Shown: positions 1 to 64,000 of the stretch, piece by piece
How the letters are laid out: each line of letters opens with the position of its first letter
Position numbering within the stretch: position 1 is the stretch's first letter
Assembly (NCBI RefSeq): GCF_018977255.1
Contig: NW_024704742.1
Span: forward strand, 122,142,001 to 122,206,000
Direction of reading: 5' to 3'
Length of the DNA stretch: 64,000 bases
From: Callorhinchus milii
Lineage: Eukaryota
Made by a program: the position numbers and the translations under genes
Notes under the pieces: model-generated
The model's input: the letters and a program-made list of their open reading frames with translations, nothing else
Databases searched by the model: none
What the model was told of the DNA's origin: nothing

Positions 1-849
1 TGGTTGGATGATTTATTGGTAGGGTTAGTAGTGGTGGAAATAATAATAATTATAATAATAATCCTTTCTTATGATATAGAATCTTTCATATCAGGTGTTC
101 TGTTCAAGGTGGGTTCTGTCAGTGTTCCTTTCTGTTCTCTGGTACCATCTCACTATCCATCCACTAGCTCTATGCAGTGCCTCGCTGTCAACTCGTGACA
201 AGTCAAATGTGGTCAGTGTATTTGAGTGACAGGTATATTTGAAAGACATAGAACCCTGAGATTCAATCATCTGATAGATTCAGTATTGCTGGGAATTGAC
301 TAATAAGCCAAATGGGTCACCAGATACTATATGCAGCAAATTGTTACGTACACTTTTCAAACCAGCAATAAAATGATGTGGACTTTATCTGTTAATCTTA
401 AAGATATTGGAAAGCAGTTAGTATTTGTGTTTCTGATTATCACTTGTTCTGTGAACAAAATTAACCAGCCCATTTTTCATTTGTTACAATCGACTAACAA
501 TTATACAACTTACGTTCATATAGCAGCCGTCATGTAAGGTAAGGTCTTGGAGCACTTCACAAGAGCGGGACTCAGATGCTGAGCAGTGGAAAGGGGGAGG
601 TGACCATAGTTGCTGTTAAAGTGGTGGGTTTTAAAGCAGGATTTCAAAATAGAGAGAGAAGGAAAGAGCGGACGGTTAAAGTGAGGGAGATTCAAGAGGT
701 TAGGGCGCAGAATTTGAAACCTCTTTTACACAAATTATGCAGTATGAAATATTAAGAGATTCTTTTTGATAACCAAAAACAACATCAACAGCTTGCGCCC
801 AACACAATGCCCTTAATGCAGAATAATTTATTTTAATAGCATTTTATGA

Positions 850-1190
850 AGCTACATTTTACAGCAGCCTATTTGTGCTCAGCAGTGTCCCACAAACTGC
901 CATGAAATGAATGATCAGTTTTATCTTGGGATTGTTGGCCAGCACACTGAGAGAAGTTTACTTAACACTATTTTTGAATAGTGTCATGGGAACTTTAATG
1001 TCCCAACATGAACATGCAGACAGTTTAATGAATCACCTGAAATATGGTAAATCTGACAATGCTGTGCTTTCCCCCAGTACTGTATTGGAATATCAGTCTA
1101 GACAATGTTCACAATCCCAATGTGAGGCTTGAACCCATGGAACCTTCTAATTCAAGAGGCACGAATGCTACCAACTGAGACAAGTTGACA
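850..1190 (-). mobile_element. Old DeuSINE (SacSINE1-like tRNA-SINE), diverged
   Basis: The reverse complement shows a head (tcagttggtagc...gggttcaagcc), the Deu-like core (gttcccatgacactattc...ctggccaacaatccc) and tttgtgggacactgctg, collinear with the copies at 47463 and 53886. Confidence 0.75.
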
Positions 1191-1665
1191 TCAAGTCCAC
1201 CCCATCTCAAGTCATAGGGTATCTTTATTACTGTGAGGGCGTTCTCACCTGGGCAACAAAATAGCCTAAAGTACAAAATAGATGAGAAACATTTACTCTA
1301 TGTCCGAGTGCCAGTTTACACCTTTCACTTGTTGTTACTGGATGGATTTTATAAACAGGTTATTACAAAGCGATAACTGTCTGCGTCGAAAATATCAACC
1401 CTCATGGTGCATGCAATCAGTACCTCTCACAGATTTTCTACTTTTCAAGGGTAATTGAGATCATCCAACAGCATTAGCATTTTGTTTGTTTGATCTTGAC
1501 TTCATATGTCAAAGTTACAGACTTGACAATTGCAGAGGCCACTGTGTTTGCAGTCCAGAAACTGAAACTGAATCCATCGTTTTAGCACCAGGTTCAACAT
1601 AAATGGCTTATGTACTGTCACCAGGGTAAACCATTGACTGTTCAGCTATTGCTATAAATTCTGCA

Positions 1666-2090
1666 GACATAGGAATATAGGAACAGGAGTAGACCATTCA
1701 GCCCTTTGAGCCTATTCCGCCATTTAATTAGATCATGGCTGATCTGTACCTCAACTAATCCTTTCAATTCCAATTTCCCACTTTCTCCCCATATCCTTTA
1801 ATACCCTGACCTAGCAAAAATCTATCAACCTCACTCTTGAAGGTGTGGATGGATCCAGCATCCACGGCATTTTGAGGGAGAATTCCAGATTTCTACCACC
1901 TTTTGAGTAAAAAAATGCTTCCTGATTTCACTCTTAAATGACCTGGATCTAAGACTATGTCCCGTTGTTTTGGATTCCCCCACCAGAAGAAATATCTACC
2001 CTATTGAATCCTTGTATCATCTTAAATACCTCAATTAAATCAGCCCTCAACGTCCTAAACTCAAGGGAATACAATCCAAGTTTACAAAGC
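1666..2090 (-). mobile_element. CR1 LINE 3' fragment
   Basis: Begins with the acatagga repeat tail and ggaacaggagtagaccattcagccc, typical of a CR1 3' end read in reverse. It continues into degenerate ORF2 C-terminal sequence. Confidence 0.7.
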
Positions 2091-2799
2091 CAATCAGACC
2101 AAGTATGCTTCCTTTTCAGTCAGTGAATCACTTATTTCTGTACTGGGGTGGTGACCATGGATGCAGGTGATATGGCTCTTCAAAACTGTAAGAAATGACA
2201 GCGCCCAATCCATAATGTGAGGATTTCCGCTGCGGGGGTCACCAGTGTGTTTCAATCACAATGCACCAACACATCAGTCGATAACTAAATCAGTTTCTGT
2301 CGCTTGCCAATTTTCCACCTTCTTTCCCTCCTGAAGGCATGTGACTCAATTTCTTCCACTTCAGTACAGTTTTTCAGGTGCCTGATACTGCTTTGCCCAA
2401 GCTGCCTTGATTGACGTGTGAGTCTTAATTGTGAGCGTCAGCCAACCTGTTGACCATGGAAGGTATTGCAGTCAAACCTGGGTCTGAAACTACTTGAACC
2501 TGATGAAGTGCAGCTCTATGTTTCGTCCGTCTGCTTCTATAACAAACCATTTTGAAGTAAAGCTGCTTATAGGCACACCTATAGTTAACATATTAGAAAT
2601 GAACTTCTGTAGTGATTCACCAGCCAAAGAAAAGACTGGATTCAGTTGCTGTTTCATTTGGAGATACTTTTGAACTATACAGTGGAGCCTCATTATGAGA
2701 CGCTAGCTTTACTACTAATCTGCCCAGCTGACCAACTCATTTCCCGTGCACCTGCCAGATCCTGAATTAAACAAATGTCCAACTTCTAAGTTGTCCAGT

Positions 2800-2985
2800 C
2801 ATTGCTGATGTCACGGCCTGTGTACTTCACATGGGCAATGCAAGAAGTGATGTTGGCAGTAAGCATATGTCCCGGAAGTTGGTCATTCTTAGTGCGCGGG
2901 AAGCAAAAATGGTCAACATCTGAGTCAGCGTCTCTGCTGATGTCACTTCCTGTGCCTTGTGCAGGAAGTGAGTCATTGATGATCT
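2800..2985. repeat. Diverged interspersed repeat rich in (tc)acttcctg/caggaagtga motifs
   Basis: The reverse complement of ~2841-2900 aligns to 60111-60175 (ttccc...aatgaccaacttcc...acatcacttcctg). There is a small internal inverted repeat, tcacttcctg...caggaagtga. Confidence 0.5.
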
Positions 2986-4877
2986 AGTCACTATTTTTAG
3001 CAGAGCGGACTGGCCAGCTGAATGCATAGTGAATGGGGTCAGTCCTTTCACATGATTAACCAGCACTATATCAAAACACTTTATAATGGGGCTGGAGAGT
3101 GATAGCTTGAAATAGTAATATTTCCATCAGGTTTAGCACTGTTTAGAGCCCATATCCAGTGAATGTTCTTTTTTCATTTCCCATCAACCTTATACAACAA
3201 CAACTTTAATTTATACAGTGCCCTTCACACGGGGTCAAGTCTCTGAGCGCTTAACAGTGGCATAAAGGAATAGAACATTTTAAACTATTTATCTAGTACA
3301 TTTATCTGATACAATGAATGCACAAATCCAATTCATTTTCAAATCTCATTATTCTCTATTTGTAGTGAACTAAGAAAAAAGTTCATAACAGAAATGCCAA
3401 CATGTAGAGCAAATACAAAGCCTATATATGTTTTAAGGCATTTATACTATAGGCCACAATCCTGGCATATCTATCCTTTAAAGGTTGAGTGTGTTCGATA
3501 TGGCACATTCCTTGAAGCATTGCAGGGGCATTGTCATTGTTTTGCAATTAGACTTTAGGAGAGTTGAATTATACCACAGTAATAATTTATAACACAGAAA
3601 ATGGTACAGCGCAGAAAGTTCATATCTGCAAAGTGTACAAGCACAGGCCAGGTTGATTCGGAGCAGCAGCCTGCAGATAGGATATTATGTGAATGTGACA
3701 GTGACGTTATAGAAATTGCTGGGAACCCAGTTCTATGGAGGATGTGCTCTGTTGGAATGGGGGAGGGGATAGACAGGGGTGAGTGAGAAGGAAAAGGAAC
3801 CAGTTCTTATTTGGATGTTCACAATCCTTTATACCAATTAGCACATTCTTTCATTCTGATTATGTATTGAAGGAATAGTTATTGCTTCTGTAATGCAACA
3901 AATAATTTACCCTTTAGAAAACTAAATGTTAATTGGCAATTACATAACCGTATCATTTAATGAAACCGTAATCCCTGGCCTGTTGTGGGTGGGGTGGGTG
4001 CTGATGTGCGTAGGAACAATAGATAGCTTTGTATCTAATGGAAAAGCATATTCTTACGTGGACTGAATAAAAAAACGGCAAATTTAGAAAATAGACAAAT
4101 TTCTGGTAACTTGTAGCCAAATGTCACTGTGGTTCACCAATTTTCTTCTTGTCACGTCATCTGAGATGCCGCCTTGGGGTGCGTAGAGTGGGGAGCATGA
4201 AGCAGAGCGGTGCCCGCTGAGCAGAGAAAAATTCATGTGTCAAACTGAGGAGCATTAGTAAAAGAGACAATTTGGTGCAGCAAAGCTCAGTCAAACTTTG
4301 CATTTGTGCAAAGCTCTAATGCTAAAGGGAATAGAAGATTCCATAAAAGCCCTAATGTTGGACTTGAATGTGCTTGGATGTGCAATTTGAACATCCTCTA
4401 GGAGTTCCTTTTTGCTTTAGTGCGTCAAAGAACTCGAGGCACAGATATTACTTTCATTCTCCTTTAGTGTATCAACCTGTTAACATTTTTGAGATGGCCA
4501 AGAACAGAAGCCGGGATTATGAACTGGGTATTTGTGATTTCTAGGATGTGTTTATACAAATTAATTGATTTTTGATTAATAGAGAAATGTACTTGGAATA
4601 AGATTGATCCTTTTGCCTTAGGCAGTGTTCATGATTATTAAATTGAATGTAGTTCAGTTTAATAATCATATCCTGCACTCTCTCCCCACAGGGAGAAATC
4701 CTGCTTACCTAATTCCAGAGAGTACAAGTTAGCAAGAGCTAAATCTTGGGCACCTCAGAGTGTGCAAGGAAAGACCCACAAAGTCAACCACTCTTCCTGG
4801 CAAGCTGTTCCAAGCATAAATTACTGCCTGAGTTGAGAAAAATGTCTTGTATCTGTCCTGAAATTGCCCTTTGTAAC

Positions 4878-5085
4878 TAATAATAATAATATTAAATAAT
4901 TTAGTCACTCAATCCACGATTGTTGGTGGGACACTGCTGTGCAGAATTGGCTGCCGCGTTTCACCCACACAATACACAGTCACTACACTTTGCAGTATCC
5001 TGTGAATTGCTTTGAGACGTCTCAACGACGTGATAAGGTGCTATATTAAATACAAGAATTATTATTATTAGTAGTAGTATTATTA
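4878..5085 (+). mobile_element. Young SINE, 3' half only
   Basis: gtcactcaatccacg...gtgggacactgctgtg...ttggctgccgcgttt...(tta)n tail. Confidence 0.8.
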
Positions 5086-5882
5086 TTTAACCTATGTCCT
5101 CTTATTCTACTATCTTGGTGCATCCTAAAGTATGATTTACATTTTGAATCCAATTTAAAATTTATAAGGGCCTCTTCGAATTGTTTTCTCCCTGGTTAAA
5201 CTCCCATCTCTCCAAGCATACATCTGATGCTGTGTCTTCTGTATAGAGTAAAACTAAAAATTAGAAGAGAGGTTCAGGAGGAAACCAGTAACTAAGACTT
5301 CAAGAAAGAAATAGAAAGGAGCAACAACTGGAGAATGCAGCAAAGGAAAGAGGAAACTCATGGTTCATACTCCAGCCTTGTGACTGAAAGTGCTGAAGTC
5401 AAATCCTGGTGCATTTTGATTGGCAGCACAGGTATGTAAACCTAACCTTCTGTTGAGATATGCATTGTGGAAACAGAAATGCATATCAATATTAATGGAT
5501 TATCCAACCACCATCTGTGTTCTTCAAGTCTGTACTATTTCCATATCTGCACCATGTACTCATCAAAGTGGTATTGGGCTGCCTCCCAATGTCATGTAAT
5601 TAACCTATTTGTTATGTGCAACATCTTGTCACAGCTCTCAGCACAGTGAGAAAACATTAATATGTAACTATCACTCAGAAGATGTAGGTGGGAGTTTTGC
5701 ATTTATGTCTGAAACACACAATGTCTGAGGAAATGCATCTTAATATACACAGAGCATATTGCAGAAAAGGTTTATTTTTACAATTCTTTAGACTTTTATG
5801 ACGAGGATTTCAGCCTGGCCCAACAACAATGACAACTTGCATTTATATAGTGCCCTTCATGCAGGGTAGCGTCCTGGAGCGC

Positions 5883-5904
5883 TTGGCTCATTTGGTTAGC
5901 ACTT

Positions 5905-5935
<31 letters not shown>

Positions 5936-6180
5936 GCTCTTTGTTAGGATTTTGAACTCACAGTCTAGGCTCACACTCCATGCAGAACTGGGAGAGTGCC
6001 ACACTGTCAGAGGTGCCTTCTTCAGATGGGCCGGTTGAACTGAGGTGCCATCTGCCTGCTCGGATAGATGATAAAGATCCCATGCCACTGTTTAAAAAGA
6101 GAAAAGAGTCTTTCCTGGTGTCCTGGCTAACAACTCATCAGATAAAATTGGGATATTGCTGTGCGCAAACTGGCCACAAA
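5883..6180 (+). mobile_element. Old DeuSINE (SacSINE1-like), 5' part and core
   Basis: ttggctcatttggttagcacttttgcctctgagtcagaagg...ggttcaag head, followed by the aagatcccatgccactg...ctggtgtcctggc core. Confidence 0.8.
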
Positions 6181-6476
6181 ACATTTCCATTATAGAAAAG
6201 CTCCAAGTTAGAAAAATAAGGTAAACTTCCACCCATGCCCCTCTGTATCTATCTTTAAATCCCACCTGAAAATCTATCTTGTCGACTGACTATGGTCATC
6301 TCCTCTTCCTCCCTTGCTCACCTTGCAGCCTCGCTACTGTACAGTGCTATATAAACGTCTAGCAATATGATTCCCCTTTCATTGATATATATAAACACTG
6401 CAGGAATTATTAAAATACTGCAAAAGAGACATTGGTGCTTTTTATAACTGTAATCTGGTTCTGATTGAAATACAGT

Positions 6477-6646
6477 GGAGTCCTATAGCTTAGTGGTTAG
6501 ACCACTCACCTCGCAAGTGAGAGGACCTGGGTTTGATTCCTGGGGAGGGAGAAACGTTGGGCAAGTTTCCTTACTCCACACATCTGTTTATCTAGCAGTA
6601 CGTAGGATCCCGGTTGTTAGTTGATTGCTGGATTGCTTTTCTGGGG
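6477..6646 (+). mobile_element. Young tRNA-Ala SINE, 5' half (long form)
   Basis: ggagtcctatagcttagtggttagac...gggtttgattcc A/B boxes followed by gggcaagtttccttactccaca; the 3' half is missing. Confidence 0.85.
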
Positions 6647-7719
6647 CTCTCAAGATTGGCATATAACTATATGCAATAATATTGAGATTCTGTAGAATAT
6701 GAGCATTTGGGAGGGGTGCCGTTTAAGGTGATTATTTGTTATATTATCGGTGAGATAGTAAATACTGTGTACAGGATTATTAAAATGTTAAATTAGGTAA
6801 GCAGGGTGCGTCCCTCCGGGAAGAGAAAACATATTCTATTCCAGACGCTGGAATTTCCATGTTTAGGTGGCACTGCATGGAACTCAAACTGGTTTACCAT
6901 ACATTACAATTTGCATTTATCTTGCGCTTTTCATGTCAGGAGATCATCTCAAAGCGCTTCACAATCCTGGATGGGTACGTAAGATGAGGTGGAGGATGGG
7001 CTGGTTTGGATACTCTTAAACATGATGATGTGTTAGACTCGCAGCTGATCTTTTGTTTAATATAATAACCAGTTAATACCCTCCTCATATTCAAGTACTG
7101 CAATTTATAAACAATCCCAATAAAAATGGAAGTAATATGCTGAAATACATTTTTAATTCTTATCTGCATATATGAAATGTTCATGAAAGACGTGATTGAA
7201 ATTTGCCAATGGTTTCTCCATTATTCACTAGCATCAACTTGAACAGAGGCTGACTGTGTTTGTTACGGAATTAATTACAGTCCTCATCAGATACTGCACT
7301 GAAGTAGCTAAATACGCAAATAATATCTTTAACTGTATTGCTGTGTTTCACTTGAGTTCTGGCTTTCAAATCCACTTATATTAATATTGTTCATTATCTA
7401 CTTCACCCCTATTTGTTGTCTGAGTCAAAACAATTTACAAATTATGTCCATAAAGACATTAGCTTTTCTTTTCATTTTCCCTGGCATTAGTGCTAAACTT
7501 GCTGTGGATTTGGTTGATATTGCATTAGCATTTGAGATATGACTGCAGAGAAAAATGTAAATAGTCGCTGACCACCTATTCAGGTTCAATGTGGAGTATG
7601 ATGGTCACAGCACAATAACAGCAACAACAACTTGTATTTAGATACACTTTCTGACAGCTCAGCCATCAAGTTGACAGCTTTTCTTTAAAGATATACACCT
7701 GCTGCTAAAACTGTTTTCT

Positions 7720-7950
7720 GTAGAAGGGGAAGGGAGTTTCCTGCAGTGTCCAAATGTACTGGCCAAGAATTCTCCAGATAAAAAATTACTTCATGTCTGT
7801 TTGTGGGACATTGATGTGTGCAAATTCACAGCCACAATTGTCTGCAAATACACGGTGACTACACTTTACAGTAAAATCCTGTGAGGAGCTTTGGGACATC
7901 TCGGTGATGTAATAAAGCGTTATCAAATATAAGAAATATTATTATTATTT
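7720..7950 (+). mobile_element. Old DeuSINE 3' fragment
   Basis: tttgtgggacattgatgtgtgcaaatt...ctttgggacatctc...(tta)n. Confidence 0.65.
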
Positions 7951-8302
7951 TCCCTGCAAACAAGCACCCCGATGTATTTATTGGAACATTTTTGTGTCAA
8001 ACCATCCAATAACTGAGATACTTGAAAAACTCCCCCTGTAAGTGTTCACATTTTCCATTACTTGGGTAACTCTCAAGGAACTAACTTAATATGTATGTGG
8101 ACTGTTGCCACAGACATTTGTTTAATTTAAATATTACATGCAACCACAGAGAACGATGCAGGTGTGTGATGGACTCTCACAGCCTTGAGTTCCTGTTCTG
8201 CTACATCGCTATGGGAGTTACTGAATCACATTTGAAATATAAAAGAATTATGATGCAAAAAAATCTACTGCATATGACAAAAATGACAACAGGTGGGTAA
8301 AG

Positions 8303-8491
8303 TTCCACCTGGGTCTAGATTTACTCTATTAAAGTAATATATCAGAGTCTCTAGAATTTGTCGAATTCTTAAATCTAGTCTTCAATTTCGATGCCAAAAA
8401 GGATTCAGAGTCAATTGATACTGAATTCAACAGTTTGACAATTCGGCAAAGCTCTGAAATGCTGTGTTAATAGATCTAGACCCAGGTGGAA
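8303..8491. mobile_element. MITE-like element with perfect 18-bp terminal inverted repeats
   Basis: ttccacctgggtctagat (8303-8320) and atctagacccaggtggaa (8474-8491). A partial second copy ends at ~50139. Confidence 0.7.
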
Positions 8492-8764
8492 TATTACTCT
8501 AGGGGTTTAATATGTAGCAATTCATAATCAGAATCACTGCTGTAACTGGAACATCAGGTCAACCAGTTAGAACTCTATTCCGATGCGATCTACTGTTGTT
8601 CCAATGGATTGGCATGAAGTGCTTTGGCTACCAACAGGAGATACTCTGCAACTCCACGAATCAACTCACATTTGGGCTCCTCCCCACCCTCATCCCCCTT
8701 ATTTCTGTGGCAGAATCAAAGAACAGAAATTTGGGAGCATTTGTGCAACAATACGTTGTTAATG

Positions 8765-8960
8765 AGTTTCTCCCGGTGTCCTGGTCAACAATCCCCAAAA
8801 TAAAATTGGTCATTCGTTTCATGGCTGTTTGTGGGACATTGCTGTGCACAAGTGTGCTGCCGAGTTTGCCTACAAACAATCACTTCGCTCCTGTGAAGCG
8901 CTTCTGAGATATCCTTCCAACTTTATAAAATACTATATCAAATGCAAAGATTATTATTAT
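8765..8960 (+). mobile_element. Old DeuSINE 3' fragment
   Basis: gagtttctcccggtgtcctgg...ctgtttgtgggacattgctgtgc...aaatgcaaagattattatt. Confidence 0.75.
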
Positions 8961-9714
8961 TTCTTCTTGTATTTACTTTAGTTTAAATTACAAAACTTTT
9001 TTGCTGGCACATATACTTTGCTAACCATTTTGCTAAATTAAGTCAATGTTTCTTAAAAGATAATTTAGTAAAGATTGATGATTGGGTTTTGGAATTACTG
9101 CTATCCAGCAACAATGCTGTTTCTATTCCCGAAGCAATGTTTCCAGAGATAGTCATCCTAATCATATGCATTCATTCTAGTGTAGTATTTTTAAACTGAA
9201 TGGTGCACTGAACTTTCAGAGTGCGAACGTTTTCTGCCCTTTTAAGAGGATTGTTTGTTTTGAATCATGTGTATACAGTGGTAAAGAGATTGGAGAAACA
9301 TTCAGAAATGAAGTTCAGTTCTCAGTGTGCAGATGCTATACTCTTAGTGGAAAATACAAATGTGTGCTTTGATTTGGGACAAGAGTAATGTTGGTGCAGA
9401 AATGGTGCTCCCTAGCTCAAAGGGCAGATCCCTCGGGTAAAGATCATCTATCCTGCAAAGTTGAACATTTGTCAAGTGCTACAAATCAAACAAGAGGAGT
9501 TAAGAATTATAGAATGTTTATAGCACAGAAAAAGGTCATTCAGCCTGTCATGTCTGTCCTGGTGCTAGTTTATGAACTCCATTCCCATTTCCCTGCTACT
9601 TCTCCATAAACGGTAATATTAGTTCTCCATTATTTGTCCAATTTAAGTATTTTTCTCCAACCTCATAGCCAAATAATACTGGATATTAAGTCTTGAGTTG
9701 AAACTATATTTTGC

Positions 9715-9860
9715 AAACTGGCACCTTTGATAATTCAGAGTGCCCCACCACAGTATTGGAGTGTCAGCTTGGACACTGAGCTCAAAGTCTATATGGGGCT
9801 TGAACCCACAACTGTTTGACTCAGAGACAAGAGCAATAGCAACTGAGCTAGGCTGACATC
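9715..9860 (-). mobile_element. Old DeuSINE 5' fragment
   Basis: Reverse complement of the tgtcagcctagctcagttg...tgggttcaagcccc head. Confidence 0.7.
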
Positions 9861-10249
9861 GCAAGCTTCGGGCAAAAATCACATTTCAAACTAAAACCGG
9901 TTCATCCAATAATTTCACAAAAGTGTTTCACAAAGTGATCTTCAGTTTTGTGACTTCAAAATGAAATGCTTTGAATAGTAGTTAGCTCACAGCGTATTGC
10001 ATTTTTTGAATATAACAAAAGAGCTGGAAAAATTATATTTAACTTTGCACAATGCCATTCTTTGAGAATTTAGAAAGAGCAAGATACTGTACATCAAAGA
10101 GTACTGGAGCACTGTGCTTCAGAAGTATTGGAAACATGTAACAGTGAACTATGCAGCAGTTATACAACATATTTGCAAGATTGAATGAGAAGGTCCATAT
10201 GGAATCAAAAATTACTAAAAATCTAGTAATTATCCTTCAATTTGTCATA

Positions 10250-10626
10250 GTGTTTTATGTCATCAAGATATCTCAATCACTTTCTTTGCAGTAAAATGTG
10301 GTGACTGTATTTCTAGGCAAATGTGGCAACCAATTTGACACACAATGTTCCATAAACTGCCGTGAAGTGAATGACCAATTTCATCTGGGGGATTGTTGGC
10401 CAGGACACCATCAGAAACATCCTTCTATTTTCCAGTAATTCCATGGGATTTTTATATACACATGAACAGGCAAATAGAACCCGGGTTTACAGCATTGCAG
10501 TCCTCCCCAGCACTGTTTTGGAATGTCAGCCTACACTGTGAGTTCAGAGTTCATAGTTATGTGTGGTTTGAACCCACAATCTCCTGTCTCATACTTAAGG
10601 GTATTGGTAACTGAGCCAGGGTGACA
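10250..10626 (-). mobile_element. Old DeuSINE, near full length, diverged
   Basis: Head at ~10626 (ctggctcagtt...gggttcaaacc) with core ctggccaacaatcccc and 3' part, in reverse orientation. Confidence 0.7.
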
Positions 10627-11133
10627 GTGCAGTACAACTCTGGTGTAATCTAATTTTTGAGACCTGCTTCCACAGCTATCTTCCTGGAGGTTGGTTCAGA
10701 ATGAGATCAATGGATCGAGCTGTGGCTTAATTCACACCTTACTGCAGCCAGTGTTAAAAGTATTGTGAAAGATATGCAAAAGCTTAAAATTCTGCATTGC
10801 AGCCCATCAGACAGGCTCGTTTTGTAAAGAAATAGGGATGATGTTGAGTAACAAAAAACTGAGAACTGGTGTTCGGTGCTGGTTGGTGGAGCTCTGCAAT
10901 GAATGGAACTCCACTTCCTATGAACTCAGCCTCGGGCTGGAGCAATTCAAAAAGGATAGCATAGCTATAGTTGAATCTACAGTTGAACCCTGCTTTGAAT
11001 CGCACCACTGCAGGCACAGCATCAAATAGGTGTCTGTGATAGAAGCAGAGCAGGAGAAAATATTTCCTCAATTGAAGAATTAATTGAACTCGGGTCCACA
11101 GATGACTTGATCACTTCAATATCTTCACTTATT

Positions 11134-11514
11134 GGAGTCCTGTAGCTCAGTAGTTAGAGCACTCGCCTCGCAAGCGAGAGACCTGGGTTCTATTCCGGGT
11201 AGGGCGAAATGTTGGGAAGGTTTCCTTACTCCACACACCTCTGTTTACCTAGCAGTAAGTATTAACCTGGTTGTTAGTTGATTGGCGGATCGCTTTCCAG
11301 GGATAATAATCCCTCAAAAAAAACAATAATAATTTAGTCACTCAATCTACGACTGTTTGTGGGACGCTGCTGTGTGCAATTGGCTGCCGCGTTTTACCCA
11401 CAAATATACAGTCAATTCACTTTACAGTATATTCTGTGAAGCACTTTGAGATGTCTAGAAGATGTGAAAAGCGCTATACCAAATGCAAGGATGTCAAATG
11501 CAAGGATTATTATT
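11134..11514 (+). mobile_element. Young tRNA-Ala SINE, full-length long form
   Basis: tRNA head with A/B boxes, central ctctgtttacctagcagtaagt segment, Deu-like 3' part and L2-type tail with a small caaatgcaaggat duplication. Confidence 0.92.
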
Positions 11515-12235
11515 GATCCACAAGTACAGTATCTGTGCTGTATCAGGGATCACCCAATTCACTCTGTCACAGAGTCAGAGTGAAACATGGAATGTACTTT
11601 AATGGTAATAAAGTGCAAAGGTTAAATGCCATCAGACCCTGCTGACTTTACTCCAAGAAAGTAGTATGTATTTGAAAGTCTCTGAGATTGATAGTTTATG
11701 TGAATCCCAAACCATAATAATGATAATCCTTGCATTTGATGCAGTACTGTTCATGTCAGAAGGACACTACAAAGATTCACAGAATTTTAGTCAAGTGTAG
11801 TGACTGTGTAGTTTGTAGGCAAATACAACTCAACAGTCTATACCATGTGAATCAGCTTACTATGATTTTATAGTTATCTTCATACATAACCAGAATACCA
11901 GTGCTATCAACTTGTGCAGTGGTGCATTGTTCATCAAAGATATGCACATTAGCTAGTCTTTTGCAAACTGGTTAAGAGGTTTACCTACGCTTGATTTGTT
12001 CTGGCAGACGTGAACTTTGTTCCCAGCAGTGTAGTGATGGAGAGCGGCAAACTGGGTTTACGCTGCCCCCTTTTGTTTTTATTTGGGCTGTTAAAAACAA
12101 GGGTTGTTATCAGACAAGGTTGATGTTAGTGTTAGTAAGGAGCTGATTTAGCTATTTCAAAGTGTTCACCTACTGTCACTCCACTTTACAGTACAATTTG
12201 TGAATCTCTCTGAACACGTCCTCCCAATGTATATG

Positions 12236-12385
12236 GCACCATTCAACAGTCCCACATACCATTCAGCCCCCCCTCCATATGATTCACATCCCCACATACC
12301 ATTCAACTTCCTCCCCCCAGAACCATTCAATCCCACATACTGTTCAATCTACCATCATAACATTCAATACCTCCAATCCCCATCC
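12236..12385. repeat. Degenerate C/A-rich tandem repeat
   Basis: Recurrent cccacataccattca(a) units. Confidence 0.55.
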
Positions 12386-13126
12386 CACCGGCCTTCTTGT
12401 TTACATTGCGAAGCCAGGAAATTATATTGTAACTGAAATCCCTTCCTTCAGGCAGCTTTAGAAAGACACAATCTTCCATGGACATACACACTGCCTGAGA
12501 AACCACTTATACTGCACATCAGGCAGCAAGTCACTGTGAATGCTGCCAAACTTTCAATATAAATGCAGCATTAATGCACAGCAAGGATAGTCAATTAGAG
12601 CTCTGAGATTTGTTAGTCCTGGTAACCATTAAAGGTTTCTTGATGCTAATTATTTCTTGGTGTTTTATGGAGAGTGATCAACTGAAGGCTATTTGAATAT
12701 AATTGCTCATGTGATACTCATGCATTTTGTACTTGTGATTGAAAATTGAATGTCATTACCCCGAAGTATATAAAACCAGTGTTGACAGCCTCAGGGATAT
12801 GGACAGACTAACTGAGCAGTAGAAAGTTGCTGGAAATCTATGGGGTAAAAAAAATCACTTTGGATCTAAACTGGCAGTTATAAAACCAGCCTCTTTTATT
12901 TCTAATTGTGTTTGCCCTAAAGTTGTTCCTTGGTAGATCTTCTGAATCAAACTAACATCAAGTGCATTGTGCTTTTAGATAAAAATATAAACCCAGCTGG
13001 CAATCTCCTTTATTTCTGTTTGAATATTTGACTTTTAATAGTCTGTTGGTTACTTAAAATCTAATAAGTACAACTTGTATGGTTCAAAGCACCCTTGCTG
13101 TTTATTAGAATACGCCTCATCACTTA

Positions 13127-13445
13127 GGAGTCCTGTAGCTCAGTGGTTAGAGCACTCGCTTCGCAAGCGAGAGACCTGAGTTCAATTCCAGGCAGGGCGA
13201 AACCTTGGGCAAGTTTCCTTACTCCACACGCCTAATAATAATCCCTCCAAAAAACAAAAACAATAATTAAATTGGTCATTTTCAATCTATGACTGTTTGT
13301 GGGACATTGCTGTGCGCAATTGGCTGCCGCGTTCGCCCACAAATATACAGTCAACTCACTTTACAGTATATTCTGTGAAGCGCTTTGGGACGTCCTCCCG
13401 ACGTGAAAAGCGCTATATCAAATGCAAGGATTATTATTATTATTA
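13127..13445 (+). mobile_element. Young tRNA-Ala SINE, short (internally deleted) subfamily
   Basis: The head is joined directly as ccacacgcc|taataataatccctcc. Nearly identical to the copies at 31842, 36329 and 50359. Confidence 0.95.
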
Positions 13446-13630
13446 GAGCTGGTGAAGCCGAGTCCTATTGGCTTCTAAAATGAATTGGACAAAACAATGA
13501 AGACAAATATTGAAGAATAACAGCATAGAGCAGGAATTAGTGCAGATAACTCTATAAAAGTTAGCACCAGCAAAGACATGATAAGCCAAATGGCCTTCTC
13601 TTGTGCTGTAAAGTTGCTACGATTCTATGT
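13446..13630 (+). mobile_element. CR1 LINE 3' end fragment
   Basis: ggtgaagccgagtc...gaattggacaa...agccaaatggccttctcttgtgctgta...attctatg. Confidence 0.55.
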
Positions 13631-15179
13631 CCAATCATTCAATACAGTAAAATAACACCTAACTAAATATATTTGAAACATCCTCGCAATGTGACTGATA
13701 AAAATAACAATCCTTGCAATTGATATAGCGCCTTATCGTATTTTCAAGATGTCTCAAAGCGCTTCACAGAATATACTGTAAAGTGAATTAGTGTATATCT
13801 TGACTGTAAGACACTACACCAACTGCAAGGATTGTTATTATATTGTTTCATAATTCACATGCAAAGGATGTTTCATCAGCATGCACCTTTTCCTGTTTTC
13901 TATTTTGGTTTGGGTTGAATTGCTGAACAAATGATTAAATGGGCTGTTGTTACAAGGTTTTGCCAATTGCCTTTTTTTGTGTAGTTAAAATGCTTATCCA
14001 AGCAAACCCACCCTGCACGTTCTGCATTTCTCTCTGTTCAACTGTAGCGGAAAGTTGTTCTATTGATATACGAAGCTTTTCGTGCTGCTTGACAAGCTAA
14101 ATGCAGGACTGGGTAATGCAGAAATACAGGATCTTTGTGTTGACAGTGATATAGGAGCCGTGGGTCTGCAAGTTTCTCATACTATCATTTCCAGCCTACG
14201 TACTTTACGGTGCATATTGCATACAGAATAACAGATAGGCGGGATTGATTGCAAAGCAGAAGGGTAATTTTGGGGTGAAGGAGGTTGGATGACATCAAAA
14301 CCTGTTAGAACAAAGCTCAAGCAATTTATTATAGTCATCTGAACCTTGAGATTAGATTACAGGCTTGGAAGGACTCCCAGGTATCTGTGATGTTTAGAAT
14401 ATGAAGTGTTTGTATTTTATTCCGATTATTTTTCTTTTTATGGTCCATTTGTCTGTGAGCAGCAAATGATCGTATGGACACCAACTGTTAGTGTTTTCTG
14501 TGTCCTTGATGTGACAGTTTATAATGTAATAAACAAATGTTTATTAAGAAATATGATTAAAGACACTTATTCAATGTTCAGTGCATACCATAATCAGGCT
14601 TTTCACCAGATAGCCAGTATGTTTAGACAAAATGCCTCCAGAAGTGTGTTACAAAGCTTGTAAAGAGAGAAAAATGCTTATTATCTCCCCTCTCTTATCT
14701 GATTCTGCATTTTAATTGGTAACAAGAGAAAACTATGTAGTAATCGAAGAGAAGCCAGTCACTTTTGAAATTGTGAACCTGTAATTATTTTCCTTCCTCG
14801 ACTCCATTTTATAGACAAACAGGACAGACCCCAGACATATAACCTGAAATTACTTACAAAAAAGAATTCCGTCCCACACAAGCGCCAAACACAATTGCAC
14901 CATGATGCAAAACATTTGTGTCTTTCTGCTTCAGTAGCACTACTGGCAGATCACAAACTGCTTTAGAAAGAGTTGAGATTATAGGCAATGCTGTTGTGGT
15001 TTAACACCCAGTCGTAACAGTAGAAAGGAAATTCACAAAAGCACCAGAAAGCATGGAACAGAGCTCCCCAGTGGTTTTCATAACTAAAGCTCCTGAACAG
15101 AGTGAAACTGAGACCTGGACGACCTCCAGTCCTGTTTTTAATTTGTACTGAGTTAGCTAATCTAAGACAGGCAAGTAGT

Positions 15180-15726
15180 TCCCTCCAACTCTTCCCTCCA
15201 CAAGCTACGGATCATCCAGAACTCTGCAGCTCATGTCCTCTCCCGCACCAGGCTCCATGACCCCATCACCCCACCCTCGCCCGACCCCACTGGCTCCCCA
15301 TCCCTCAGAGGATAGAGTTCAAAATCCTCATCCTCACTTTCAAGGCCCTCCACGTCCTTGCCCCCTCCTACATCTCTGACCTGCTGACCCCCTATCAGGC
15401 TGTCCTCTCCCTCCGCTCAGCAGGCTCTGGCCTGCTCCATGTTTCCCAACCAACCCGCCCAACCATCGGAGGCCGGGCTTTCAGCCTCACTGCTCACACC
15501 CTTTGGAACTCCATCCCACAATCCCTTCACCTTGCTCCCTCTCTTGCCTCCTTCAAGGCATGACTCAAGACCCTCCTTTTCGACTGTGCCTTCAGCTGCC
15601 ATCCTACATCTCTGCCCTTCCTCATCCCTACCCAGCCCTCCCACGCTCGAGTCCTGATCCCCATCTATTCAGCGCCTTGGGACATCCTCCGGACGTGAAA
15701 GGTGCTTTACTAATGTTGTTGTTGTT
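15180..15726 (+). mobile_element. L2 (LINE2) 3' fragment
   Basis: Encodes HWLPIPQRIEFKILILTFKALH...LAPSY...GGRAFS...LWNS, the L2 ORF2 C-terminus. Ends with cagcgccttgggacatcctccggacgtgaaagg...(ttg)n. Confidence 0.9.
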
Positions 15727-16079
15727 AGCTGACTGGAGATAGCCTCTATTGCCTCTGAGCTAGTCATGAGAAAATCTGCCAGGTTTCCCTCTTTAGCTCG
15801 CAACAGTGACCCAGTTAGAAAGTGTACTTGGTATAGATATAGGGAGAGGTTGTGCTGTTTATGTCTATCTCCTCATTACAACCGAACAAATTAATTCACT
15901 GATATTTTCTGGGCTCAACAACAACTTGATTTAAAATAGAATTCTTCATGCCGGACGGCATCTCGTAGCGCTTACATATTAAGAACAAATAAAAGAGCGG
16001 TAAGATTGCTTCTGCTGGTGTCAATCAAGGGTCAGGAGACCGCAAAAGAGGTTTGGATGAATAAGGCCCTTTGGCCCAA

Positions 16080-16300
16080 AATAATCTTTGCATTTGATAC
16101 AGCGCCTTAATCCAACATTGAGATGTTCTCAAAGTGCTTCACATGCTATTGTGTAAATAATAATAATATTGTGTAAAGTGAAGTGACTGTGTATTTTGTG
16201 GGTAAAATGCGGTAGCCAGTTGCGCACAGCCATGTCCCACAAACTATCGTGGAGTGAGTGAACAATTTTATTTGGGAGATTGTTGGCCAGAACCTATTGA
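16080..16300 (-). mobile_element. SINE 3' fragment
   Basis: Reverse-complement tail ataatctttgcatttgata and gtcccacaaac. Confidence 0.7.
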
Positions 16301-16654
16301 ATAGTGCCATCAAAATCAGAATGAATTTGTCTAATTTTTTTAAACATGAACTGAGCACAAAATTTCTCGTCAATCAACTATATTTTATTTCTTGATGAAG
16401 CTGTCAAAATGAATAAATAAACAAGGCAATAGTGGGGTTCCATTTTAAAGCAAAATAATCTACATCATCTAGTTTTACTGATCTAACATTTGCATTGCCT
16501 TCATCTGTTCGAATATTCTTCTCACCTGCAAAAGAGACATTTACAGGGTTCTCCACTGTTGACCTACTTTATGACCCAGAATCGTCTGATACACTTGTAC
16601 AACGCCAGTAATGGGTGTTACAAGCACCACACAGTTTGGGGATGGAAGGCACCT

Positions 16655-16902
16655 GTGCAAGTGTTAAAGATCCCTTATGGCACTGTTTGAAATGAGAAGG
16701 GAGTTTCTCCTGGTATCTTGGTCCAACAATATCAATATAATTGGTTGTTCATTTGATGGCTGTTTGTGGGATGTTGTGTGCAAATTGGCTGCCACTTTTG
16801 CCTACAAATGCATAGTCACTACACTTTACAGTGAATCCTGTGAAACATTTGTGACATCCTCCAGACGTGAAAAGTGTTATATCAAATGAAAGGATTATTA
16901 TT
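16655..16902 (+). mobile_element. Old DeuSINE core and 3' part
   Basis: aaagatcccttatggcactg...ggagtttctcctgg...tttgtggg...ggattattatt. Confidence 0.75.
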
Positions 16903-17486
16903 AAAAATAACAATAATAGCATAACAGTAAAATCTCACCAACCCACTGTTAAGGCTACTTTCTCAGTTTGTCGTTTGTTTGAAACTAATTGTGATGAAAA
17001 TTGCAAACCTGTTAATAAGGACAGAATAATCAATAAATAACAGTTTATTGAGTGGCATTTCTTGTTTCCACTCTAATCCTCTTTGCTTCTCACCTGCAGC
17101 CTGGTATTTCTGTGCGCTCATCTGAAGTGGTTTTAGATGATAAAGTATCACTGACGCTGGTTAATTCATTGCCTTCAAATGATTTTTTTTTCTCTGATGT
17201 ATTATTGAAGATAGATTTTTATTTCATTCCTGCTTTGTTTTATTTATTTGAAATTTCTCAAGATCATAGATTTAAGACGCTGGTTGTAAAATTTAAGATC
17301 CTGTAGAATTTTGGAAAACTCTGCCTTAATTCTTAAATTTGTATTTCACAATTCTTAAAAAGAAGGTAGAGAAAAACTGCAGAGAGCGAACTTTTCAATT
17401 GAGACTGAGTTTAAGAATCTACGACTATGAGAAATTTCGGGTCTGATTTGTGAACACTCAGTAAATAAGTATGTATGCAGCACAAA

Positions 17487-17522
17487 CTAATACTGTCTTT
17501 GTTTTCGTTTTTTTAGGTAAGT
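17487..17522 (+). promoter_or_regulatory. Candidate recursive splice site (branch point, polypyrimidine tract, TAG|GTAAGT)
   Basis: CTAAT at 17487-17491 and an AG-free T-rich tract, then AG at 17515-17516 immediately followed by the consensus donor GTAAGT at 17517-17522. Confidence 0.65.
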
Positions 17523-17638
17523 ACATTGCTTTCATTAACCCTACATTTACGTGAAAGAAAATAAAGTTTTTCCTCCTGTGAGCTGTGGGGATAGGAACCA
17601 CTCAGGATCTTAAGGATGGAGAGTAACTGCTAGAAACG
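17517..17638 (+). other. Putative 122-nt RS ('poison') exon
   Basis: Runs from the recursive site to the downstream donor ACG|GTAAGA (17638/17639) and has stop codons in all three frames. Confidence 0.5.
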
Positions 17639-18689
17639 GTAAGACTTTGCTGGTCCATTCAGATTCCAGTCAAGATTTCCTTTGACCAAGTTTGTTTAAA
17701 ATGGTTTCAAGAACAAAGAGCATCTGATGGCAGTGAGAGAGCAGAAGAGATTCATCTGATGAGTATAGGAAATCTTAACCCTAGACTGCTCATCTATGGT
17801 GAATCAAAGGTCATTTTACAAGACAACAATTCTCAACTTTATTTGCTATCTTGGTGAATAACATTTAAATAAGGTCTATGGGGGAATCACAATTGTAAAT
17901 ATGCACTTTCAGCTGCATTGAACACTGGGTTAGCAATAGCAGTACGGCAGTCTCTTGTTATTTTTCTAATTTTTTACTCTTTTTGCCTTAATGTTGTTTT
18001 CCCCGAGAAAATTATAGGACTCTCTGGATCTCCCTCACAGAAATGATCTGTCAGCTATCTTGTTGCCTGTGATATTGCACACAATAGAGTGTACACTGTG
18101 GAAATTTAAAGAGGACATGCTCAATTAGGGAATCCGAAAGTACCTTGGGAACTTCCTCTGATGTGGTCTACGTTTGGATGGGAGTTTCCAGGAGTTCGAA
18201 GGAAGTGGGTGAAGGAGTCCCCATTTTACTTGATTAAAGAACCCCATTTAAAATTTCAGAATTATACATTTCAGTCCCCATATTCCTGCTGTATTTGCAA
18301 CTGGGAATCAAATGCTCCATATTTCTTGCATACTCCAGTTCCAAACTCCATGAAGCTCTGCAGTCCTTTACATTTCATATATTGAAATTTTATCAATTTA
18401 GTCAGTGATTAAATATTTACAGAGACAAAATTTACTAGTTTCTTCATCATGAACCACATAAAACATAGTGAAATCCATTATGCTACATTTCATAACTGTA
18501 CCTGGAAGTTTTGTTAAATAATATGTCGGTTTTTTGGTCCTTATTTAATGATATATGCTGCTCTCTGTTGTAGGATTAACAACAATCAGATACATAAATA
18601 AACCGGGATTGTTCTAGTTTGTAAGTAGAATTTATTGCTGCATTACCTGAATATATTGCTCTAAAACTATTTCGGATGACTGCACTTTA

Positions 18690-18920
18690 ACTGCATTATG
18701 GAGTGTTTGGATGTGGAATGCTCTGCCAAGTAGTATGGTGGAGGTGGAGTCTATTGTAGCTTTCAAGAGAGAGGTGGACAGGCATATGAAAGAGTGGGGC
18801 TTGAAGGAGTATCGGGATAAGGCAGGGCGGGGGAACTGAAGTGATCTCCTTGCTCTGTGAGCCTGTGCGGACTCAATGGGCCAAATGGCCTCCTTCTACA
18901 CTGTAGATTTCTCTGTTTCT
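18690..18920 (+). mobile_element. CR1 LINE 3' end
   Basis: tggaatgctctgcc...gtggtggagg...ttcaagagagaggtggacagg...atgggccaaatggcctccttct. Confidence 0.75.
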
Positions 18921-19003
18921 AATGGGCCAATTACAACAGCAACTGTGCATGTGCTCAGCTAACCAGCTCACTCCTCATAATCTTAAAAAATAGCTAACTT
19001 CCA

Positions 19004-19085
19004 GGTCATGAGATTGTAGCTGATATCACTCCTGTTTGCTGTGCATGCATAGCAGACAGGAAGTGATGGTGGTGACCTCATGACC
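19004..19085. repeat. Imperfect ~80-nt palindrome (hairpin)
   Basis: Outer stem ggtcatgag/ctcatgacc and inner stem atcactcctgtttgct/agcagacaggaagtgat, around a gtgcatgcat centre. Confidence 0.7.
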
Positions 19086-19559
19086 CAGAACACAAAATGA
19101 AGAATACTGAGAGTTGCAGTTAACGATAAGTGTGAGTAATATCTTATAATGACCCACCCGTGACTGGATGGTTTAATTTGCAGTAAGTCTCCTTGGGATG
19201 CCATAACACAGTAATTGCCGACGACTGGAGTTACCCTCTGGTAGTTTGGCACATTCAGGGCGTGACTTCTGACAGGTTAACGTGACGTACCTTTGGTTAC
19301 TAGAAGGAAACCCATTTGCACAACACAAGATTCCTTATTAAAGTTTAATATTGCAAGGTGCACCCTCTGTCAGCCCTGCTATTGAGGTCTCCCTCCCTCT
19401 TGGGACAAAGCTGACACTTCCAGTTGCCCATTGTGTATTTTTACACAGATGTGGGTGGGGTAATGGATCTGTCTAGTCGGAGGGGTGGGATGGGGTGAGT
19501 TGAGAGGTGGATGGAAGTTGAGTGGTAGTGTTGGATGAAGTTTATGTCATTTTCTTCTT

Positions 19560-19755
19560 AGACACTCTTCTTAGACATTCTCTTTGACCGTGCTTTCAGC
19601 TCCCCTCTCGACTCTCTACCCCCTCCTCGCTCCCTCCCTTCCCTCCCCTCACCATTTCCCCCCTGCCCGGGTCCTGACCCAACTGTCCAGCGCCTTGGGA
19701 CGTCCTCCCGACGTGAAAGGTGCTCTATAAATGGAATCTTGTTGTTGTTGTTGTT
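19560..19755 (+). mobile_element. L2 3' end
   Basis: ctctttgaccgtgctttc, a pyrimidine-rich spacer, then ccagcgccttgggacgtcctcccgacgtgaaagg...(ttg)n. Confidence 0.85.
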
Positions 19756-22700
19756 AGACACCATTTTCCATTTTCTGCGTACAATTACTTTTGCGTGACT
19801 GCACATCTTATTAATTCACTTTGCTTTCCTCTCAGTGCCAGACTAATTCCAGAACAATTCATTTGTTTACTAGTCTGCCTGCAGTCAAGCATGTATTTTA
19901 TTAGAAAAAATTAAATGATGAACAAAAACTATTTGGGGGGGAGGGAAGGGAGGAGAAGCCTTTGTTGTAACACACTGACTAAAACACACCATTAGTTTCC
20001 TTCAGTTTGCTTGGTGAACATGATTACGAAGAGATAATGTTTGGGATTATATTTTATTTTCTACTATCTTGGATTTGATTTGTATACTATAACAGTTCTG
20101 CTGTGGGACATTGGAATAGACAATAATAATATAAGCATATTTTCTGAAGAATGCTGAATGAGATAGTGAAATGAATAAAGCACGGTAGTCATATTGCTCC
20201 CTTATATCACGGAGAGCTAAACATGGTTATGAATTCTCTCCTAATCAGTGCAGTGCAATGACATTAATAATGGGAATAATGAAGATCATATTGTTAAAAG
20301 GTATACGCAGGTATGTACACAAATACCCTTTCTGGAATTAAATAGCAGTACATTGGGAGGAAATGTCAGAGGATGATTCATACTGAAAGCAATTTCTTGA
20401 ACACTTCACTCTTGGTCTCTACCACAATTCTTGCTGATGATTCAGCTTGGTACAAATAAATATTTCCTAATGTCGGTCCTAAAATTCACTGCCCAGAACC
20501 TATTGCCTTTTAATTGTTGGAAATATTATACATGGCTTGTTTTCTTTGTTCCATTGAGCATTTTTATACCTAACTCTGTAAGGTCTACTTTGAGACAGTC
20601 TTTTTGGAGGCTGCAGAACACTACTTTTTCAATCATCATCTTATTTTTGTTTTCCTGCCAACAATCCCACAGATAAATTGGTTATTCACTCAAAGGCTGT
20701 TGGTGAGCCTTGTTGTACACAAATTGGCTGTCACATTTGTCTTGAGGGGAATATGATACAATTGTGCAGTTATTATTAATAATAATCATAATCCTTTCCT
20801 TTGGTACAGCACCTTTCATATCACAAGGGTGACTCAAAGCGCTTCACAAGATATACTATAAAATATAATGAATGTTTATTTGTAAGTGAACAGGCCAGCT
20901 CAATGGTGTATAGCAGTGTCCCACAAACAACCATTAAATGAATATCTAACTTCATTTGGGAATTAAATATTCAATAGAAAGCCACTCTACTATGCTTCAT
21001 AATGTTATGTTGCTGAACTCCAGAAGTGATCAGTGTTCCTGATGTTCTGAATGTAAAATTCATTGCCTGTCTTGCCCTTTCACTATCAACCTGCAGAGGA
21101 CAGCATTTGATCTTTTCAAAAAAAATGTTTTTTGCGTTTCTTGTTTTGTCAGAATATGATTTTGATACTCTGTACCTTACAGATCATAAAACGGTGAAGC
21201 ATTTTAGCCTGGTCTGGGATTTTATTTGCCATTGTTTTTTTGATAGCTTTTCAAACAGCAAAAGAGACCAAATATTTTCTAAATCAAAAGAAGGGATATG
21301 TTGTCTCCCTGTCTCAATCTCTCCACTTTGCTTCCTCCTACCTCATCTTCAGATTGCATCTGAACATTTTCCTCTTCCATTTTCCCTTTCTCCCCAGCTC
21401 AGCATTAAGCTCCGCAAATGTTGTTATATTTATTTGCACTCAGCGTTATCCCAGTCAAAAATCCCAACCTTTGATCATTTCTACTGTTTATGAATACCTG
21501 TAAAAGTTTAAGTAAGTTATCTGATTGGGTCATGTTCAGATTATCTGCCATTTAGTTAACAGTGAGATTTATTAGTTCAAGAAATATTACTGTTAATGTT
21601 GATGCAGAACACTCTTCCCATTGAAATAGTAAACATTTGAGATGCTGTACAGTCAATTCACTTTACAGTACATTCTGTGAAGTGCTTTGAGACGTCTAGA
21701 AGACGTCTCAAAGTCAAATGCAAGGATTTTTATTATATTATTACGGTGAACAGTAAACCTCTTCGACACTGATAGATATCATCTGAGCAGGAAGATTTAT
21801 GTCTACAAAACAATCGCAATACTTGACAGCATAGATATAGGACAGAATAGCTGAAGAATTTATTCACAGCTTTTACTGTACAGTATGTGTTATTAATCTT
21901 TATTAACTGGACCATTTAACTGGGGTATGAGCATAATATTTACAGGTTACAAAACCAGGCTGTACTGAGTGCCTATTACACCAATCTGGATTCTGTGCAG
22001 TTACCAACTATCATGGGCGCTGTTGGTATGTATGGCTTCGAAAGCTAATATTTCAGGTTCATAAACATAAAATCCATTGTAAAAAGAAAAAATCCAATCC
22101 GATTTAAGATTTTGACAGCGTTCAAATTGGGAAGTGGTAAAAAAAATCAATAAAATAAAGTCATTTGAAATAGCACCTTTCACGTCAGGAAGATGTCTCA
22201 AAGCACTTCCCAATATATGCTGTAAACTGTAATGACTATGTATGTTATAGGCAATTGCGGCAGCTAATTTGCACACAGCAATGTGCCACAAAAAGTTATG
22301 AATTTTATTCTGGGGCCTTGTTGGTCAGTATTCTCCTAAATTAAATCATATTAAACCCATAAGATTCAATCATTATTCAATTACCCAATTGTGATTTCTT
22401 AAGTGATAGTTATGTTCAATTCTGTGGTCTGTTAAATAGTTAAGCCATATAATAGTTACTGTTAACCATTCCTGATGGCTTGATGTGAACATCAGCAAAG
22501 AAGAGGACCATGAGCTCCAATTGAAAGTGTTGTGAACTCGGACAACCATAAAACATTTACTGTTAAACATTCACATGTATTGACTTCTTGGTGAATAAGG
22601 ATGTTAAATCAACTGGTTGACCTTTTATTTCTGTGTCAAAAAACACTGCTGGATGAAATCTACATTGATTTTCTGCAATATGTGCACCAGTCACTGGATA

Positions 22701-22764
22701 GTGAAGCCTGTCATGCACTGAATTATTTCAACATATGGCAAACTGTGTGAATTAACTGTGCAAA

Positions 22765-23270
22765 TTGGTGTACCCCCAGGGGTTGGTATTAGGACCACTG
22801 CTCTTTTTGATCTATATAAATGGCATGGACTTGGGTATAGGGAGTACAATTTTCAAGTTTGCAGATGATACTAAGCTAGGAAAAATAGTAAGTGTTGAGG
22901 AGAGTAGCAGATTGCAAGAGGACATAGACAGACTGGTAAAATGGGAAAGCACATGGCAGATGAAGTTTAATATAGAGAAATGCGAAGTGATGCCTTTTCA
23001 GAGGAAGAATGAGGAGAGGAGATTGATGGCACAATCTTAAAGGGGTTGAAGGAACAGAGAGTCCTGGGGCTTAATGTAAGTAAATGTTTGAAGGTGGCAG
23101 GAAAGGCAGACAAAGCTATTAAAAAAGCATACAGGATACTTGTTAGGCCTAAACACTGGTTAGGCCTCAGCTGAAGACTGTGAACAGTTCTGGGCACCAC
23201 ATTTTAGGAAGGATGTCAAAGCATCCTGCCGAATGGCCTCCTTCTATGCTGTATAATTCTAATGTTTCTA
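22765..23270 (+). mobile_element. CR1 LINE RT and 3' fragment, frameshifted and internally deleted
   Basis: Translates to VxPQGLVLGPLLFLIYIN...FKFADDTKLG...LQEDIDRLVKW...WQMKFN.EKCEV and ends with gccgaatggcctccttct. Confidence 0.9.
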
Positions 23271-23562
23271 TGATAAACTTCACTTAATAAACAACAAATC
23301 TAGCAGCTAATTCCAACAGACACTATAATTTTTATAGCATGACTTTTGTGATGCATTTTCAGAGGTGCAGACAAGATACAACAGCTGGATTATTTGTCAA
23401 ATTGAACAGAACAATCGATGCCAAACTGTGAAGTACTTTGATGTAACTTTGAAGAAATTCAAAGACAGTAACACATCACGAGAGAAACCTGGCTAACATA
23501 TTTATAGTACTGTTTAGTATAGTACTGCTATATTTAAGAGTTTGAGACATCCTCTCGACATG

Positions 23563-23884
23563 AATAATATAATAATAATAATCCTTGCATTTGATATAGC
23601 GCTTTCCACGTCTTCTCGACGTCTCAAAGCGCTTCACAGAATAGACTGTAAAGTGAATTCACTGTATATTTGTAGGCGAAACGCGGCAGCCAATTGCGCA
23701 CAGCAGTGTCCCACAAACAGTCGTGGATTGAAAATGACCAATTTATTATTGTTTTTTTTTTTGGAGGGATTATTATTAGGTGTGTGGAGTAAAGAAACTT
23801 GCCCAAGGTTTTGCTCTGCCTGGAATTGAACCCAGGTGTCTCGCTTGCAAGGCGAGTGCTCTAATCACTGAGCTACAGGACTCC
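23563..23884 (-). mobile_element. Young tRNA-Ala SINE, short subfamily
   Basis: Reverse complement of a full element, ending at gagctacaggactcc. Confidence 0.92.
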
Positions 23885-24179
23885 ACAAAGTAGTATGAAA
23901 AGTAGTATATAAATGCAAATAATATTGTATTGTATATTGATCTCACCTGAATCCTTACTTATGTTACTGTTGTGAAACAAAATAAGTAACACAAATAGAC
24001 AGCAACACTCTGGGTGTGATTTGCTGATGTGATTTCCCTTTTTTTCCTTTTCCATTTTTTTTTGGCAGCTGGGTGTCTGACACATGCAGGGACCCATCAT
24101 CATACTTAAGAGAATCCAAACCAATTAAATGAGAATTCAATGAAATCCCTCCTATATATGGAAATTTTATTGAGATATT

Positions 24180-24410
24180 TATTGGAATAGAATGCGCACT
24201 CTTTCCCTAGAAGCATGCATCCTACTTACCTAATTCTGGAAAATATTAGGCGTAGAATGGCAAGAGCCAAGGTTCCAGATACTATTGGAGTCTAACCAGC
24301 TAAACCTGCATAGCTTGCTATTGAGAGCACTGCCTGTCAAGCTTTCCCGCTGCTTATCCACCGAAGACCACACTACCCGTTAGGGTTTTGGCTTGCAGGG
24401 TTAAGAGAAG
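24180..24410. repeat. Unclassified interspersed repeat (second copy at ~47925-48180)
   Basis: Both copies share ggcaagagccaagg...catagcttgc...ttcccgctgcttatcca...gttaggg.tttggcttgcagggttaa. Confidence 0.7.
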
Positions 24411-25110
24411 TTGAATGGAATGACTCCATGCCTCCAATGAGTAGTCTGACTTTCCAGGTCCGGCCAATGAACCAGGTGGTGTCATCAACAGTGCTCTGAA
24501 GTAGTGCGGACCCGCCTGGCTCAGGAACTGGACTACCAAGATCGCCAGAGGATGGGCTGGATTCTGACATTCCATTGCCAAACATTATCACCTTGGAGTC
24601 AGTTCAGCTTGAAGGAGACTCTGCTTACCCTCCTCCAATAGGATGGAGGGGGATCCCCTTTGCATCTTCCACAGCTCTCACCCTAACTGAGATGGTGGGT
24701 GGATAAAAACAACAGCTTGTTGTTATCCACCCATGACAGGTCTCTGTATTATTCCAGGAGCTAAGCTAAGCTCTGAACAATGTGGCCTGAAAATGTTATT
24801 CAAAACATGCCTAGGTACTGGGCCAAATGTGTGCTAGAGCACACATTTATAATTTTTGTAGCATAGTTTTGGTGATGCATTTGGACTAGAGGTACAGGTA
24901 TGTTGCATCGATGTTTCAAACTCAGGAACAATGTAAGGAAGACTGACAAATTTGATAGTGAAGAATCTTGAGCAACAGTATTTCATAGAAACAATATAAA
25001 TATCTGTTACTCATAATAAAAAATAAAACGCCTCACTTAACTTTGTGAGTTTTAAAACTCAAGTCCTTAAAAAGGGGGAAATTTGTTCTGCAACCAAATG
25101 CAACTTAGAC

Positions 25111-25526
25111 AGCTCAGTAGTTAGAGCACTCGCCTCGCAAGCGAGAGACCTGGGTTTGATTCCCGGCAGGGCGAAACGTTAGGCAAGTTTCCTTACTCCA
25201 CATGTCTCTGTTTACCTAGCAGTAAGTAGGACCCCGGTTGTTAGTCGATTGGCGGATCGCTTTTCCTCGGGTAATAATTCCTTAAAAAAATAATAAATTG
25301 GTCACTCAATCCTAATAATATATACATTTTTTAAAATGATATATTCTATTAATAAAAAAGCAAGACACAAGTATGACTATTTGTGGGACACTGCTGTGCG
25401 GAATTGGCTGCCGGGTTTTGCCCACAAACATATAGTCAATTGACTTTACAGTATATTCTGTGAAGAGCTTTGAGACATCTCGAAAACGTGATAAGGCGCT
25501 ACATCAAATGGAAGGATTATTATTAT
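25111..25526 (+). mobile_element. Young tRNA-Ala SINE, long form, with a ~60-bp AT-rich internal insertion
   Basis: Canonical element interrupted after cactcaatcc (~25312) and resuming at atgactatttgtggg (~25373). Confidence 0.88.
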
Positions 25527-25676
25527 TCTATGCCCTTAAAATAGGATTTTTCATTGAAGTGGATTCATTTAGTGGTAGAGAAATTTCTCTGCCAGTTCTC
25601 TATAGTAATTGAAGCAAAGTTACCTCAACAAAAAGTGGTTTTGTTCCCCAAAATGAAAAGAAGTTTTCTCAAATTT

Positions 25677-26590
25677 CATAGAATCATAGAATCGTACAGC
25701 ACAAAAGGAGGCCATTCGGCCCATCGAGTTTGTGCCGGCTCTTTGATTAGAGCAATTAATGTCAGTCCCACTCCCCAGCCCTTTCCCCATAACCCTGCAA
25801 ACCCATCTTCCTCAAATACCCGTCCACCGCGTTTTTAAAAGTTGTTATTGAATCGGCCTCGACCACTCTTTCAGGCAATGCTTCCCAGATTCGAACAATT
25901 CGCTACGTGAAAAAAAATTCTCATTTCCCCTCTGCTTCTTTTAGATACTATTTTGAATCTGTGACCTCGAGTCACCGACGCACCCACCAGTGGAAACAGT
26001 TTTTCCCTTTCTAATCTATCAAATCCCTCATGATTTTGAAGACCTCTATTAGGTCTCCTCGTAACCTTCTCTGTTCCAATGAGAATAATCCTAACCTCTC
26101 TCGCCTTTCCTCATAATCAGGGTCCCTCATTCCTGGTACCATCCTCGTAAACCCAGAACTGGGCGCAGTATTCCAACTGAGGCCTAACCAGTGTTTTATA
26201 TGGGTTAATCATAACCTCCTGACTCTTGTACTCTATGCCACTATTTATAAAGCCTAGTATCCCATATGCCCTTTTTACAGCTTTATCTACCTGTCCTGCC
26301 ACCTTCAAGGATTCATTTACCTGCACCCCCAGGTCTCTCTGTTCTTTTACCCCTCCTTAAGATTGTATTACCAGCCTATATTGCCTCCCCTCATTCTTTC
26401 TCCCAAAATGCAGTACCTCACCTTTCTCCACATTGAAACTCATCTGCCATGTGTCTGCCCATTTTACCATTCTGTCTATGTCTTCCTGCAGTTGGCTACT
26501 ATCCTTCTCACTGTTTACTACCCTACTTAACTTTGTGTCGTCCGCAAACTTGGAAATGGTGCTTACTATACCCAAGTCCAGATCATTTAT
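25677..26590 (-). mobile_element. CR1 LINE RT-to-3'-end fragment
   Basis: Minus-strand ORFs give YINDLDLG...SKFADDTKL...LQEDIDR and LVRPQLEYCAQFW. A (catagaat) tail lies at 25677. Confidence 0.92.
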
Positions 26591-26630
26591 GTAGTCCAGA
26601 TCATTTATCAATTTACATGGATTATCTGTG

Positions 26631-27429
26631 ACTGTGTAATCTATCATCTTGTAGGTAAATTACACTGTTCAAAGATGTGATGCAGTTTAAAGCAAATGAA
26701 AGAAACTTTCAATATTTATTATTTCCCATAATCTTTCTGTAACATTTTTATGTCATTGTGATACCATCCATATAGACAAGATTTTGCACACTTTAGTGAA
26801 CTGTATGCCTGGAACATGTCACAGTTCTAACCAAGGAAAGCAACACATCTAAGCTGTGGGTCCATGTTGCAGCACTCTATAACTGATGGTTTTATGATAT
26901 TTAAGAGTGTCACATTCAAAGGAAATGTTTCAGCTGAGTGGCATATCCGAATAATAACGTCCATTATGCCAGTACTGGTATTAAGGGATATGAGTCAAGG
27001 GGGTTAATTGGACCTGAGGTACAGATCAGCCATGATCTTATAAAATGGCAGAACAGGCTCGAGGGGCTGAATGGCCTACTCCTGTTTCTATGCTTCTACT
27101 GTATTTTATAAATAATTAGTCAAGGCAAACACTAGTACTTTAAACCATAACGCTTTGAATAATGGCAACGTAATGATAATTTAAGTGAGTCAATTGTAGA
27201 AACCAATTTCCCTTGACATCTAGCAATGCAATTTGAATGTGTTGTTATAACAGTTGTGTGTTTTAAGAAACGTATTTCATGAGCAAAGAGCGCCATTGCG
27301 GATTTTAATTTGTAGTATTTAACATCATTCCACCGATAAAAATAAATGTTGAAAGTTTCTTTCATTTTTTAAAAACTGCATCACTGAGTGAACGGTGTCA
27401 ATTCCCTACAAGGTGATAGAGTACACAGT
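26631..27429. mobile_element. Old non-autonomous DNA-transposon-like element with ~90-bp imperfect TIRs, carrying a CR1 3' end (~26975-27095)
   Basis: 26631-26720 (actgtgtaatctatcatcttgtagg...gtgatgcagttt...aatgaaagaaactttcaa) is the reverse complement of ~27340-27429. Confidence 0.7.
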
Positions 27430-29234
27430 GGCACTTGGGAATAAAGTGAATTGAAGAAAACATCTTTTGATTTTGTGGAACAAAGTCAGGAATTCTATGC
27501 CAGAAACAGAATGTACTGTAGTGGTGCATTACAACAACAACAACAACTTGCATTTATATAGCGCCCTCCATGCCTGGTGGTGTATCAGAGCGCTTGGCAA
27601 TGGCGGAACACAAGCTCTTTGAGACATTTTGAAGATGTAATTAAGCGCTCTTATCAATTGCTAGAATTATTTATGATTTATTTATTCACTTAGTCCTGTG
27701 ACACGAAGGAGCCCCCATTTAGGGCACTCCGATTCATTACTAAAGAACACATGCAATTTACATTTACAAAACATCTTTCATGTTGGGAGGTACTGGGTAT
27801 GTACCTGGGCTAGGAGTGGGAGCTATAGAGGGTGAGAGGGGAAAGATAACCAAAAGCACAGTCAAAGAGAGTGAATCTCACTACGAAATAGTGCAAATTT
27901 GACTCCTTAAAGTTACCAACTCAGTCACCAGGGAAAGGCTAATGCAGAACCATTAACAACCTATTTCTTTATTTGCCTTCACACACAGCTTTCATAAAGA
28001 TCAACATTCACGGAATTTATAACAATTTAACAAGCTGGGCAAAGAAGAAACTTGGTACAGTAAAACTCCCATATGTCTGATCTGTATAAATTGGATTTAT
28101 TTATTTACTTATTCCAGTGATAGGAAGGAGACCCCAGCTGCTTAAGTCCCGTTCAAGCATTTATAATCTATATAAGTTTGACATAACTCATACTTTGCAT
28201 AAGTCATGTTAAATGTATGACGTATACATAACCCAACTGATATGACTTATGTGAGGTTTAGAAATTCAACAGCCATGATCAATTGGAAACATTCTGCGGT
28301 ATTCTGCTCAAAAACATTAAATGTAGTCGCACTTACAATTGGATTTCTCACTAAAACCACACATTGAAGCATTTGCTACAGTGATGGGTGCAGAATAACC
28401 CCTCCTGACTGGGATCAGTGACTAATGGAGTTTTGAATAGCACTTTGTACCTGAGTGTAGCTGATAAAATCTACTTGTTCAGTGAAGGTTGCTACCTTTT
28501 GATTGTTATAAAGTGTTAGTGCAGCCAGCACGGCACTAATAGAGTTTGTGTAGAGCCGGTCAGTGGAGCTTGCTGCTATTAACCGCGTCTGCATATTGCA
28601 GCTAAAAGCCATTCAAAGAAGCTGCTAACAAAACCATGGGAGCTGCAGCAGAGTGAGGGGCACCTGATTTAGCAGCCAAATCACAAGGCAATTCCCATAT
28701 CTTTGAAATGCAATACCAGAATTTTGCTTTAAACAGAAGTAAATTATTTAGTGAACTCAATGTGAGCCCACTCACACAGATGTTGGCTTACACCCATTCT
28801 GTTAGCTGCAAACACACTACCTGCATTATCATAACCGCTGAGCCACGAGAAATTAATAGCTTCAATTCATACAGGACTGGTTATGCAACGGTATTTGTTT
28901 CATTAATTGCATGTTGTAATGTGGTAAAATTGTGCATTGTAAGAGAACACCTGCACAGACTTAATTTACGAGCTGGTGCTGAGTGTGACTGTCACTGGGG
29001 TTTTCCCTCCTTCCTTTGTGAGGCAGTACCCATGAAAGCATTGCCAGAGATCAGTAATGGTAAAACATCAAAAGTTCAGTATGTGTTTGCAAGTGGATGC
29101 TAAAGATGCTACAACTCTGTTCAAAAAGAAAAGGAAATTGTGAGACGTCACAATGAACAAGACGCATAGTTATTTTCCATTTGTGAGAAAATGTCCAAAC
29201 ATGGCGCTAGGCAGTTACCAATTTTATTTAAAAA

Positions 29235-29540
29235 TAATAATAATCATTGCATTTGATATAGCCCCTCATCATGTCATCGAGATGTCTTGAAGCGCTTCAC
29301 GAGATATACTGTAAAGTGGATTGACCGTATATCTTGTGGGTGAAACACGGCTGCCAGTTGAGCACAGCAGTGTCCCACAAACAGCCATGGAGTGAGTGAT
29401 CAATTTCATTTGGGGGATTTGTTGGCCGGAACACAGAGTGAAACTCCCATCTCTTTTTGAATAGTACCATTGGGTCTCTAACGTACACCTGAATAGGCAG
29501 ATAGGAACTGGTTTAATTTCTCATCCGAAGGACGACACCT
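29235..29540 (-). mobile_element. DeuSINE core and 3' part
   Basis: Reverse-complement tail, then gtcccacaaacagccatgg and gttggccggaacac...ctctttttgaatagtaccattggg. Confidence 0.8.
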
Positions 29541-29611
29541 CTTGTAAATTGCAAATAAACATATACTTACCAACTTAATGTGAAGGGTGAGCCTGTTTCT
29601 CTGGAGACAGT

Positions 29612-29795
29612 TAATAATAATAATGATCCTTGCATTTGAAATAGCGCCTTATCACGTCTTTGAGATATCTCAAAGCGCTTCACAGAATATATATAAGTGA
29701 ATTGACTGTATACAACGAAACACGGCAGCCAATTGTGCACAGTAGTATCCCACAAACCATTGTGGATTGAAGTGACCAATTTATTATTTTTTTTT
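29612..29795 (-). mobile_element. Young SINE 3' half
   Basis: taatgatccttgcatttg...ctcaaagcgcttcacag...ggattgaagtgaccaattt. Confidence 0.82.
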
Positions 29796-29839
29796 TGATC
29801 AACTGAACAGTGAACTGAACACCTAATCACCAGGGACAT

Positions 29840-30245
29840 GAAACAGGTCAGCGCCCGTTGAGCGAAGGGAGCAGCCAGCTTGGTATGGGTATGAGGAGGT
29901 CATAGAGGTAGGGTGAGGCAAGAGTGTTGAGTGATTTAAAAATGAAGTTGAGGATCTTGAACGCAACGCACAGGGTGATGGGGAGCCAGTGGAGTCAGTT
30001 GAGGATGGGGAATGTTTGGCTCGTGGAGCCTAGTGCAGGAAAGAACATGGACTGCAGAGTTCTGGATAGTCTGCAGCTTGTGTAGGGAATAGTGGGATAG
30101 TCTGGCAAGCAGAGCATTGACTTAGGCATGCTTCAACCTCCTGAGGTGGGAAAGCTGAATAGGTAAGGGCATAGATGTGGGGTTTAAAGCACAGTTGGGA
30201 GTGGAACAAGACACAGAGGTTCTGCATTGGTTCTTTGAGGTGGAG
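29840..30245 (-). mobile_element. L2 ORF2 fragment
   Basis: The reverse complement contains cactggctccccatc and ttcaagatcctc (HWLPI...FKIL) plus NLCVLF.SQL.FKPHI. Confidence 0.75.
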
Positions 30246-31389
30246 TGTGCATCCATGTAGATTGATGCTGTTAGTGCCAGATGAAGAATTACTGCTTCAT
30301 CTTAAATGACTGTTTAATGGTAAACACGTCTTTGCAATATTCCTTATGCCTGGGATCAATTGCAGTGTAGAAGAGATTTTTTCTTTAAATCAATTAATAT
30401 TGCAGCTCCTGGCAGCAGCCCAATCGAAGGATCATAAAGATTGAAAGCTAGTTAGAAGCCATCCACAGTTTACAAATCAGTCAGACTAAATTTGTATTGA
30501 TCACTTTATGACTCTTTTGTTTTTATGGCTTGATGCTTATAAGTAACCACCAAGCTGCAAGATCAATATTATATAATAATCCTTATATTTGATGTAGCAT
30601 ATATATTGTCGAAACATGCAAAGGTAATTGTTGTCAAGTGGATTGATCAAGTGATATTTGTAGGCAAACCTGTGCAACAACAACAATAACTTTCATTATT
30701 ATAGTGCCCTTCACGTACGATAAAGTTTCGGAGCACTTTACAGAGATGGGTTAGACACCGAGCACGAAGGAGGTGGCCATAGGCACGTTCGAAGAGGTAG
30801 CATTTTAAGCAAACTTTGCCTTCTCACCCAACTAGAAAGCTTCATTTGGCACTCCAGTCTGTCACTGGTGAAGTGTTCTATCGTCAAAGGTTTGTCCTTT
30901 AATTGTGAGATGGCTGTTAAAGATTCCATGGCATTGTTGAAAAAGAGATAGGAATTTTCCTTTAGGATCCTGGCCTCCAGATTAAATTGATTATTCCCCT
31001 CATGGCTGTTTGTGGAACCTGGACGTGCAATTTGTGACCATGGTTTGTTTGATGCACTTCAAATAGTTTTTCGGAGTGAGTGTGCTTTCCACTGTAGATA
31101 TGGGGATTTCCATGTGTAGGTAACAAGCTTGGAACTCCTGGTCTGGTTTAGATACTCTTAAGCATTGTGATGGTTTTCTGTATGAGTCAGACACCTGGCT
31201 GACCAAAACAAATCACAGAAGAGGTTCGGATGTCAAAACCTCTTTGATCTCATCTTTCCAGAATACCTGCACTATCTCCTCTCATTACAGCATCAAGCTG
31301 TTTCTTAAATAGTCCAGGGTTCTGGCCTCTACCAATCCTGCTTGTATCCCATTACAGCTCTATCTTACCCTCCAGCTAAAGAAATACTT

Positions 31390-31700
31390 CAGTAGGCTCT
31401 GGCCTGCTTCGGGTCCCCTGCCCGGCCCGCTCCACCATCAGCGATCGGGCCTTCAGCTTCTCTGCCCCCATCCTTTGGAATTCCATCCCATAGTCCCTTC
31501 GTTTTGCTCCCTACCTTGGCTCCTTCAAAGCATATCTCAAGATCCTCCTCTTTGACCTTTGGCCACCCTTCTACCCCTACCCTCCCTGCCATCCACCCCC
31601 GATCCCAACCCCCTTGTTTGGGTCCAAATGCCTGACTGTCCAGCGCTTTGGGATGTCCTGCCAATGTGAAAGTTCTTTACAAATGTTGCAGTTGTTGTTT
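31390..31700 (+). mobile_element. L2 3' end
   Basis: gatcgggccttcagc...ctttggaattccatccc...ccagcgctttgggatgtcc...gttgttg. Confidence 0.85.
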
Positions 31701-31841
31701 GCCCCAAAGTTGTCCTTCACATTCCTAAATGTATGATTTTATGCCCTGCTGCCTTGGTGTATCTGAAAGTGTCTTCAAGTGGGAAGGATTAGCTCAGTTT
31801 CTAAAATCTAGATGAAAAACAATCTGTCTTTACTGAATCGT

Positions 31842-32161
31842 GGAGTCCTGTAGCTCAGTGGTTAGAGCACTCGCTTTGCAAGTAAGAGACTTGAGTTCAA
31901 TTCCAGGCAGGGCGAAACCTTGGGCAAGTTTCCTTACTCCACACGCCTAATAATAATCCCTCCAAAACCACAAAAAAAATAATAAATTGTTCATTTTCAA
32001 TCTACGACTGTTTGTGGGACATTGCTGCGCGCAATTGGCTGCCGCGTTCGCCCACAAATATACAGTCAATTCACTTTACAGTCTGTTCTGTGAAGCGCTT
32101 TGGGATGTCCTCCCGACCTGAAAAGCGTTATATCAAATGCAAGGATTATTATTATTATTAT
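31842..32161 (+). mobile_element. Young tRNA-Ala SINE, short subfamily
   Basis: Full element with A/B boxes and a (tta)n tail. Confidence 0.95.
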
Positions 32162-32752
32162 CTTTTGTTCAGCTTCTTGTACTCTAGCAGATTATCTCTG
32201 GTCTTGCTTATTCTCTGATTTCTGACAGTACTCTATATTGTTCCAACCTGATTCGGATGTTGCACTATCAAATCTTGACCTACAAATTATTTTTCGCAGC
32301 TGATTAGAAATGTTTACTATCTTGCTGAATGTTCTCACGTCTTTAAAGTTATTGTCAATGAGCACATCCTGTTGGTTCTGGACAGAATTCTTTCCATCTT
32401 TCTTTCTAAAACATTTTATACTACTCCAAAGTTTCTCTTTATGAATCTTGTGTTTTTTATCCGTACTGACTTCTTAGTGATATTTGCCTTCACTTTCTCG
32501 TTTACTTTCGCTTTAAACTTTGTACCTAGCAGGAAGACTGACACAATCCTGCCAATTAGTATCCAGTGGAAGCTCCAGAACTGTCTACCTTTAGGAATGA
32601 CATTTATGATTACCAACTGCGACAAAGTTTCCAAATCAATTTGAACATATGAGCTGGGTTTATCTTTTTTTTTAAATAGCGAGGTTCATCAAAATAGCAC
32701 ACACTTTATAAACACAAATTAGTCATTAGCATTACAAATGGCACAATAGTGG

Positions 32753-33275
32753 GTCAGCCTGGTTCAGTTGCTGATATACTTGCCTCTGAGATGGAAGGTT
32801 TTGGATTCAAGCTTCACGTAGGGACTAGGAACTCATTACGTTAAGATATAGTTGTGCTGAACTGTGGGAGTTACTGACCTTCAAATGAAGCGTTAACCAA
32901 GCACCCGTCTGCCTGTTCAGGTGGACAGTAAAGATCCTGTGGCATTATTTGAAAAGAAAAGGAGTTTATCCTAGTGTTCTGGGCAGCAATCCTCCAAATA
33001 AAATTGGTCACTTACTTCATGGCTGATTGTGGAACATTGCTATGTCCAAACCGGCGACTTTGTCCACCCACAAAACATAGTCACTGCACTTTACATGATA
33101 TCCAGTAAAGTGCTTTGAGACTCTTCCTGACATGTAAGACATTATAATACTTGCATTTCATAGAGCGATTTATCATGTCTTCGAGACGTCTCAAAGTGCT
33201 TCACATAATATGCTGTAAAGTGAATTGACTGTATATTTTGTGGGCCTTATAACAAACATAAGGATTATTTATTAT
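32753..33275 (+). mobile_element. Old DeuSINE with an inverted young-SINE 3' fragment (~33148-33245) near its tail
   Basis: gtcagcctggttcagttg head and gtggacagtaaagatcctgtggcatt core. A reverse SINE tail is inserted before the final aaggattattt. Confidence 0.7.
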
Positions 33276-34089
33276 ACTTAATAGTCTGATTCTCACTCCC
33301 AGTGCATCTTATTAAATATAATTTCTGTTGTTTTTCTTCCACTGTGGGGCTGCATTGTCAGATTCCAGTCTAAAATGTGTGAGAGGTTTTACTTTACTGT
33401 TCTTTATGTTTCAAGAATGGCATTCCATGCTTTGACAAATGCACAAGCCGTTTAATGCAAAAATATGACTTGCGGGTTCATGCAGAACAGCAATCTGAAT
33501 GAGCTTGAAATTCCATCTGGCTTTAGTCACTGAGACTATTTTGTTTTAAATGTTTAAGATTGTGCAGGATTGTGAAACTTCTTAAATTTAGCCTTAATTT
33601 GAAAGCTGTTTTTGAATAGGTCTTAAAAAGCACTAGCCTCCAAATTTAAACTGATTTTAAGAATTTTCAGCAATTGGCTATTTGGAATTAAGAGTTTCAT
33701 GTCCCTTGATGTCAACTGAAATTATCAGTCTTTTCTGTTTTTTTGTTCCAGACAACATATAATTTTGTAGGGATCCATCTGGCAAGATGTAGATGAAATA
33801 GATCATTTCAAACAATTTTCAGCAATAAATTTGTATTTGTTTTAAGCCGTTGAGAAGTTTATTGCTTTGTCAATATAAAACGCTTGGTGTAATTCACATC
33901 ACAAAACATTACAACATCAATTCTGGGGGTGATCATCGAAATGAAATTGACACATGATTTGTCCCTCTCTCAACTGGTAGCAATATGTACTTAAACAGTA
34001 ATTGTAGGATCAGAGCTTAAATGCCTGTGTAGAGAGCTAGAAGACTGGCCTTTTTATTTCAGCGAGATGGAATTTAGAGTAATTTGTAC

Positions 34090-34430
34090 GTGTCTTACCT
34101 AGACCGTACCCACATCTCACCAGATCTGGCCAGGATCCACTGGTTCCCCATCACCGAACGGATCGACTTCAAGATCCTCACACATGTGTTCAAATCCCTT
34201 CACTCTCTGGCATCTCCCTACCTCTCCGACCTCCTCACTCCCCAATCCACGATCCAGCATCTCCGCTCGACTGGCATTGGCCTCCTGCTCGTCCTTCCCA
34301 CCTTCCACTCCACCATTGGAGGTCGTGGTTTCAGCCTCTACGCCCCGAAACTCTGGAACACTCTCCCTCAATCCCTCCACCTTGCAGGTCCCGCCTGAAG
34401 ACCTTTCTCTTCGACCGTGCTTACAGCCAC
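34090..34430 (+). mobile_element. L2 ORF2 C-terminal fragment
   Basis: HISP.LARIHWFPITERIDFKILTHVFKSLH.LA.PYLSDLL...GGRGFS.YAPKLWNTLP. Confidence 0.9.
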
Positions 34431-34463
34431 CTGTTGTCTTTAATACAACTTACAGGATATTCA

Positions 34464-34797
34464 TTTCATGCAACAGTAACAAATCAGATTTATTTTTAAT
34501 GGATAAAAATTACACCTTATAATTTAAAAATCCCCAAATAATAAGAAGCAAAAGAAAATAAACTATCTTGAAGATGGAAGTTTCACTGTTGAAATTAGAT
34601 TGCTTTCTTTTAATAACAGGTACTTGAGAAAATTGGGTGTGTAAGGATTATTAAAAGAAAACAATCTAATTTCAACAGTGAAAATTCCATCTTCCAGACA
34701 GTTTATTTTCTTTTGTTTCTTATTATTTGGGGATTTTTGAATTATAAGGTGTAATTTTTATCCATTAAAAATAAATCTGATTTGATGTTGCATGAAA
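34464..34797. repeat. Long near-perfect foldback palindrome (~150-bp arms, 31-nt loop)
   Basis: 34464-34616 is the reverse complement of 34648-34797, with only scattered mismatches. Confidence 0.92.
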
Positions 34798-35169
34798 AGA
34801 CATGTCATGTCTCCCCTCGCCTACTTTTTTTTAGTGGGATAGCTTGATGGGCTAAATAGCCTCTACCTGTTCTTATGCTTTAATTATTAAAGTCTATATC
34901 AGTGCCAAGGCCCAGGTTACTCCCTTGAGTTATTGTTTGATGTTTACTGAAAGATTAGATTTCTGACATAAATCTTATGAGATTACTGAAAATTAATCTG
35001 CCCTGGATCACTGGTAAATAACACTGTTCTACATATTCTAAGAAGATTAAAGGCATACAACAAGAGTAACCACAGAGGGCTTAAGCTCACTTAACCTTTG
35101 AAGTGCTTAAAGTAGAATTTTCTTATTGTAACCACATAGACTTCCTAGCTTTATGAAACAATGTGTGTC

Positions 35170-35537
35170 AGTCTATAGCACTTGTCTCACAAGCGTGAGG
35201 ACCTGGGTTTGATTCCTGGGCAGGGCGAAATGTTAGGCAAGTTTACTTACTCCACAAGCCTCTGTTTATCAAGCAGTAAGTAGGAACCCAGATGTTCGTT
35301 GATTGGCAGATCACTTGTCCGTGGTAATCCTTCAAAAAAAAATAATTAAATAATAATTTGGTCACTCAATCCACGACTGTTTGTGGGACATTGCCGTGAG
35401 CAGTTGGCTGCTGCGTTTCGCCCACAAAATATACAGTCAATTCACTTGATAGTATATTCTGTGAAGCGCTTTGAGACATTTCGAAGATGGGATTAGGCGC
35501 TATATCAAATGCAAGGATTATTATTATTACTATTATT
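35170..35537 (+). mobile_element. Young tRNA-Ala SINE, long form, slightly 5'-truncated
   Basis: B box gggtttgattcc, central segment and tail. Confidence 0.88.
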
Positions 35538-35899
35538 TTAGTCCAGAGCAAACTGATCTGTTAACAGCATTACAGAGACAATGTACAACAAGAGGTGGAT
35601 CTTTAACCTTTGTAAGTTTCCTTCAAATAACATAGGCTAAGTGTATAATTATAAAACATCCATAACACAAACACTACTGGCTGATCTCATCCCCTTAAAC
35701 TGTACAGGGGATTGAAAACCGAATGGTTACAGTTACATAATATCCAGACCATTTCTATGGTTCACAGAGTTTATATTTCTCTAATTAAATCATTGGAATG
35801 TCTCTACTGTGAGCTCAAAGCAAGCAACAAATTAATATTTGGTTTGTTTTCAATATCAAAGCAAATAAAGTGAATTGAACTGGAACCTTGGAATAAACA

Positions 35900-36281
35900 A
35901 TAATAAATAATAACCCTTAATCATGTCAGCAGAATATCTCAAAGCCTGTAGAGTCAATGACTGTATTTTGGGGCAAATGTGGCAGCCAATTTGCACACAG
36001 CAATGTCTCACAACAACCATGAAGGAAATTATCTGTTTTATTTGGGCATTGTTGACCAGAGAAATACTTTTTGAATAGGATCTTTTTAACGTCCATCTAA
36101 ACAGGCAGACAAACTCTCAGTTTAACATTTCCAAAGGACAACACCTCCAACAATGCAACACTGCCCCAGGGTTCTGTTGGTGTGTCAGCCTGGACTATGA
36201 GTTCAAAGTTGCAACGTGGGGCTTGAAGCCACAACCTTCTGACTAAGAGGCGCGCACACTACCAACTGAGCCAAGCTGACT
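35900..36281 (-). mobile_element. Old DeuSINE, near full length
   Basis: Head gtcagcttggctcagttggtag in reverse at ~36281, followed by the core and 3' part. Confidence 0.78.
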
Positions 36282-36328
36282 GGTTCCTAAATCACCTCTT
36301 TGTGTACTGTAAATGAATAATTTACAGT

Positions 36329-36648
36329 AGTCCTGTAGCTCAGTGGTTAGAGCACTCGCTTTGTAAGTGAGAGACCTGGGTTCAATTCCAGTCAGGGCGA
36401 AACCTTGGGCAAGTTTCCTTACTCCACACAGAGCCTAATAATAATCCCTCCAAAAAACAACAATAATAAATTGGTCATTTTCAATCTACGACTGTTTGTG
36501 GGACATTGCTGTGCGCAATTGGCTGCCGCGTTCGCCCACAAATATACAGTCAATTCACTTTACAATGTGTTCTGTGAAGCGCTTTGGGACGTCCTCCCGA
36601 CGTGAAAAGCGCTATATCAAATGCAAGGATTATTATTATTATTATTAT
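36329..36648 (+). mobile_element. Young tRNA-Ala SINE, short subfamily
   Basis: Full element. Confidence 0.93.
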
Positions 36649-36832
36649 AATAATAATAATCTTTGCATTTTATATATTGCCTTATCATGTCTTCAAGATG
36701 TCTCATATTGCTTCACAGAATATACTGTAAAAGTGAACTCACTGTATATTTTGTGGGCGAAACACGGCAGCCAATTGCGCACAGTAGGGTCCCACAAGCA
36801 GTTGTGGATTGAGTGACCAAATTATTATTATT
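36649..36832 (-). mobile_element. Young SINE 3' half, tail-to-tail with the preceding copy
   Basis: (taa)n, then ctttgcatttt...gcttcacagaatatactgta...ggattgagtgaccaa. Confidence 0.85.
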
Positions 36833-37104
36833 ATTCTCTGATTCCATAAATTGAATATTATTATTCTCTTGATTCCATATTTGCCCTAAGTAAACAGCAT
36901 TTAAGGGAACATGAAATGGGGGTTTATAACCTGATTGTACAGCATTTGACCAAGTCAGGACGAATCGGTGAGTCCTAACTTAACCCTGAACCAAGCTCAC
37001 CATCGATAGAAGCTTTTTACATTGGGGGCTCAGAAACATACTTCTGCACCTCCCCTGCCAACGCTTTCGTTCCTCCCCTCCTCACCAGCTCTGCCATCAA
37101 TGGT

Positions 37105-37250
37105 AACATAGGAACAGGAGTAGGCCATTCAGGGCTTCAAGCCTGATCTGTACTTCAACTCCATTTATCTGGCTTTTCTCCATATCATTTGATAGTCTTA
37201 CCTAACCAATATCTATCGACCTCAGTCTTGCAAATTGCAATTGATCTTGA
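37105..37250 (-). mobile_element. CR1 3' end
   Basis: aacataggaacaggagtaggccattcag, same family as the copy at 1666. Confidence 0.65.
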
Positions 37251-37354
37251 AAGTTCAAATTGAATCGCATTGAAAAATCTCAAAGTGCTTAATTCAAGGC
37301 ATTATTTTAATTGAGTGATTAACCGCTTTGGGGCACAGACGCATAAGTAAATAA

Positions 37355-37690
37355 TATAATAATAATCCTTGCATGTGATAAGGCACCTTATCATGTCTTC
37401 GAGAGGTCTCAAAGTGCTTCACAGAATATACTGTAAAGTGGATTGACTGTCTATTTTGTGGGTGAATCGCGGCAGCCAATTGCATACAGCAGTGTCCCAC
37501 AAACAGTCGTGGATTTTTTTTTTGAAGGGATTACTACTCACAGAAAAACGATCCACAATCAACTAGCAAATGGGTTCCTACTTACTGCTAGGTGACAGAG
37601 GCGTGTGGAGTAAGGAAGCTTGCCTAACGTTTCACTTTGCCCAGGAATCAAACCCAGGTCCTCTCGCTTGCAAGTAAAGACAGGCTATAA
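37355..37690 (-). mobile_element. Young tRNA-Ala SINE, long form
   Basis: Reverse complement of the tail, central segment and B box. Confidence 0.88.
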
Positions 37691-38159
37691 TGTCTATCAA
37701 CATTTTTAGTTGTACATGATGTAACCAACTATGCAATTTTTAGTCGAGCAAAGGAGGTGGTCAGATCTGCTGATCTTGGTAAAGCATTGATATATAGAGA
37801 CACTCTTGTGTGCGTGCCGGCACACACGCACACACAAACACACACATAGATCTCATATTCACACTGCTTTCATTTGCCTGTTTGGGTTGGTTCCAATTAA
37901 AATAAACCTTGCATTTGATATCGGGCCTACAACGTCAAAACATCTCAAAGCGCTTCACAAGTAATTACTACTGAGTGTACTAACTGTATTTGCAGGCAAA
38001 CGTGGCAGTCAATTTGGGCACAGCATTTTCCGTGAACTGAATGACCAATTTTATCTGGAGGATTGTTGGCCAGGACACCAAGAGGAAACTTCTCTCTTTT
38101 CAAATAGTGCCTTGGGATCTTAAATATCCACCTTAATAGTCAGATAGTACAGCTACCTT

Positions 38160-39050
38160 ATGTACACAAATCATTAAAGGTGATGGAAAGGGAAGTTAAC
38201 AAAGCTGTAAAACAAATAGCTAATGCAATCCTAGATTTTATAGAGTACAGGTATAACGTAGGTAAAGGTAAACTGGTTAGATTACCATTGGAGTACTATG
38301 TCCAGCTTTGGAAACCATACTAATAGGAAGGATAACAAGGCCATAAAGAGGGTGTGGAAGAAATTCACTAGGGTGTGCCAGGAATGAAAGGTTTTACCGG
38401 TGAGGCAAAAATGGAGGAACTCCAGTTTTTCCTTAGAAGAGAGATGGTTGAGGAGAGATCTGTTTTTTGGAAATTATAAGGAATTTGATAACACAAGGAG
38501 AATGGTCAGCAACTGAAGAACATGGAATTAACATCTGAGGGTAGGAGAGACTTTTTTTTACACAGAAAGGCTGTTCGGTTGTGAAATGTCTAGAATGACA
38601 GAGTGAGGTTGAATCAAAATTAGCTTTGAGAAGAATTAGATAAATATTCTAAAAAAAAGAGAAATATAAAAGAATATGGGGCTAAATTTGCAAGCGAGAG
38701 ACCTGGGTTCAATTCCAGGCAGGGCGAAACCTTGGGCAAGTTTCCTTACTCCACACGCTTAATAATAATCCCTCCACAAAAACAAAACAATAATAAATTG
38801 GCCATTTTCAATCCATGACTGTTTGTGGGACATTGCTGTACGCAATTGGCTGCCGCATTCGCCCACAAATATACAGTCAATTCACTTTACAGTGTATTCT
38901 GTGAAGCACTTTGGGACATCTAGAAGACGTGAAAAGCGCTATATCAAATGCAAGGATTATTATTATTATAAATTGAGTTGCTCTTTCAGAAAAACAGAAT
39001 AGGTATAATGGGCTGAATTGCCTCTGTCTATCTAGCACATCTCTATGGTT
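38160..39050 (+). mobile_element. Old CR1 3' region interrupted by a young SINE (~38688-38970)
   Basis: ctggttag...ttggagtactatgtccag (LV.P.LEY.VQ) and the CR1 3' end resumes after the SINE tail (atgggctgaattgcctc). Confidence 0.75.
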
Positions 39051-39149
39051 CTGTGGATATCTGGTTCTCTGCTGTGATGTTATAATGATCTGTAACGTAC
39101 ATCTGAAAAGATAGATGACAATGACAAAAACTTGTATTTATATAGTATT

Positions 39150-39465
39150 CTTCGCATAACTTCAACCTGCTTACCCCCCACTCCACCACTCAATGCCTCC
39201 TCTCGGCCGGTTCCGATCTCCTGTTTGTCCGCTGCCCCCTTCGCTCCACCATCGGTGGCTGTGCTTTCAGCCACTACGCCCTGAAGCTCTGGAACTCTCT
39301 CCCTCAATCCCTCTCCATTTTCAAATCCCACCTAAAGACCTTCCTTTTTGATCATGCTTATGCCTCCCTCTTCCACTGGTTCGGGGTCAGAGTCCACCAC
39401 TGTCAAGTGCTCCGGGACTCTATCCAGTGTGAAGGGCTCTATATAAGTGCAAGTTGTTGTTGTTG
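39150..39465 (+). mobile_element. L2 3' end
   Basis: ccaccatcggtggctgtgctttcagc...ctctggaactctctccc...(ttg)n tail. Confidence 0.85.
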
Positions 39466-39479
39466 AGGGCTTTATAGAG

Positions 39480-39800
39480 ATGGTGATGGACACTGAGCAT
39501 AGGATAAGGGAAGAGGAGGGAATTGTTGGCACGGTCGAAGAGGTAGTTTTTTGGGGCGTGAATTTTGAAGACAGAGGGGAAGACAAAGTAGAATATTGGA
39601 GGAAGGGAAGGGAGGGACTACCAGAAGATGGGGCATAGTAGCTGAAGGCTTGGCTACTGATGATGGGACGGAGGGGGCAGGGGACATGCAGCAGGTCCAA
39701 GTGAAGGGCATGAGCAGAAAAGTCAGGCTGAAGAAGATCACAAAGGAAGAGAGGTGTGAGGGTGTGAAAGGATTTGTAGGTGAGGATCTTAGTTTTATTT
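39480..39800 (-). mobile_element. L2 3' fragment, opposite to the preceding L2
   Basis: Minus-strand translation KILTYKSFHTL.P.FL.DLL...AFSYYAP. Confidence 0.75.
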
Positions 39801-41334
39801 TTAATCCAAAGGAATATACCTCCAACAATGCAAAACATCCTCTGTACCGTAGTGGCACATCTAGGAATTCAAATGCTAAAGTGGGCGTGAGCCCACTAAT
39901 CTTGCGGCTGAGAGTGCCAGTGACAGGCAAACTGACGCACCTGAAGCTTAATGACTGCAGCTGTGACGCTGCCATGTAGTACAATTTTAAATCATTGACT
40001 GAAAACATTAGCAGCTTCTTAACTCTGTCCCTTGCAAATGACCTAAGATAATCATCCAATGCCACAGTCAGCCTAGCAGTTCCTGCATGTTTGATTGACA
40101 AGCTATGGTCACTAGAATAACCACTACCTTCTGTCAGGCAGCCTTAAGCCCAACCTGTTCTGTTAGTGAGCTATCAGTGCATGTCCTGGGAGAGAGCAAG
40201 ATATCGAGTACAAACAACAGTATTGCACAGAGCATACACAGAGAATGTGCTGGAGGTGGAGAATGCTCCCAAAACCGTGAGAATTCAATCTCCGTTCAAT
40301 AAATGGAAAGGTGCTAATAGTGAGGCAGAATGGAACTAAAGCTTGTGTAGCTGTGATGTGAACATGAAAAATGAGTTTGCCAACAAGGTGTGAGAAGTTT
40401 ACTTCCTTGGAGAAAGTGGCTAGGTACTGGAATGCCCATCTTCATGGCTCACCTTACGCCATCAATAAGCCCATTGATATCAACCATCAACGACGGTAAT
40501 GCTCTTTTTATTAATGTGATGTTTTAATGCCGGTTTCATAGGCGCAGGCAAGATTACTTGCTGTATGAACTTTACTATAGTAGTATTTTATCTCTTCACC
40601 ACAACAGCTGTGTGGTGTAATAAATAACTTTGAAAACGCTGCACTTCGGATAGTGGGGGATTCTGATCTCTTGCATTTCACACAGTCTTTCAGCCGAAAC
40701 AGCAGTAGGACCGTTGTTTTAATAAGTGCCTGTTGTGCAGTTTGTCTCCATTCTCTATTGGGGATCATAGCTGTGATCAACAAGTGAGTCACTGAAGGGT
40801 GCAGGTCTTATATAACAAAGATATATCAGACAAACTGGGGAGGGGGGTTGAATGTTGGTGTCTAAATAGCGGTATGGAATTCTTTAAAAAGGAATCTTGA
40901 GTTTGTAACTAGGGTATCCTTCCTGTAAACAGACGCTCATTACACATTAGGCCGACCCATGGGAACTCTGCTCTGACCTGATCTATCTCTAGAGGAGATT
41001 TCCAGCTGTGCAGATGGGAATTCTAACAGAATTCCTTATTGATCAATTCACTTTACAGTATGTTTTGTGAAGCACTTTATACGTCTCAACAACATGATAA
41101 GGTGCTACATCAAATGCAAGGATTATTATTAATATCAAAGAAGTAATTTTTGAACTAAGATTGATCTGTAGCACGCTCTGAGTGAATATTACACTCCAGT
41201 TTTGTCCACTATACTCTGCCTGTTTGAGAATATTTATGAGGATCTTGGCAGCTGTACAAATGTGTTTTGAGATGAGACAGCAACTGGTCAAAGTGCACAT
41301 TGTTAACACAATGCCAGTCAGCTGCAATTGGAAT

Positions 41335-41648
41335 GGAGTCCTGTAGCTCAGTGGTTAGAGCACCCGCCTTGCAAGCCAGATACCTATGTTCAATTCCAGG
41401 CAGTGCGAAACCTTGGGCACGTTTCCTTACTCCACACACCTAATAATAATACCTCCAAAACAAAACAATAATAAATTGGTCATTTTCAATCCACGACTGT
41501 TTGTGGGACACTGCTGTGCGCAATTGGCTGCTGCGTTTTGCCCACAAATATACGGTCAATTCACTTTACAGCATATTCTGTGAAGTGCTTTGAAACGTCG
41601 AGAAGACGTGAAAAGCGCTATATCAAATGCAAGGATTATTATTATTAT
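41335..41648 (+). mobile_element. Young tRNA-Ala SINE, short subfamily
   Basis: Full element. Confidence 0.92.
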
Positions 41649-42883
41649 AACTATTTTGCACAAGAGCATCGAGAGACCTGTGAACAGAAATCTGGGTGAT
41701 GACCACACATACGGGAATTTGGATGCCCTGATAGTTTTTGTTCGTCAAAGCCTGTATTCTGAACACAGTAAATCACAAGTTCAAATCCCATGGTGAGCTG
41801 AGATTTAAACTCACTTTCATGGATTGGACAAGATTTCCTTGTCCTCGGCTTACTGTAGTCAGGCAGAGCGCTCTGTGACAGCTTAAACTTCAGCAAAAAC
41901 TTCTTATTAGAATGAAAGGAGGAACAGGCAGCACAGTCCCATATACAGTAAATCCCCGGCTCAGCAGACTCAGAGTATCTGAGACCAATTTTAAAAATTT
42001 AAAGATAATTGTGCGACTTGAGTGTGTATGGACTTCTGCCAGCCCACTCTCACAGCAAGCCCTAACTCCAAGCTGAGCAGCCTCACCGTGCTTGCTGACC
42101 TTCACCCTGGCCAGGGATATCGACTTTGACTCAGTTTTAATCCCGTGAGCAGAAGATGGTTTATTCACTTGTGGGATTCAAGCGATTACAATTACCGACA
42201 TTTTTGACTTATGGCAGTAAATATATTAATAATAATAATCCAGGAGAAACTCCCTCCTGTTTTTGAATAATGCCATGGGATCTTTAACTTCCGTCTGAAC
42301 AGGAATTCGGTGAAGTTAAAGATGATTGTACAATGCAGCACAATTCATATTTTTATAGAGCCTATCACGATGGGAGGACATCACTTAATAATTCTGGATT
42401 GGTACCTGAGCTAGAGGTAGGAGTTGGGGTGGTAAAGGAACGATGACCTAAATTGTGGACAAAAAGGTACATTTTGAAACCTCTTGACACAATTAAAGGT
42501 GAGGGTTTGGAAGTTGACAGTATCCAATAAACCCATCAAGATCACTAACTCTCAGGAGAGGAGAAAACATGGGAACATACTGGGTACATACTGGGTAGTT
42601 ATTTTCTTAGTATTCTAGAGTATGCAGTATTTGAGAAAAATTGTTGAGTTCAGTTTCAACCATGAAGCTAGTTTTCTGTATTTCTTAAAAAAACTTACAG
42701 AAAACAGGTTTCAAAAGTAAAACGCCATTGACAAATCTGCCCAACTCTGGATACTCAAAAATGCTAAGAATCTAGACTCAGGAGAAATATCTAGGTAATA
42801 ATCTGTTAAAGTTTTATAATGTGGTATTTAGTTGAAAATGTATTCATCAGGAAAATTATATCAATGTTGACTCAATCCTGAAA

Positions 42884-43241
42884 ATAATAATAATTCTTGA
42901 ATTTGACATAGCGCCTTACCACGTCATTGAGACATCTCAAAGCACTTCACAGAATATACTGTGAAGTGATTGACTGTAGATTTTGTGGTTGAAGTGCGGC
43001 AGCCAATTGCGCACAGCAGTGTCCTCACAAACAGTGGTCGATTGAGTGACTAAATTATAATTTTTTTAAGGGATTATTACCCCCAGAAAGCAATCTGCCA
43101 ATCGACCAACAACCGGGTTCTTACTTACTGCTAAACAGAGGCGTGTGGAGTAAGGAAACTTGCCTATGGTTGCACCTTGCCCTGGAATCGACCCGGGTCC
43201 TCTCACTTGCGAGGCCTCCAACCAATACACTGCAGGACTCC
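42884..43241 (-). mobile_element. Young tRNA-Ala SINE, long form
   Basis: Reverse-complement full element ending at caggactcc. Confidence 0.88.
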
Positions 43242-44429
43242 ACAGATGTAAAGGATGTAAGCCAAGTTCTCAGTCAGTGTGATGCACATGAGGTTCCCAG
43301 TAGGAGATGCCCTTTGTGTCCTGAAGTGCTTTTTCCTCTGTACCTGGCCGCTTTTTGTGCTGCTGATTTTTTTCAATGAGTGCTTTTACAACCCTATTGT
43401 CTTTGAATGTTGTTGACAGCTGCCATGAATGTTCTGATGCACACAATCGGTAGAAAGGTTTTAAGGCTAATCTCGTGGTTAAATGATGATTTTAAAAGAT
43501 AGGTCTCTAGCCTGTGATTAGTGATTAATTGGTAATCTGCTATTTTTCTCCTCTTACCTTTCATTAGCAGTTCTTTATAGCATGCTAAGTCATTCTAAAT
43601 TTCGTGTCCTCAGTTACAGTGAAGGAATTATCCTCAGGCTATCTTTGGCAGCCTTTCACTCCTCATAGAACTGGATTATTCATAGCAGATGCTTTATCTT
43701 AATACCTCAATAAAAGTTGGCTGGTCTTTGTATTCATGGTACTATATCTATTTAGCAAGTTATTGTAGCCCCTAATAAAGAGTGTTATTTTTATATGCTT
43801 TATCTGCTAAAACATTTGGTCTAACTCTAGGCGTTCAGATCCCATTGTTTTTGATACTGAACTTGGGAGAGAGAGAGAGAGGGCGACCATTGGGCTGAGT
43901 ATAAGGCAACACAGAAACAGCAACAACAACATTACATTTTTATAGCGCCTTTCACGTCCGGAGGACTTCCCCAGGCGTTGGACAGTGTACAGCATTTCAG
44001 AGAGCTGGAAGAGTCATGACAGCAGAAGTAAAACATAGAACTAAATATTCAGAGATCAAATTAAAATGGTAAAGGACCTAAAGGCAGTTGGAAATAAACA
44101 GTAAACATATTAAATGGTAATTTGTTGAAGGTTTTATTTAACCAGGGAAGACATTGGCAAACTTGTAAGAGTTTGTGAATGGCAAAGTTTCTAGATGTGG
44201 TTGAAAACCAATATCGGGCCCAAAGTAGATCATCTATACCCCAGAGGACTTGAAGGCTTGAACAGGATTGATGGGAAATTGAAAAAGACTGTATTGTGTT
44301 AGCTGACTCTTTGCTCACCTTTACCAAACAGTGTGAGTTGGCAATAAACAAAGCATATGCAATGACAATCTATATATACAATGCTAATCTATATCTCTAA
44401 ATTACTTGAGTTCACATCCCCAGAAACCA

Positions 44430-44710
44430 ACATGTCTCCATGTCAATCTCCATGTCTAGGCTGATACGCCAATACAATGTTGGTGGGAGTACTTCTTTGT
44501 TGGAGGTACCATCCTTTGGATGAGGCATTAAACCGAGATCTTTCTGCCTGTTTGGGTAGACATTAAAGAACCCATGGCACTATTTGTAAAAAGAAGAGAA
44601 TTTCGCCTGGTGTCCTGGCCAAGAATCTCTCATTAAAACTGATCATTCATTTTATGGCTGGCTGTGCAACATTGGTGGACACAATTGCCTACAAATGCAC
44701 AGTTACTACA
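44430..44710 (+). mobile_element. Old DeuSINE core
   Basis: ctaggctgata...ttggaggtaccatcctttggatgag...aaagaacccatggcactattt...ctggtgtcctggcc. Confidence 0.72.
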
Positions 44711-45510
44711 GTTTTAAGCAGTTTAAAAAAATAAAATGGGCTTTTAGTTAACACCAAATAAGAGCTGTGGCAGTGGCACAGTTTTGCCAGCTTTTAGCCC
44801 ATGTGATTACCCAAATATAAAATTCTTGGCTTAGTTTGCTATTCAGGCCTTCTTTCAAATAATCTAGAAATTCTATGTGCTGCAGTGAACTATCCAACCA
44901 CAGCAATGTCCCAGAGCTCACTTTGACATAACCAAAACTTCACCTGTTCGTAGTTTATAGTTGTTAGATGATGGCTACTTGAAAGGAGTTTCTTTAATGT
45001 TTGCTACCAATGCTTAGAAAATTCAAGTGTTACAGAACATAATTACTGCTGTAACTGTACAAAGTCCCAGCCCCTTACTGTCATCAGCAGCTCTCTCCAA
45101 GGTCTCTCCTAAGTGTACACTCTAGATGCACCGTATTCACAGCCATCTGTGAGCATTAGTGATTTGCCCAAAGCTCTTCCCACTTGAACCAGACAGGCAA
45201 ACACGTGTTCAAATGGTTTCCGGCTGTTGTGTATCATTGCATTCGCGATCCACACCAGCTCAGCTACGATGAATGGTGGGATCGAGACAAATGCAATAGA
45301 AAGACCAGCTGTGGTCCAGTGAACCAGCACTGGAAGCCTCAGCAAGGAGGGTGGTGGAGGGTGATAGGACTTTTAAAAGCTACCATCTCATATTCATACC
45401 CTGTATTTTCCTATCTTGGGCCTGCATTACAGTACTATTTTGTCTTAGAATGACCTTGCAATGAGCTAACCTATCCCATCACATATGTGCTCTTCTGCAG
45501 ATTAATTATT

Positions 45511-45710
45511 TGGGGTTGAGGTCTGATTGAGGTTGAGGTCTGATCGGGCTTGAGGTCTAATCATGGACTGGGGTGATTGAGGTTAGGGTTTGATCGGGGT
45601 CTGGGGTTGGGCTCTGAATTTTTTTGGGTCTAATTAGGGACTGGGGTTGGGGATTGATTGAGGTTGGGGTTTGAGCAGAGTTGAGGGGGGACCATGACTG
45701 GGGATTGAAC
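45511..45710. repeat. Degenerate G/T-rich minisatellite (~17-bp units)
   Basis: ggggttgaggtctgatt-like units repeated about ten times with decay. Confidence 0.7.
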
Positions 45711-47462
45711 AATACCAATCATAAGAAGGTGCCTGAGAATAACCAGTAACTGTGTGGGGATATGTCTGGCTATTCCAAGGTCACATTACATAGCAGTATG
45801 TTTATAATAAGGAACTCAGTGTATGGAGCCGTGAACCTGTCTCTTACCAAGTAACACCTCACCACCCTCCCATTTCAGTGCTTAATATGAGTATGTGCAC
45901 AAGTATGACATTGTACATACTTTTTAGACTGTGTGAAATTATGAAAAAATAACAATCCTTAACGTGGTTTTCGCTTCAGCAGGACGTCTCAAAGAGCTTA
46001 ACAGGATATACTGTAAAATGTAATGACTGTGTATTTTCTAGGTGAACTCAGAAGACTCAGTATTCAGTATCAGTGATTGTATTAAAAAAGAACTCAACTA
46101 GAGTCAAACTGTTTGTATGGGTGGCTGGATGATTCATGTGGAAACTAACCAGCCTGAGGTGCCATAGCTACCAAAGGAAAACCATGGATATCCAAGTTGA
46201 TTAATTGTGGATTCCCCTCTAAAAGCTTACCTCTCTTCTCCTTTTTCTTTCTACTGTGATATTTTGCCAGTATTTTGCTCAACTGACCTTTATCCAAATA
46301 TGAAATATTTCTAAAAATATTAATTGCAGTTTATTTTCAATGTATGTGAAAATGCTACCTTTGGATTTGATAGTAAAATGCAGGGGAGTGTGATGCTAGA
46401 GTGAAATCCTGTTATAACGCGGGTTAGCTCAGAACATGGTTGGACCGTGGACACCACCATTTACTTATGCAAAAAAATCCAAAATGTGCCATCAACTCCA
46501 TTTGCACTTTAAACTGCCAACCTGTGACATAACGGCAAGTGGCATTGGTTGTACACCATAAACCAGAGTTCGACCATTTTGTTCTTCCTGTGTGCCAGCC
46601 AGACAACATTTTGATGTGCCAATGAAGCCTTTTGCACTGACAGGCGATCACCCCCCCATTATGACACTGGTTGAGATCTTCAACCTTATTATTATATGTT
46701 GGTAGCATACATATATGTACGCAGTACCTTGTTTTACTGTAGCCCCAACGACTGACTGAAGACTGCTGTTCTAATTGTCAGAGAATAGTATAATATTGGA
46801 TACTGCGATTTGATATTGACAGTCAACAAGTCACAAGCCATTTGAGATAAGTACACTACACAGCAACAGTACAGTGGGTTTAATACAAAGAGCAACTGCT
46901 ATGCAACACGTCTTAGGTGCAGGGTAAACAGCTGTGATACTCATTACATTGCTATTTATAAATACCTAGCAAAAGGCCTTCAAGTGCGTAGTGCTTCTAT
47001 TACAGATAAGAACTTATACATTTAAGACTCCAAAAAAGAACTGACATTTGTAATACCCAGATCTGTTATTTGTAGCGAAGTAAATATGATAGTCATTCTC
47101 CATTTTGCATTTGTTTTCCTTCCCAACCTTGTTAGTATTTACTGTTTGCTTGAGAAATTCAGCTACATTTCTCCATCTAAATTTTTTAGATACTAAATAA
47201 AGCACAATTATTAACGTATTTAAAATATGTTGTCATTCGAGGAATGATGTACTGACGCAATGTGCTGATCCCCCAGAGGATCTTGTGATTCCACATGTGT
47301 TCCACACAGTTTTTGAGCACAGTCCGGATGGGGTGAGGGACCTGCGAAGGCCAGGAAGTTGGAAGGCGAACTAGATGGACCTTGGTCTTTTGATCATCTA
47401 ACATTTCTTATGTTCTTATGTTATCCAGACTGAGAATTCCATATATATATGCTACCAACATA

Positions 47463-47902
47463 TAATAATAATCCTTGGATTTGATATAGTGCCTTGCCAC
47501 ATTGTCAAGATGTCTCAACGTGTTTCAGAGGATATATTGTAAAGTGGATGGCCTGTGTATTATGTGGGCAAAACATAGGAGCTAGTGTGCGCTCATTTAT
47601 GTTCCACAAACAGCCATGGAGTGAGTAACCAATTTTATTTGGGGAATTGTTGGCCAGGACACCGGGAGAAACTCCCTTCTCTTTCGAATAGAGTCATAGG
47701 GTCTTTAACATCCACCTGAACAGACAGATGAGACCTTGGTTTAACGTCTCATCTGAAGGATGGCACCTCCAACAATGCAACAATCCCCCAACACTGCATT
47801 GGAGTGTCATTTTAGATTATATGATTCTAAGTCCTGACGTGGGACTTGAACCTACAACCTTCTGACTCAAAGGCAAGGGTGCTACCACTGAGCCAGGCTG
47901 AC
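47463..47902 (-). mobile_element. Old DeuSINE (SacSINE1-like), full length
   Basis: Complete head (tgtcagcctggctcagtggtagc), core and tail in reverse orientation. Confidence 0.88.
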
Positions 47903-48939
47903 ACACATGGAAATTTCCCATGGCTGGAATGGAATTTGCACTCTCTCCCTGGAGTGGGGGTTGAAGGGGTAAACACCATATTTATTTAACTCTGGAGAGT
48001 ATTAGATGCAGGTTGGCAAGAGCCAAGGATTGTGGACCCCAGCGTGTGCGTTGGGGTACTGCTGGAGTTTAACTGGCTAAAAATACATAGCTTGCATTAA
48101 AAGCACTGTCTGGCAAGTTTCCCGCTGCTTATCCAGCTAGGACCACCCTACCTGTTAGGGCTTTGGCTTGCAGGGTTAACAGTAGAAATTAACAGTAACA
48201 GAACAAAGAACTGAGAAATTTCACTGAACAAAGAACTGAGAAATCTCAAGATGTTGACCAAATGGTATTGTTAAAGATTATGGGTTTAACCTGTTTTTGA
48301 AAGCAGAGAGTGAGGTAGCGAGGGAAAGTGGTTTGAGGGGAGAATTACGAAGGGCAATGACATGACGGCTGAGGAGCCAGCAATAACCAAGAATCAGCAG
48401 AGTGGAAGGTACAGGCTGATTGTAGGACTGGAGAAGGTCCATATAAATGTGGTAATTTGCTGAAACCACCATTTGCTTTCAATGTTCACTGGTGTAAAAA
48501 ACCTACTTTAAAACTGCCTTTCAGATACTTTATGTAGCCTTCATGTCTAGCTACCACTTTCCCCATACTATTAAATTAGGGTAATTATTGAAGACAAAAC
48601 TATAGACCAATAGTCACAATGCTAAGAGTGAGAGGTGGTATAAATAATTGAACACAGAGAAAATATTAATGTATTAAACTAGAAGTGGGCATTTTGCCAC
48701 TGCAAACAGCTGACGTCAGTAGCACAGATGAGAAACAATGATGAATGGGGATAAAATCCCATTGTATTGTTCTCTTTTCATCCCTGATTGTTTTAAGATA
48801 TTTTCTGATTTTTTTTGTCCTGGTTTCTTTACGGTTTTAAGCATAATTTAAGAGGGAAGTTAAGTGTTGTATATCATCACATACTCCAACAAATTGGTGG
48901 GACATCTCAAAGTGTTTCACACAGCTAACTGGAAGCTGC

Positions 48940-48985
48940 GGGGTGGGGGGGGGGGGGGGGGGGAGGCGGGGAGGAGGTGGGGGGA
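48940..48985 (+). repeat. Poly-G / G-rich tract
   Basis: An uninterrupted G run of about 19 nt flanked by further G tracts. Confidence 0.85.
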
Positions 48986-49340
48986 AAGTAATCAAAAGAG
49001 GGGTCAGAAAGATAGTTCTTTAAATGAGTTCAAAATAGAAGAGGGAGCGGACAAAAATAAAAGAACAGTTACCTGCTGAAAAGAGACAATTGCTTGTTAT
49101 GTCTTGTTATAATTATTGCAGCAGTATTCACCACCAAAATACGCAGCCACTATACTTTGCAGCATGCCCTATGAGGCAATTTGGCACATCCTCCTAACAG
49201 GAAAGGTGCTATATCAGATTCAAGGATTATTATTATTTAACAAGCATTGTTTATTCAGCCAAACAAAGCGTTTTTTTATTTGGATGTACTGTTCCTTTTA
49301 TGTAAAAGAAGCACATATAATAATTAATGGGGCATTGATT

Positions 49341-49373
49341 TTAATTAAAAATATTCCTTTCTTTTAGGTAAGT
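49341..49373 (+). promoter_or_regulatory. Candidate recursive splice site (polypyrimidine tract, TAG|GTAAGT)
   Basis: ttaat, then tattcctttctttt, AG at 49366-49367 and GTAAGT at 49368-49373. Confidence 0.55.
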
Positions 49374-49590
49374 ACAGCATGTTCTAATCTTTTTGACCTG
49401 AATTCCAAGGATCTGGATTATACCAAGGTACAATGGTGATATTTGTGTTAGTTTGCACCTTGTTTCGGTTAATTGAGGACTTTGACTAGCTTTTCCACAA
49501 GCCTGGATAGAGTCATTGCTTTAAGAAAAACAGTAGGATTTAAATTTAGGGGCAGAAATTCAACAAGTGTTCCCAATCAGTCTATTTAGT

Positions 49591-49952
49591 GGAGTCCTGT
49601 AGCTCAGTGGTTATAGCACTTGCTTCACGAATGAGAGACCTGGGATCAATTCCTGGCAGGGTGAAATGTTGGGCAGGTTTCCTTACTCCACACGACTCTG
49701 TTTACCTAGCAGTAAGTAGGAACCCGGTTGTCAGTCGATTGGCGGATTGCTTCTCCGGGGATCATAATTCCTTCAAAAAAAAATTGGTCACTTCAACCCG
49801 CGACTGTTTGTGGGACACTGTTGTGCGTAATTGGCTGCTGCGTTTCACCCACAAAATATACAATCAATTCACTTTACAGTATATTCTGTGAAGTGCTTTG
49901 AGACATCTCAAAGACGTGATAAAGCCCTATATCAAAATGCAAGGATTGTTAT
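49591..49952 (+). mobile_element. Young tRNA-Ala SINE, long form
   Basis: Full element. Confidence 0.92.
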
Positions 49953-50358
49953 TTAGGTCAAACTTTATAGAGGGTTTAGAATTCAGCAAATTGTTGTATT
50001 CAGTCTGAAGTCGGTTTTCTGTAATTCATAAAAAAAACTTTAATTAAACCAGCTTGAAAATTAAGGCTTCATTTAGGAATTTGTCAAATTCAACACTCTC
50101 TGAAATACAACATCAGTAGAGTAAATCTAGACCCAGGTGTTTTATCATTCTGCCATCTAAAGGAAAGTATAGTAGTCACAATATGGCTCTAGCGATATTT
50201 GTTTTATTATTGTGCAGAAGAGGCTTAAAGTTTTTTTTTAGTTTCCTTAATTTCATTGTATTGTAGAGACTATTGTGGTGTTGATGAAAGAAAGGGTCTT
50301 TATAGGAGGAACATCTGATATTGCCATTTACAACCTGAAATATTGAAGAGTGACTCGT

Positions 50359-50681
50359 GGAGTCCTGTAGCTCAGTGGTTAGAGCACTCGCTTTGCAAGC
50401 AAGAGACCTGAGTTCAATTCCAGACAGGGCGAAACCTTGGGCAAGTTTCCTTACTCCACACGCCTAATAATAATCCCTCCAAAACCAAAAACAATAATAA
50501 ATTGGTCATTTTCAATCAACGACTGTTTGTGGGACATTGCTGTGCGCAATTGGCTGCCGCGTTCGCCCACAAATATACAGTCAATTCACTTTACAGTGTG
50601 TTCTGTGAAGCGCTTTGGGACGTCCTCCCGACGTGAAAAGCGCTATATCAAATGCAAGGATTATTATTATTATTATTATTA
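50359..50681 (+). mobile_element. Young tRNA-Ala SINE, short subfamily
   Basis: Full element, very close to the subfamily consensus. Confidence 0.95.
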
Positions 50682-52499
50682 TATTTGAATTGAATTGTGT
50701 GCTAGTAAAGTAACTTGACTTCATACTACAAGTCAGGAAATTGAGGACATTACCCCTCTCAGGTTAGGTAAAGAATAAAGTGTGTGGTAGTTTAGCCTTC
50801 CTCTCCTTACAGCTCGTCACTAGAGCAGTCCTTGTCCACTGATGTTTGTTTTACCAGCCCAGTAATGAATATTGAGACACAAACCTGCAGTGCCACCTAA
50901 GCATGGCTGCTCTGAGCCACAAAAATTGTAGTTCTTTATTCTTGCATTGGATTTTACATTCAAAAATATCAATCACTGACTGTTTTTTGCAACTGCTTTG
51001 ATTTTAAATAAAGGCAAATCGTTTGTTCACTTCCCCTCCCTTCATATCCACTGCGACCCCATTCTTCCCTCCCTTCCCAACATCAGATACTTTGCCCCAC
51101 CCTTTGGAACACTTACCCTCAATCCTGCTACTTCCCTCCCTGCTTTCGGAGCCCCTGTAAATATCTCTTCTCTTTTACTGCTTCATCCACCTACGCTCTC
51201 TCCTCCCCCGCCGCCCCTTACACTTATCTCCCACTTTCCGCACATCCCAGGATTGCTTAAAAACAGTAACCACACTGGGAAAAATAATTACTATGCAGTA
51301 TGTTGAGATGTGTAACGTCCTAAGATGTACTGCACATTTATTACAGGATGTTAACAGGTGAGCCAATAGGTTTTAACAGAAGGTTTTTCTTCAATGAGTC
51401 CCAATAACATCTGAACTGTAGAGGAATGTTTACACCAGTGGGCAAGAGGTTACCACAATCAAACTGTGTGGATTCAGCTCGAGGGAAATTGCATCATATG
51501 ATTTGATCAGGATTGGTACTGTATTAGGTTTTGCATTGAAGTGTGACAGGAGAATAGCATAATATGAATACATTCCAGAATCGCTTTATAAAGCAACCAT
51601 GGAGTTAAAGCTGAGGGTTCGTTCTCTTGTGCAGTGTTATATGGTTGTTATTCTTCTCAGCATACTGTGAACCTTTTGAAGAGACTCAGATATTAGGATC
51701 TAAAAAGCGATGATTATCTAATGGGATTCCTTAACAAGAAGTCCAAGATACAGATGAGGATTCCTTCTGGTGATCGTAGGTCCACTGACGTGGGAGCTCT
51801 GTTCTGATGTGATCTACTTCCAGATTGGTGTTCCCTCAGGTGTCAATCATCTACTTCTGTTTATCAGAGAGTCCCCATTTGTGACTCGGAATGACTTTAA
51901 TAGAATCAATGCATTTTAGATCCCTTTGCACAGTATTTCTGCCTGAACCATGTTCTCATCTGGCTGTCCACGGTCAGGAAAATACTGCGGTAGAGGCTTC
52001 CTCCAGGACATGAAGGGTGCTAAATAAATGCAAGTTGCGTGTGTAGAGGAAATGATAATATTTCAGGGAAGCAACTTTGTACTAATACCATGAAAGGATG
52101 AAACTTTTTTAAAAAATCATTTGCAGCCTCAAGCGTTCCAGAATAGGCAATGTCTGATTTCTTAGATTTCCAGTAAACAGCTTTTCTTGTGTTAAGCACT
52201 ACTTTCTCATTGTTTACACTCTGAATTCAAGCTAACCATAAATAGCATGGAAAACATTCACTGGAAAAAGAAACGTTCCAATTATTTGGATCCCACATGT
52301 TTGATTTTGTTGGCATTACTTCTAAAGAATAATAGTTGGAAAATCTTACGGAATTAACTGTTTCTCATCCAATGCAGCCCAAAATAACAGTAAACCCACA
52401 ACAATAATCCTTGCATTTGGTATATCACCTTAATACCTCTTTGAAATGTTTCAAAGTCCTCATAGGATTTACTGTAAAAATAAATGGTTAAGTCCATAG

Positions 52500-52712
52500 T
52501 TAATAATCCCTCAAGAAAAAAAAAATAATAATTTGGTCACTTCAATCCATGACTGTTTGTGGGACACTGCTGTGTGCAATTGACTGCCGCGTTTCGCCCA
52601 CAAATATACAGTCAATTCACTTTACAGTATAATCTATGAAGCGCTTTGAGGCGTCTAGTAGACATGAAAAGCGCTATATCAAATGCAAGGATTATTATTA
52701 TCATTATTATTA
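52500..52712 (+). mobile_element. Young SINE 3' half
   Basis: Starts at the internal taataatccctc motif and runs to the (tta)n tail. Confidence 0.88.
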
Positions 52713-53459
52713 GAGTGTGATTCTAGGTAGACTACATACAATTGGTCTTGAATTACCAAAAGGAAATTGAGAAAGGCGAAATAATGGAAATCTACAGCAG
52801 AAGTCAAAACATATTTTATATCATCAAAGGACTGATGGTTATTTTCATAGGATATCAGTCAGTACAACTGGAGTTTTTTTGCCCACAAAATATACAGTCA
52901 CTGCACTTTATGAAACCTTTAAGACTTCCTACCGATGTGAAAGGCACTGTACCAAACGTAAGATTATTATTCAGATTGTGGATGAACAGTTGGAGTGTGT
53001 ATTCCCCGTCTCATCCAACAGAGGGCGTCACATCACCTTCAGGAATTACAGAAAGACAAGTGGAATTGACTGGCTTTGCCAATCTGATTGCAGACACCAC
53101 TTTATTGTTATTTCAAATAAAATCTATCGTCGGACTTGAGAGATAGTGATGTTACAGTATTTAGCATTCTAGCTAGCAATCAATTTATTATTTTTGAGGT
53201 ATCTGTCTAGTTCCCTCTTGAAGGCCAATATGGATTTTAGCTCAATAATCGCTCCCGACAGGACATTTCACATACTAATTACTCTGTACGTGAAAAAAAT
53301 TCTCCTAATCTCCCCATTTCCTCATTTACTATCTAAATTTACTATCACTTGCAATCTTTCATTCAGTATCAACCTCTTTGCTTCCACTCTCGACACCAGG
53401 ACGGCTACTGTTCTGACTGATTTCAGTGCTCTGAGATGCTACCCTTGTGAAGTTTTTGT

Positions 53460-53750
53460 TATTATTGATTGCCCGTCAAACATCAAGTCCTGGATGAGCT
53501 CTAAGTTTCTTCAGTTGAATGCCAACAAGACAGAGGCTATCTTGCATTCTCACCTCAGGCGCCGATTGTATCAACCTGCATTGATGCACACTCCACTTCA
53601 CGGAACTGGTACAGAAATTCCCAACTTTCTTTAATACCTCACCTGTGTGCTCTTATCCACTCAAATTTCCCCTCATTTCTAAAACACTGCCCACCTCTGC
53701 CACTACCTCTCCCCTCGGTCTGATGAGATCCTCATCCATGCCTTTCACTA
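53460..53750 (+). mobile_element. L2 RT-region fragment
   Basis: DC.SNIKSWMSSKFLQLNANKTEAIL, then gagatcctcatccatgcctt (EILIHAF). Confidence 0.7.
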
Positions 53751-53885
53751 TATCTTCTGTACAAAGCCCAGCTAAGTTTATCCAGCATTTGCTACTGTAA
53801 AACTCTTCAGCCCACCCAACTGTATTACCTGGGGTAAAGTTTGGAATGTATACTTCCCAATTCTCAAGGCAATAAGGTGAAAGCT

Positions 53886-54318
53886 CAGCCTGAATCAGTT
53901 GGTAGCACTTTTGCCTCTGACTCAGAAGATTGTGGGTTCATGCCCTACATAGGGATTTTGAACCACAGTCTAGGCTGACATTTCAGTGCCAATATAGTGC
54001 TGGGGGTGTGCTGCATTGTTGGAAGTAGCTTCCTTCGGATTAGATTTTAAACCACAACCCCGTCCAGCTGTCGAAGTAGACTTTAAAGATCCCATGGCAC
54101 TACTCAAAAAGAAAGGGAGTTTCTCCTGGTATCCTAACCAACAATCCTCCAAATAAAATTGGTCATTTGCTTCATAGCTATTTGTGGGACATTGCTGTGT
54201 GCAAATCGGCTGTTAAGTTCACCTACAAAAATACACAGTCACTCCACTTTACGGTCAATCTTGTGAGACATACTGCCTGATGTGAAAGGCATTATATAAA
54301 ATGCCAGGATTATTATTG
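53886..54318 (+). mobile_element. Old DeuSINE (SacSINE1-like), full length
   Basis: cagcctgaatcagttggtagc head, aaagatcccatggcacta core and ggattattatt tail. Confidence 0.88.
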
Positions 54319-57300
54319 TTTATTATAATGTTGGGTTACGAGACTCGTGACTAGATTTGCAAAATGATCAATTGCGAATTCCAAGCCACAGAAAGTCTGT
54401 AAAAAGACTCGTGGAAAGCTGCCAATGGCTCGCTCAGGGATTATTCAGACATTGCATGGATTCCGAGACACATAAAGCAGAAGTCACATTTAGCAACTCA
54501 AATTGAGTTTACAAATCATCGCAGTTTCGACCTGAATATCCCAGCAAACATTGGGTGACAGAGCAGAGAACACTCCGAATATTCATATCATAGATGATAA
54601 CCTTCTTTAATGAACCAAATCACACACCTAATCAAAATCTTTTGAGCTATGTTTCAATACGGCTTCCAAATATCCAGGATTCACAATCTAATGATGAAAT
54701 TTCTTTGTTGTTTCATTTGCCTACTCAAACCGCAAGGGAACAGCTATTAGGCCTTCACTGAAAATTAAACTGCATTGATTTGATTGAACATTAATGCTAG
54801 AGATGATTTCTAATTTAATATTAAAACATAATTTTTTTTTACCACTGGGCCTTTGGAAACAAAGAAGGATTCCTCATTTCAAGAACGTTTTGCTGCCTTT
54901 AAATATTTCAGAAAAAAATTAATAATTAAAGGTACTATTTAAAGACCACTGGGGTTGATAAGATTAGAAAGTATGCGGCTAAAAGTTTTTTTTTGTCACT
55001 TGAAATTCTAACAGATACCACTTGCTGAAAAATAGAAGATTTTCCACTTTGTGCTGCATGTACTCCGAGGCAATTAGCTAGATGCAGTTCAGAAGATTTA
55101 CTCTGGCCTTAGTGTAAAGCACACACTTTTGGCACATGGTGTACATTTAGAGGGAGAAATACCCAAACTTATGCCACTATGGGGGAGGAACACATGCTAT
55201 TTTCCCTGAAGGGTCCCATAATGTTTATTTTACTAGGCATTGTTAAGGAGCCATTTTAAAGGCCGTTTTGGGGGATGGCAGTCAAGGTGGTGGATGGGAA
55301 AGATGACCAAAATCGTGGTCAAATAGGTACGTTTTAATGGTAAAACATAGCTTAAATTTTGCACATATCCGAAATATGCCACAAGGAAGTTGTTTGTATG
55401 GGATGATTGCCCTGCAGTGATGGGGCCATTACAAATGATAAAAAAATGTGCATTTCATAAGGAATCATCTGATATATGTGTTAGAAAAGTGCCTATCAAA
55501 ACTCACTGTCAAGGCTCTCAGATTAGTAGAAGGAAAAATAAGTTTAAAAAGTTCTGGGGGTTTTGGGTGGGGAGGTGGGTAGGGAAAGAGGTGGAGAAAG
55601 TTGGAGGAGACAAATTGGTGAAAAATAAAAACAAATTGAAAAACTTTAAAGCAAATTATCTGCCGCATCCCAGGGTTATAACAACAACTTACATTTGTAT
55701 AGTGTCTTTCACGTCTTAAATCGCTTCACACAGCTAACATCGTGGCCCAAAAGCATCAATTAAAAAAATTCATGCTCCGGAGATCACAGTCAAACAGTGA
55801 GCTTGCGTGATTTATTATTCCCAGCCTCTGGGAAATACTAATCCAAAATAGTTTGATTTAATTAATTAGGTAATCCAAGTGTTATAATCCTTCACAAATA
55901 TCTTGTGGTATGATTTTTATTTCCATTGGTAAAGTGATCCAAACTAACTCAAGACTTTGTAGCTGGTGATTCTACTAAATAAAAAAACATACATGGAATG
56001 CTAGGAAGCGGCCAGTGGATTTGCTATTAACATATTAGTTCTTTTGAAGAAGTCCCTTTGGCCTGTTTGATCTCATCTCTCCAGAACGCCCACCCTTCTG
56101 TCTTCCCATCATAGCATCAAGCTGTTTTTTTTAAACAAGCCAGTTCCTGATCTCAACCATCTTTTCTGGCAAACTGCTCCTGTCATTAATTACCATCTGT
56201 GTAAAGAAAAACTTCCTGGTGACTGTGCTGAAATTGCCCTTTGCAACTGTAACCTATGGCCATTTATTCTACTATCTTGGTGTTACTTAAAATATTATTC
56301 TGAATTCACTTTTTCCATCCCATTTAAAATTGTACATACTTCTTCAAGGCCTCTCTGAGATTAGATAAACTAGGGCTCTTTCAAGACTGAAGAGCCCTAC
56401 CTTATCTAATCACCATACTGTGAAAGGAAGATGGAAATGCTTTTCATTCTTGACACAGCAATTCAGGATAAAGGATATTGAGAAATGGCTAAAAATTAAA
56501 ATTTATAATGATAGGCAAATCAAATTGGTAAAATCTTATAATTATTCTGATTCATTACTAATCTGCAATGTGTGTCACCATGACATTTCTCCAGGTGCCT
56601 GGGATTATAGGTTTGTCCTTCCTTGAAGCGATTGTAGCAAATTCACAAAGGGATCTCATACTAACAGAGCATAGACTCAACATTTCTCAAGGTCTAATCT
56701 GAGTTCTAATTTTAACGTTGAAGATTGTACTAAATTTTGGATAATTCGTTTTTTGGCTCTTAAAATGAGATTCCACAGTCGTTGGACAATGACAACAACT
56801 CTCATTTATATAGTGTCCTTAATGCAGGATAGTGTATTGAGAGCACTGCACGGTGGCATGGTTAGGACTTCAAGGAAGTGAGAAGTGGGAGGTGACCATA
56901 GCCGCGTTTAAAGAGATAGGTCTTGATGTGGGATTTAAAGATAGGTAGGTTTGCGTGCGTGCAAATTAAAACTCAATTTAAGAATTTCACAGATTTTGCA
57001 AGATCTTCAATTTGCACATAACGGCTTGAAAGCGAAGGCCATATGGAACACAGTTTGCTCTGAAAAGGGAGTGGGCTGTCCAAGACCATTCAGGGTTGTT
57101 GAGGAAGAATTATGTCAACCAGCAAAGTGCTTTGATCAAAGTAGCCATTTGACGCTATTGGCATACTATATAAATAACCATGTGATCTTCTGTGTTTTGG
57201 TGTAAAACAGACACAAGAGGTGACAGTTCCTGGGAACTATTTGTAAATCTTTCTGGCTTTGTTTATTATAAGGGCATTCATTTCTGAAGGTACTTAGATC

Positions 57301-58724
57301 ACTTGGATCAATGTTTTAGGCTTCATTTGGTTTACCCTTAGGTGCAAAATTGATACAGGGGAGAAGGACGGGGGGAAATAGTTTATGGGTGCAAAAGAAA
57401 AGGGTGGGGGGAAAGATCACTTTCATAGTATACTGGTCTCTTATCAAAGTTGAAAGAGGAAATGAAGGAGCCTTCATTGTAACTAGTGATCACAATGTTT
57501 GAAAATGAAAAATCGTGGTGAGCTGAACATTGTGTCTTTCAACCTCAAGCCTCATGTCAGCAGAATGACATGTCTCAACTGAGACTAAGAATATGCTCAT
57601 GAAAGCTGGACAAGAGAGATGAATAAATCAGCAGCCTCAGTGATTGGCAACAGAGCATTCCTCTGTCACTGGAAAGGCAGCCTCCTGTGAATTACAGCCA
57701 TTAAAATCTTTGCATTTGATACCATGTCTATAATGTCGAACCTTCCCAAAGTGCTTCACAGGGAATTATTGTCAAGTGTAGTGACTTCAGAGAAAACTGT
57801 CACTTATTATTAATCTATTAATGTTCAACCCCTTCCCTCTCCTCTTTTCATAAATGATTTATTTAACTGCATGCAAGGGTGAGAAGGGAATACAGGGGTA
57901 GGGAAGACAGGAAAAGGAGACTGCTTGGAGTATAAACACGGGCACAGACTAGTTGGGCTGAATGGTCTGTTTCTGTGCTGCAATGTTGTTTGTAATTCAA
58001 TGTAAATGAGAGTGGGATTATAGCTCCAATGCTGGAGCAGGAAAATGAAACTAGTTTTGGGATTCTACAACCATAAGTAATCTATTACCATCAGTGATTG
58101 AATTTTTCTTGAGTTATCTGTTGGTCAGTAAATTTACCAACCTTGGCGGTACATCAGTAAAAATTATTGATAATTAGAGAATTTCTTCCTCTCCCCTAAA
58201 TGCATGTACTGTGCTCCTTAGGACAGTACACAGTGGATAAAAAGGCATTAATCCCTTAAAGGTGGCCAACTCTCTTCTTAACAATGCTCCAAGTCACACA
58301 AATACTGTCTCCACGCTTGTTAGTTATGACTTGTCAAGAGCTTTAAGACATTTTGACAGGATAAAAATGCAAATTCTTTCTCTTTCACATTCACAGTGAT
58401 TTGTCTGCCAGCATGATTTTATCATTAAACTGCTATTTATGTTTCATTTTTTTACCAAGGTAATACCTTGAGATAAAAGTTTGGAACGTTAAAGTATTTA
58501 CATTTTACTCACAGAATGTTTGGGATCGTTGCAGTGATTTGTGTCTGACGGTGGGCATTGCCAGTGGGAAAGCCCTTTCATCAGTCTTAAATTGTATACA
58601 CTACATTGTGCAGAAAAAGATGATAGGTTTTACAGAGCACAGAAAATTGGGTTCACTATTAATGAGATTTGCTTAAAGCAGTCCAGTTCAATGAATTGTT
58701 AGTTCCTGTCAATGTTATGATAAA

Positions 58725-58862
58725 ATAATAATAATAATCCTTGCATTTGATATAGTGCCTCATCATGTCTGCGAGACGTCTCAAAGCACTTCACAGAATA
58801 TACTGCATAGTGAATTGATTGTATATTTTTGTGGACGAAACCCAGCAGCCAATTGCGCACAG
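58725..58862 (-). mobile_element. Young SINE 3' fragment
   Basis: (taa)n, then ccttgcatttgatatag...gcagccaattgcgcacag. Confidence 0.85.
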
Positions 58863-60109
58863 TAATTGAAAAGCTATTAATTGAATAATTGAATAATAAT
58901 AATTGAATATTGAATTGCTGCGTTGATTAACGCAGAGTGATGTCAACAACCAATTGACATCCACGAATGTCCTCATCTCTGTAAAATTATGCTCTGCTCT
59001 GCCAAAGACATGGTGGAGAGGTTTTCATCCATAGCAGCTACAAGTGTGGTGAAACCTTCTAGGCCTCTAGATTATTTGCCTCCTTGTTGTCTTTCCTTTG
59101 TATAATTCCTACAATGTGCAGGATCTCTTGCAGTTTGGGGAACTTGGTTGTATAGTGTACCTGTTAGCAGTATGTAGTTGGTAGTCAGAAAATGATGAGG
59201 TTTCAGACTTTAAAAGGCAGCCTTCCTTGGATGTAGAAGCCATTTCTCGGGTTCCCTCATAGACATGATCCCTTGTTATCAAAGGTCACCATGTTAGACA
59301 CAACGAGGAGGACGTCCCAAGGCACTGGAAAAGGTTGATGGATGCCTACACAAGACAACTTAAAAGAAAGTTGCTTTAATTGTACATTTAACAGAACACA
59401 TCTCAGCAGAAACAAATGTGAGGAAATGTGGAAATGTAATCCTGGAGGTTTATCAGAGTTTATGTTTGGAAGCACAAATGGGTTGCAAAGTATACTGTTT
59501 ACACTTTTGCTGCTCTTAACATTGTGACAGTTTCGTAGCCTGGTGCCATCAGATGCACACATTTGCCCTTTGTATTTACAGTTAGATCTTTAATTCTCCC
59601 AAACAAGAGCACTAATGGCAATGCAGCTTAAAATATGAGACAGGTTGGACAGCTGTGTGGCACACTGCTTTGGAGTGTTGATTTGCATTATGCATTTGTT
59701 TGCAAACATGATGTTTGCAGTTATAATCCACAGCATGCTGAGCACTTATTTCAACCGTGAATTTACTAAGCAGAGGTGAAAAGGAGAAACACAAAAGGAT
59801 AAGTCAATTCAATGTGAATCGCGTTTTTACGTCTAATGGCCCATCAAGTTTATCCATTTGAGCTATACACCTTGACCAATTCTGCTCTCTCCACGTACTC
59901 TATTACATTTGCTCACTCTTATTGATATGCCCTGTGTACAGTGGAGTAACCGGATTAGAAGTAAATTCAATTAAGAGCTGTAGCTTAATAGATATAGAGG
60001 AACCCTGTTATAGCACCTTTCAATATAGATTGCGTCGCTCATAATAAATCCAGGTCTACTGAGGACCCACACTAACTGGAAGCGTAGTACATGTGGCCTC
60101 TGGAATTGG

Positions 60110-60235
60110 CTTCCCATGTTAAATAATGACCAACTTCCTGGTTGTCAGGTCATCCCTGACATCACTTCCTGCCCAGTGTCATCAGTGATGTTTCTTGAAA
60201 GGAAATGACATTAACGATGACCATTTTTTTCATGC
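60110..60235. repeat. Second copy of the acttcctg-rich repeat seen at ~2800
   Basis: Aligns in reverse orientation to ~2841-2900. Confidence 0.5.
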
Positions 60236-61530
60236 CTAATTGCCCTGGGATAATGGACCAGCTAACCACACTGCCACAAGGTTTCCCTGTATACCCTGAT
60301 AGTAACTTGTTTATTCAAACTCTATTATCTTGCAGCATACAATGAGGAACTTGTGAGATTCAGAAACTGGACTACAAATGGATCTGTAGTGCTGTGCATC
60401 TGTTTACTGCAGGAAAAACATTGCATTTCATCCTTTTTATTATCAAACCAAACAGATACGGACCCAGAATCATTTGGAACAACAACAAAAACTTGCATTT
60501 ATATAGCAACCCTTCAAGTAGGGCAGGGTGTTGGAGCAGTGTAGTTTGATGTGAGCCGGGGGGAGGGAGGAGGTGGCCTTAATCACGGTCAAAGAGGAAC
60601 ATCACTGTATCAAAATGACAGTTTGCAAACATGCAGTGAAAAATACCTGACCACCCACTTACAAATCTGCAGCCTGAACAATATCCTGGTCTTTGTAAAT
60701 GGCTCAGATGCTGTACACATACTCTGAAAAATACATAGTACTTCATTCTTACATAAATATCGTCCGGATTGTCTCAAACATGTTACCCATTGCTTTGTGT
60801 TAAAGCAGTTAAACTTGAGACATCCAATCATCAAGTTTGTCTTAAGCTATTTTCTAAAAAAAAGGTACTGTGGTAAAAGGTTTCACTTGACATAGGAATA
60901 AAGGAAAATAGAAACAAGAGGTGGCCATTCGTACTATTGAACCTGTTCCACACTCACTGGGAACAGGATTGAACTTTCTCTCAAACTAAAATGTTTGCTC
61001 AAAGTAGAACAAATCTGCAGAAACACTAGTGAGCGAGTAGTAAACTTAGGGAACAAGCTCCTTCGGGAGACAGTGGAAGCAGAAAATGTCATTTGTTTGA
61101 AGAACAAATTAGATAGATTTCTGCTGGAAAATAATATCTCAGAATACAGTGTATAATTTGGGACACAACATGTTAAGTGACTGCCAGGATGGTGGAAGGC
61201 GAACTAGATGGACCTTGGTCTTCTTTCGCCTAGCAAATTCTTATGTTCTTATGCACACAAAACACACAGTCACTGCACTTTACAGTATGTCCTATGAATG
61301 CTTTGAGGCATCCTCCTGAAGTGAAATGTGAAATGTAAAGATTATTATTATTAACTCAGCCATGTAAGAGCCTTACAGACAACTGTAAATTCAGTTTTCT
61401 TAAACTGTGTGAATGACATTAATTCACCATAAGATATAAACTCATAAGTGCTCCGAGACATTAACCATGTGAAGGCTGCAATATAAATGCAAGTTGTTGT
61501 TGTGATGCCATCAGGTACTCTGCTTATGTA

Positions 61531-61742
61531 TAATAATAATAAATAATCCTTGCATTTGATATAGCGCTTTTCACATCTTCGAGATGTACCAAAACGCTTC
61601 ACAGAATATACTGTAAAGTGAATTGACTGTATATTTGTGGGCGAACGCGGCAGCCAATTGCGCACAGCAATGTCCCACAGACAGTCCTGGATTGAAAATG
61701 ACCAATTTATTATTGTTTTTTTTTGAGAGATTATTATTATTA
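61531..61742 (-). mobile_element. Young SINE 3' half, fused to the MTFR1 fragment
   Basis: On the minus strand it starts at the internal taataataatctctc motif and ends in the L2-type tail. Confidence 0.9.
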
Positions 61743-61764
61743 GAACTAGAACTTATTATTATTA

Positions 61765-62338
61765 CTAGAACTGAACCTGCTTTATAACAAAGCAGGTTTT
61801 AAAGGAGATCTACTTAGTTACTCCTTTCTGCTACGGATGGAACTTTACACAAATATGTAATAACATAACAAATTGATTACAGGAATGTTTTCTGTTGTGG
61901 GTATATGGATACTATCCTCTGCCACAAGGAAAGTAAGCAAAAGTTAAATTCATATTTTTACCAGATTTTACACATATATGCTTATGTAAAACTCCGGAAA
62001 TTTCTGTAACAGCTTCAAGCAATGAAGTCTGAGGAGAACAAAACTGGAGAATAAGTACACTATTTTCTTTACAAAAGTCTTTCTTCTTACTTTGCTTCTA
62101 ATCAAGATTTTGCTAGCAATAACTTCCTTTTTCCTGCTGGCTTCAGCATGTGCTGTCCAAAGTTTGGAGGTTCTGCAGTTTCCATGAAGTCAGACTTTGA
62201 AAACTGGCTTTCATTTTCACAACTATCATTCTTGTAGCGATGTGCAAATTTTCGTTTCAAAGCTGCTGCTATTAGTGCAGTTGGATCTACTGAAGACTGA
62301 TCTGGTTTGACCTTTAGATCATCCACTGATTTCTTCAC
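61765..62338 (-). pseudogene. MTFR1: 5'-truncated intronless copy of the MTFR1 (mitochondrial fission regulator 1) C-terminus plus 3'UTR; open frame 62338-62102
   Basis: VKKSVDDLKVKPDQSSVDPTALIAAALKRKFAHRYKNDS...FGQHMLKPAGKRKLLLAKS* matches the MTFR1 C-terminus as I recall it (VKRSEQD...[22 protein letters not shown]...FGPHMLKPTGK). There is no ATG and no strong acceptor upstream. Confidence 0.75.
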
Positions 62339-62679
62339 AAATTAAATAAGTTACTGTCTGGGCAGCATGGTACAGTAGTGGACGGGTTCTCCAGTGAGCT
62401 TTGCTGTGAGTGATAGGAAGTGCGGGTGGGGGAAGTATTATGCTCCTGTTTATTGCATAGTGAGCTCCAGATGGCCACCATGTCAAAGAAGACAATATTG
62501 TACTTGGTTTCACCACAGCAAGAGATTTAAAGGTGCAGAGACAGTCACTTCAGGCCTCACATACATCCAAGTATTTCTCTCTATTAATCTCTCAACAACA
62601 ATAACAATTTGCCTTTCACCGAGGGAGAACATTTCAAAGTAGTTTACAAAGACTGAGTTTGTATTATTTAGCATTATTT

Positions 62680-62870
62680 AGCATGGGAAGCCATGGGAAG
62701 CCTGAGCTGGGAGCGAGATAGGAGGAACAGGATAGAGTTGGCCAAGGGAGTATGGGCGCAGGAGATTCCAGAGGTAGGATGAGATGAAGCCATGGAGGCG
62801 TTTGCAAGTAAGAATGAAGATCTTAAATGTAATCTGTGAGGGATAGGGATCCAGTGGAGGAGGTGAGGAG
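62680..62870 (-). mobile_element. L2 ORF2 fragment
   Basis: ISPHL.LHWIPIPHRL...FKI on the minus strand. Confidence 0.7.
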
Positions 62871-63410
62871 AGATAGATCTACCACTAACTATTTTATATT
62901 TATGTCCCCTTGTTTGGGACTCACCAATCAGTGGAACAAGCCTATCAACATTTACCTCATTGAAACTTTTCCTTATAATGTAATGCATAATATCCACTTG
63001 CCTTTATCCCCTTCCCCACCCCAACTACCCCACCCTCTACCCCCACTTCACACTCCCCTAGCATTCATTCTGAGCAGTTGGTATGCATCTTCAGTTTGAA
63101 GTCAAAGCTTTGATCTTATCCTGTAATCATCCAAATTGTAACAAGATTATTTTTCTGACCTCAATGAAGCTGTTTACTTTAGTAGATTTAAAGCCGGTGA
63201 TGCAAATGTACACTATGTAGCGATTAAATCTTAACCAGTACGTTTATTTAAATGTCCAAATGGTGGGATTTCTAAACGCTTTGTGCAATGATATGAATTT
63301 CACATCCAGCTTGAGCTCCCAGTCAGTGCTTTGAGATGTTTGTCCCCGTCACTACCCCAACACCCCCATGTGAAAGGCACTATATAAATGTAAATTGTAA
63401 TAGTATAATA

Positions 63411-63491
63411 CCATCAGTGAGTATCATACCATCAGTGAGTATCATGCTATCAGTGAGTAACATACTATCACAGAGTACCATGCTATCAGCA
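63411..63491. repeat. 18-bp minisatellite, about 4.5 units
   Basis: ccatcagtgagtatcata / ccatcagtgagtatcatg / ctatcagtgagtaacata / ctatcacagagtaccatg / ctatcagc. Confidence 0.85.
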
Positions 63492-63862
63492 AGTTGCTGT
63501 GCAGGTTAAACATGGTGAACAACCAATTTGCATCACTTCATGCAACATGCAGGTTTTGTCTTGCACAGGTCAAAGGTTGCAGTGGGTTTACAGCAATGTG
63601 TTTCCACTTGCCATCTGTATTAATGATGACAGATAAATGCGGAAAATGGGAAATAGGGTGGAATTTAAGATGGAATCCATATGGACTTGTAGGATAATAA
63701 ATGAGGAGTTTGTGTAAAACCAGTATTTCCTCCCATTGACTTTGATGAGTTATTGAATTTCGTACCGCTGTTTAATTAAGATACCTGTCACAGTATTGGT
63801 ACTCACACCCCAGTTTTTCTCGACAATGTTAAGCTTTTTNATTGTTTGATCTACCTCAAATT

Positions 63863-64000
63863 ACAACAACAAAATTACATTTGAATAGCGCCTTTCACAT
63901 CGGGGAGGACGTCCCAAGGTGCTGGACAGACAAACCTTTGGACCTGTGCTGGGAATCGGGGTCGGGGAGGGTGAAGGCCAGTGGGGGGAAGCAGGGAGAT
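63863..64000 (-). mobile_element. L2 3' end, running off the window
   Basis: (caa)n, then atagcgcctttcacatcggggaggacgtcccaaggtgctggacag. Confidence 0.8.

Follow-up and report, generated by a model that had tools for sequence, protein, structure and literature searches.

The stretch of Callorhinchus milii DNA analysed here (the window: 64,000 nucleotides of contig NW_024704742.1, C1:122142001-122206000, forward strand) contains at 17516/17517 a back-to-back splice acceptor and donor which is, we are fairly confident, the middle one of three recursive splice sites in PDE4D, inherited from the jawed-vertebrate ancestor and orthologous to the second mammalian site, RS2 (human chr5:58764261, mouse chr13:109550007). 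The anatomy of the site, its host gene, the order of the sites and the phase of the intron are established here, and both the orthology with mammalian RS2 and, by way of that orthology, the use of the site in C. milii are probable. An earlier note on this DNA had proposed a functional recursive site in a cartilaginous-fish gene; that a recursive-type site lies in a 243-kb intron on the + strand is borne out, while its function is something that we infer.

The elements that the note had read around the junction are all present. A predicted branch point, CTAAT (17487..17491, + strand; A17490, at -27 from the acceptor G), is followed by a T-rich polypyrimidine tract that ends in the TAG acceptor (17492..17516, +), fits the tract of mouse RS2 best and likely represents the PDE4D RS2 orthologue, and then by the recursive donor GTAAGT (17517..17522, +), inside which lies an in-frame TAA (17518-17520). 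The AG-free zone is 34 nt long, and 17 of the 20 nucleotides before the AG are pyrimidines. When scored with a rough splice matrix, this site is the top acceptor and donor composite on both strands of the window (8.8+6.8, with 4.2+7.1 for the runner-up). A further donor, ACG|GTAAGA (17636..17644, +; GT at 17639), which is the highest scoring within 500 nt by the same rough matrix, bounds a candidate cryptic RS-exon of 122 nt (17517..17638, +), a putative partner in exon definition that holds three stops in each of the three frames. The D3- and D5-type first exons of PDE4D both end in CTG, and the joining of either one to 17516 would create CTG|GTAAGT, the very sequence of the D3 exon's native donor, so that a donor would be regenerated on use of the acceptor just as the note had stated. 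With the rough matrix this reconstituted donor scores 6.64 for the D3 and D5 joins, and the downstream donor 4.6. Antisense CAG|GTGAGA composites with moderate tracts also occur at window 16526 and 1249 (-), and are probably due to chance or derived from repeats.

The host gene was sought in the window plus 200 kb on either side. No convincing coding exon was predicted anywhere in the 64-kb window. Exons downstream on the + strand match PDE4_UCR and PDEase_I (Pfam matches for four of the seven exons queried), and for one catalytic exon the bit scores are 105-106 with PDE4D chains and 90-94 with PDE4A/B/C. Judged by these exons and by the first exons described below, the host gene is PDE4D, on the + strand. 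The flanking sequence, to which the earlier note had looked for the identity of the host, thus supplied it, and the new host gene that the note had considered possible turned out to be one of those it had listed. A CADM/NTM/ROBO-type host was rejected after an I-set search in which none was found near the window among the 150 scored of 1632 candidates. The only match in an ESM Atlas search (0.76) was uninformative.

The first exons follow one another along the + strand in the order D5-, D3-, D8- and D9-like, and then comes the first shared exon of PDE4D (C1:122293423, +). The D5-type exon (donor C1:121950637; L022:8366-8637, +) was recognised by a peptide motif and by its match to PDB 1e9k, which we take to be the D5 peptide. 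It has 25 homologues, all those with a gene name being called PDE4D or pde-4, and it shares 70-76% identity with its counterparts in five sharks and rays and 55-66% with the matches from bony vertebrates, which marks the DNA as that of a cartilaginous fish, probably a chimaera; in the homologues the D5 exon is joined directly to the shared exon. The D3-type (donor C1:122050520; L032:8474-8520), D8-type (C1:122209125; L002:3038-3125) and D9-type (C1:122261261; L007:5191-5261) exons, all on the + strand, were labelled by peptide motifs together with the order of PDE4D first exons given in the legend to Fig. 6 of PMC2929239. The D3 and D5 exons both end in phase 2, and the host intron, from the D3-type exon to the first shared exon, measures 243 kb and is of phase 2. 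The window lies in this PDE4D intron over its full length (1..64000, +), downstream of the D3-type first exon and upstream of both the D8-type exon and the first shared exon. Most PDE4D long-form N-termini are described as being found mainly in mammals (PMC2929239); D5-, D3-, D8- and D9-type first exons were all found in C. milii.

Human PDE4D contains three recursive sites supported by junction reads (hg19 chr5 58981769, 58764261 and 58678237; PMC6110456, S2 Table), of which RS2, chr5:58764261, was new in Zhang et al. 2018 (PMC6110456), and three are also tabulated for mouse Pde4d (chr13 109333510, 109550007 and 109614417; Moon and Zhao 2022, PMC8797253, S3/S4). The C. milii gene appears to have the same arrangement. 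Its span from the D5 exon to the shared exon is 343 kb, and within it the tract is at least 70% pyrimidine in three of the six sense YAG|GTAAGT sites versus none of the four antisense ones. One of the three strong sites lies between the D5- and D3-type exons, and the other two, both in the window, lie between D3 and D8. The first, a TAG|GTAAGT at C1:122004044 (L028:1980-2384, +) with donors downstream at +40 and +331, is by its place in the gene the likely orthologue of RS1. The second is that at 17516. The third, a recursive-type TAG|GTAAGT with its junction at 49367/49368 (49327..49373, +), is likely the RS3 orthologue and the predicted next stepping stone; its tract, at 70% pyrimidine, is weaker than that at 17516, its AG-free zone is 54 nt, branch-point-like motifs stand at -24, -30 and -41, and no good donor was seen within 500 nt downstream (best 2.3, rough matrix). 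Expressed as fractions of the span, the three sites lie at 0.156, 0.609 and 0.702 here versus 0.149, 0.543 and 0.699 in human, where the two intron starts used are ones that we take to be D5 and D3. The candidate RS2 lies 109.0 kb from D3 in C. milii, compared with 107.7 kb in mouse and 117.9 kb in human. The pieces of the D3 intron, 109 + 32 + 102 kb here versus 118, 86 and 166 kb in human, are not proportional, and the gap from RS2 to RS3 is 32 kb here versus 64 kb in mouse and 86 kb in human.

The tract itself points the same way for the middle site. Aligned to 17516, the mouse RS2 tract scores 12, with 30 background sites scoring no more than 5, over 20 nt of low-complexity sequence; a 16-mer common to mouse RS2 and site 17516 occurs three times in the genome, one occurrence being the site itself. 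Less favourable to the orthology, the tracts of RS1 and RS3 do not stand out, their matches being equalled by 2 and 3 of the 30 background sites respectively, and the mouse RS3 tract fits 17516 (score 6) better than 49367 (score 2). Also on this side, the end of the upstream exon is ACG for RS2 and RS3 in the mouse table versus CTG in the D3-type exon here. Between themselves the three C. milii sites are identical at 15-17 of 54 positions and show no likeness beyond the motif, and the possibility that they are copies of one repeat was ruled out, as they have no common sequence beyond it. Multi-copy sequence makes up about 37% of the 464 kb examined, and LINE-like reverse-transcriptase fragments occur in the window at 15179-15735, 25669-26660 and 34078-34500.

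Motifs of this kind are scarce in the genome. TTTTTAGGTAAGT occurs 38 times in 991.5 Mb versus 269 times for the reversed control, and Y7-AGGTAAGT 259 times versus 892, so that the recursive-type motif is depleted 3- to 7-fold relative to the reversed control. The expectation for Y7-AGGTAAGT is 0.017 per 64-kb window and 0.045 in the 343-kb span, which gives a P of about 1.4e-5 for three or more, a figure to be read in light of a pattern chosen after the three sites were seen, but also of a background count that a dispersed motif family pushes up (it accounts for 14 of 30 loci examined, of 259). The site at 17516 could nevertheless be a chance motif, or a relic no longer in use in C. milii, as there are after all 259 Y7-AGGTAAGT matches genome-wide and the contig joints listed include no junction at the site. 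We consider this very unlikely, since three sites on the same strand occupy the right intervals of a gene known to carry three, and the genome is depleted in the motif. The dispersed family is an observation in its own right: a CTCF-core-like motif, with up to 2 substitutions allowed, lies within 35 nt upstream of the AG in 14 of 30 Y7-AGGTAAGT loci (30 of the 259) versus 59 of 4740 control 35-mers. The loci seem to represent a dispersed element that combines a CTCF-like core with CAG|GTAAGTG at a fixed distance downstream. Two other loci, C1:51888124 (-; L056) and C1:56041850 (-; L061), have a long tract, AG-free zones of 79 and 34 nt respectively and AG|GTAAGT, and are candidate recursive sites.

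Another way to read the GTAAGT is as no more than the donor that closes a conventional exon lying upstream, such as 17100-17516, or an alternative first exon missing from the annotation. In its favour, the acceptor at 17099 scores well (7.8, rough matrix), PDE4D has many promoters (PMC5342582), and an internal promoter could also yield the step in contig depth described below. However, 17100-17516 is 417 nt long with 9, 8 and 13 stops in the three frames and contains repeat sequence at 17249-17339, and an ordinary donor has no need of a branch point, of a 34-nt AG-free tract or of a tract like that of mouse RS2. It would also leave the two partner sites unexplained, and we regard this explanation as extremely unlikely.

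If the site is recursive, as we favour, a possible course of splicing is as follows. In a transcript from the D3 or D5 promoter, the first exon (or RS1) would be spliced to the acceptor at 17516, with the tract and branch point read by U2AF/U2, probably aided by U1 bound to the 17639 donor through exon definition. The join would recreate CTG|GTAAGT, the same donor that the D3 exon has of its own, and this donor would then beat the one at 17639 and be spliced either to RS3 at 49367 or to the first shared exon. No part of the site would be left in the mRNA, and the 243-kb D3 intron would be removed in pieces of 109 + 32 + 102 kb. A model of exon definition and donor competition has been put forward for recursive sites (PMC6224609, PMC5126111). 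Human lariat reads show the RS2 donor linked to two branch points upstream of RS3, at distances of 20 and 33 nt (PMC6110456, S4 Table). In view of these lariats, and of the branch-point-like motifs before 49367, the most likely path would run from D3, or from D5 via RS1, to 17516, then to 49367 and on to the shared exon.

The second donor and the stops of the candidate RS-exon carry less information than their presence might suggest. About 12% of sampled positions have, 40-350 nt downstream, a donor that equals or exceeds ACG|GTAAGA, and for this reason the donor at 17639 is only modest evidence for an RS-exon. Of 1046 stretches of 122 nt sampled from the window, 721 (69%) had stops in all three frames, and 817 did so when forced to start with GTAAGT. 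Because the intron is of phase 2, the one relevant stop is the TAA within GTAAGT: a Trp codon is completed by the first base of the RS-exon, the TAA comes directly after it, and the other frames play no part. Inclusion of the exon would place the stop at codon 92 of D5 transcripts and at codon 17 of D3 transcripts. In mammalian tests NMD is inactive in the first 21-23 codons (PMC12776119), and it is likely that the D5 stop is competent for NMD and that the D3 stop, being close to the start, escapes it.

These figures bear on the proposal that the main job of the site is to provide a poison cassette exon of 122 nt (17517-17638), the regulated inclusion of which would consign long-form PDE4D mRNA to NMD. 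In support of such a role, a real donor closes the exon, inclusion gives a stop at once, and 68% of human RS-exons contain a premature termination codon (PMC6110456); moreover the related 9-mer ACGGTAAGT has a MaxEnt score of 11.81 (PMC8797253), so the rough matrix (4.6 vs 6.6) may underrate the donor at 17639. However, the stops in three frames are at chance level, the D3 stop at codon 17 falls within the codons where NMD is inactive, and C. milii contigs from three runs, described below, are unspliced across 17638/17639. In mouse, the tables of PMC8797253 give 0 down-junction reads for the Pde4d RS-exons at all three sites, and the exon listed for RS2 is 230 nt long with a donor score of -1.09. 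We therefore think this role quite unlikely. Given the chance-level stops, the codon positions of 92 and 17 and the 0 mouse down-junction reads, regulated NMD through the candidate RS-exon is possible but unsupported, and the claim of the earlier note that the exon is a used, NMD-triggering poison exon does not carry over from its correct description of the donor and stops.

A more elaborate scheme would keep a place for the exon. The three-step PDE4D ratchet may have been kept since the jawed-vertebrate ancestor, despite the 32-kb step, as a promoter-dependent switch rather than solely as a help in removing long introns. Each GTAAGT site in this phase-2 intron puts a stop directly at the junction. 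Occasional inclusion of the RS-exon would thus lead to loss of D5 transcripts, with their stop at codon 92, whereas in D3 transcripts the start would open an upstream ORF of only 16 codons, out of reach of NMD, and re-initiation at a downstream in-frame ATG of the first shared exon would yield PDE4D without its targeting N-terminus. This we put forward as an unlikely, speculative idea.

Assembled contigs from four of 13 runs (X1, X2, X4 and X5), whose RNA status was guessed and which came without a DNA control run, cover parts of the region. No junction at 17517 or 17638 is found among the joints listed for these contigs, an assembled form of data that drops rare forms. An X1 contig (17319-18906) reads through the site in genomic form, and the 17638/17639 boundary is bridged unspliced by contigs of three of the four runs, X1, X4 (17577-17850) and X5 (17544-17731). 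Contig depth in X1 is 6.6-8.3 upstream of the site (four contigs) and 33.5-39 downstream (three contigs), a 4.9-fold difference that runs in the saw-tooth direction, although depths of contigs are no guide to the ranking of different parts of a gene. Nor can the step be placed exactly at 17517: the depth of the spanning contig (30.5; 33.4 is predicted for a step at 17517) agrees with any position between about 17320 and 17850, and the step is no more than a hint of a saw-tooth. In X4 and X5 there is zero cover in the bin 17176-17509 and some in 17510-17843, where residual cover implies further short contigs beyond those listed; X2 has zero cover over 17510-18511, against the X1 pattern, absent cover being counted as evidence in none of these runs. 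The listed X2 contig depths differ little (2.4-3.2 upstream, 2.4-6.1 downstream).

The short contigs 17577-17850 and 17544-17731, from two runs of one study, begin just past the site, and together with ATTAAA at 18233 and 18408 they could be taken to mean that the acceptor at 17516 serves a cryptic terminal exon, with the transcript cut short a few hundred bases further along. However, there is no canonical poly(A) signal at those contig ends, the sole AATAAA being at 17560, the X1 contigs go on for kilobases downstream, and cleavage signals are absent from typical RS-exons (PMC7997972). A cryptic last exon is accordingly hard to credit, and a recursive site that leaves nothing of itself in the mRNA remains the preferred reading.

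In mammals both the mechanism and its presence in this gene have been described before, and so, probably, has the very site. What would be new, if our interpretation is correct, is an ordered set of three PDE4D recursive sites in a cartilaginous fish. We found no report of recursive splicing in cartilaginous fish in a search that lay outside subscription papers and bioRxiv supplements; the alignments of Sibley 2015 may bear on fishes. The available portions of a lungfish preprint (10.1101/2024.12.11.627982) and of a 2026 human survey (10.64898/2026.09.10.750672) do not cover cartilaginous-fish PDE4D sites, and PDE4D gave 0 matches in the supplements of PMC10156609. Cartilaginous fish and mammals separated about 450 million years ago (PMC6238376), and stepwise removal of the PDE4D intron is probably older than the split between sharks and bony vertebrates. 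If so, individual recursive sites would have been conserved from cartilaginous fish to mammals, which argues for long-term selection rather than splicing noise, and human RS2, missing from the original nine sites, would be dated. The sites would also provide exact and cheap RT-PCR targets in a compact genome.

Those nine high-confidence vertebrate recursive sites, reportedly described by Sibley et al. 2015 in CADM1/2, NTM, OPCML, ROBO2, ANK3, HS6ST3 and, as RS1 and RS3, PDE4D, resemble the C. milii site in having YAG|GTAAGT, a strong tract and a position in a first, very long intron; a cryptic RS-exon with stop codons and competition between two donors would be further points in common. PDE4D RS2, in contrast, is not among the nine. 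It is present in Sibley's putative list (PMC6110456), and functional tests of recursive sites have been extended to zebrafish cadm2a (PMC5126111). Like the ratchet points of Drosophila, the site has an acceptor and a donor back to back that would divide a long intron, with a downstream donor that may aid definition as it does in flies, but the fly sites belong to unrelated loci and another lineage and are far more numerous (197 in flies versus 10 in human; PMC6224609). Mammalian RS2 differs in that junction reads, a saw-tooth and an RS2-to-RS3 lariat have been shown there (PMC6110456; PMC8797253), whereas the C. milii site is known from its sequence; in addition, the host span is 343 kb here versus 552 kb in human, and the donor at +122 here is clear, whereas the mouse exon is tabulated at 230 nt and its donor is very weak (PMC8797253). 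In other respects the site corresponds closely to human and mouse RS2, being in the same gene and the same interval as the second of three sites, at a distance of about 108-118 kb from the first exon upstream, with a G-interrupted T run that ends the tract before AG|GTAAGT and with a third site before the D8-type exon.

What the first reader, a model, noticed from the sequence alone, without database searches (positions are those of the whole stretch)
49341..49433. Second recursive-site motif 32 kb downstream, suggesting a multi-step splicing ratchet
Seen: polypyrimidine tract plus TAG|GTAAGT, sharing the core ttttaggtaagtaca with the first site while the flanks are unrelated and non-repetitive. 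A weaker downstream donor (AAG|GTACAA at 49427/49428) would define a 60-nt RS-exon. By a rough base-composition estimate, a bare YAGGTAAGT is expected a bit less than once per 64 kb strand, so two copies that both carry strong polypyrimidine tracts are unlikely by chance. Inference: a giant + strand intron is removed in steps of about 30 kb, which fits the absence of any recognisable coding exon in the window.
Basis: partly seen in the sequence, partly recalled or inferred. Interest (0 to 1): 0.7.

Follow-up and report, generated by a model that had tools for sequence, protein, structure and literature searches.

The report
Ancient PDE4D stepping-stone splice site (RS3)
A fused "end-of-intron, start-of-intron" signal sits in a giant intron of a cartilaginous fish's PDE4D gene, at the same relative place as a stepping-stone splice site already shown in human and mouse, so it is likely an ancient copy of a known way to cut long introns in steps, though its use in this fish is untested.

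Summary
The motif is real: 12 pyrimidines, then TAG|GTAAGT at 49367/49368. The window lies in the giant + strand intron region of PDE4D; the last exon is 100% identical to proteins labelled Callorhinchus milii. This site, the one at 17516 and one 138 kb upstream of the window rank top three of 1,454 YAG|GT positions in that region. They match the three published human and mouse PDE4D recursive sites in order and relative position. This one maps to RS3 (0.888 of the way between the same-rank first exons in both species).

Steps are irregular (9-155 kb), not about 30 kb. The window holds a conserved first coding exon (40371-40495). Two motifs in one window are expected about once per genome by chance, so position, not rarity, carries the case.

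The 60-nt RS-exon is unsupported; any inclusion would give an immediate stop. Sequence orthology and use in this species are untested. The scan had already noted the two partner sites here and an RS3 copy in another genome. Verdict: known mechanism, known site, older than reported in the papers I could search.

The parts
49327..49348 (+). Candidate branch-point adenosines: yUnAy matches at -41, -30 and -24, and a looser TnA at -20
   Evidence: Human RS3 lariat ends lie 20 and 33 nt from the site coordinate. Compatible only; AT-rich DNA offers many such A's.
49354..49367 (+). Polypyrimidine tract (12 Y) and acceptor AG of the recursive site (site C, counterpart of PDE4D RS3); 54-nt AG-free zone upstream
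49368..49373 (+). GTAAGT, the intron half of the donor that would be rebuilt after the first splice; TAA at 49369-49371 is an in-frame stop behind any phase-2 first exon
49368..49427 (+). Putative 60-nt RS-exon ending at AAG|GTACAA (5 of 9 matches to the U1 consensus); unproven, with five other donors of equal or better match within 350 nt
17497..17522 (+). Partner site B (junction 17516/17517), counterpart of PDE4D RS2; its tract matches the mouse RS2 tract best of the three
40371..40495 (+). Coding part of a conserved alternative first exon of PDE4D (41 codons plus 2 nt, phase 2, donor ACG|GTAATG), 8.9 kb upstream of site C
   Evidence: tblastn to owl P0059 at 69%; 71% and 67% to P0121 and P0122, the latter spliced directly to the first shared PDE4D exon
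1..64000 (+). Whole window: part of the PDE4D 5' intron region, between the D3-type first exon (donor 91.5 kb before the window) and the D8-type first exon (window-equivalent 67037-67125)
24224..24232 (-). Bare TAGGTAAGT on the antisense strand with a weak tract; background, not part of the system

Best explanation
The site is a strong acceptor fused to a perfect donor inside the giant 5' intron region of PDE4D, and it is likely the orthologue of the human and mouse recursive splice site RS3. Shown: the motif, the host gene and strand, the order of seven first exons and three sites, and the immediate stop codon. Inferred from the mammalian data: transcripts from the upstream promoters would splice their first exon onto this AG, either directly or after a step at site B (17516). 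That rebuilds a donor (ACG, CTG or AAG|GTAAGT), which would then splice 102 kb on to the first shared exon, passing the D8- and D9-type first exons and leaving no trace in the mRNA. A weak downstream donor would help define the site but lose the competition. If it won, the phase-2 junction reads G-TAA, so the product would be a decay target rather than a 20-residue insert.
For: Host gene PDE4D on +. Sites A, B and C are the top 3 of 1,454 YAG|GT positions on both strands of the 468-kb intron, all on the sense strand. Y7-AGGTAAGT occurs 3 times on + and 0 on - in 664 kb; 0.045 expected in the D5-to-shared-exon intron, Poisson P = 1.4e-5, with the pattern chosen after the fact. Human PDE4D has three sawtooth RS sites with junction reads and mouse has three. 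Relative positions in the longest intron are 0.392/0.673/0.785 in human and 0.381/0.714/0.782 here. Interpolating between shared exon anchors misses A, B and C by 8.2 kb, 27.5 kb and 34 bp; three random points do as well in 0.37% of 1e6 draws. Human lariats join RS2 to RS3. Tracts of A and B score best against mouse RS1 and RS2 respectively.
Against: Sequence-level orthology of this site is not shown. Its tract ties between mouse RS1 and RS3 (17 vs 17), and no flanking DNA from another vertebrate could be had. The coarse test (same inter-exon intervals) gives only P = 0.074. The 34-bp agreement is partly luck, as site B is off by 27.5 kb. The motif is not enriched genome-wide (259 vs 281 expected; strict form 19 vs 31). 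Human donors were matched to exons here by rank order, with isoform labels recalled. Single Ns at several places in the region could hide gaps; none lies between B and C.
Confidence: 0.85

Rival explanations
1. A chance motif: an AT-rich intron happens to carry a tract plus AGGTAAGT near where RS3 would be, and the true RS3 was lost or arose later in bony vertebrates.
For: Genome-wide counts are at or below Markov expectation. About 1.1 window-strands with two motifs are expected by chance. The tract does not single out mouse RS3.
Against: The gene was named in advance by the literature as having three such sites. Exactly three stand out here, all sense, in matching order and position (P about 0.004 for position alone).
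Confidence: 0.07
2. A regulated poison cassette exon: the 60-nt exon is included at times to send PDE4D long-form transcripts to nonsense-mediated decay, and this matters more than recursive removal.
For: The first full codon is TAA behind the phase-2 first exons, and a donor lies 60 nt on. 68% of human RS-exons carry premature stops.
Against: The downstream donor has 5 of 9 U1 matches against 7-8 for the rebuilt donor (downstream score; 7-8 counted by hand from the same sequences). In mouse, all three Pde4d sites had 0 exon-to-downstream junction reads. The mouse table gives the RS3 exon as 150 nt, not 60. The stop is built into any GTAAGT in a phase-2 intron.
Confidence: 0.06
3. One reading: a regular ratchet that removes the intron in steps of about 30 kb.
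For: Sites B and C are 31.9 kb apart.
Against: The other segments are 53, 109-155 and 102 kb, and the human B-C equivalent is 86 kb. No further strong sense-strand site lies between the D5-type exon and the shared exon.
Confidence: 0.02

Closest known systems
Human PDE4D RS3 (hg19 chr5:58,678,237, - strand; hg38 59,382,412; PMC6110456, PMC13622621; first reported by Sibley et al. 2015 as cited there)
   Same: Same gene and sense orientation, third of three sites, same relative place between first exons (0.888 vs 0.888), AGGT core with a strong tract, an upstream partner site.
   Different: Shorter spacing here (31.9 vs 86.0 kb from the partner; 102 vs 166 kb to the shared exon). Use is shown in human by junctions, sawtooth and lariats, and untested here. 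I did not see the human flanking sequence.
Mouse Pde4d RS site chr13:109,614,417 (PMC8797253, S3 and S4 Figs)
   Same: AGGTAAGT, a T/C tract, third of three sites, weak downstream donor.
   Different: The mouse tract is longer (19 of 20 Y vs 14 of 20). The listed RS-exon is 150 nt with 0 downstream junction reads, against a guessed 60 nt here.
Vertebrate cryptic RS-exon class (CADM1, CADM2, ANK3, OPCML, NTM, LSAMP, ROBO2, HS6ST3, NCAM1) and Drosophila ratchet points
   Same: Fused acceptor and donor deep in a very long intron, with a rebuilt donor expected to out-compete a downstream one (PMC6224609, PMC6110456).
   Different: Fly sites are reported to split introns into roughly equal parts (as stated in 10.1101/2024.12.11.627982). 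Here the sites sit among alternative first exons at uneven distances.

Membership tests
Vertebrate recursive splice site (RS-exon type) | YAG|GT(AAGT) with a strong polypyrimidine tract | tested here: met
   MaxEntScan itself was not available.
Vertebrate recursive splice site (RS-exon type) | Deep in a very long intron, on the sense strand of the host gene | tested here: met
   PDE4D on +; 343-468 kb introns; 8.9 kb from the nearest exon found
Vertebrate recursive splice site (RS-exon type) | Rebuilt donor stronger than the downstream donor | tested here: met
   By U1 match count only: 5 of 9 for AAG|GTACAA against 7-8 of 9 for the rebuilt donors (counted by hand). ACGGTAAGT scores 11.81. One donor 344 nt on has 6 of 9.
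Vertebrate recursive splice site (RS-exon type) | A defined cryptic RS-exon | tested here: inconclusive
   Six weak candidate donors within 350 nt; none is singled out
Vertebrate recursive splice site (RS-exon type) | Upstream-exon-to-site junction reads, sawtooth cover, site-to-site lariats | not testable with these tools
   Only assembled contigs were on offer; see Tried and rejected
PDE4D RS3 orthologue | Same order and relative position among the first exons and partner sites | tested here: met
   P about 0.004 (fine test), 0.074 (coarse test)
PDE4D RS3 orthologue | Alignable flanking sequence across species | tested here: inconclusive
   Only the 20-nt mouse tract was available, and it tied between RS1 and RS3. 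The metagenome scan and look-alike search found nothing.

The most novel reading that the evidence does not exclude
The whole PDE4D 5' architecture, seven alternative first exons interleaved with three recursive sites, has kept its order since the last common ancestor of jawed vertebrates, and RS3 is not a length divider but a collector. It takes five upstream phase-2 first exons onto one perfect donor just before the D8 and D9 promoters, upgrades the weaker native donors (GTAGGT, GTAAGA, GTAATG become GTAAGT), and turns any failed second step into an instant stop codon. Recursive sites would then be ancient devices for multi-promoter genes.
Probability: 0.25. Interest if true: 0.55.

Novelty: new member of a known kind. 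Interest (0 to 1): 0.3.

Why it matters
Recursive splicing at this site is already published for human and mouse, so the mechanism is not new. What this adds is age. If the match holds, all three PDE4D sites predate the split of cartilaginous and bony fishes (roughly 450 million years, recalled). They kept their places among the first exons while the spacing changed up to 2.7-fold. That argues for selection on position relative to promoters rather than on step length, which bears on the open question of what vertebrate recursive sites are for (10.1101/2025.08.14.666599, passages). Searches pairing 'recursive splic' with shark, cartilaginous and jawed vertebrate each returned one paper, off-topic by title and abstract. 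Sibley et al. 2015 was not held and may already show part of this conservation.

Tried and rejected
RNA: no RNA holder was listed for 48900-49800 (11 runs listed, 8 laid). X1-X4 laid on 47868-50867 behave like genomic DNA. Single contigs cross the site unspliced, repeats swamp the joint and loose-end tables, and those tables were cut. X7-X10 laid on 49250-49570 gave 0 contigs each. None of this says anything for or against use of the site.

Conservation: an exact 21-nt pattern in metagenome contigs gave 0 hits, and the look-alike search of earlier findings gave 0. MaxEntScan was not available, so I used pyrimidine and U1 match counts.

Genome-wide enrichment: tested and not found. A sense-versus-antisense comparison over all long introns could not be run without annotation; only the first 100 of 259 hits were listed. 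The reversed-pattern control (892; 78) exceeds the motif count and is probably inflated by repeats (inference), so I used a Markov expectation instead.

Other strict hits: I viewed the 17 hits outside this gene. A C2-set_2 search placed none near a CADM-like gene, while the ZU5 search gave two leads.

Papers: Sibley et al. 2015 was not held by PMC id or DOI.

Readings rejected: a repeat origin of the motif (no hit for 49246-49574 in 664 kb); a recent duplication of site B (flanks unrelated); the site as the end of a coding exon (open frames of only 0, 6 and 7 codons upstream, GC 0.25); an in-frame 20-residue microexon (immediate TAA).

Full report
Observation. The sequence is as described: 12 pyrimidines (49354-49365), AG (49366-49367), GTAAGT (49368-49373), and AAG|GTACAA 60 nt on. 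The first site is at 17516/17517, and only a 23-column core is shared. A third bare YAGGTAAGT lies on the - strand at 24224-24232; shuffles give 0.82 for both strands and 3 of 100 reach 3. The site is in a 330-bp unique island between repeats, at single-copy depth in four runs that behave like DNA.

Chance. Y7-AGGTAAGT occurs 259 times in the 991.5-Mb genome, against 281 expected from a fourth-order Markov model trained on 664 kb. The strict Y10-N-YAGGTAAGT occurs 19 times against 31 expected. So the motif is not enriched. Two in a given 64-kb strand has P = 3.5e-5, but about 1.1 such window-strands are expected in the genome. Rarity alone would not make the case.

Host gene. The window is G000:C1:122142001-122206000. 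PDE4 UCR and catalytic exons lie 154-265 kb past the window on +. The last exon is 100% identical to two UniRef proteins labelled Callorhinchus milii, and its other best named hits are PDE4D. In the PDB it scores E 7e-61 to PDE4D against 3e-33 to PDE4B. The isoform numbers are recalled; the order D7, D4, D5, D3, D8, D9 is that of a figure legend in PMC2929239. The unnumbered exon is inside the window (40371-40495) and matches owl, woodrat and an unnamed protein that is spliced straight to the shared exon.

Three sites. Of 1,454 YAG|GT positions on both strands between the D7-type donor and the shared exon, the three best by tract and donor match are A (122004044, 138 kb before the window), B (17516) and C (49367), all sense, with a clear gap to the fourth. 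Human PDE4D has three sawtooth sites, RS1-3, at hg19 58981769, 58764261 and 58678237 (PMC6110456); rows for the same sites, and others, appear in PMC13622621. Mouse has three (PMC8797253). In the longest intron the human sites lie at 0.392, 0.673 and 0.785, and A, B, C at 0.381, 0.714 and 0.782. Between the D3- and D8-rank donors, RS3 and C both lie at 0.888. Interpolation between five donors and the shared exon misses by 8.2 kb, 27.5 kb and 34 bp; 0.37% of 1e6 random triples do as well, and 7.4% fall in the same intervals. The human donors were paired by rank; the tables I saw gave no human coordinate for the D9-type or the unnumbered exon. Tracts of A and B match mouse RS1 and RS2 best, but C ties between RS1 and RS3. 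Orthology of C thus rests on position.

Mechanism. Shown here: anatomy only. From the mammalian work: a first exon is spliced to the AG, the donor is rebuilt and out-competes a downstream donor, and the second splice leaves no trace (PMC6224609; PMC6110456). Candidate branch A's lie at -20, -24, -30 and -41 here, which is compatible but weak. The upstream first exons end in phase 2 (read from the exon ends and the peptides), so the junction reads G-TAA and any retained RS-exon stops at once. The 60-nt exon is one of six weak options, and mouse shows 0 downstream junction reads for all three Pde4d sites. Segment lengths are 53.4 kb (D5 to A), 155.5 (A to B), 109.0 (D3 to B), 31.9 (B to C), 8.9 (window exon to C) and 102.1 (C to shared exon), so there is no 30-kb rhythm.

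Novelty. The mechanism and the site are in print for human and mouse; zebrafish cadm2a is cited as a fish example, and a lungfish study (parts 1-2 of 3 read) used PDE4D only as a human control. Searches with shark, cartilaginous and jawed vertebrate found nothing on topic, but the library lacks most subscription papers and Sibley et al. 2015. I had the PDE4D and three-site reading before consulting earlier notes. Those notes agree for sites A and B in this genome and report an RS3 copy in another; one pointed me to PMC6110456. They are leads, not support.

What I saw of each paper. PMC8797253: parts 1-2 of 5, passages, supplements S3 and S4 whole, rows of S1. PMC6110456: passages, section 9, supplement rows, part 366 of 400 of file 10 (stored cut), file 13 whole. 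10.64898/2026.09.10.750672 (PMC13622621): passages and the 25 supplement rows matching PDE4D. 10.1101/2024.12.11.627982: parts 1-2 of 3. PMC5126111: part 1 of 3. 10.1101/2025.08.14.666599, PMC6224609, PMC2929239, PMC5342582: passages. Sibley 2015: nothing, only as cited; its supplements may bear on the conservation claim.

Verdict. Real feature; likely the PDE4D RS3 orthologue (0.85); new member of a known kind; interest 0.3.

Noticed in passing
window 40371-40495 (+): Conserved alternative first coding exon of PDE4D (42-residue match to owl, woodrat and an unnamed spliced protein), between the two sites; I could not assign it an isoform number.
   Followed up: partly
window 50354-50701: A SINE-type repeat present in the assembly is skipped by single contigs in 3 of 4 runs laid (X1, X3, X4; two studies), with 18 letters between the sides. 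Likely a young, polymorphic insertion (table 8).
   Followed up: no
L074 (G000:C7:17809692, +) and L073 (G000:C7:14509842, +): Two of the 17 other strict motif hits lie 130 kb and 94 kb upstream of same-strand ZU5 exons. The first has a tract resembling the mouse Ank3 RS tract and may be the ANK3 site; host genes were not identified.
   Followed up: partly
G000:C1:122293283-122293422: The two UniRef C. milii PDE4D models (P0002, P0003) begin by reading intron sequence upstream of the first shared exon and lack the real first exons found here.
   Followed up: no
G000:C5:3570425-3580451: A PDE4 paralogue shows one catalytic exon on both strands with the same score, and UCR exons on - while other catalytic exons are on +; a local inversion or an assembly error.
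   Followed up: no
G000:C1:122209020-122209040 (L022): The D8-type exon's ATG is preceded closely by tandem AG acceptor-like words with a short tract, so it might also be reachable by splicing.
   Followed up: no
window 63840: A single N lies between site C and the D8-type exon; 11 single Ns occur in the 664 kb and may mark gaps.
   Followed up: no

What the first reader, a model, noticed from the sequence alone, without database searches (positions are those of the whole stretch)
61531..61800. mRNA-SINE chimera: possible L2-driven retroposition of a cellular mRNA by template switching
Seen: on the minus strand the MTFR1 3'UTR does not end in poly(A). It runs through a short junctional duplication (gttcagttctagtaataataataa / gttctagttctaataataataat) straight into a same-orientation SINE 3' half carrying the L2-type tail. 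Established: L2 and CR1 are 'stringent' LINEs that need their own 3' tail, so they mobilise ordinary mRNAs poorly. Inference: reverse transcription began on a SINE RNA and switched to MTFR1 mRNA, or the parental 3'UTR already ended in this SINE. Either way the SINE tail would license retrocopy formation in a window with no visible L1.
Basis: partly seen in the sequence, partly recalled or inferred. Interest (0 to 1): 0.72.

Follow-up and report, generated by a model that had tools for sequence, protein, structure and literature searches.

The report
MTFR1 retrocopy fused to SINE tail
A dead, shortened copy of the end of the MTFR1 messenger RNA is joined, with no poly(A) tail, to the back half of a short jumping element in a chimaera (ghost shark) genome, most likely because a reverse transcriptase started on the element and jumped onto the message, which would be one way for genomes whose retroelements ignore ordinary mRNAs to still make gene copies.

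Summary
Observation confirmed. 62339-61756 (minus) is a 5'-truncated processed copy of MTFR1: 76/78 aa identical to Callorhinchus milii MTFR1, spanning the last exon junction by 9 nt and about 2% diverged from the expressed gene. It has no poly(A) and joins, through a 12-nt insert, the 3' half of a co-oriented tRNA-SINE whose tail hairpin is shared with LINE 3' ends. New here: the insert resolves into two MTFR1-templated pieces ending at the same base beside a 10-11-bp UTR hairpin, and a 7-bp repeat brackets the whole composite (P about 0.015). Best reading (0.6): one integration, SINE-to-mRNA template switch. Not excluded: later SINE insertion, SINE already in the parent UTR, or a fusion by deletion. 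The parent's sequence past the junction and the empty site were not seen, and no listed contig bridges the central junction. Closest known: U6-Mon-1 and U6-L2 chimeras of platypus and lizard; I found no mRNA-SINE version in 8 literature searches. The scan noted related RNA-retroelement chimeras elsewhere (7SK-CR1 in this genome, unchecked) but no look-alike of this sequence. A single dead copy; the value is the genome-wide test it suggests.

The parts
62343..62349 (-). 5' copy of a 7-bp TSD-like repeat (TTATTTA), followed by 3 extra nt (62342-62340) before the MTFR1 sequence
   Evidence: 292 of 20,000 random junctions (P 0.0146) match this tail by 7 bp or more
62331..62339 (-). last 9 nt of the penultimate MTFR1 exon, joined to the last exon without the intron; 5' truncation point of the retrocopy
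   Evidence: RNA? run X9 record 32 aligns to 62339; organism B DNA? record 16 stops at 62330 and runs on 380 nt; protein match starts at V257 (62338)
62102..62330 (-). coding part of the last MTFR1 exon with stop codon; frame intact but no start and no upstream exons
   Evidence: 76/78 aa identical to P0001 (residues 257-334); no other MTFR1 exon in the window
61756..62101 (-). MTFR1 3'UTR shared with the parent gene, ending in (TAA)3
   Evidence: X4 record 22 (61756-62191), X1 record 7 and X9 record 31 carry the parent's alleles
61774..61798 (-). 10-11-bp hairpin in the UTR, 2 nt upstream of the base where both junction pieces end; proposed RT stall site
   Evidence: z -3.64; strongest 30-nt fold of the 584-nt piece; 4 of 2683 unique background windows as strong
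61744..61755 (-). 12-nt junction insert: one extra TAA plus overlapping re-copies of MTFR1 61772-61764 and 61772-61766
61547..61743 (-). 3' half of a tRNA-headed SINE, starting at the family's internal (TAA)n tract; holds AATAAA at 61711 and the tail hairpin (61598-61563) shared with LINE 3' ends
61531..61546 (-). (TTA)n tail/target tract with the 3' copy of the 7-bp repeat (61546-61540)
   Evidence: 1 of 18 tails of this family in the window starts with this irregular form

Best explanation
One target-primed reverse transcription event by the L2/CR1-type LINE that mobilises this SINE. The enzyme bound the SINE RNA's 3' stem-loop, primed at a (TTA)n-like target and copied about 200 nt to the SINE's internal (UAA)n tract. 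It then switched to spliced MTFR1 mRNA near its 3' end via short microhomology, made two aborted 4-7-nt extensions that each stopped 2 nt short of a strong UTR hairpin (leaving the 12-nt duplicated junction), read through on the third try, crossed the last splice junction by 9 nt and was truncated. Integration left a 7-bp duplication and 3 extra nt. The product is a promoterless, start-less, dead pseudogene fragment. Shown: processed origin, no poly(A), anatomy of the junction, shared tail. Inferred: single event, direction and RNA-level nature of the switch, hairpin stalling.
For: Processed origin: exon junction spanned (a 9-nt match by chance is about 6e-6); no other MTFR1 exon in 64 kb. No poly(A) although only about 2.2% from the parent: 13 substitutions and 2 indels in 584 bp, of which 10 substitutions are listed table 3, 1 follows and 2 are inferred from piece counts. 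7-bp repeat around the whole unit, P 0.0146; 2 of 9 full-length copies tested show 5- and 7-bp repeats of the same tail-overlapping type; L2 chimeras in platypus have 1-9-bp TSDs in 72.5% of 40 and L2-clade TSDs peak at 3-5 bp. Junction pieces come only from MTFR1 and both end at 61772, beside the hairpin. The SINE tail keeps the stem-loop shared with LINE ends. The parent-allele contig stops at 61756, as expected if the parent leaves the window's path there (inference from how contigs end). U6 pieces fused to L2-dependent SINEs are documented in platypus and Anolis.
Against: The parent's sequence beyond 61756 and the empty site were never seen; no listed contig bridges the central junction. 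The 7-mer is AT-only, post hoc, 3 nt off the junction, and 7 of 9 control copies show no such repeat. Flank-templated extra nucleotides are a normal product of L2 5'-end joining on DNA, so the junction alone does not prove an RNA switch. The SINE half looks as old or older than the MTFR1 part: 4 of 161 sites private (the same four sites are minority alleles among SINE contigs) against 1-7 of 584 on the copy's lineage, Fisher p 0.025-0.42 for non-CpG sites. This SINE family is very dense and other copies also start near the same tract. An earlier, unchecked note on this genome judged a similar pseudogene/CR1 neighbourhood to be independent events.
Confidence: 0.6

Rival explanations
1. Two events, SINE second: an ordinary MTFR1 retrocopy was later hit at its 3' end by a 5'-truncated SINE, whose 5' end was joined with extra nucleotides templated from the flanking retrocopy DNA; the poly(A) was lost in a target-site deletion or lies hidden past the tail.
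For: L2 5' junctions commonly carry extra nucleotides copied from flanking DNA. The hairpin also folds as DNA (-10.0 kcal/mol). The 29 nt after the tail are too short for contigs to show whether the parent shares them.
Against: No poly(A) after the tail. The repeat brackets the composite rather than the SINE. The SINE half is not among the youngest copies (4 private sites against 0-1 in s13, s36, s50), yet must postdate a copy about 1% old. A sense (TAA)n tract would anneal this family's (TTA)n tail in the opposite orientation (inference).
Confidence: 0.13
2. The parent MTFR1 3' region already contained this SINE half and junction; a read-through transcript was primed at the SINE tail by the stringent LINE.
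For: Explains the slightly older look of the SINE half and fits the TSD-like repeat equally well. 3'UTR Alus are over-represented in human pseudogene parent genes (abstract).
Against: X4 record 22 carries parent alleles across several bubbles and indels but ends at 61756 instead of running about 45 nt further into the SINE, which suggests a real fork (inference, a microsatellite variant could also break it). The SINE half carries AATAAA at 61711, which should cleave an mRNA before the tail.
Confidence: 0.12
3. SINE first: the mRNA's (UAA)n primed on, or the retrocopy landed next to, an older resident SINE, and a target-site or later microhomology-mediated deletion removed the poly(A) and the SINE 5' half.
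For: (TAA)3 microhomology and templated insert are also end-joining signatures (general knowledge). SINE half possibly older. 46 (TAA)3/(TTA)3 tracts in the window.
Against: Needs the 7-bp repeat to be chance (P about 0.015), and needs a way to reverse-transcribe an mRNA without the stringent tail plus a deletion of over 100 bp. No tRNA head lies upstream of 62339.
Confidence: 0.12
4. Assembly mis-join at (TAA)n repeats between a retrocopy and a SINE.
For: No listed contig bridges 61756-61743 (198,827 pieces not shown).
Against: The 12-nt insert is structured and MTFR1-templated; flanks on both sides are present at single-copy depth in X1 and X4.
Confidence: 0.03

Closest known systems
U6-Mon-1 and U6-L2 chimeras of platypus; U6-AnolisSINE2 chimeras of Anolis (Doucet et al. 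2015, PMC4476161, section 10 read whole)
   Same: 5'-truncated cellular RNA upstream of a short co-oriented 3' piece of an L2 or L2-dependent SINE, no poly(A), short TSD, attributed to template switching under a stringent LINE.
   Different: The 5' partner is a spliced mRNA (exon junction kept), joined inside its 3'UTR rather than at a snRNA 3' end, with a stuttered junction; one copy here against 40 (platypus) and 6 (Anolis SINE).
L1-made processed pseudogenes and U6/L1, U6/pseudogene chimeras (PMC4476161 passages; PMC3747384 passages)
   Same: Spliced, 5'-truncated, dead copy of an mRNA.
   Different: No poly(A), no 13-15-bp TSD; the mRNA is the 5' (second) template, not the primed one.
LTR-mediated retroposition by template switching (review PMC5470649, passages)
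   Same: Partial mRNA copy captured by an RT switch at chance sequence similarity.
   Different: Non-LTR SINE on one side only; no LTRs.
SINEX-1_CM/SINE2-1_CM with partner LINE CR1-2_CM of Callorhinchus milii (table in PMC3747384)
   Same: tRNA-headed SINE of the elephant shark sharing a 3' tail with a LINE.
   Different: Identity of the window's SINE with this family was not tested (no repeat library); L2 versus CR1 clade of the partner rests on a recalled ORF2 C-terminal motif, and CR1-named families can be L2 clade.

Membership tests
Processed pseudogene (retrocopy) | Exon junction joined without the intron | tested here: met
   mRNA-type contig aligns to 62339, organism B gene contig stops at 62330; one junction, 9 nt only
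Processed pseudogene (retrocopy) | Separate from, and diverged from, an expressed parent gene | tested here: met
   2 aa differ from all 3 C. milii records; X9 contigs carry the records' allele at 62214; depth about doubled over the piece
L1-type processed pseudogene | 3' poly(A) tail and 13-15-bp TSD | tested here: not met
Template-switch chimera of a stringent LINE/SINE (U6-Mon-1 type) | Cellular RNA 5' of a co-oriented 3' piece of the element with an intact tail | tested here: met
Template-switch chimera of a stringent LINE/SINE (U6-Mon-1 type) | Short TSD around the whole chimera | tested here: inconclusive
   7-bp AT-only repeat, P 0.0146, 3 nt off the 5' junction; empty site unseen
Template-switch chimera of a stringent LINE/SINE (U6-Mon-1 type) | The two parts are not contiguous in the parent gene | tested here: inconclusive
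   parent-allele contig ends at 61756; the parent's continuation was not displayed
Template-switch chimera of a stringent LINE/SINE (U6-Mon-1 type) | Both parts absent together from the orthologous empty site | not testable with these tools
   no genome held; no orthologous flank piece of organism B among the listed pieces
tRNA-derived SINE with LINE-shared tail | tRNA-like head in full-length copies and 3' end shared with a LINE | tested here: met
   10 Rfam tRNA hits, all at heads of family copies found; about 45-nt shared end, same hairpin
SINE2-1_CM / CR1-2_CM pair | Sequence identity to the library consensus | not testable with these tools
   no repeat library available; name only
Functional retrogene | Start codon, promoter, own transcript | tested here: not met
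   only residues 257-334 of 334 present; the RNA? contigs of X9 carry parent alleles

The most novel reading that the evidence does not exclude
In genomes run by stringent L2/CR1 LINEs, such as chimaeras and sharks, mRNA retrocopies are made mainly by borrowing a SINE or LINE tail through template switching, with hairpin-plus-(UAA)n sites in 3'UTRs as landing pads. Most retrocopies there would then end in a co-oriented SINE/LINE 3' piece instead of poly(A), which would explain the 14,081 retrocopies reported in cartilaginous fishes despite stringent 3' recognition.
Probability: 0.15. Interest if true: 0.72.

Novelty: new variant of a known kind. Interest (0 to 1): 0.42.

Why it matters
Stringent 3'-end recognition is the standard explanation for the scarcity of retrocopies in birds and platypus. 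Yet a 2026 preprint counts 14,081 retrocopies in cartilaginous fishes and says CR1 or Tx1 sustain them; the passages I searched give no mechanism. This locus is a young, readable example of a route that squares the two, and it gives a simple genome-wide prediction (SINE/LINE tails instead of poly(A) at retrocopy ends). The locus itself is a dead fragment, and the mechanism is already accepted for snRNAs, so on its own it is a modest extension.

Tried and rejected
Real last exon of the MTFR1 gene: rejected (exon junction spanned, alleles differ from the expressed gene). Neighbour-gene check: all 425 of 425 mostly unique ORFs of 40 aa or more were scanned against Pfam; 4 weak hits, all under the curated cut-offs, no phosphodiesterase (PDE7A as neighbour is recalled from human). 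The scan is insensitive: it missed the MTFR1 piece itself and shorter exons. Own genome: none held, so parent locus, other retrocopies and L1/Tx1 content could not be searched. Sequencing runs: no RNA holder listed; 4 of 24 runs laid; the SINE swamped the joint and loose-end tables (1788 joints and 2874 loose ends not shown), so the parent's continuation and any empty allele were not displayed; X9 has no cover at 61752-61822, which is not used as evidence. A 33-nt UTR pattern in metagenome contigs: 0 matches. Supplements of the elephant shark cDNA paper (PMC3466250), which might give the MTFR1 cDNA length, could not be read. Dating SINE half against MTFR1 half: inconclusive. Earlier findings by sequence: none; by 8 words: none.

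Full report
Setting. The window is SINE- and LINE-rich vertebrate DNA (GC 35-44%; 29% self-repeated). The open frame at 62338-62105 (minus) matches residues 257-334 of Callorhinchus milii MTFR1 at 76 of 78 residues, and shark, ray and paddlefish MTFR1 at 52-74%. The organism is therefore C. milii or a very close relative. No whole genome was held.

The MTFR1 piece is a processed copy. No other MTFR1 exon lies in the 64 kb. Four of 24 listed runs were laid on 60900-63000. An 867-nt contig of run X9 (RNA by guess) aligns up to 62339 and continues 593 nt upstream. A 1111-nt contig of organism B (DNA by guess) aligns only to 62330 and runs on 380 nt, which I read as the intron. The window thus holds 9 nt of the previous exon joined to the last exon; by chance about 6e-6. 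The junction into unique flank is bridged by X1 record 8 and X4 record 24, so it is not an assembly error. Contigs of X1, X4 and X9 carry a second set of alleles, one of which (62214) gives the residue in all three C. milii protein records; these are the parent's. Copy and parent differ by 13 substitutions and 2 indels in 584 bp (2.2%): 10 substitutions are listed in table 3, one follows from the protein, two are inferred from piece counts. Organism B differs from the window by 11 of 169 (coding) and 21 of about 186 (UTR) letters, so the copy is younger than that split.

The 3' end. After about 345 nt of UTR there is no poly(A). The SINE half starts at 61743, at the family's internal (TAA)n tract, and ends in (TTA)n at 61531. 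Full-length copies have a tRNA head (10 Rfam hits). The last 45 nt or so are shared with the ends of LINE fragments in the window and fold into the same hairpin (z -1.9 to -2.5). That the partner LINE is L2-clade rests on a recalled ORF2 motif; a published table pairs the elephant shark SINE2-1_CM with CR1-2_CM, and such names can denote L2-clade elements. The family is dense: 42 other places in 64 kb, so a co-oriented start within 25 nt of a given point has about 0.8% chance (my arithmetic).

The junction. X4 record 22 carries parent alleles through several substitutions and indels and ends exactly at 61756, after (TAA)3. A contig ends where paths fork, so the parent probably leaves the window's sequence there; this is an inference, and a microsatellite variant could also break it. 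The 12 nt between 61756 and the SINE resolve into one extra TAA and two overlapping re-copies of MTFR1 (61772-61764 and 61772-61766), linked by 3-nt microhomologies. Both end at template base 61772, 2 nt from the foot of a hairpin at 61798-61774, the strongest 30-nt fold of the piece (-13.2 kcal/mol; 4 of 2683 unique background windows as strong). In the direction of first-strand synthesis this reads as SINE, jump to MTFR1, stall at the hairpin, realign, stall again, realign, read through. The decomposition is post hoc. Zebrafish L2 inserts also gain 5' extra nucleotides copied from flanking DNA, so it does not by itself separate an RNA switch from a later SINE insertion.

One event or two. 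TTATTTA lies 3 nt before the MTFR1 5' end (62349-62343) and again at the start of the tail (61546-61540). 292 of 20,000 random junctions match this tail as well (P 0.0146), and only 1 of 18 tails of the family in the window has this form. Of 9 full-length control copies, 2 show 5- and 7-bp repeats of the same kind and 7 show 3 bp or less, so the family makes short TSDs some of the time. This fits L2-type integration and favours co-integration, moderately. Against: the SINE half has 4 private sites of 161, also minority alleles among SINE contigs, while the copy's own lineage has 1 to about 7 changes in 584; Fisher p 0.025-0.42 on non-CpG sites. This hints the SINE half is as old or older, which argues against a later SINE insertion but fits a resident SINE; a non-consensus source RNA explains it too, and the changes in the tail stem keep or add pairs. 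The SINE half has AATAAA at 61711, which would be expected to end an mRNA before the tail if the SINE were in the parent UTR. No listed contig bridges the central junction, and the tail/flank junction is covered with only 26 letters on the SINE side.

Weighing. Single event with template switch 0.60; later SINE insertion 0.13; SINE already in the parent 0.12; resident SINE plus deletion 0.12; mis-assembly 0.03. These are judgements, not computed values.

Literature. PMC4476161 (passages; section 10 whole) describes U6-L2 and U6-Mon-1 chimeras in platypus and U6-AnolisSINE2 in Anolis, and states that cellular RNAs must acquire the L2 segment to be mobilised. So the mechanism is known for snRNA. 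Passages only: PMC3747384, PMC5470649, PMC3136929 (retrocopy number tracks L1, not L2/CR1, in 10 genomes), PMC4245944, PMC5381603 (L2, CR1 and SINEs prevail in C. milii), PMC3964593, PMC4760211, PMC2666801, PMC3466250 (supplements unreadable, and they might bear on the parent's cDNA length), bioRxiv 10.64898/2026.06.26.734816 (supplements not seen). Abstract only: PMC5199112. Eight searches returned no paper whose listing or read passages describe a spliced mRNA fused to an L2/CR1-dependent SINE tail; the library lacks most subscription journals, so this is not proof of absence. Suh 2015 and Ichiyanagi and Okada 2008 were seen only as citations.

Earlier notes of the scan (unchecked): a 7SK-CR1 chimera and a UFD1 pseudogene next to an independent CR1 in this genome, and U6 and SRRM1-L1 cases in other genomes. 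They show both outcomes occur; I did not use them as support.

Verdict. A real, young, dead MTFR1 retrocopy fragment fused to a SINE tail, most likely a template-switch chimera: a new variant (mRNA partner) of a known kind. Interest 0.42; higher only if the genome-wide test shows it is the rule.

Noticed in passing
window 61867-62323: Where organism B's contigs cover a copy/parent difference, B mostly lacks the parent's allele (62128, 62214, 62267, 62273, 61994, 61996; also 61867/61869 on an unidentified contig) and shares it only at 62003; sharks and paddlefish side with the window at the two amino-acid sites. The expressed gene seems to have changed more than its dead copy (5-9 versus 1; binomial p 0.02-0.22). 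104 rows were hidden, so third alleles in B are not excluded. Unexplained.
   Followed up: partly
window 61853-62161: Run X1 hints at a third, parent-like copy of the MTFR1 3' end: depth 24.6 against 10-12 in flanks, three contigs meeting at 61861-61891, and parent alleles kept at every listed bubble.
   Followed up: no
window 13127-13445, 23569-23884, 31842-32161, 36327-36650, 38687-38969, 41335-41648, 50359-50676: A young SINE subfamily lacks about 55-60 nt of the body that older copies (11134, 25111, 49591) have; the deletion ends at the same (TAA)n tract where the focal half begins.
   Followed up: partly
window 36327-36841: Two SINE copies tail to tail in opposite orientation sharing one (TTA)n/(TAA)n tract, as expected if tails target tail-like tracts.
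   Followed up: no
window 21685-21713 and 42943-42968: Perfect palindromes inside SINE tails (13-bp and 10-bp stems), possibly fold-back copying during insertion.
   Followed up: no
window 34480-34784: 137-bp inverted repeat, 96% complementary, 31-nt spacer, right after a LINE 3' fragment.
   Followed up: no
window 59001-64000: Runs X4, X6, X8 of one study (RNA by guess) hold 0.80, 0.43 and 0.08 of the words with only 94-270 million letters, which would fit tissue-specific intronic RNA from a long host gene; no host exon was identified.
   Followed up: no
window 25307-25374: An AT-rich insert of about 60 nt splits a SINE copy just past its internal AT tract.
   Followed up: no
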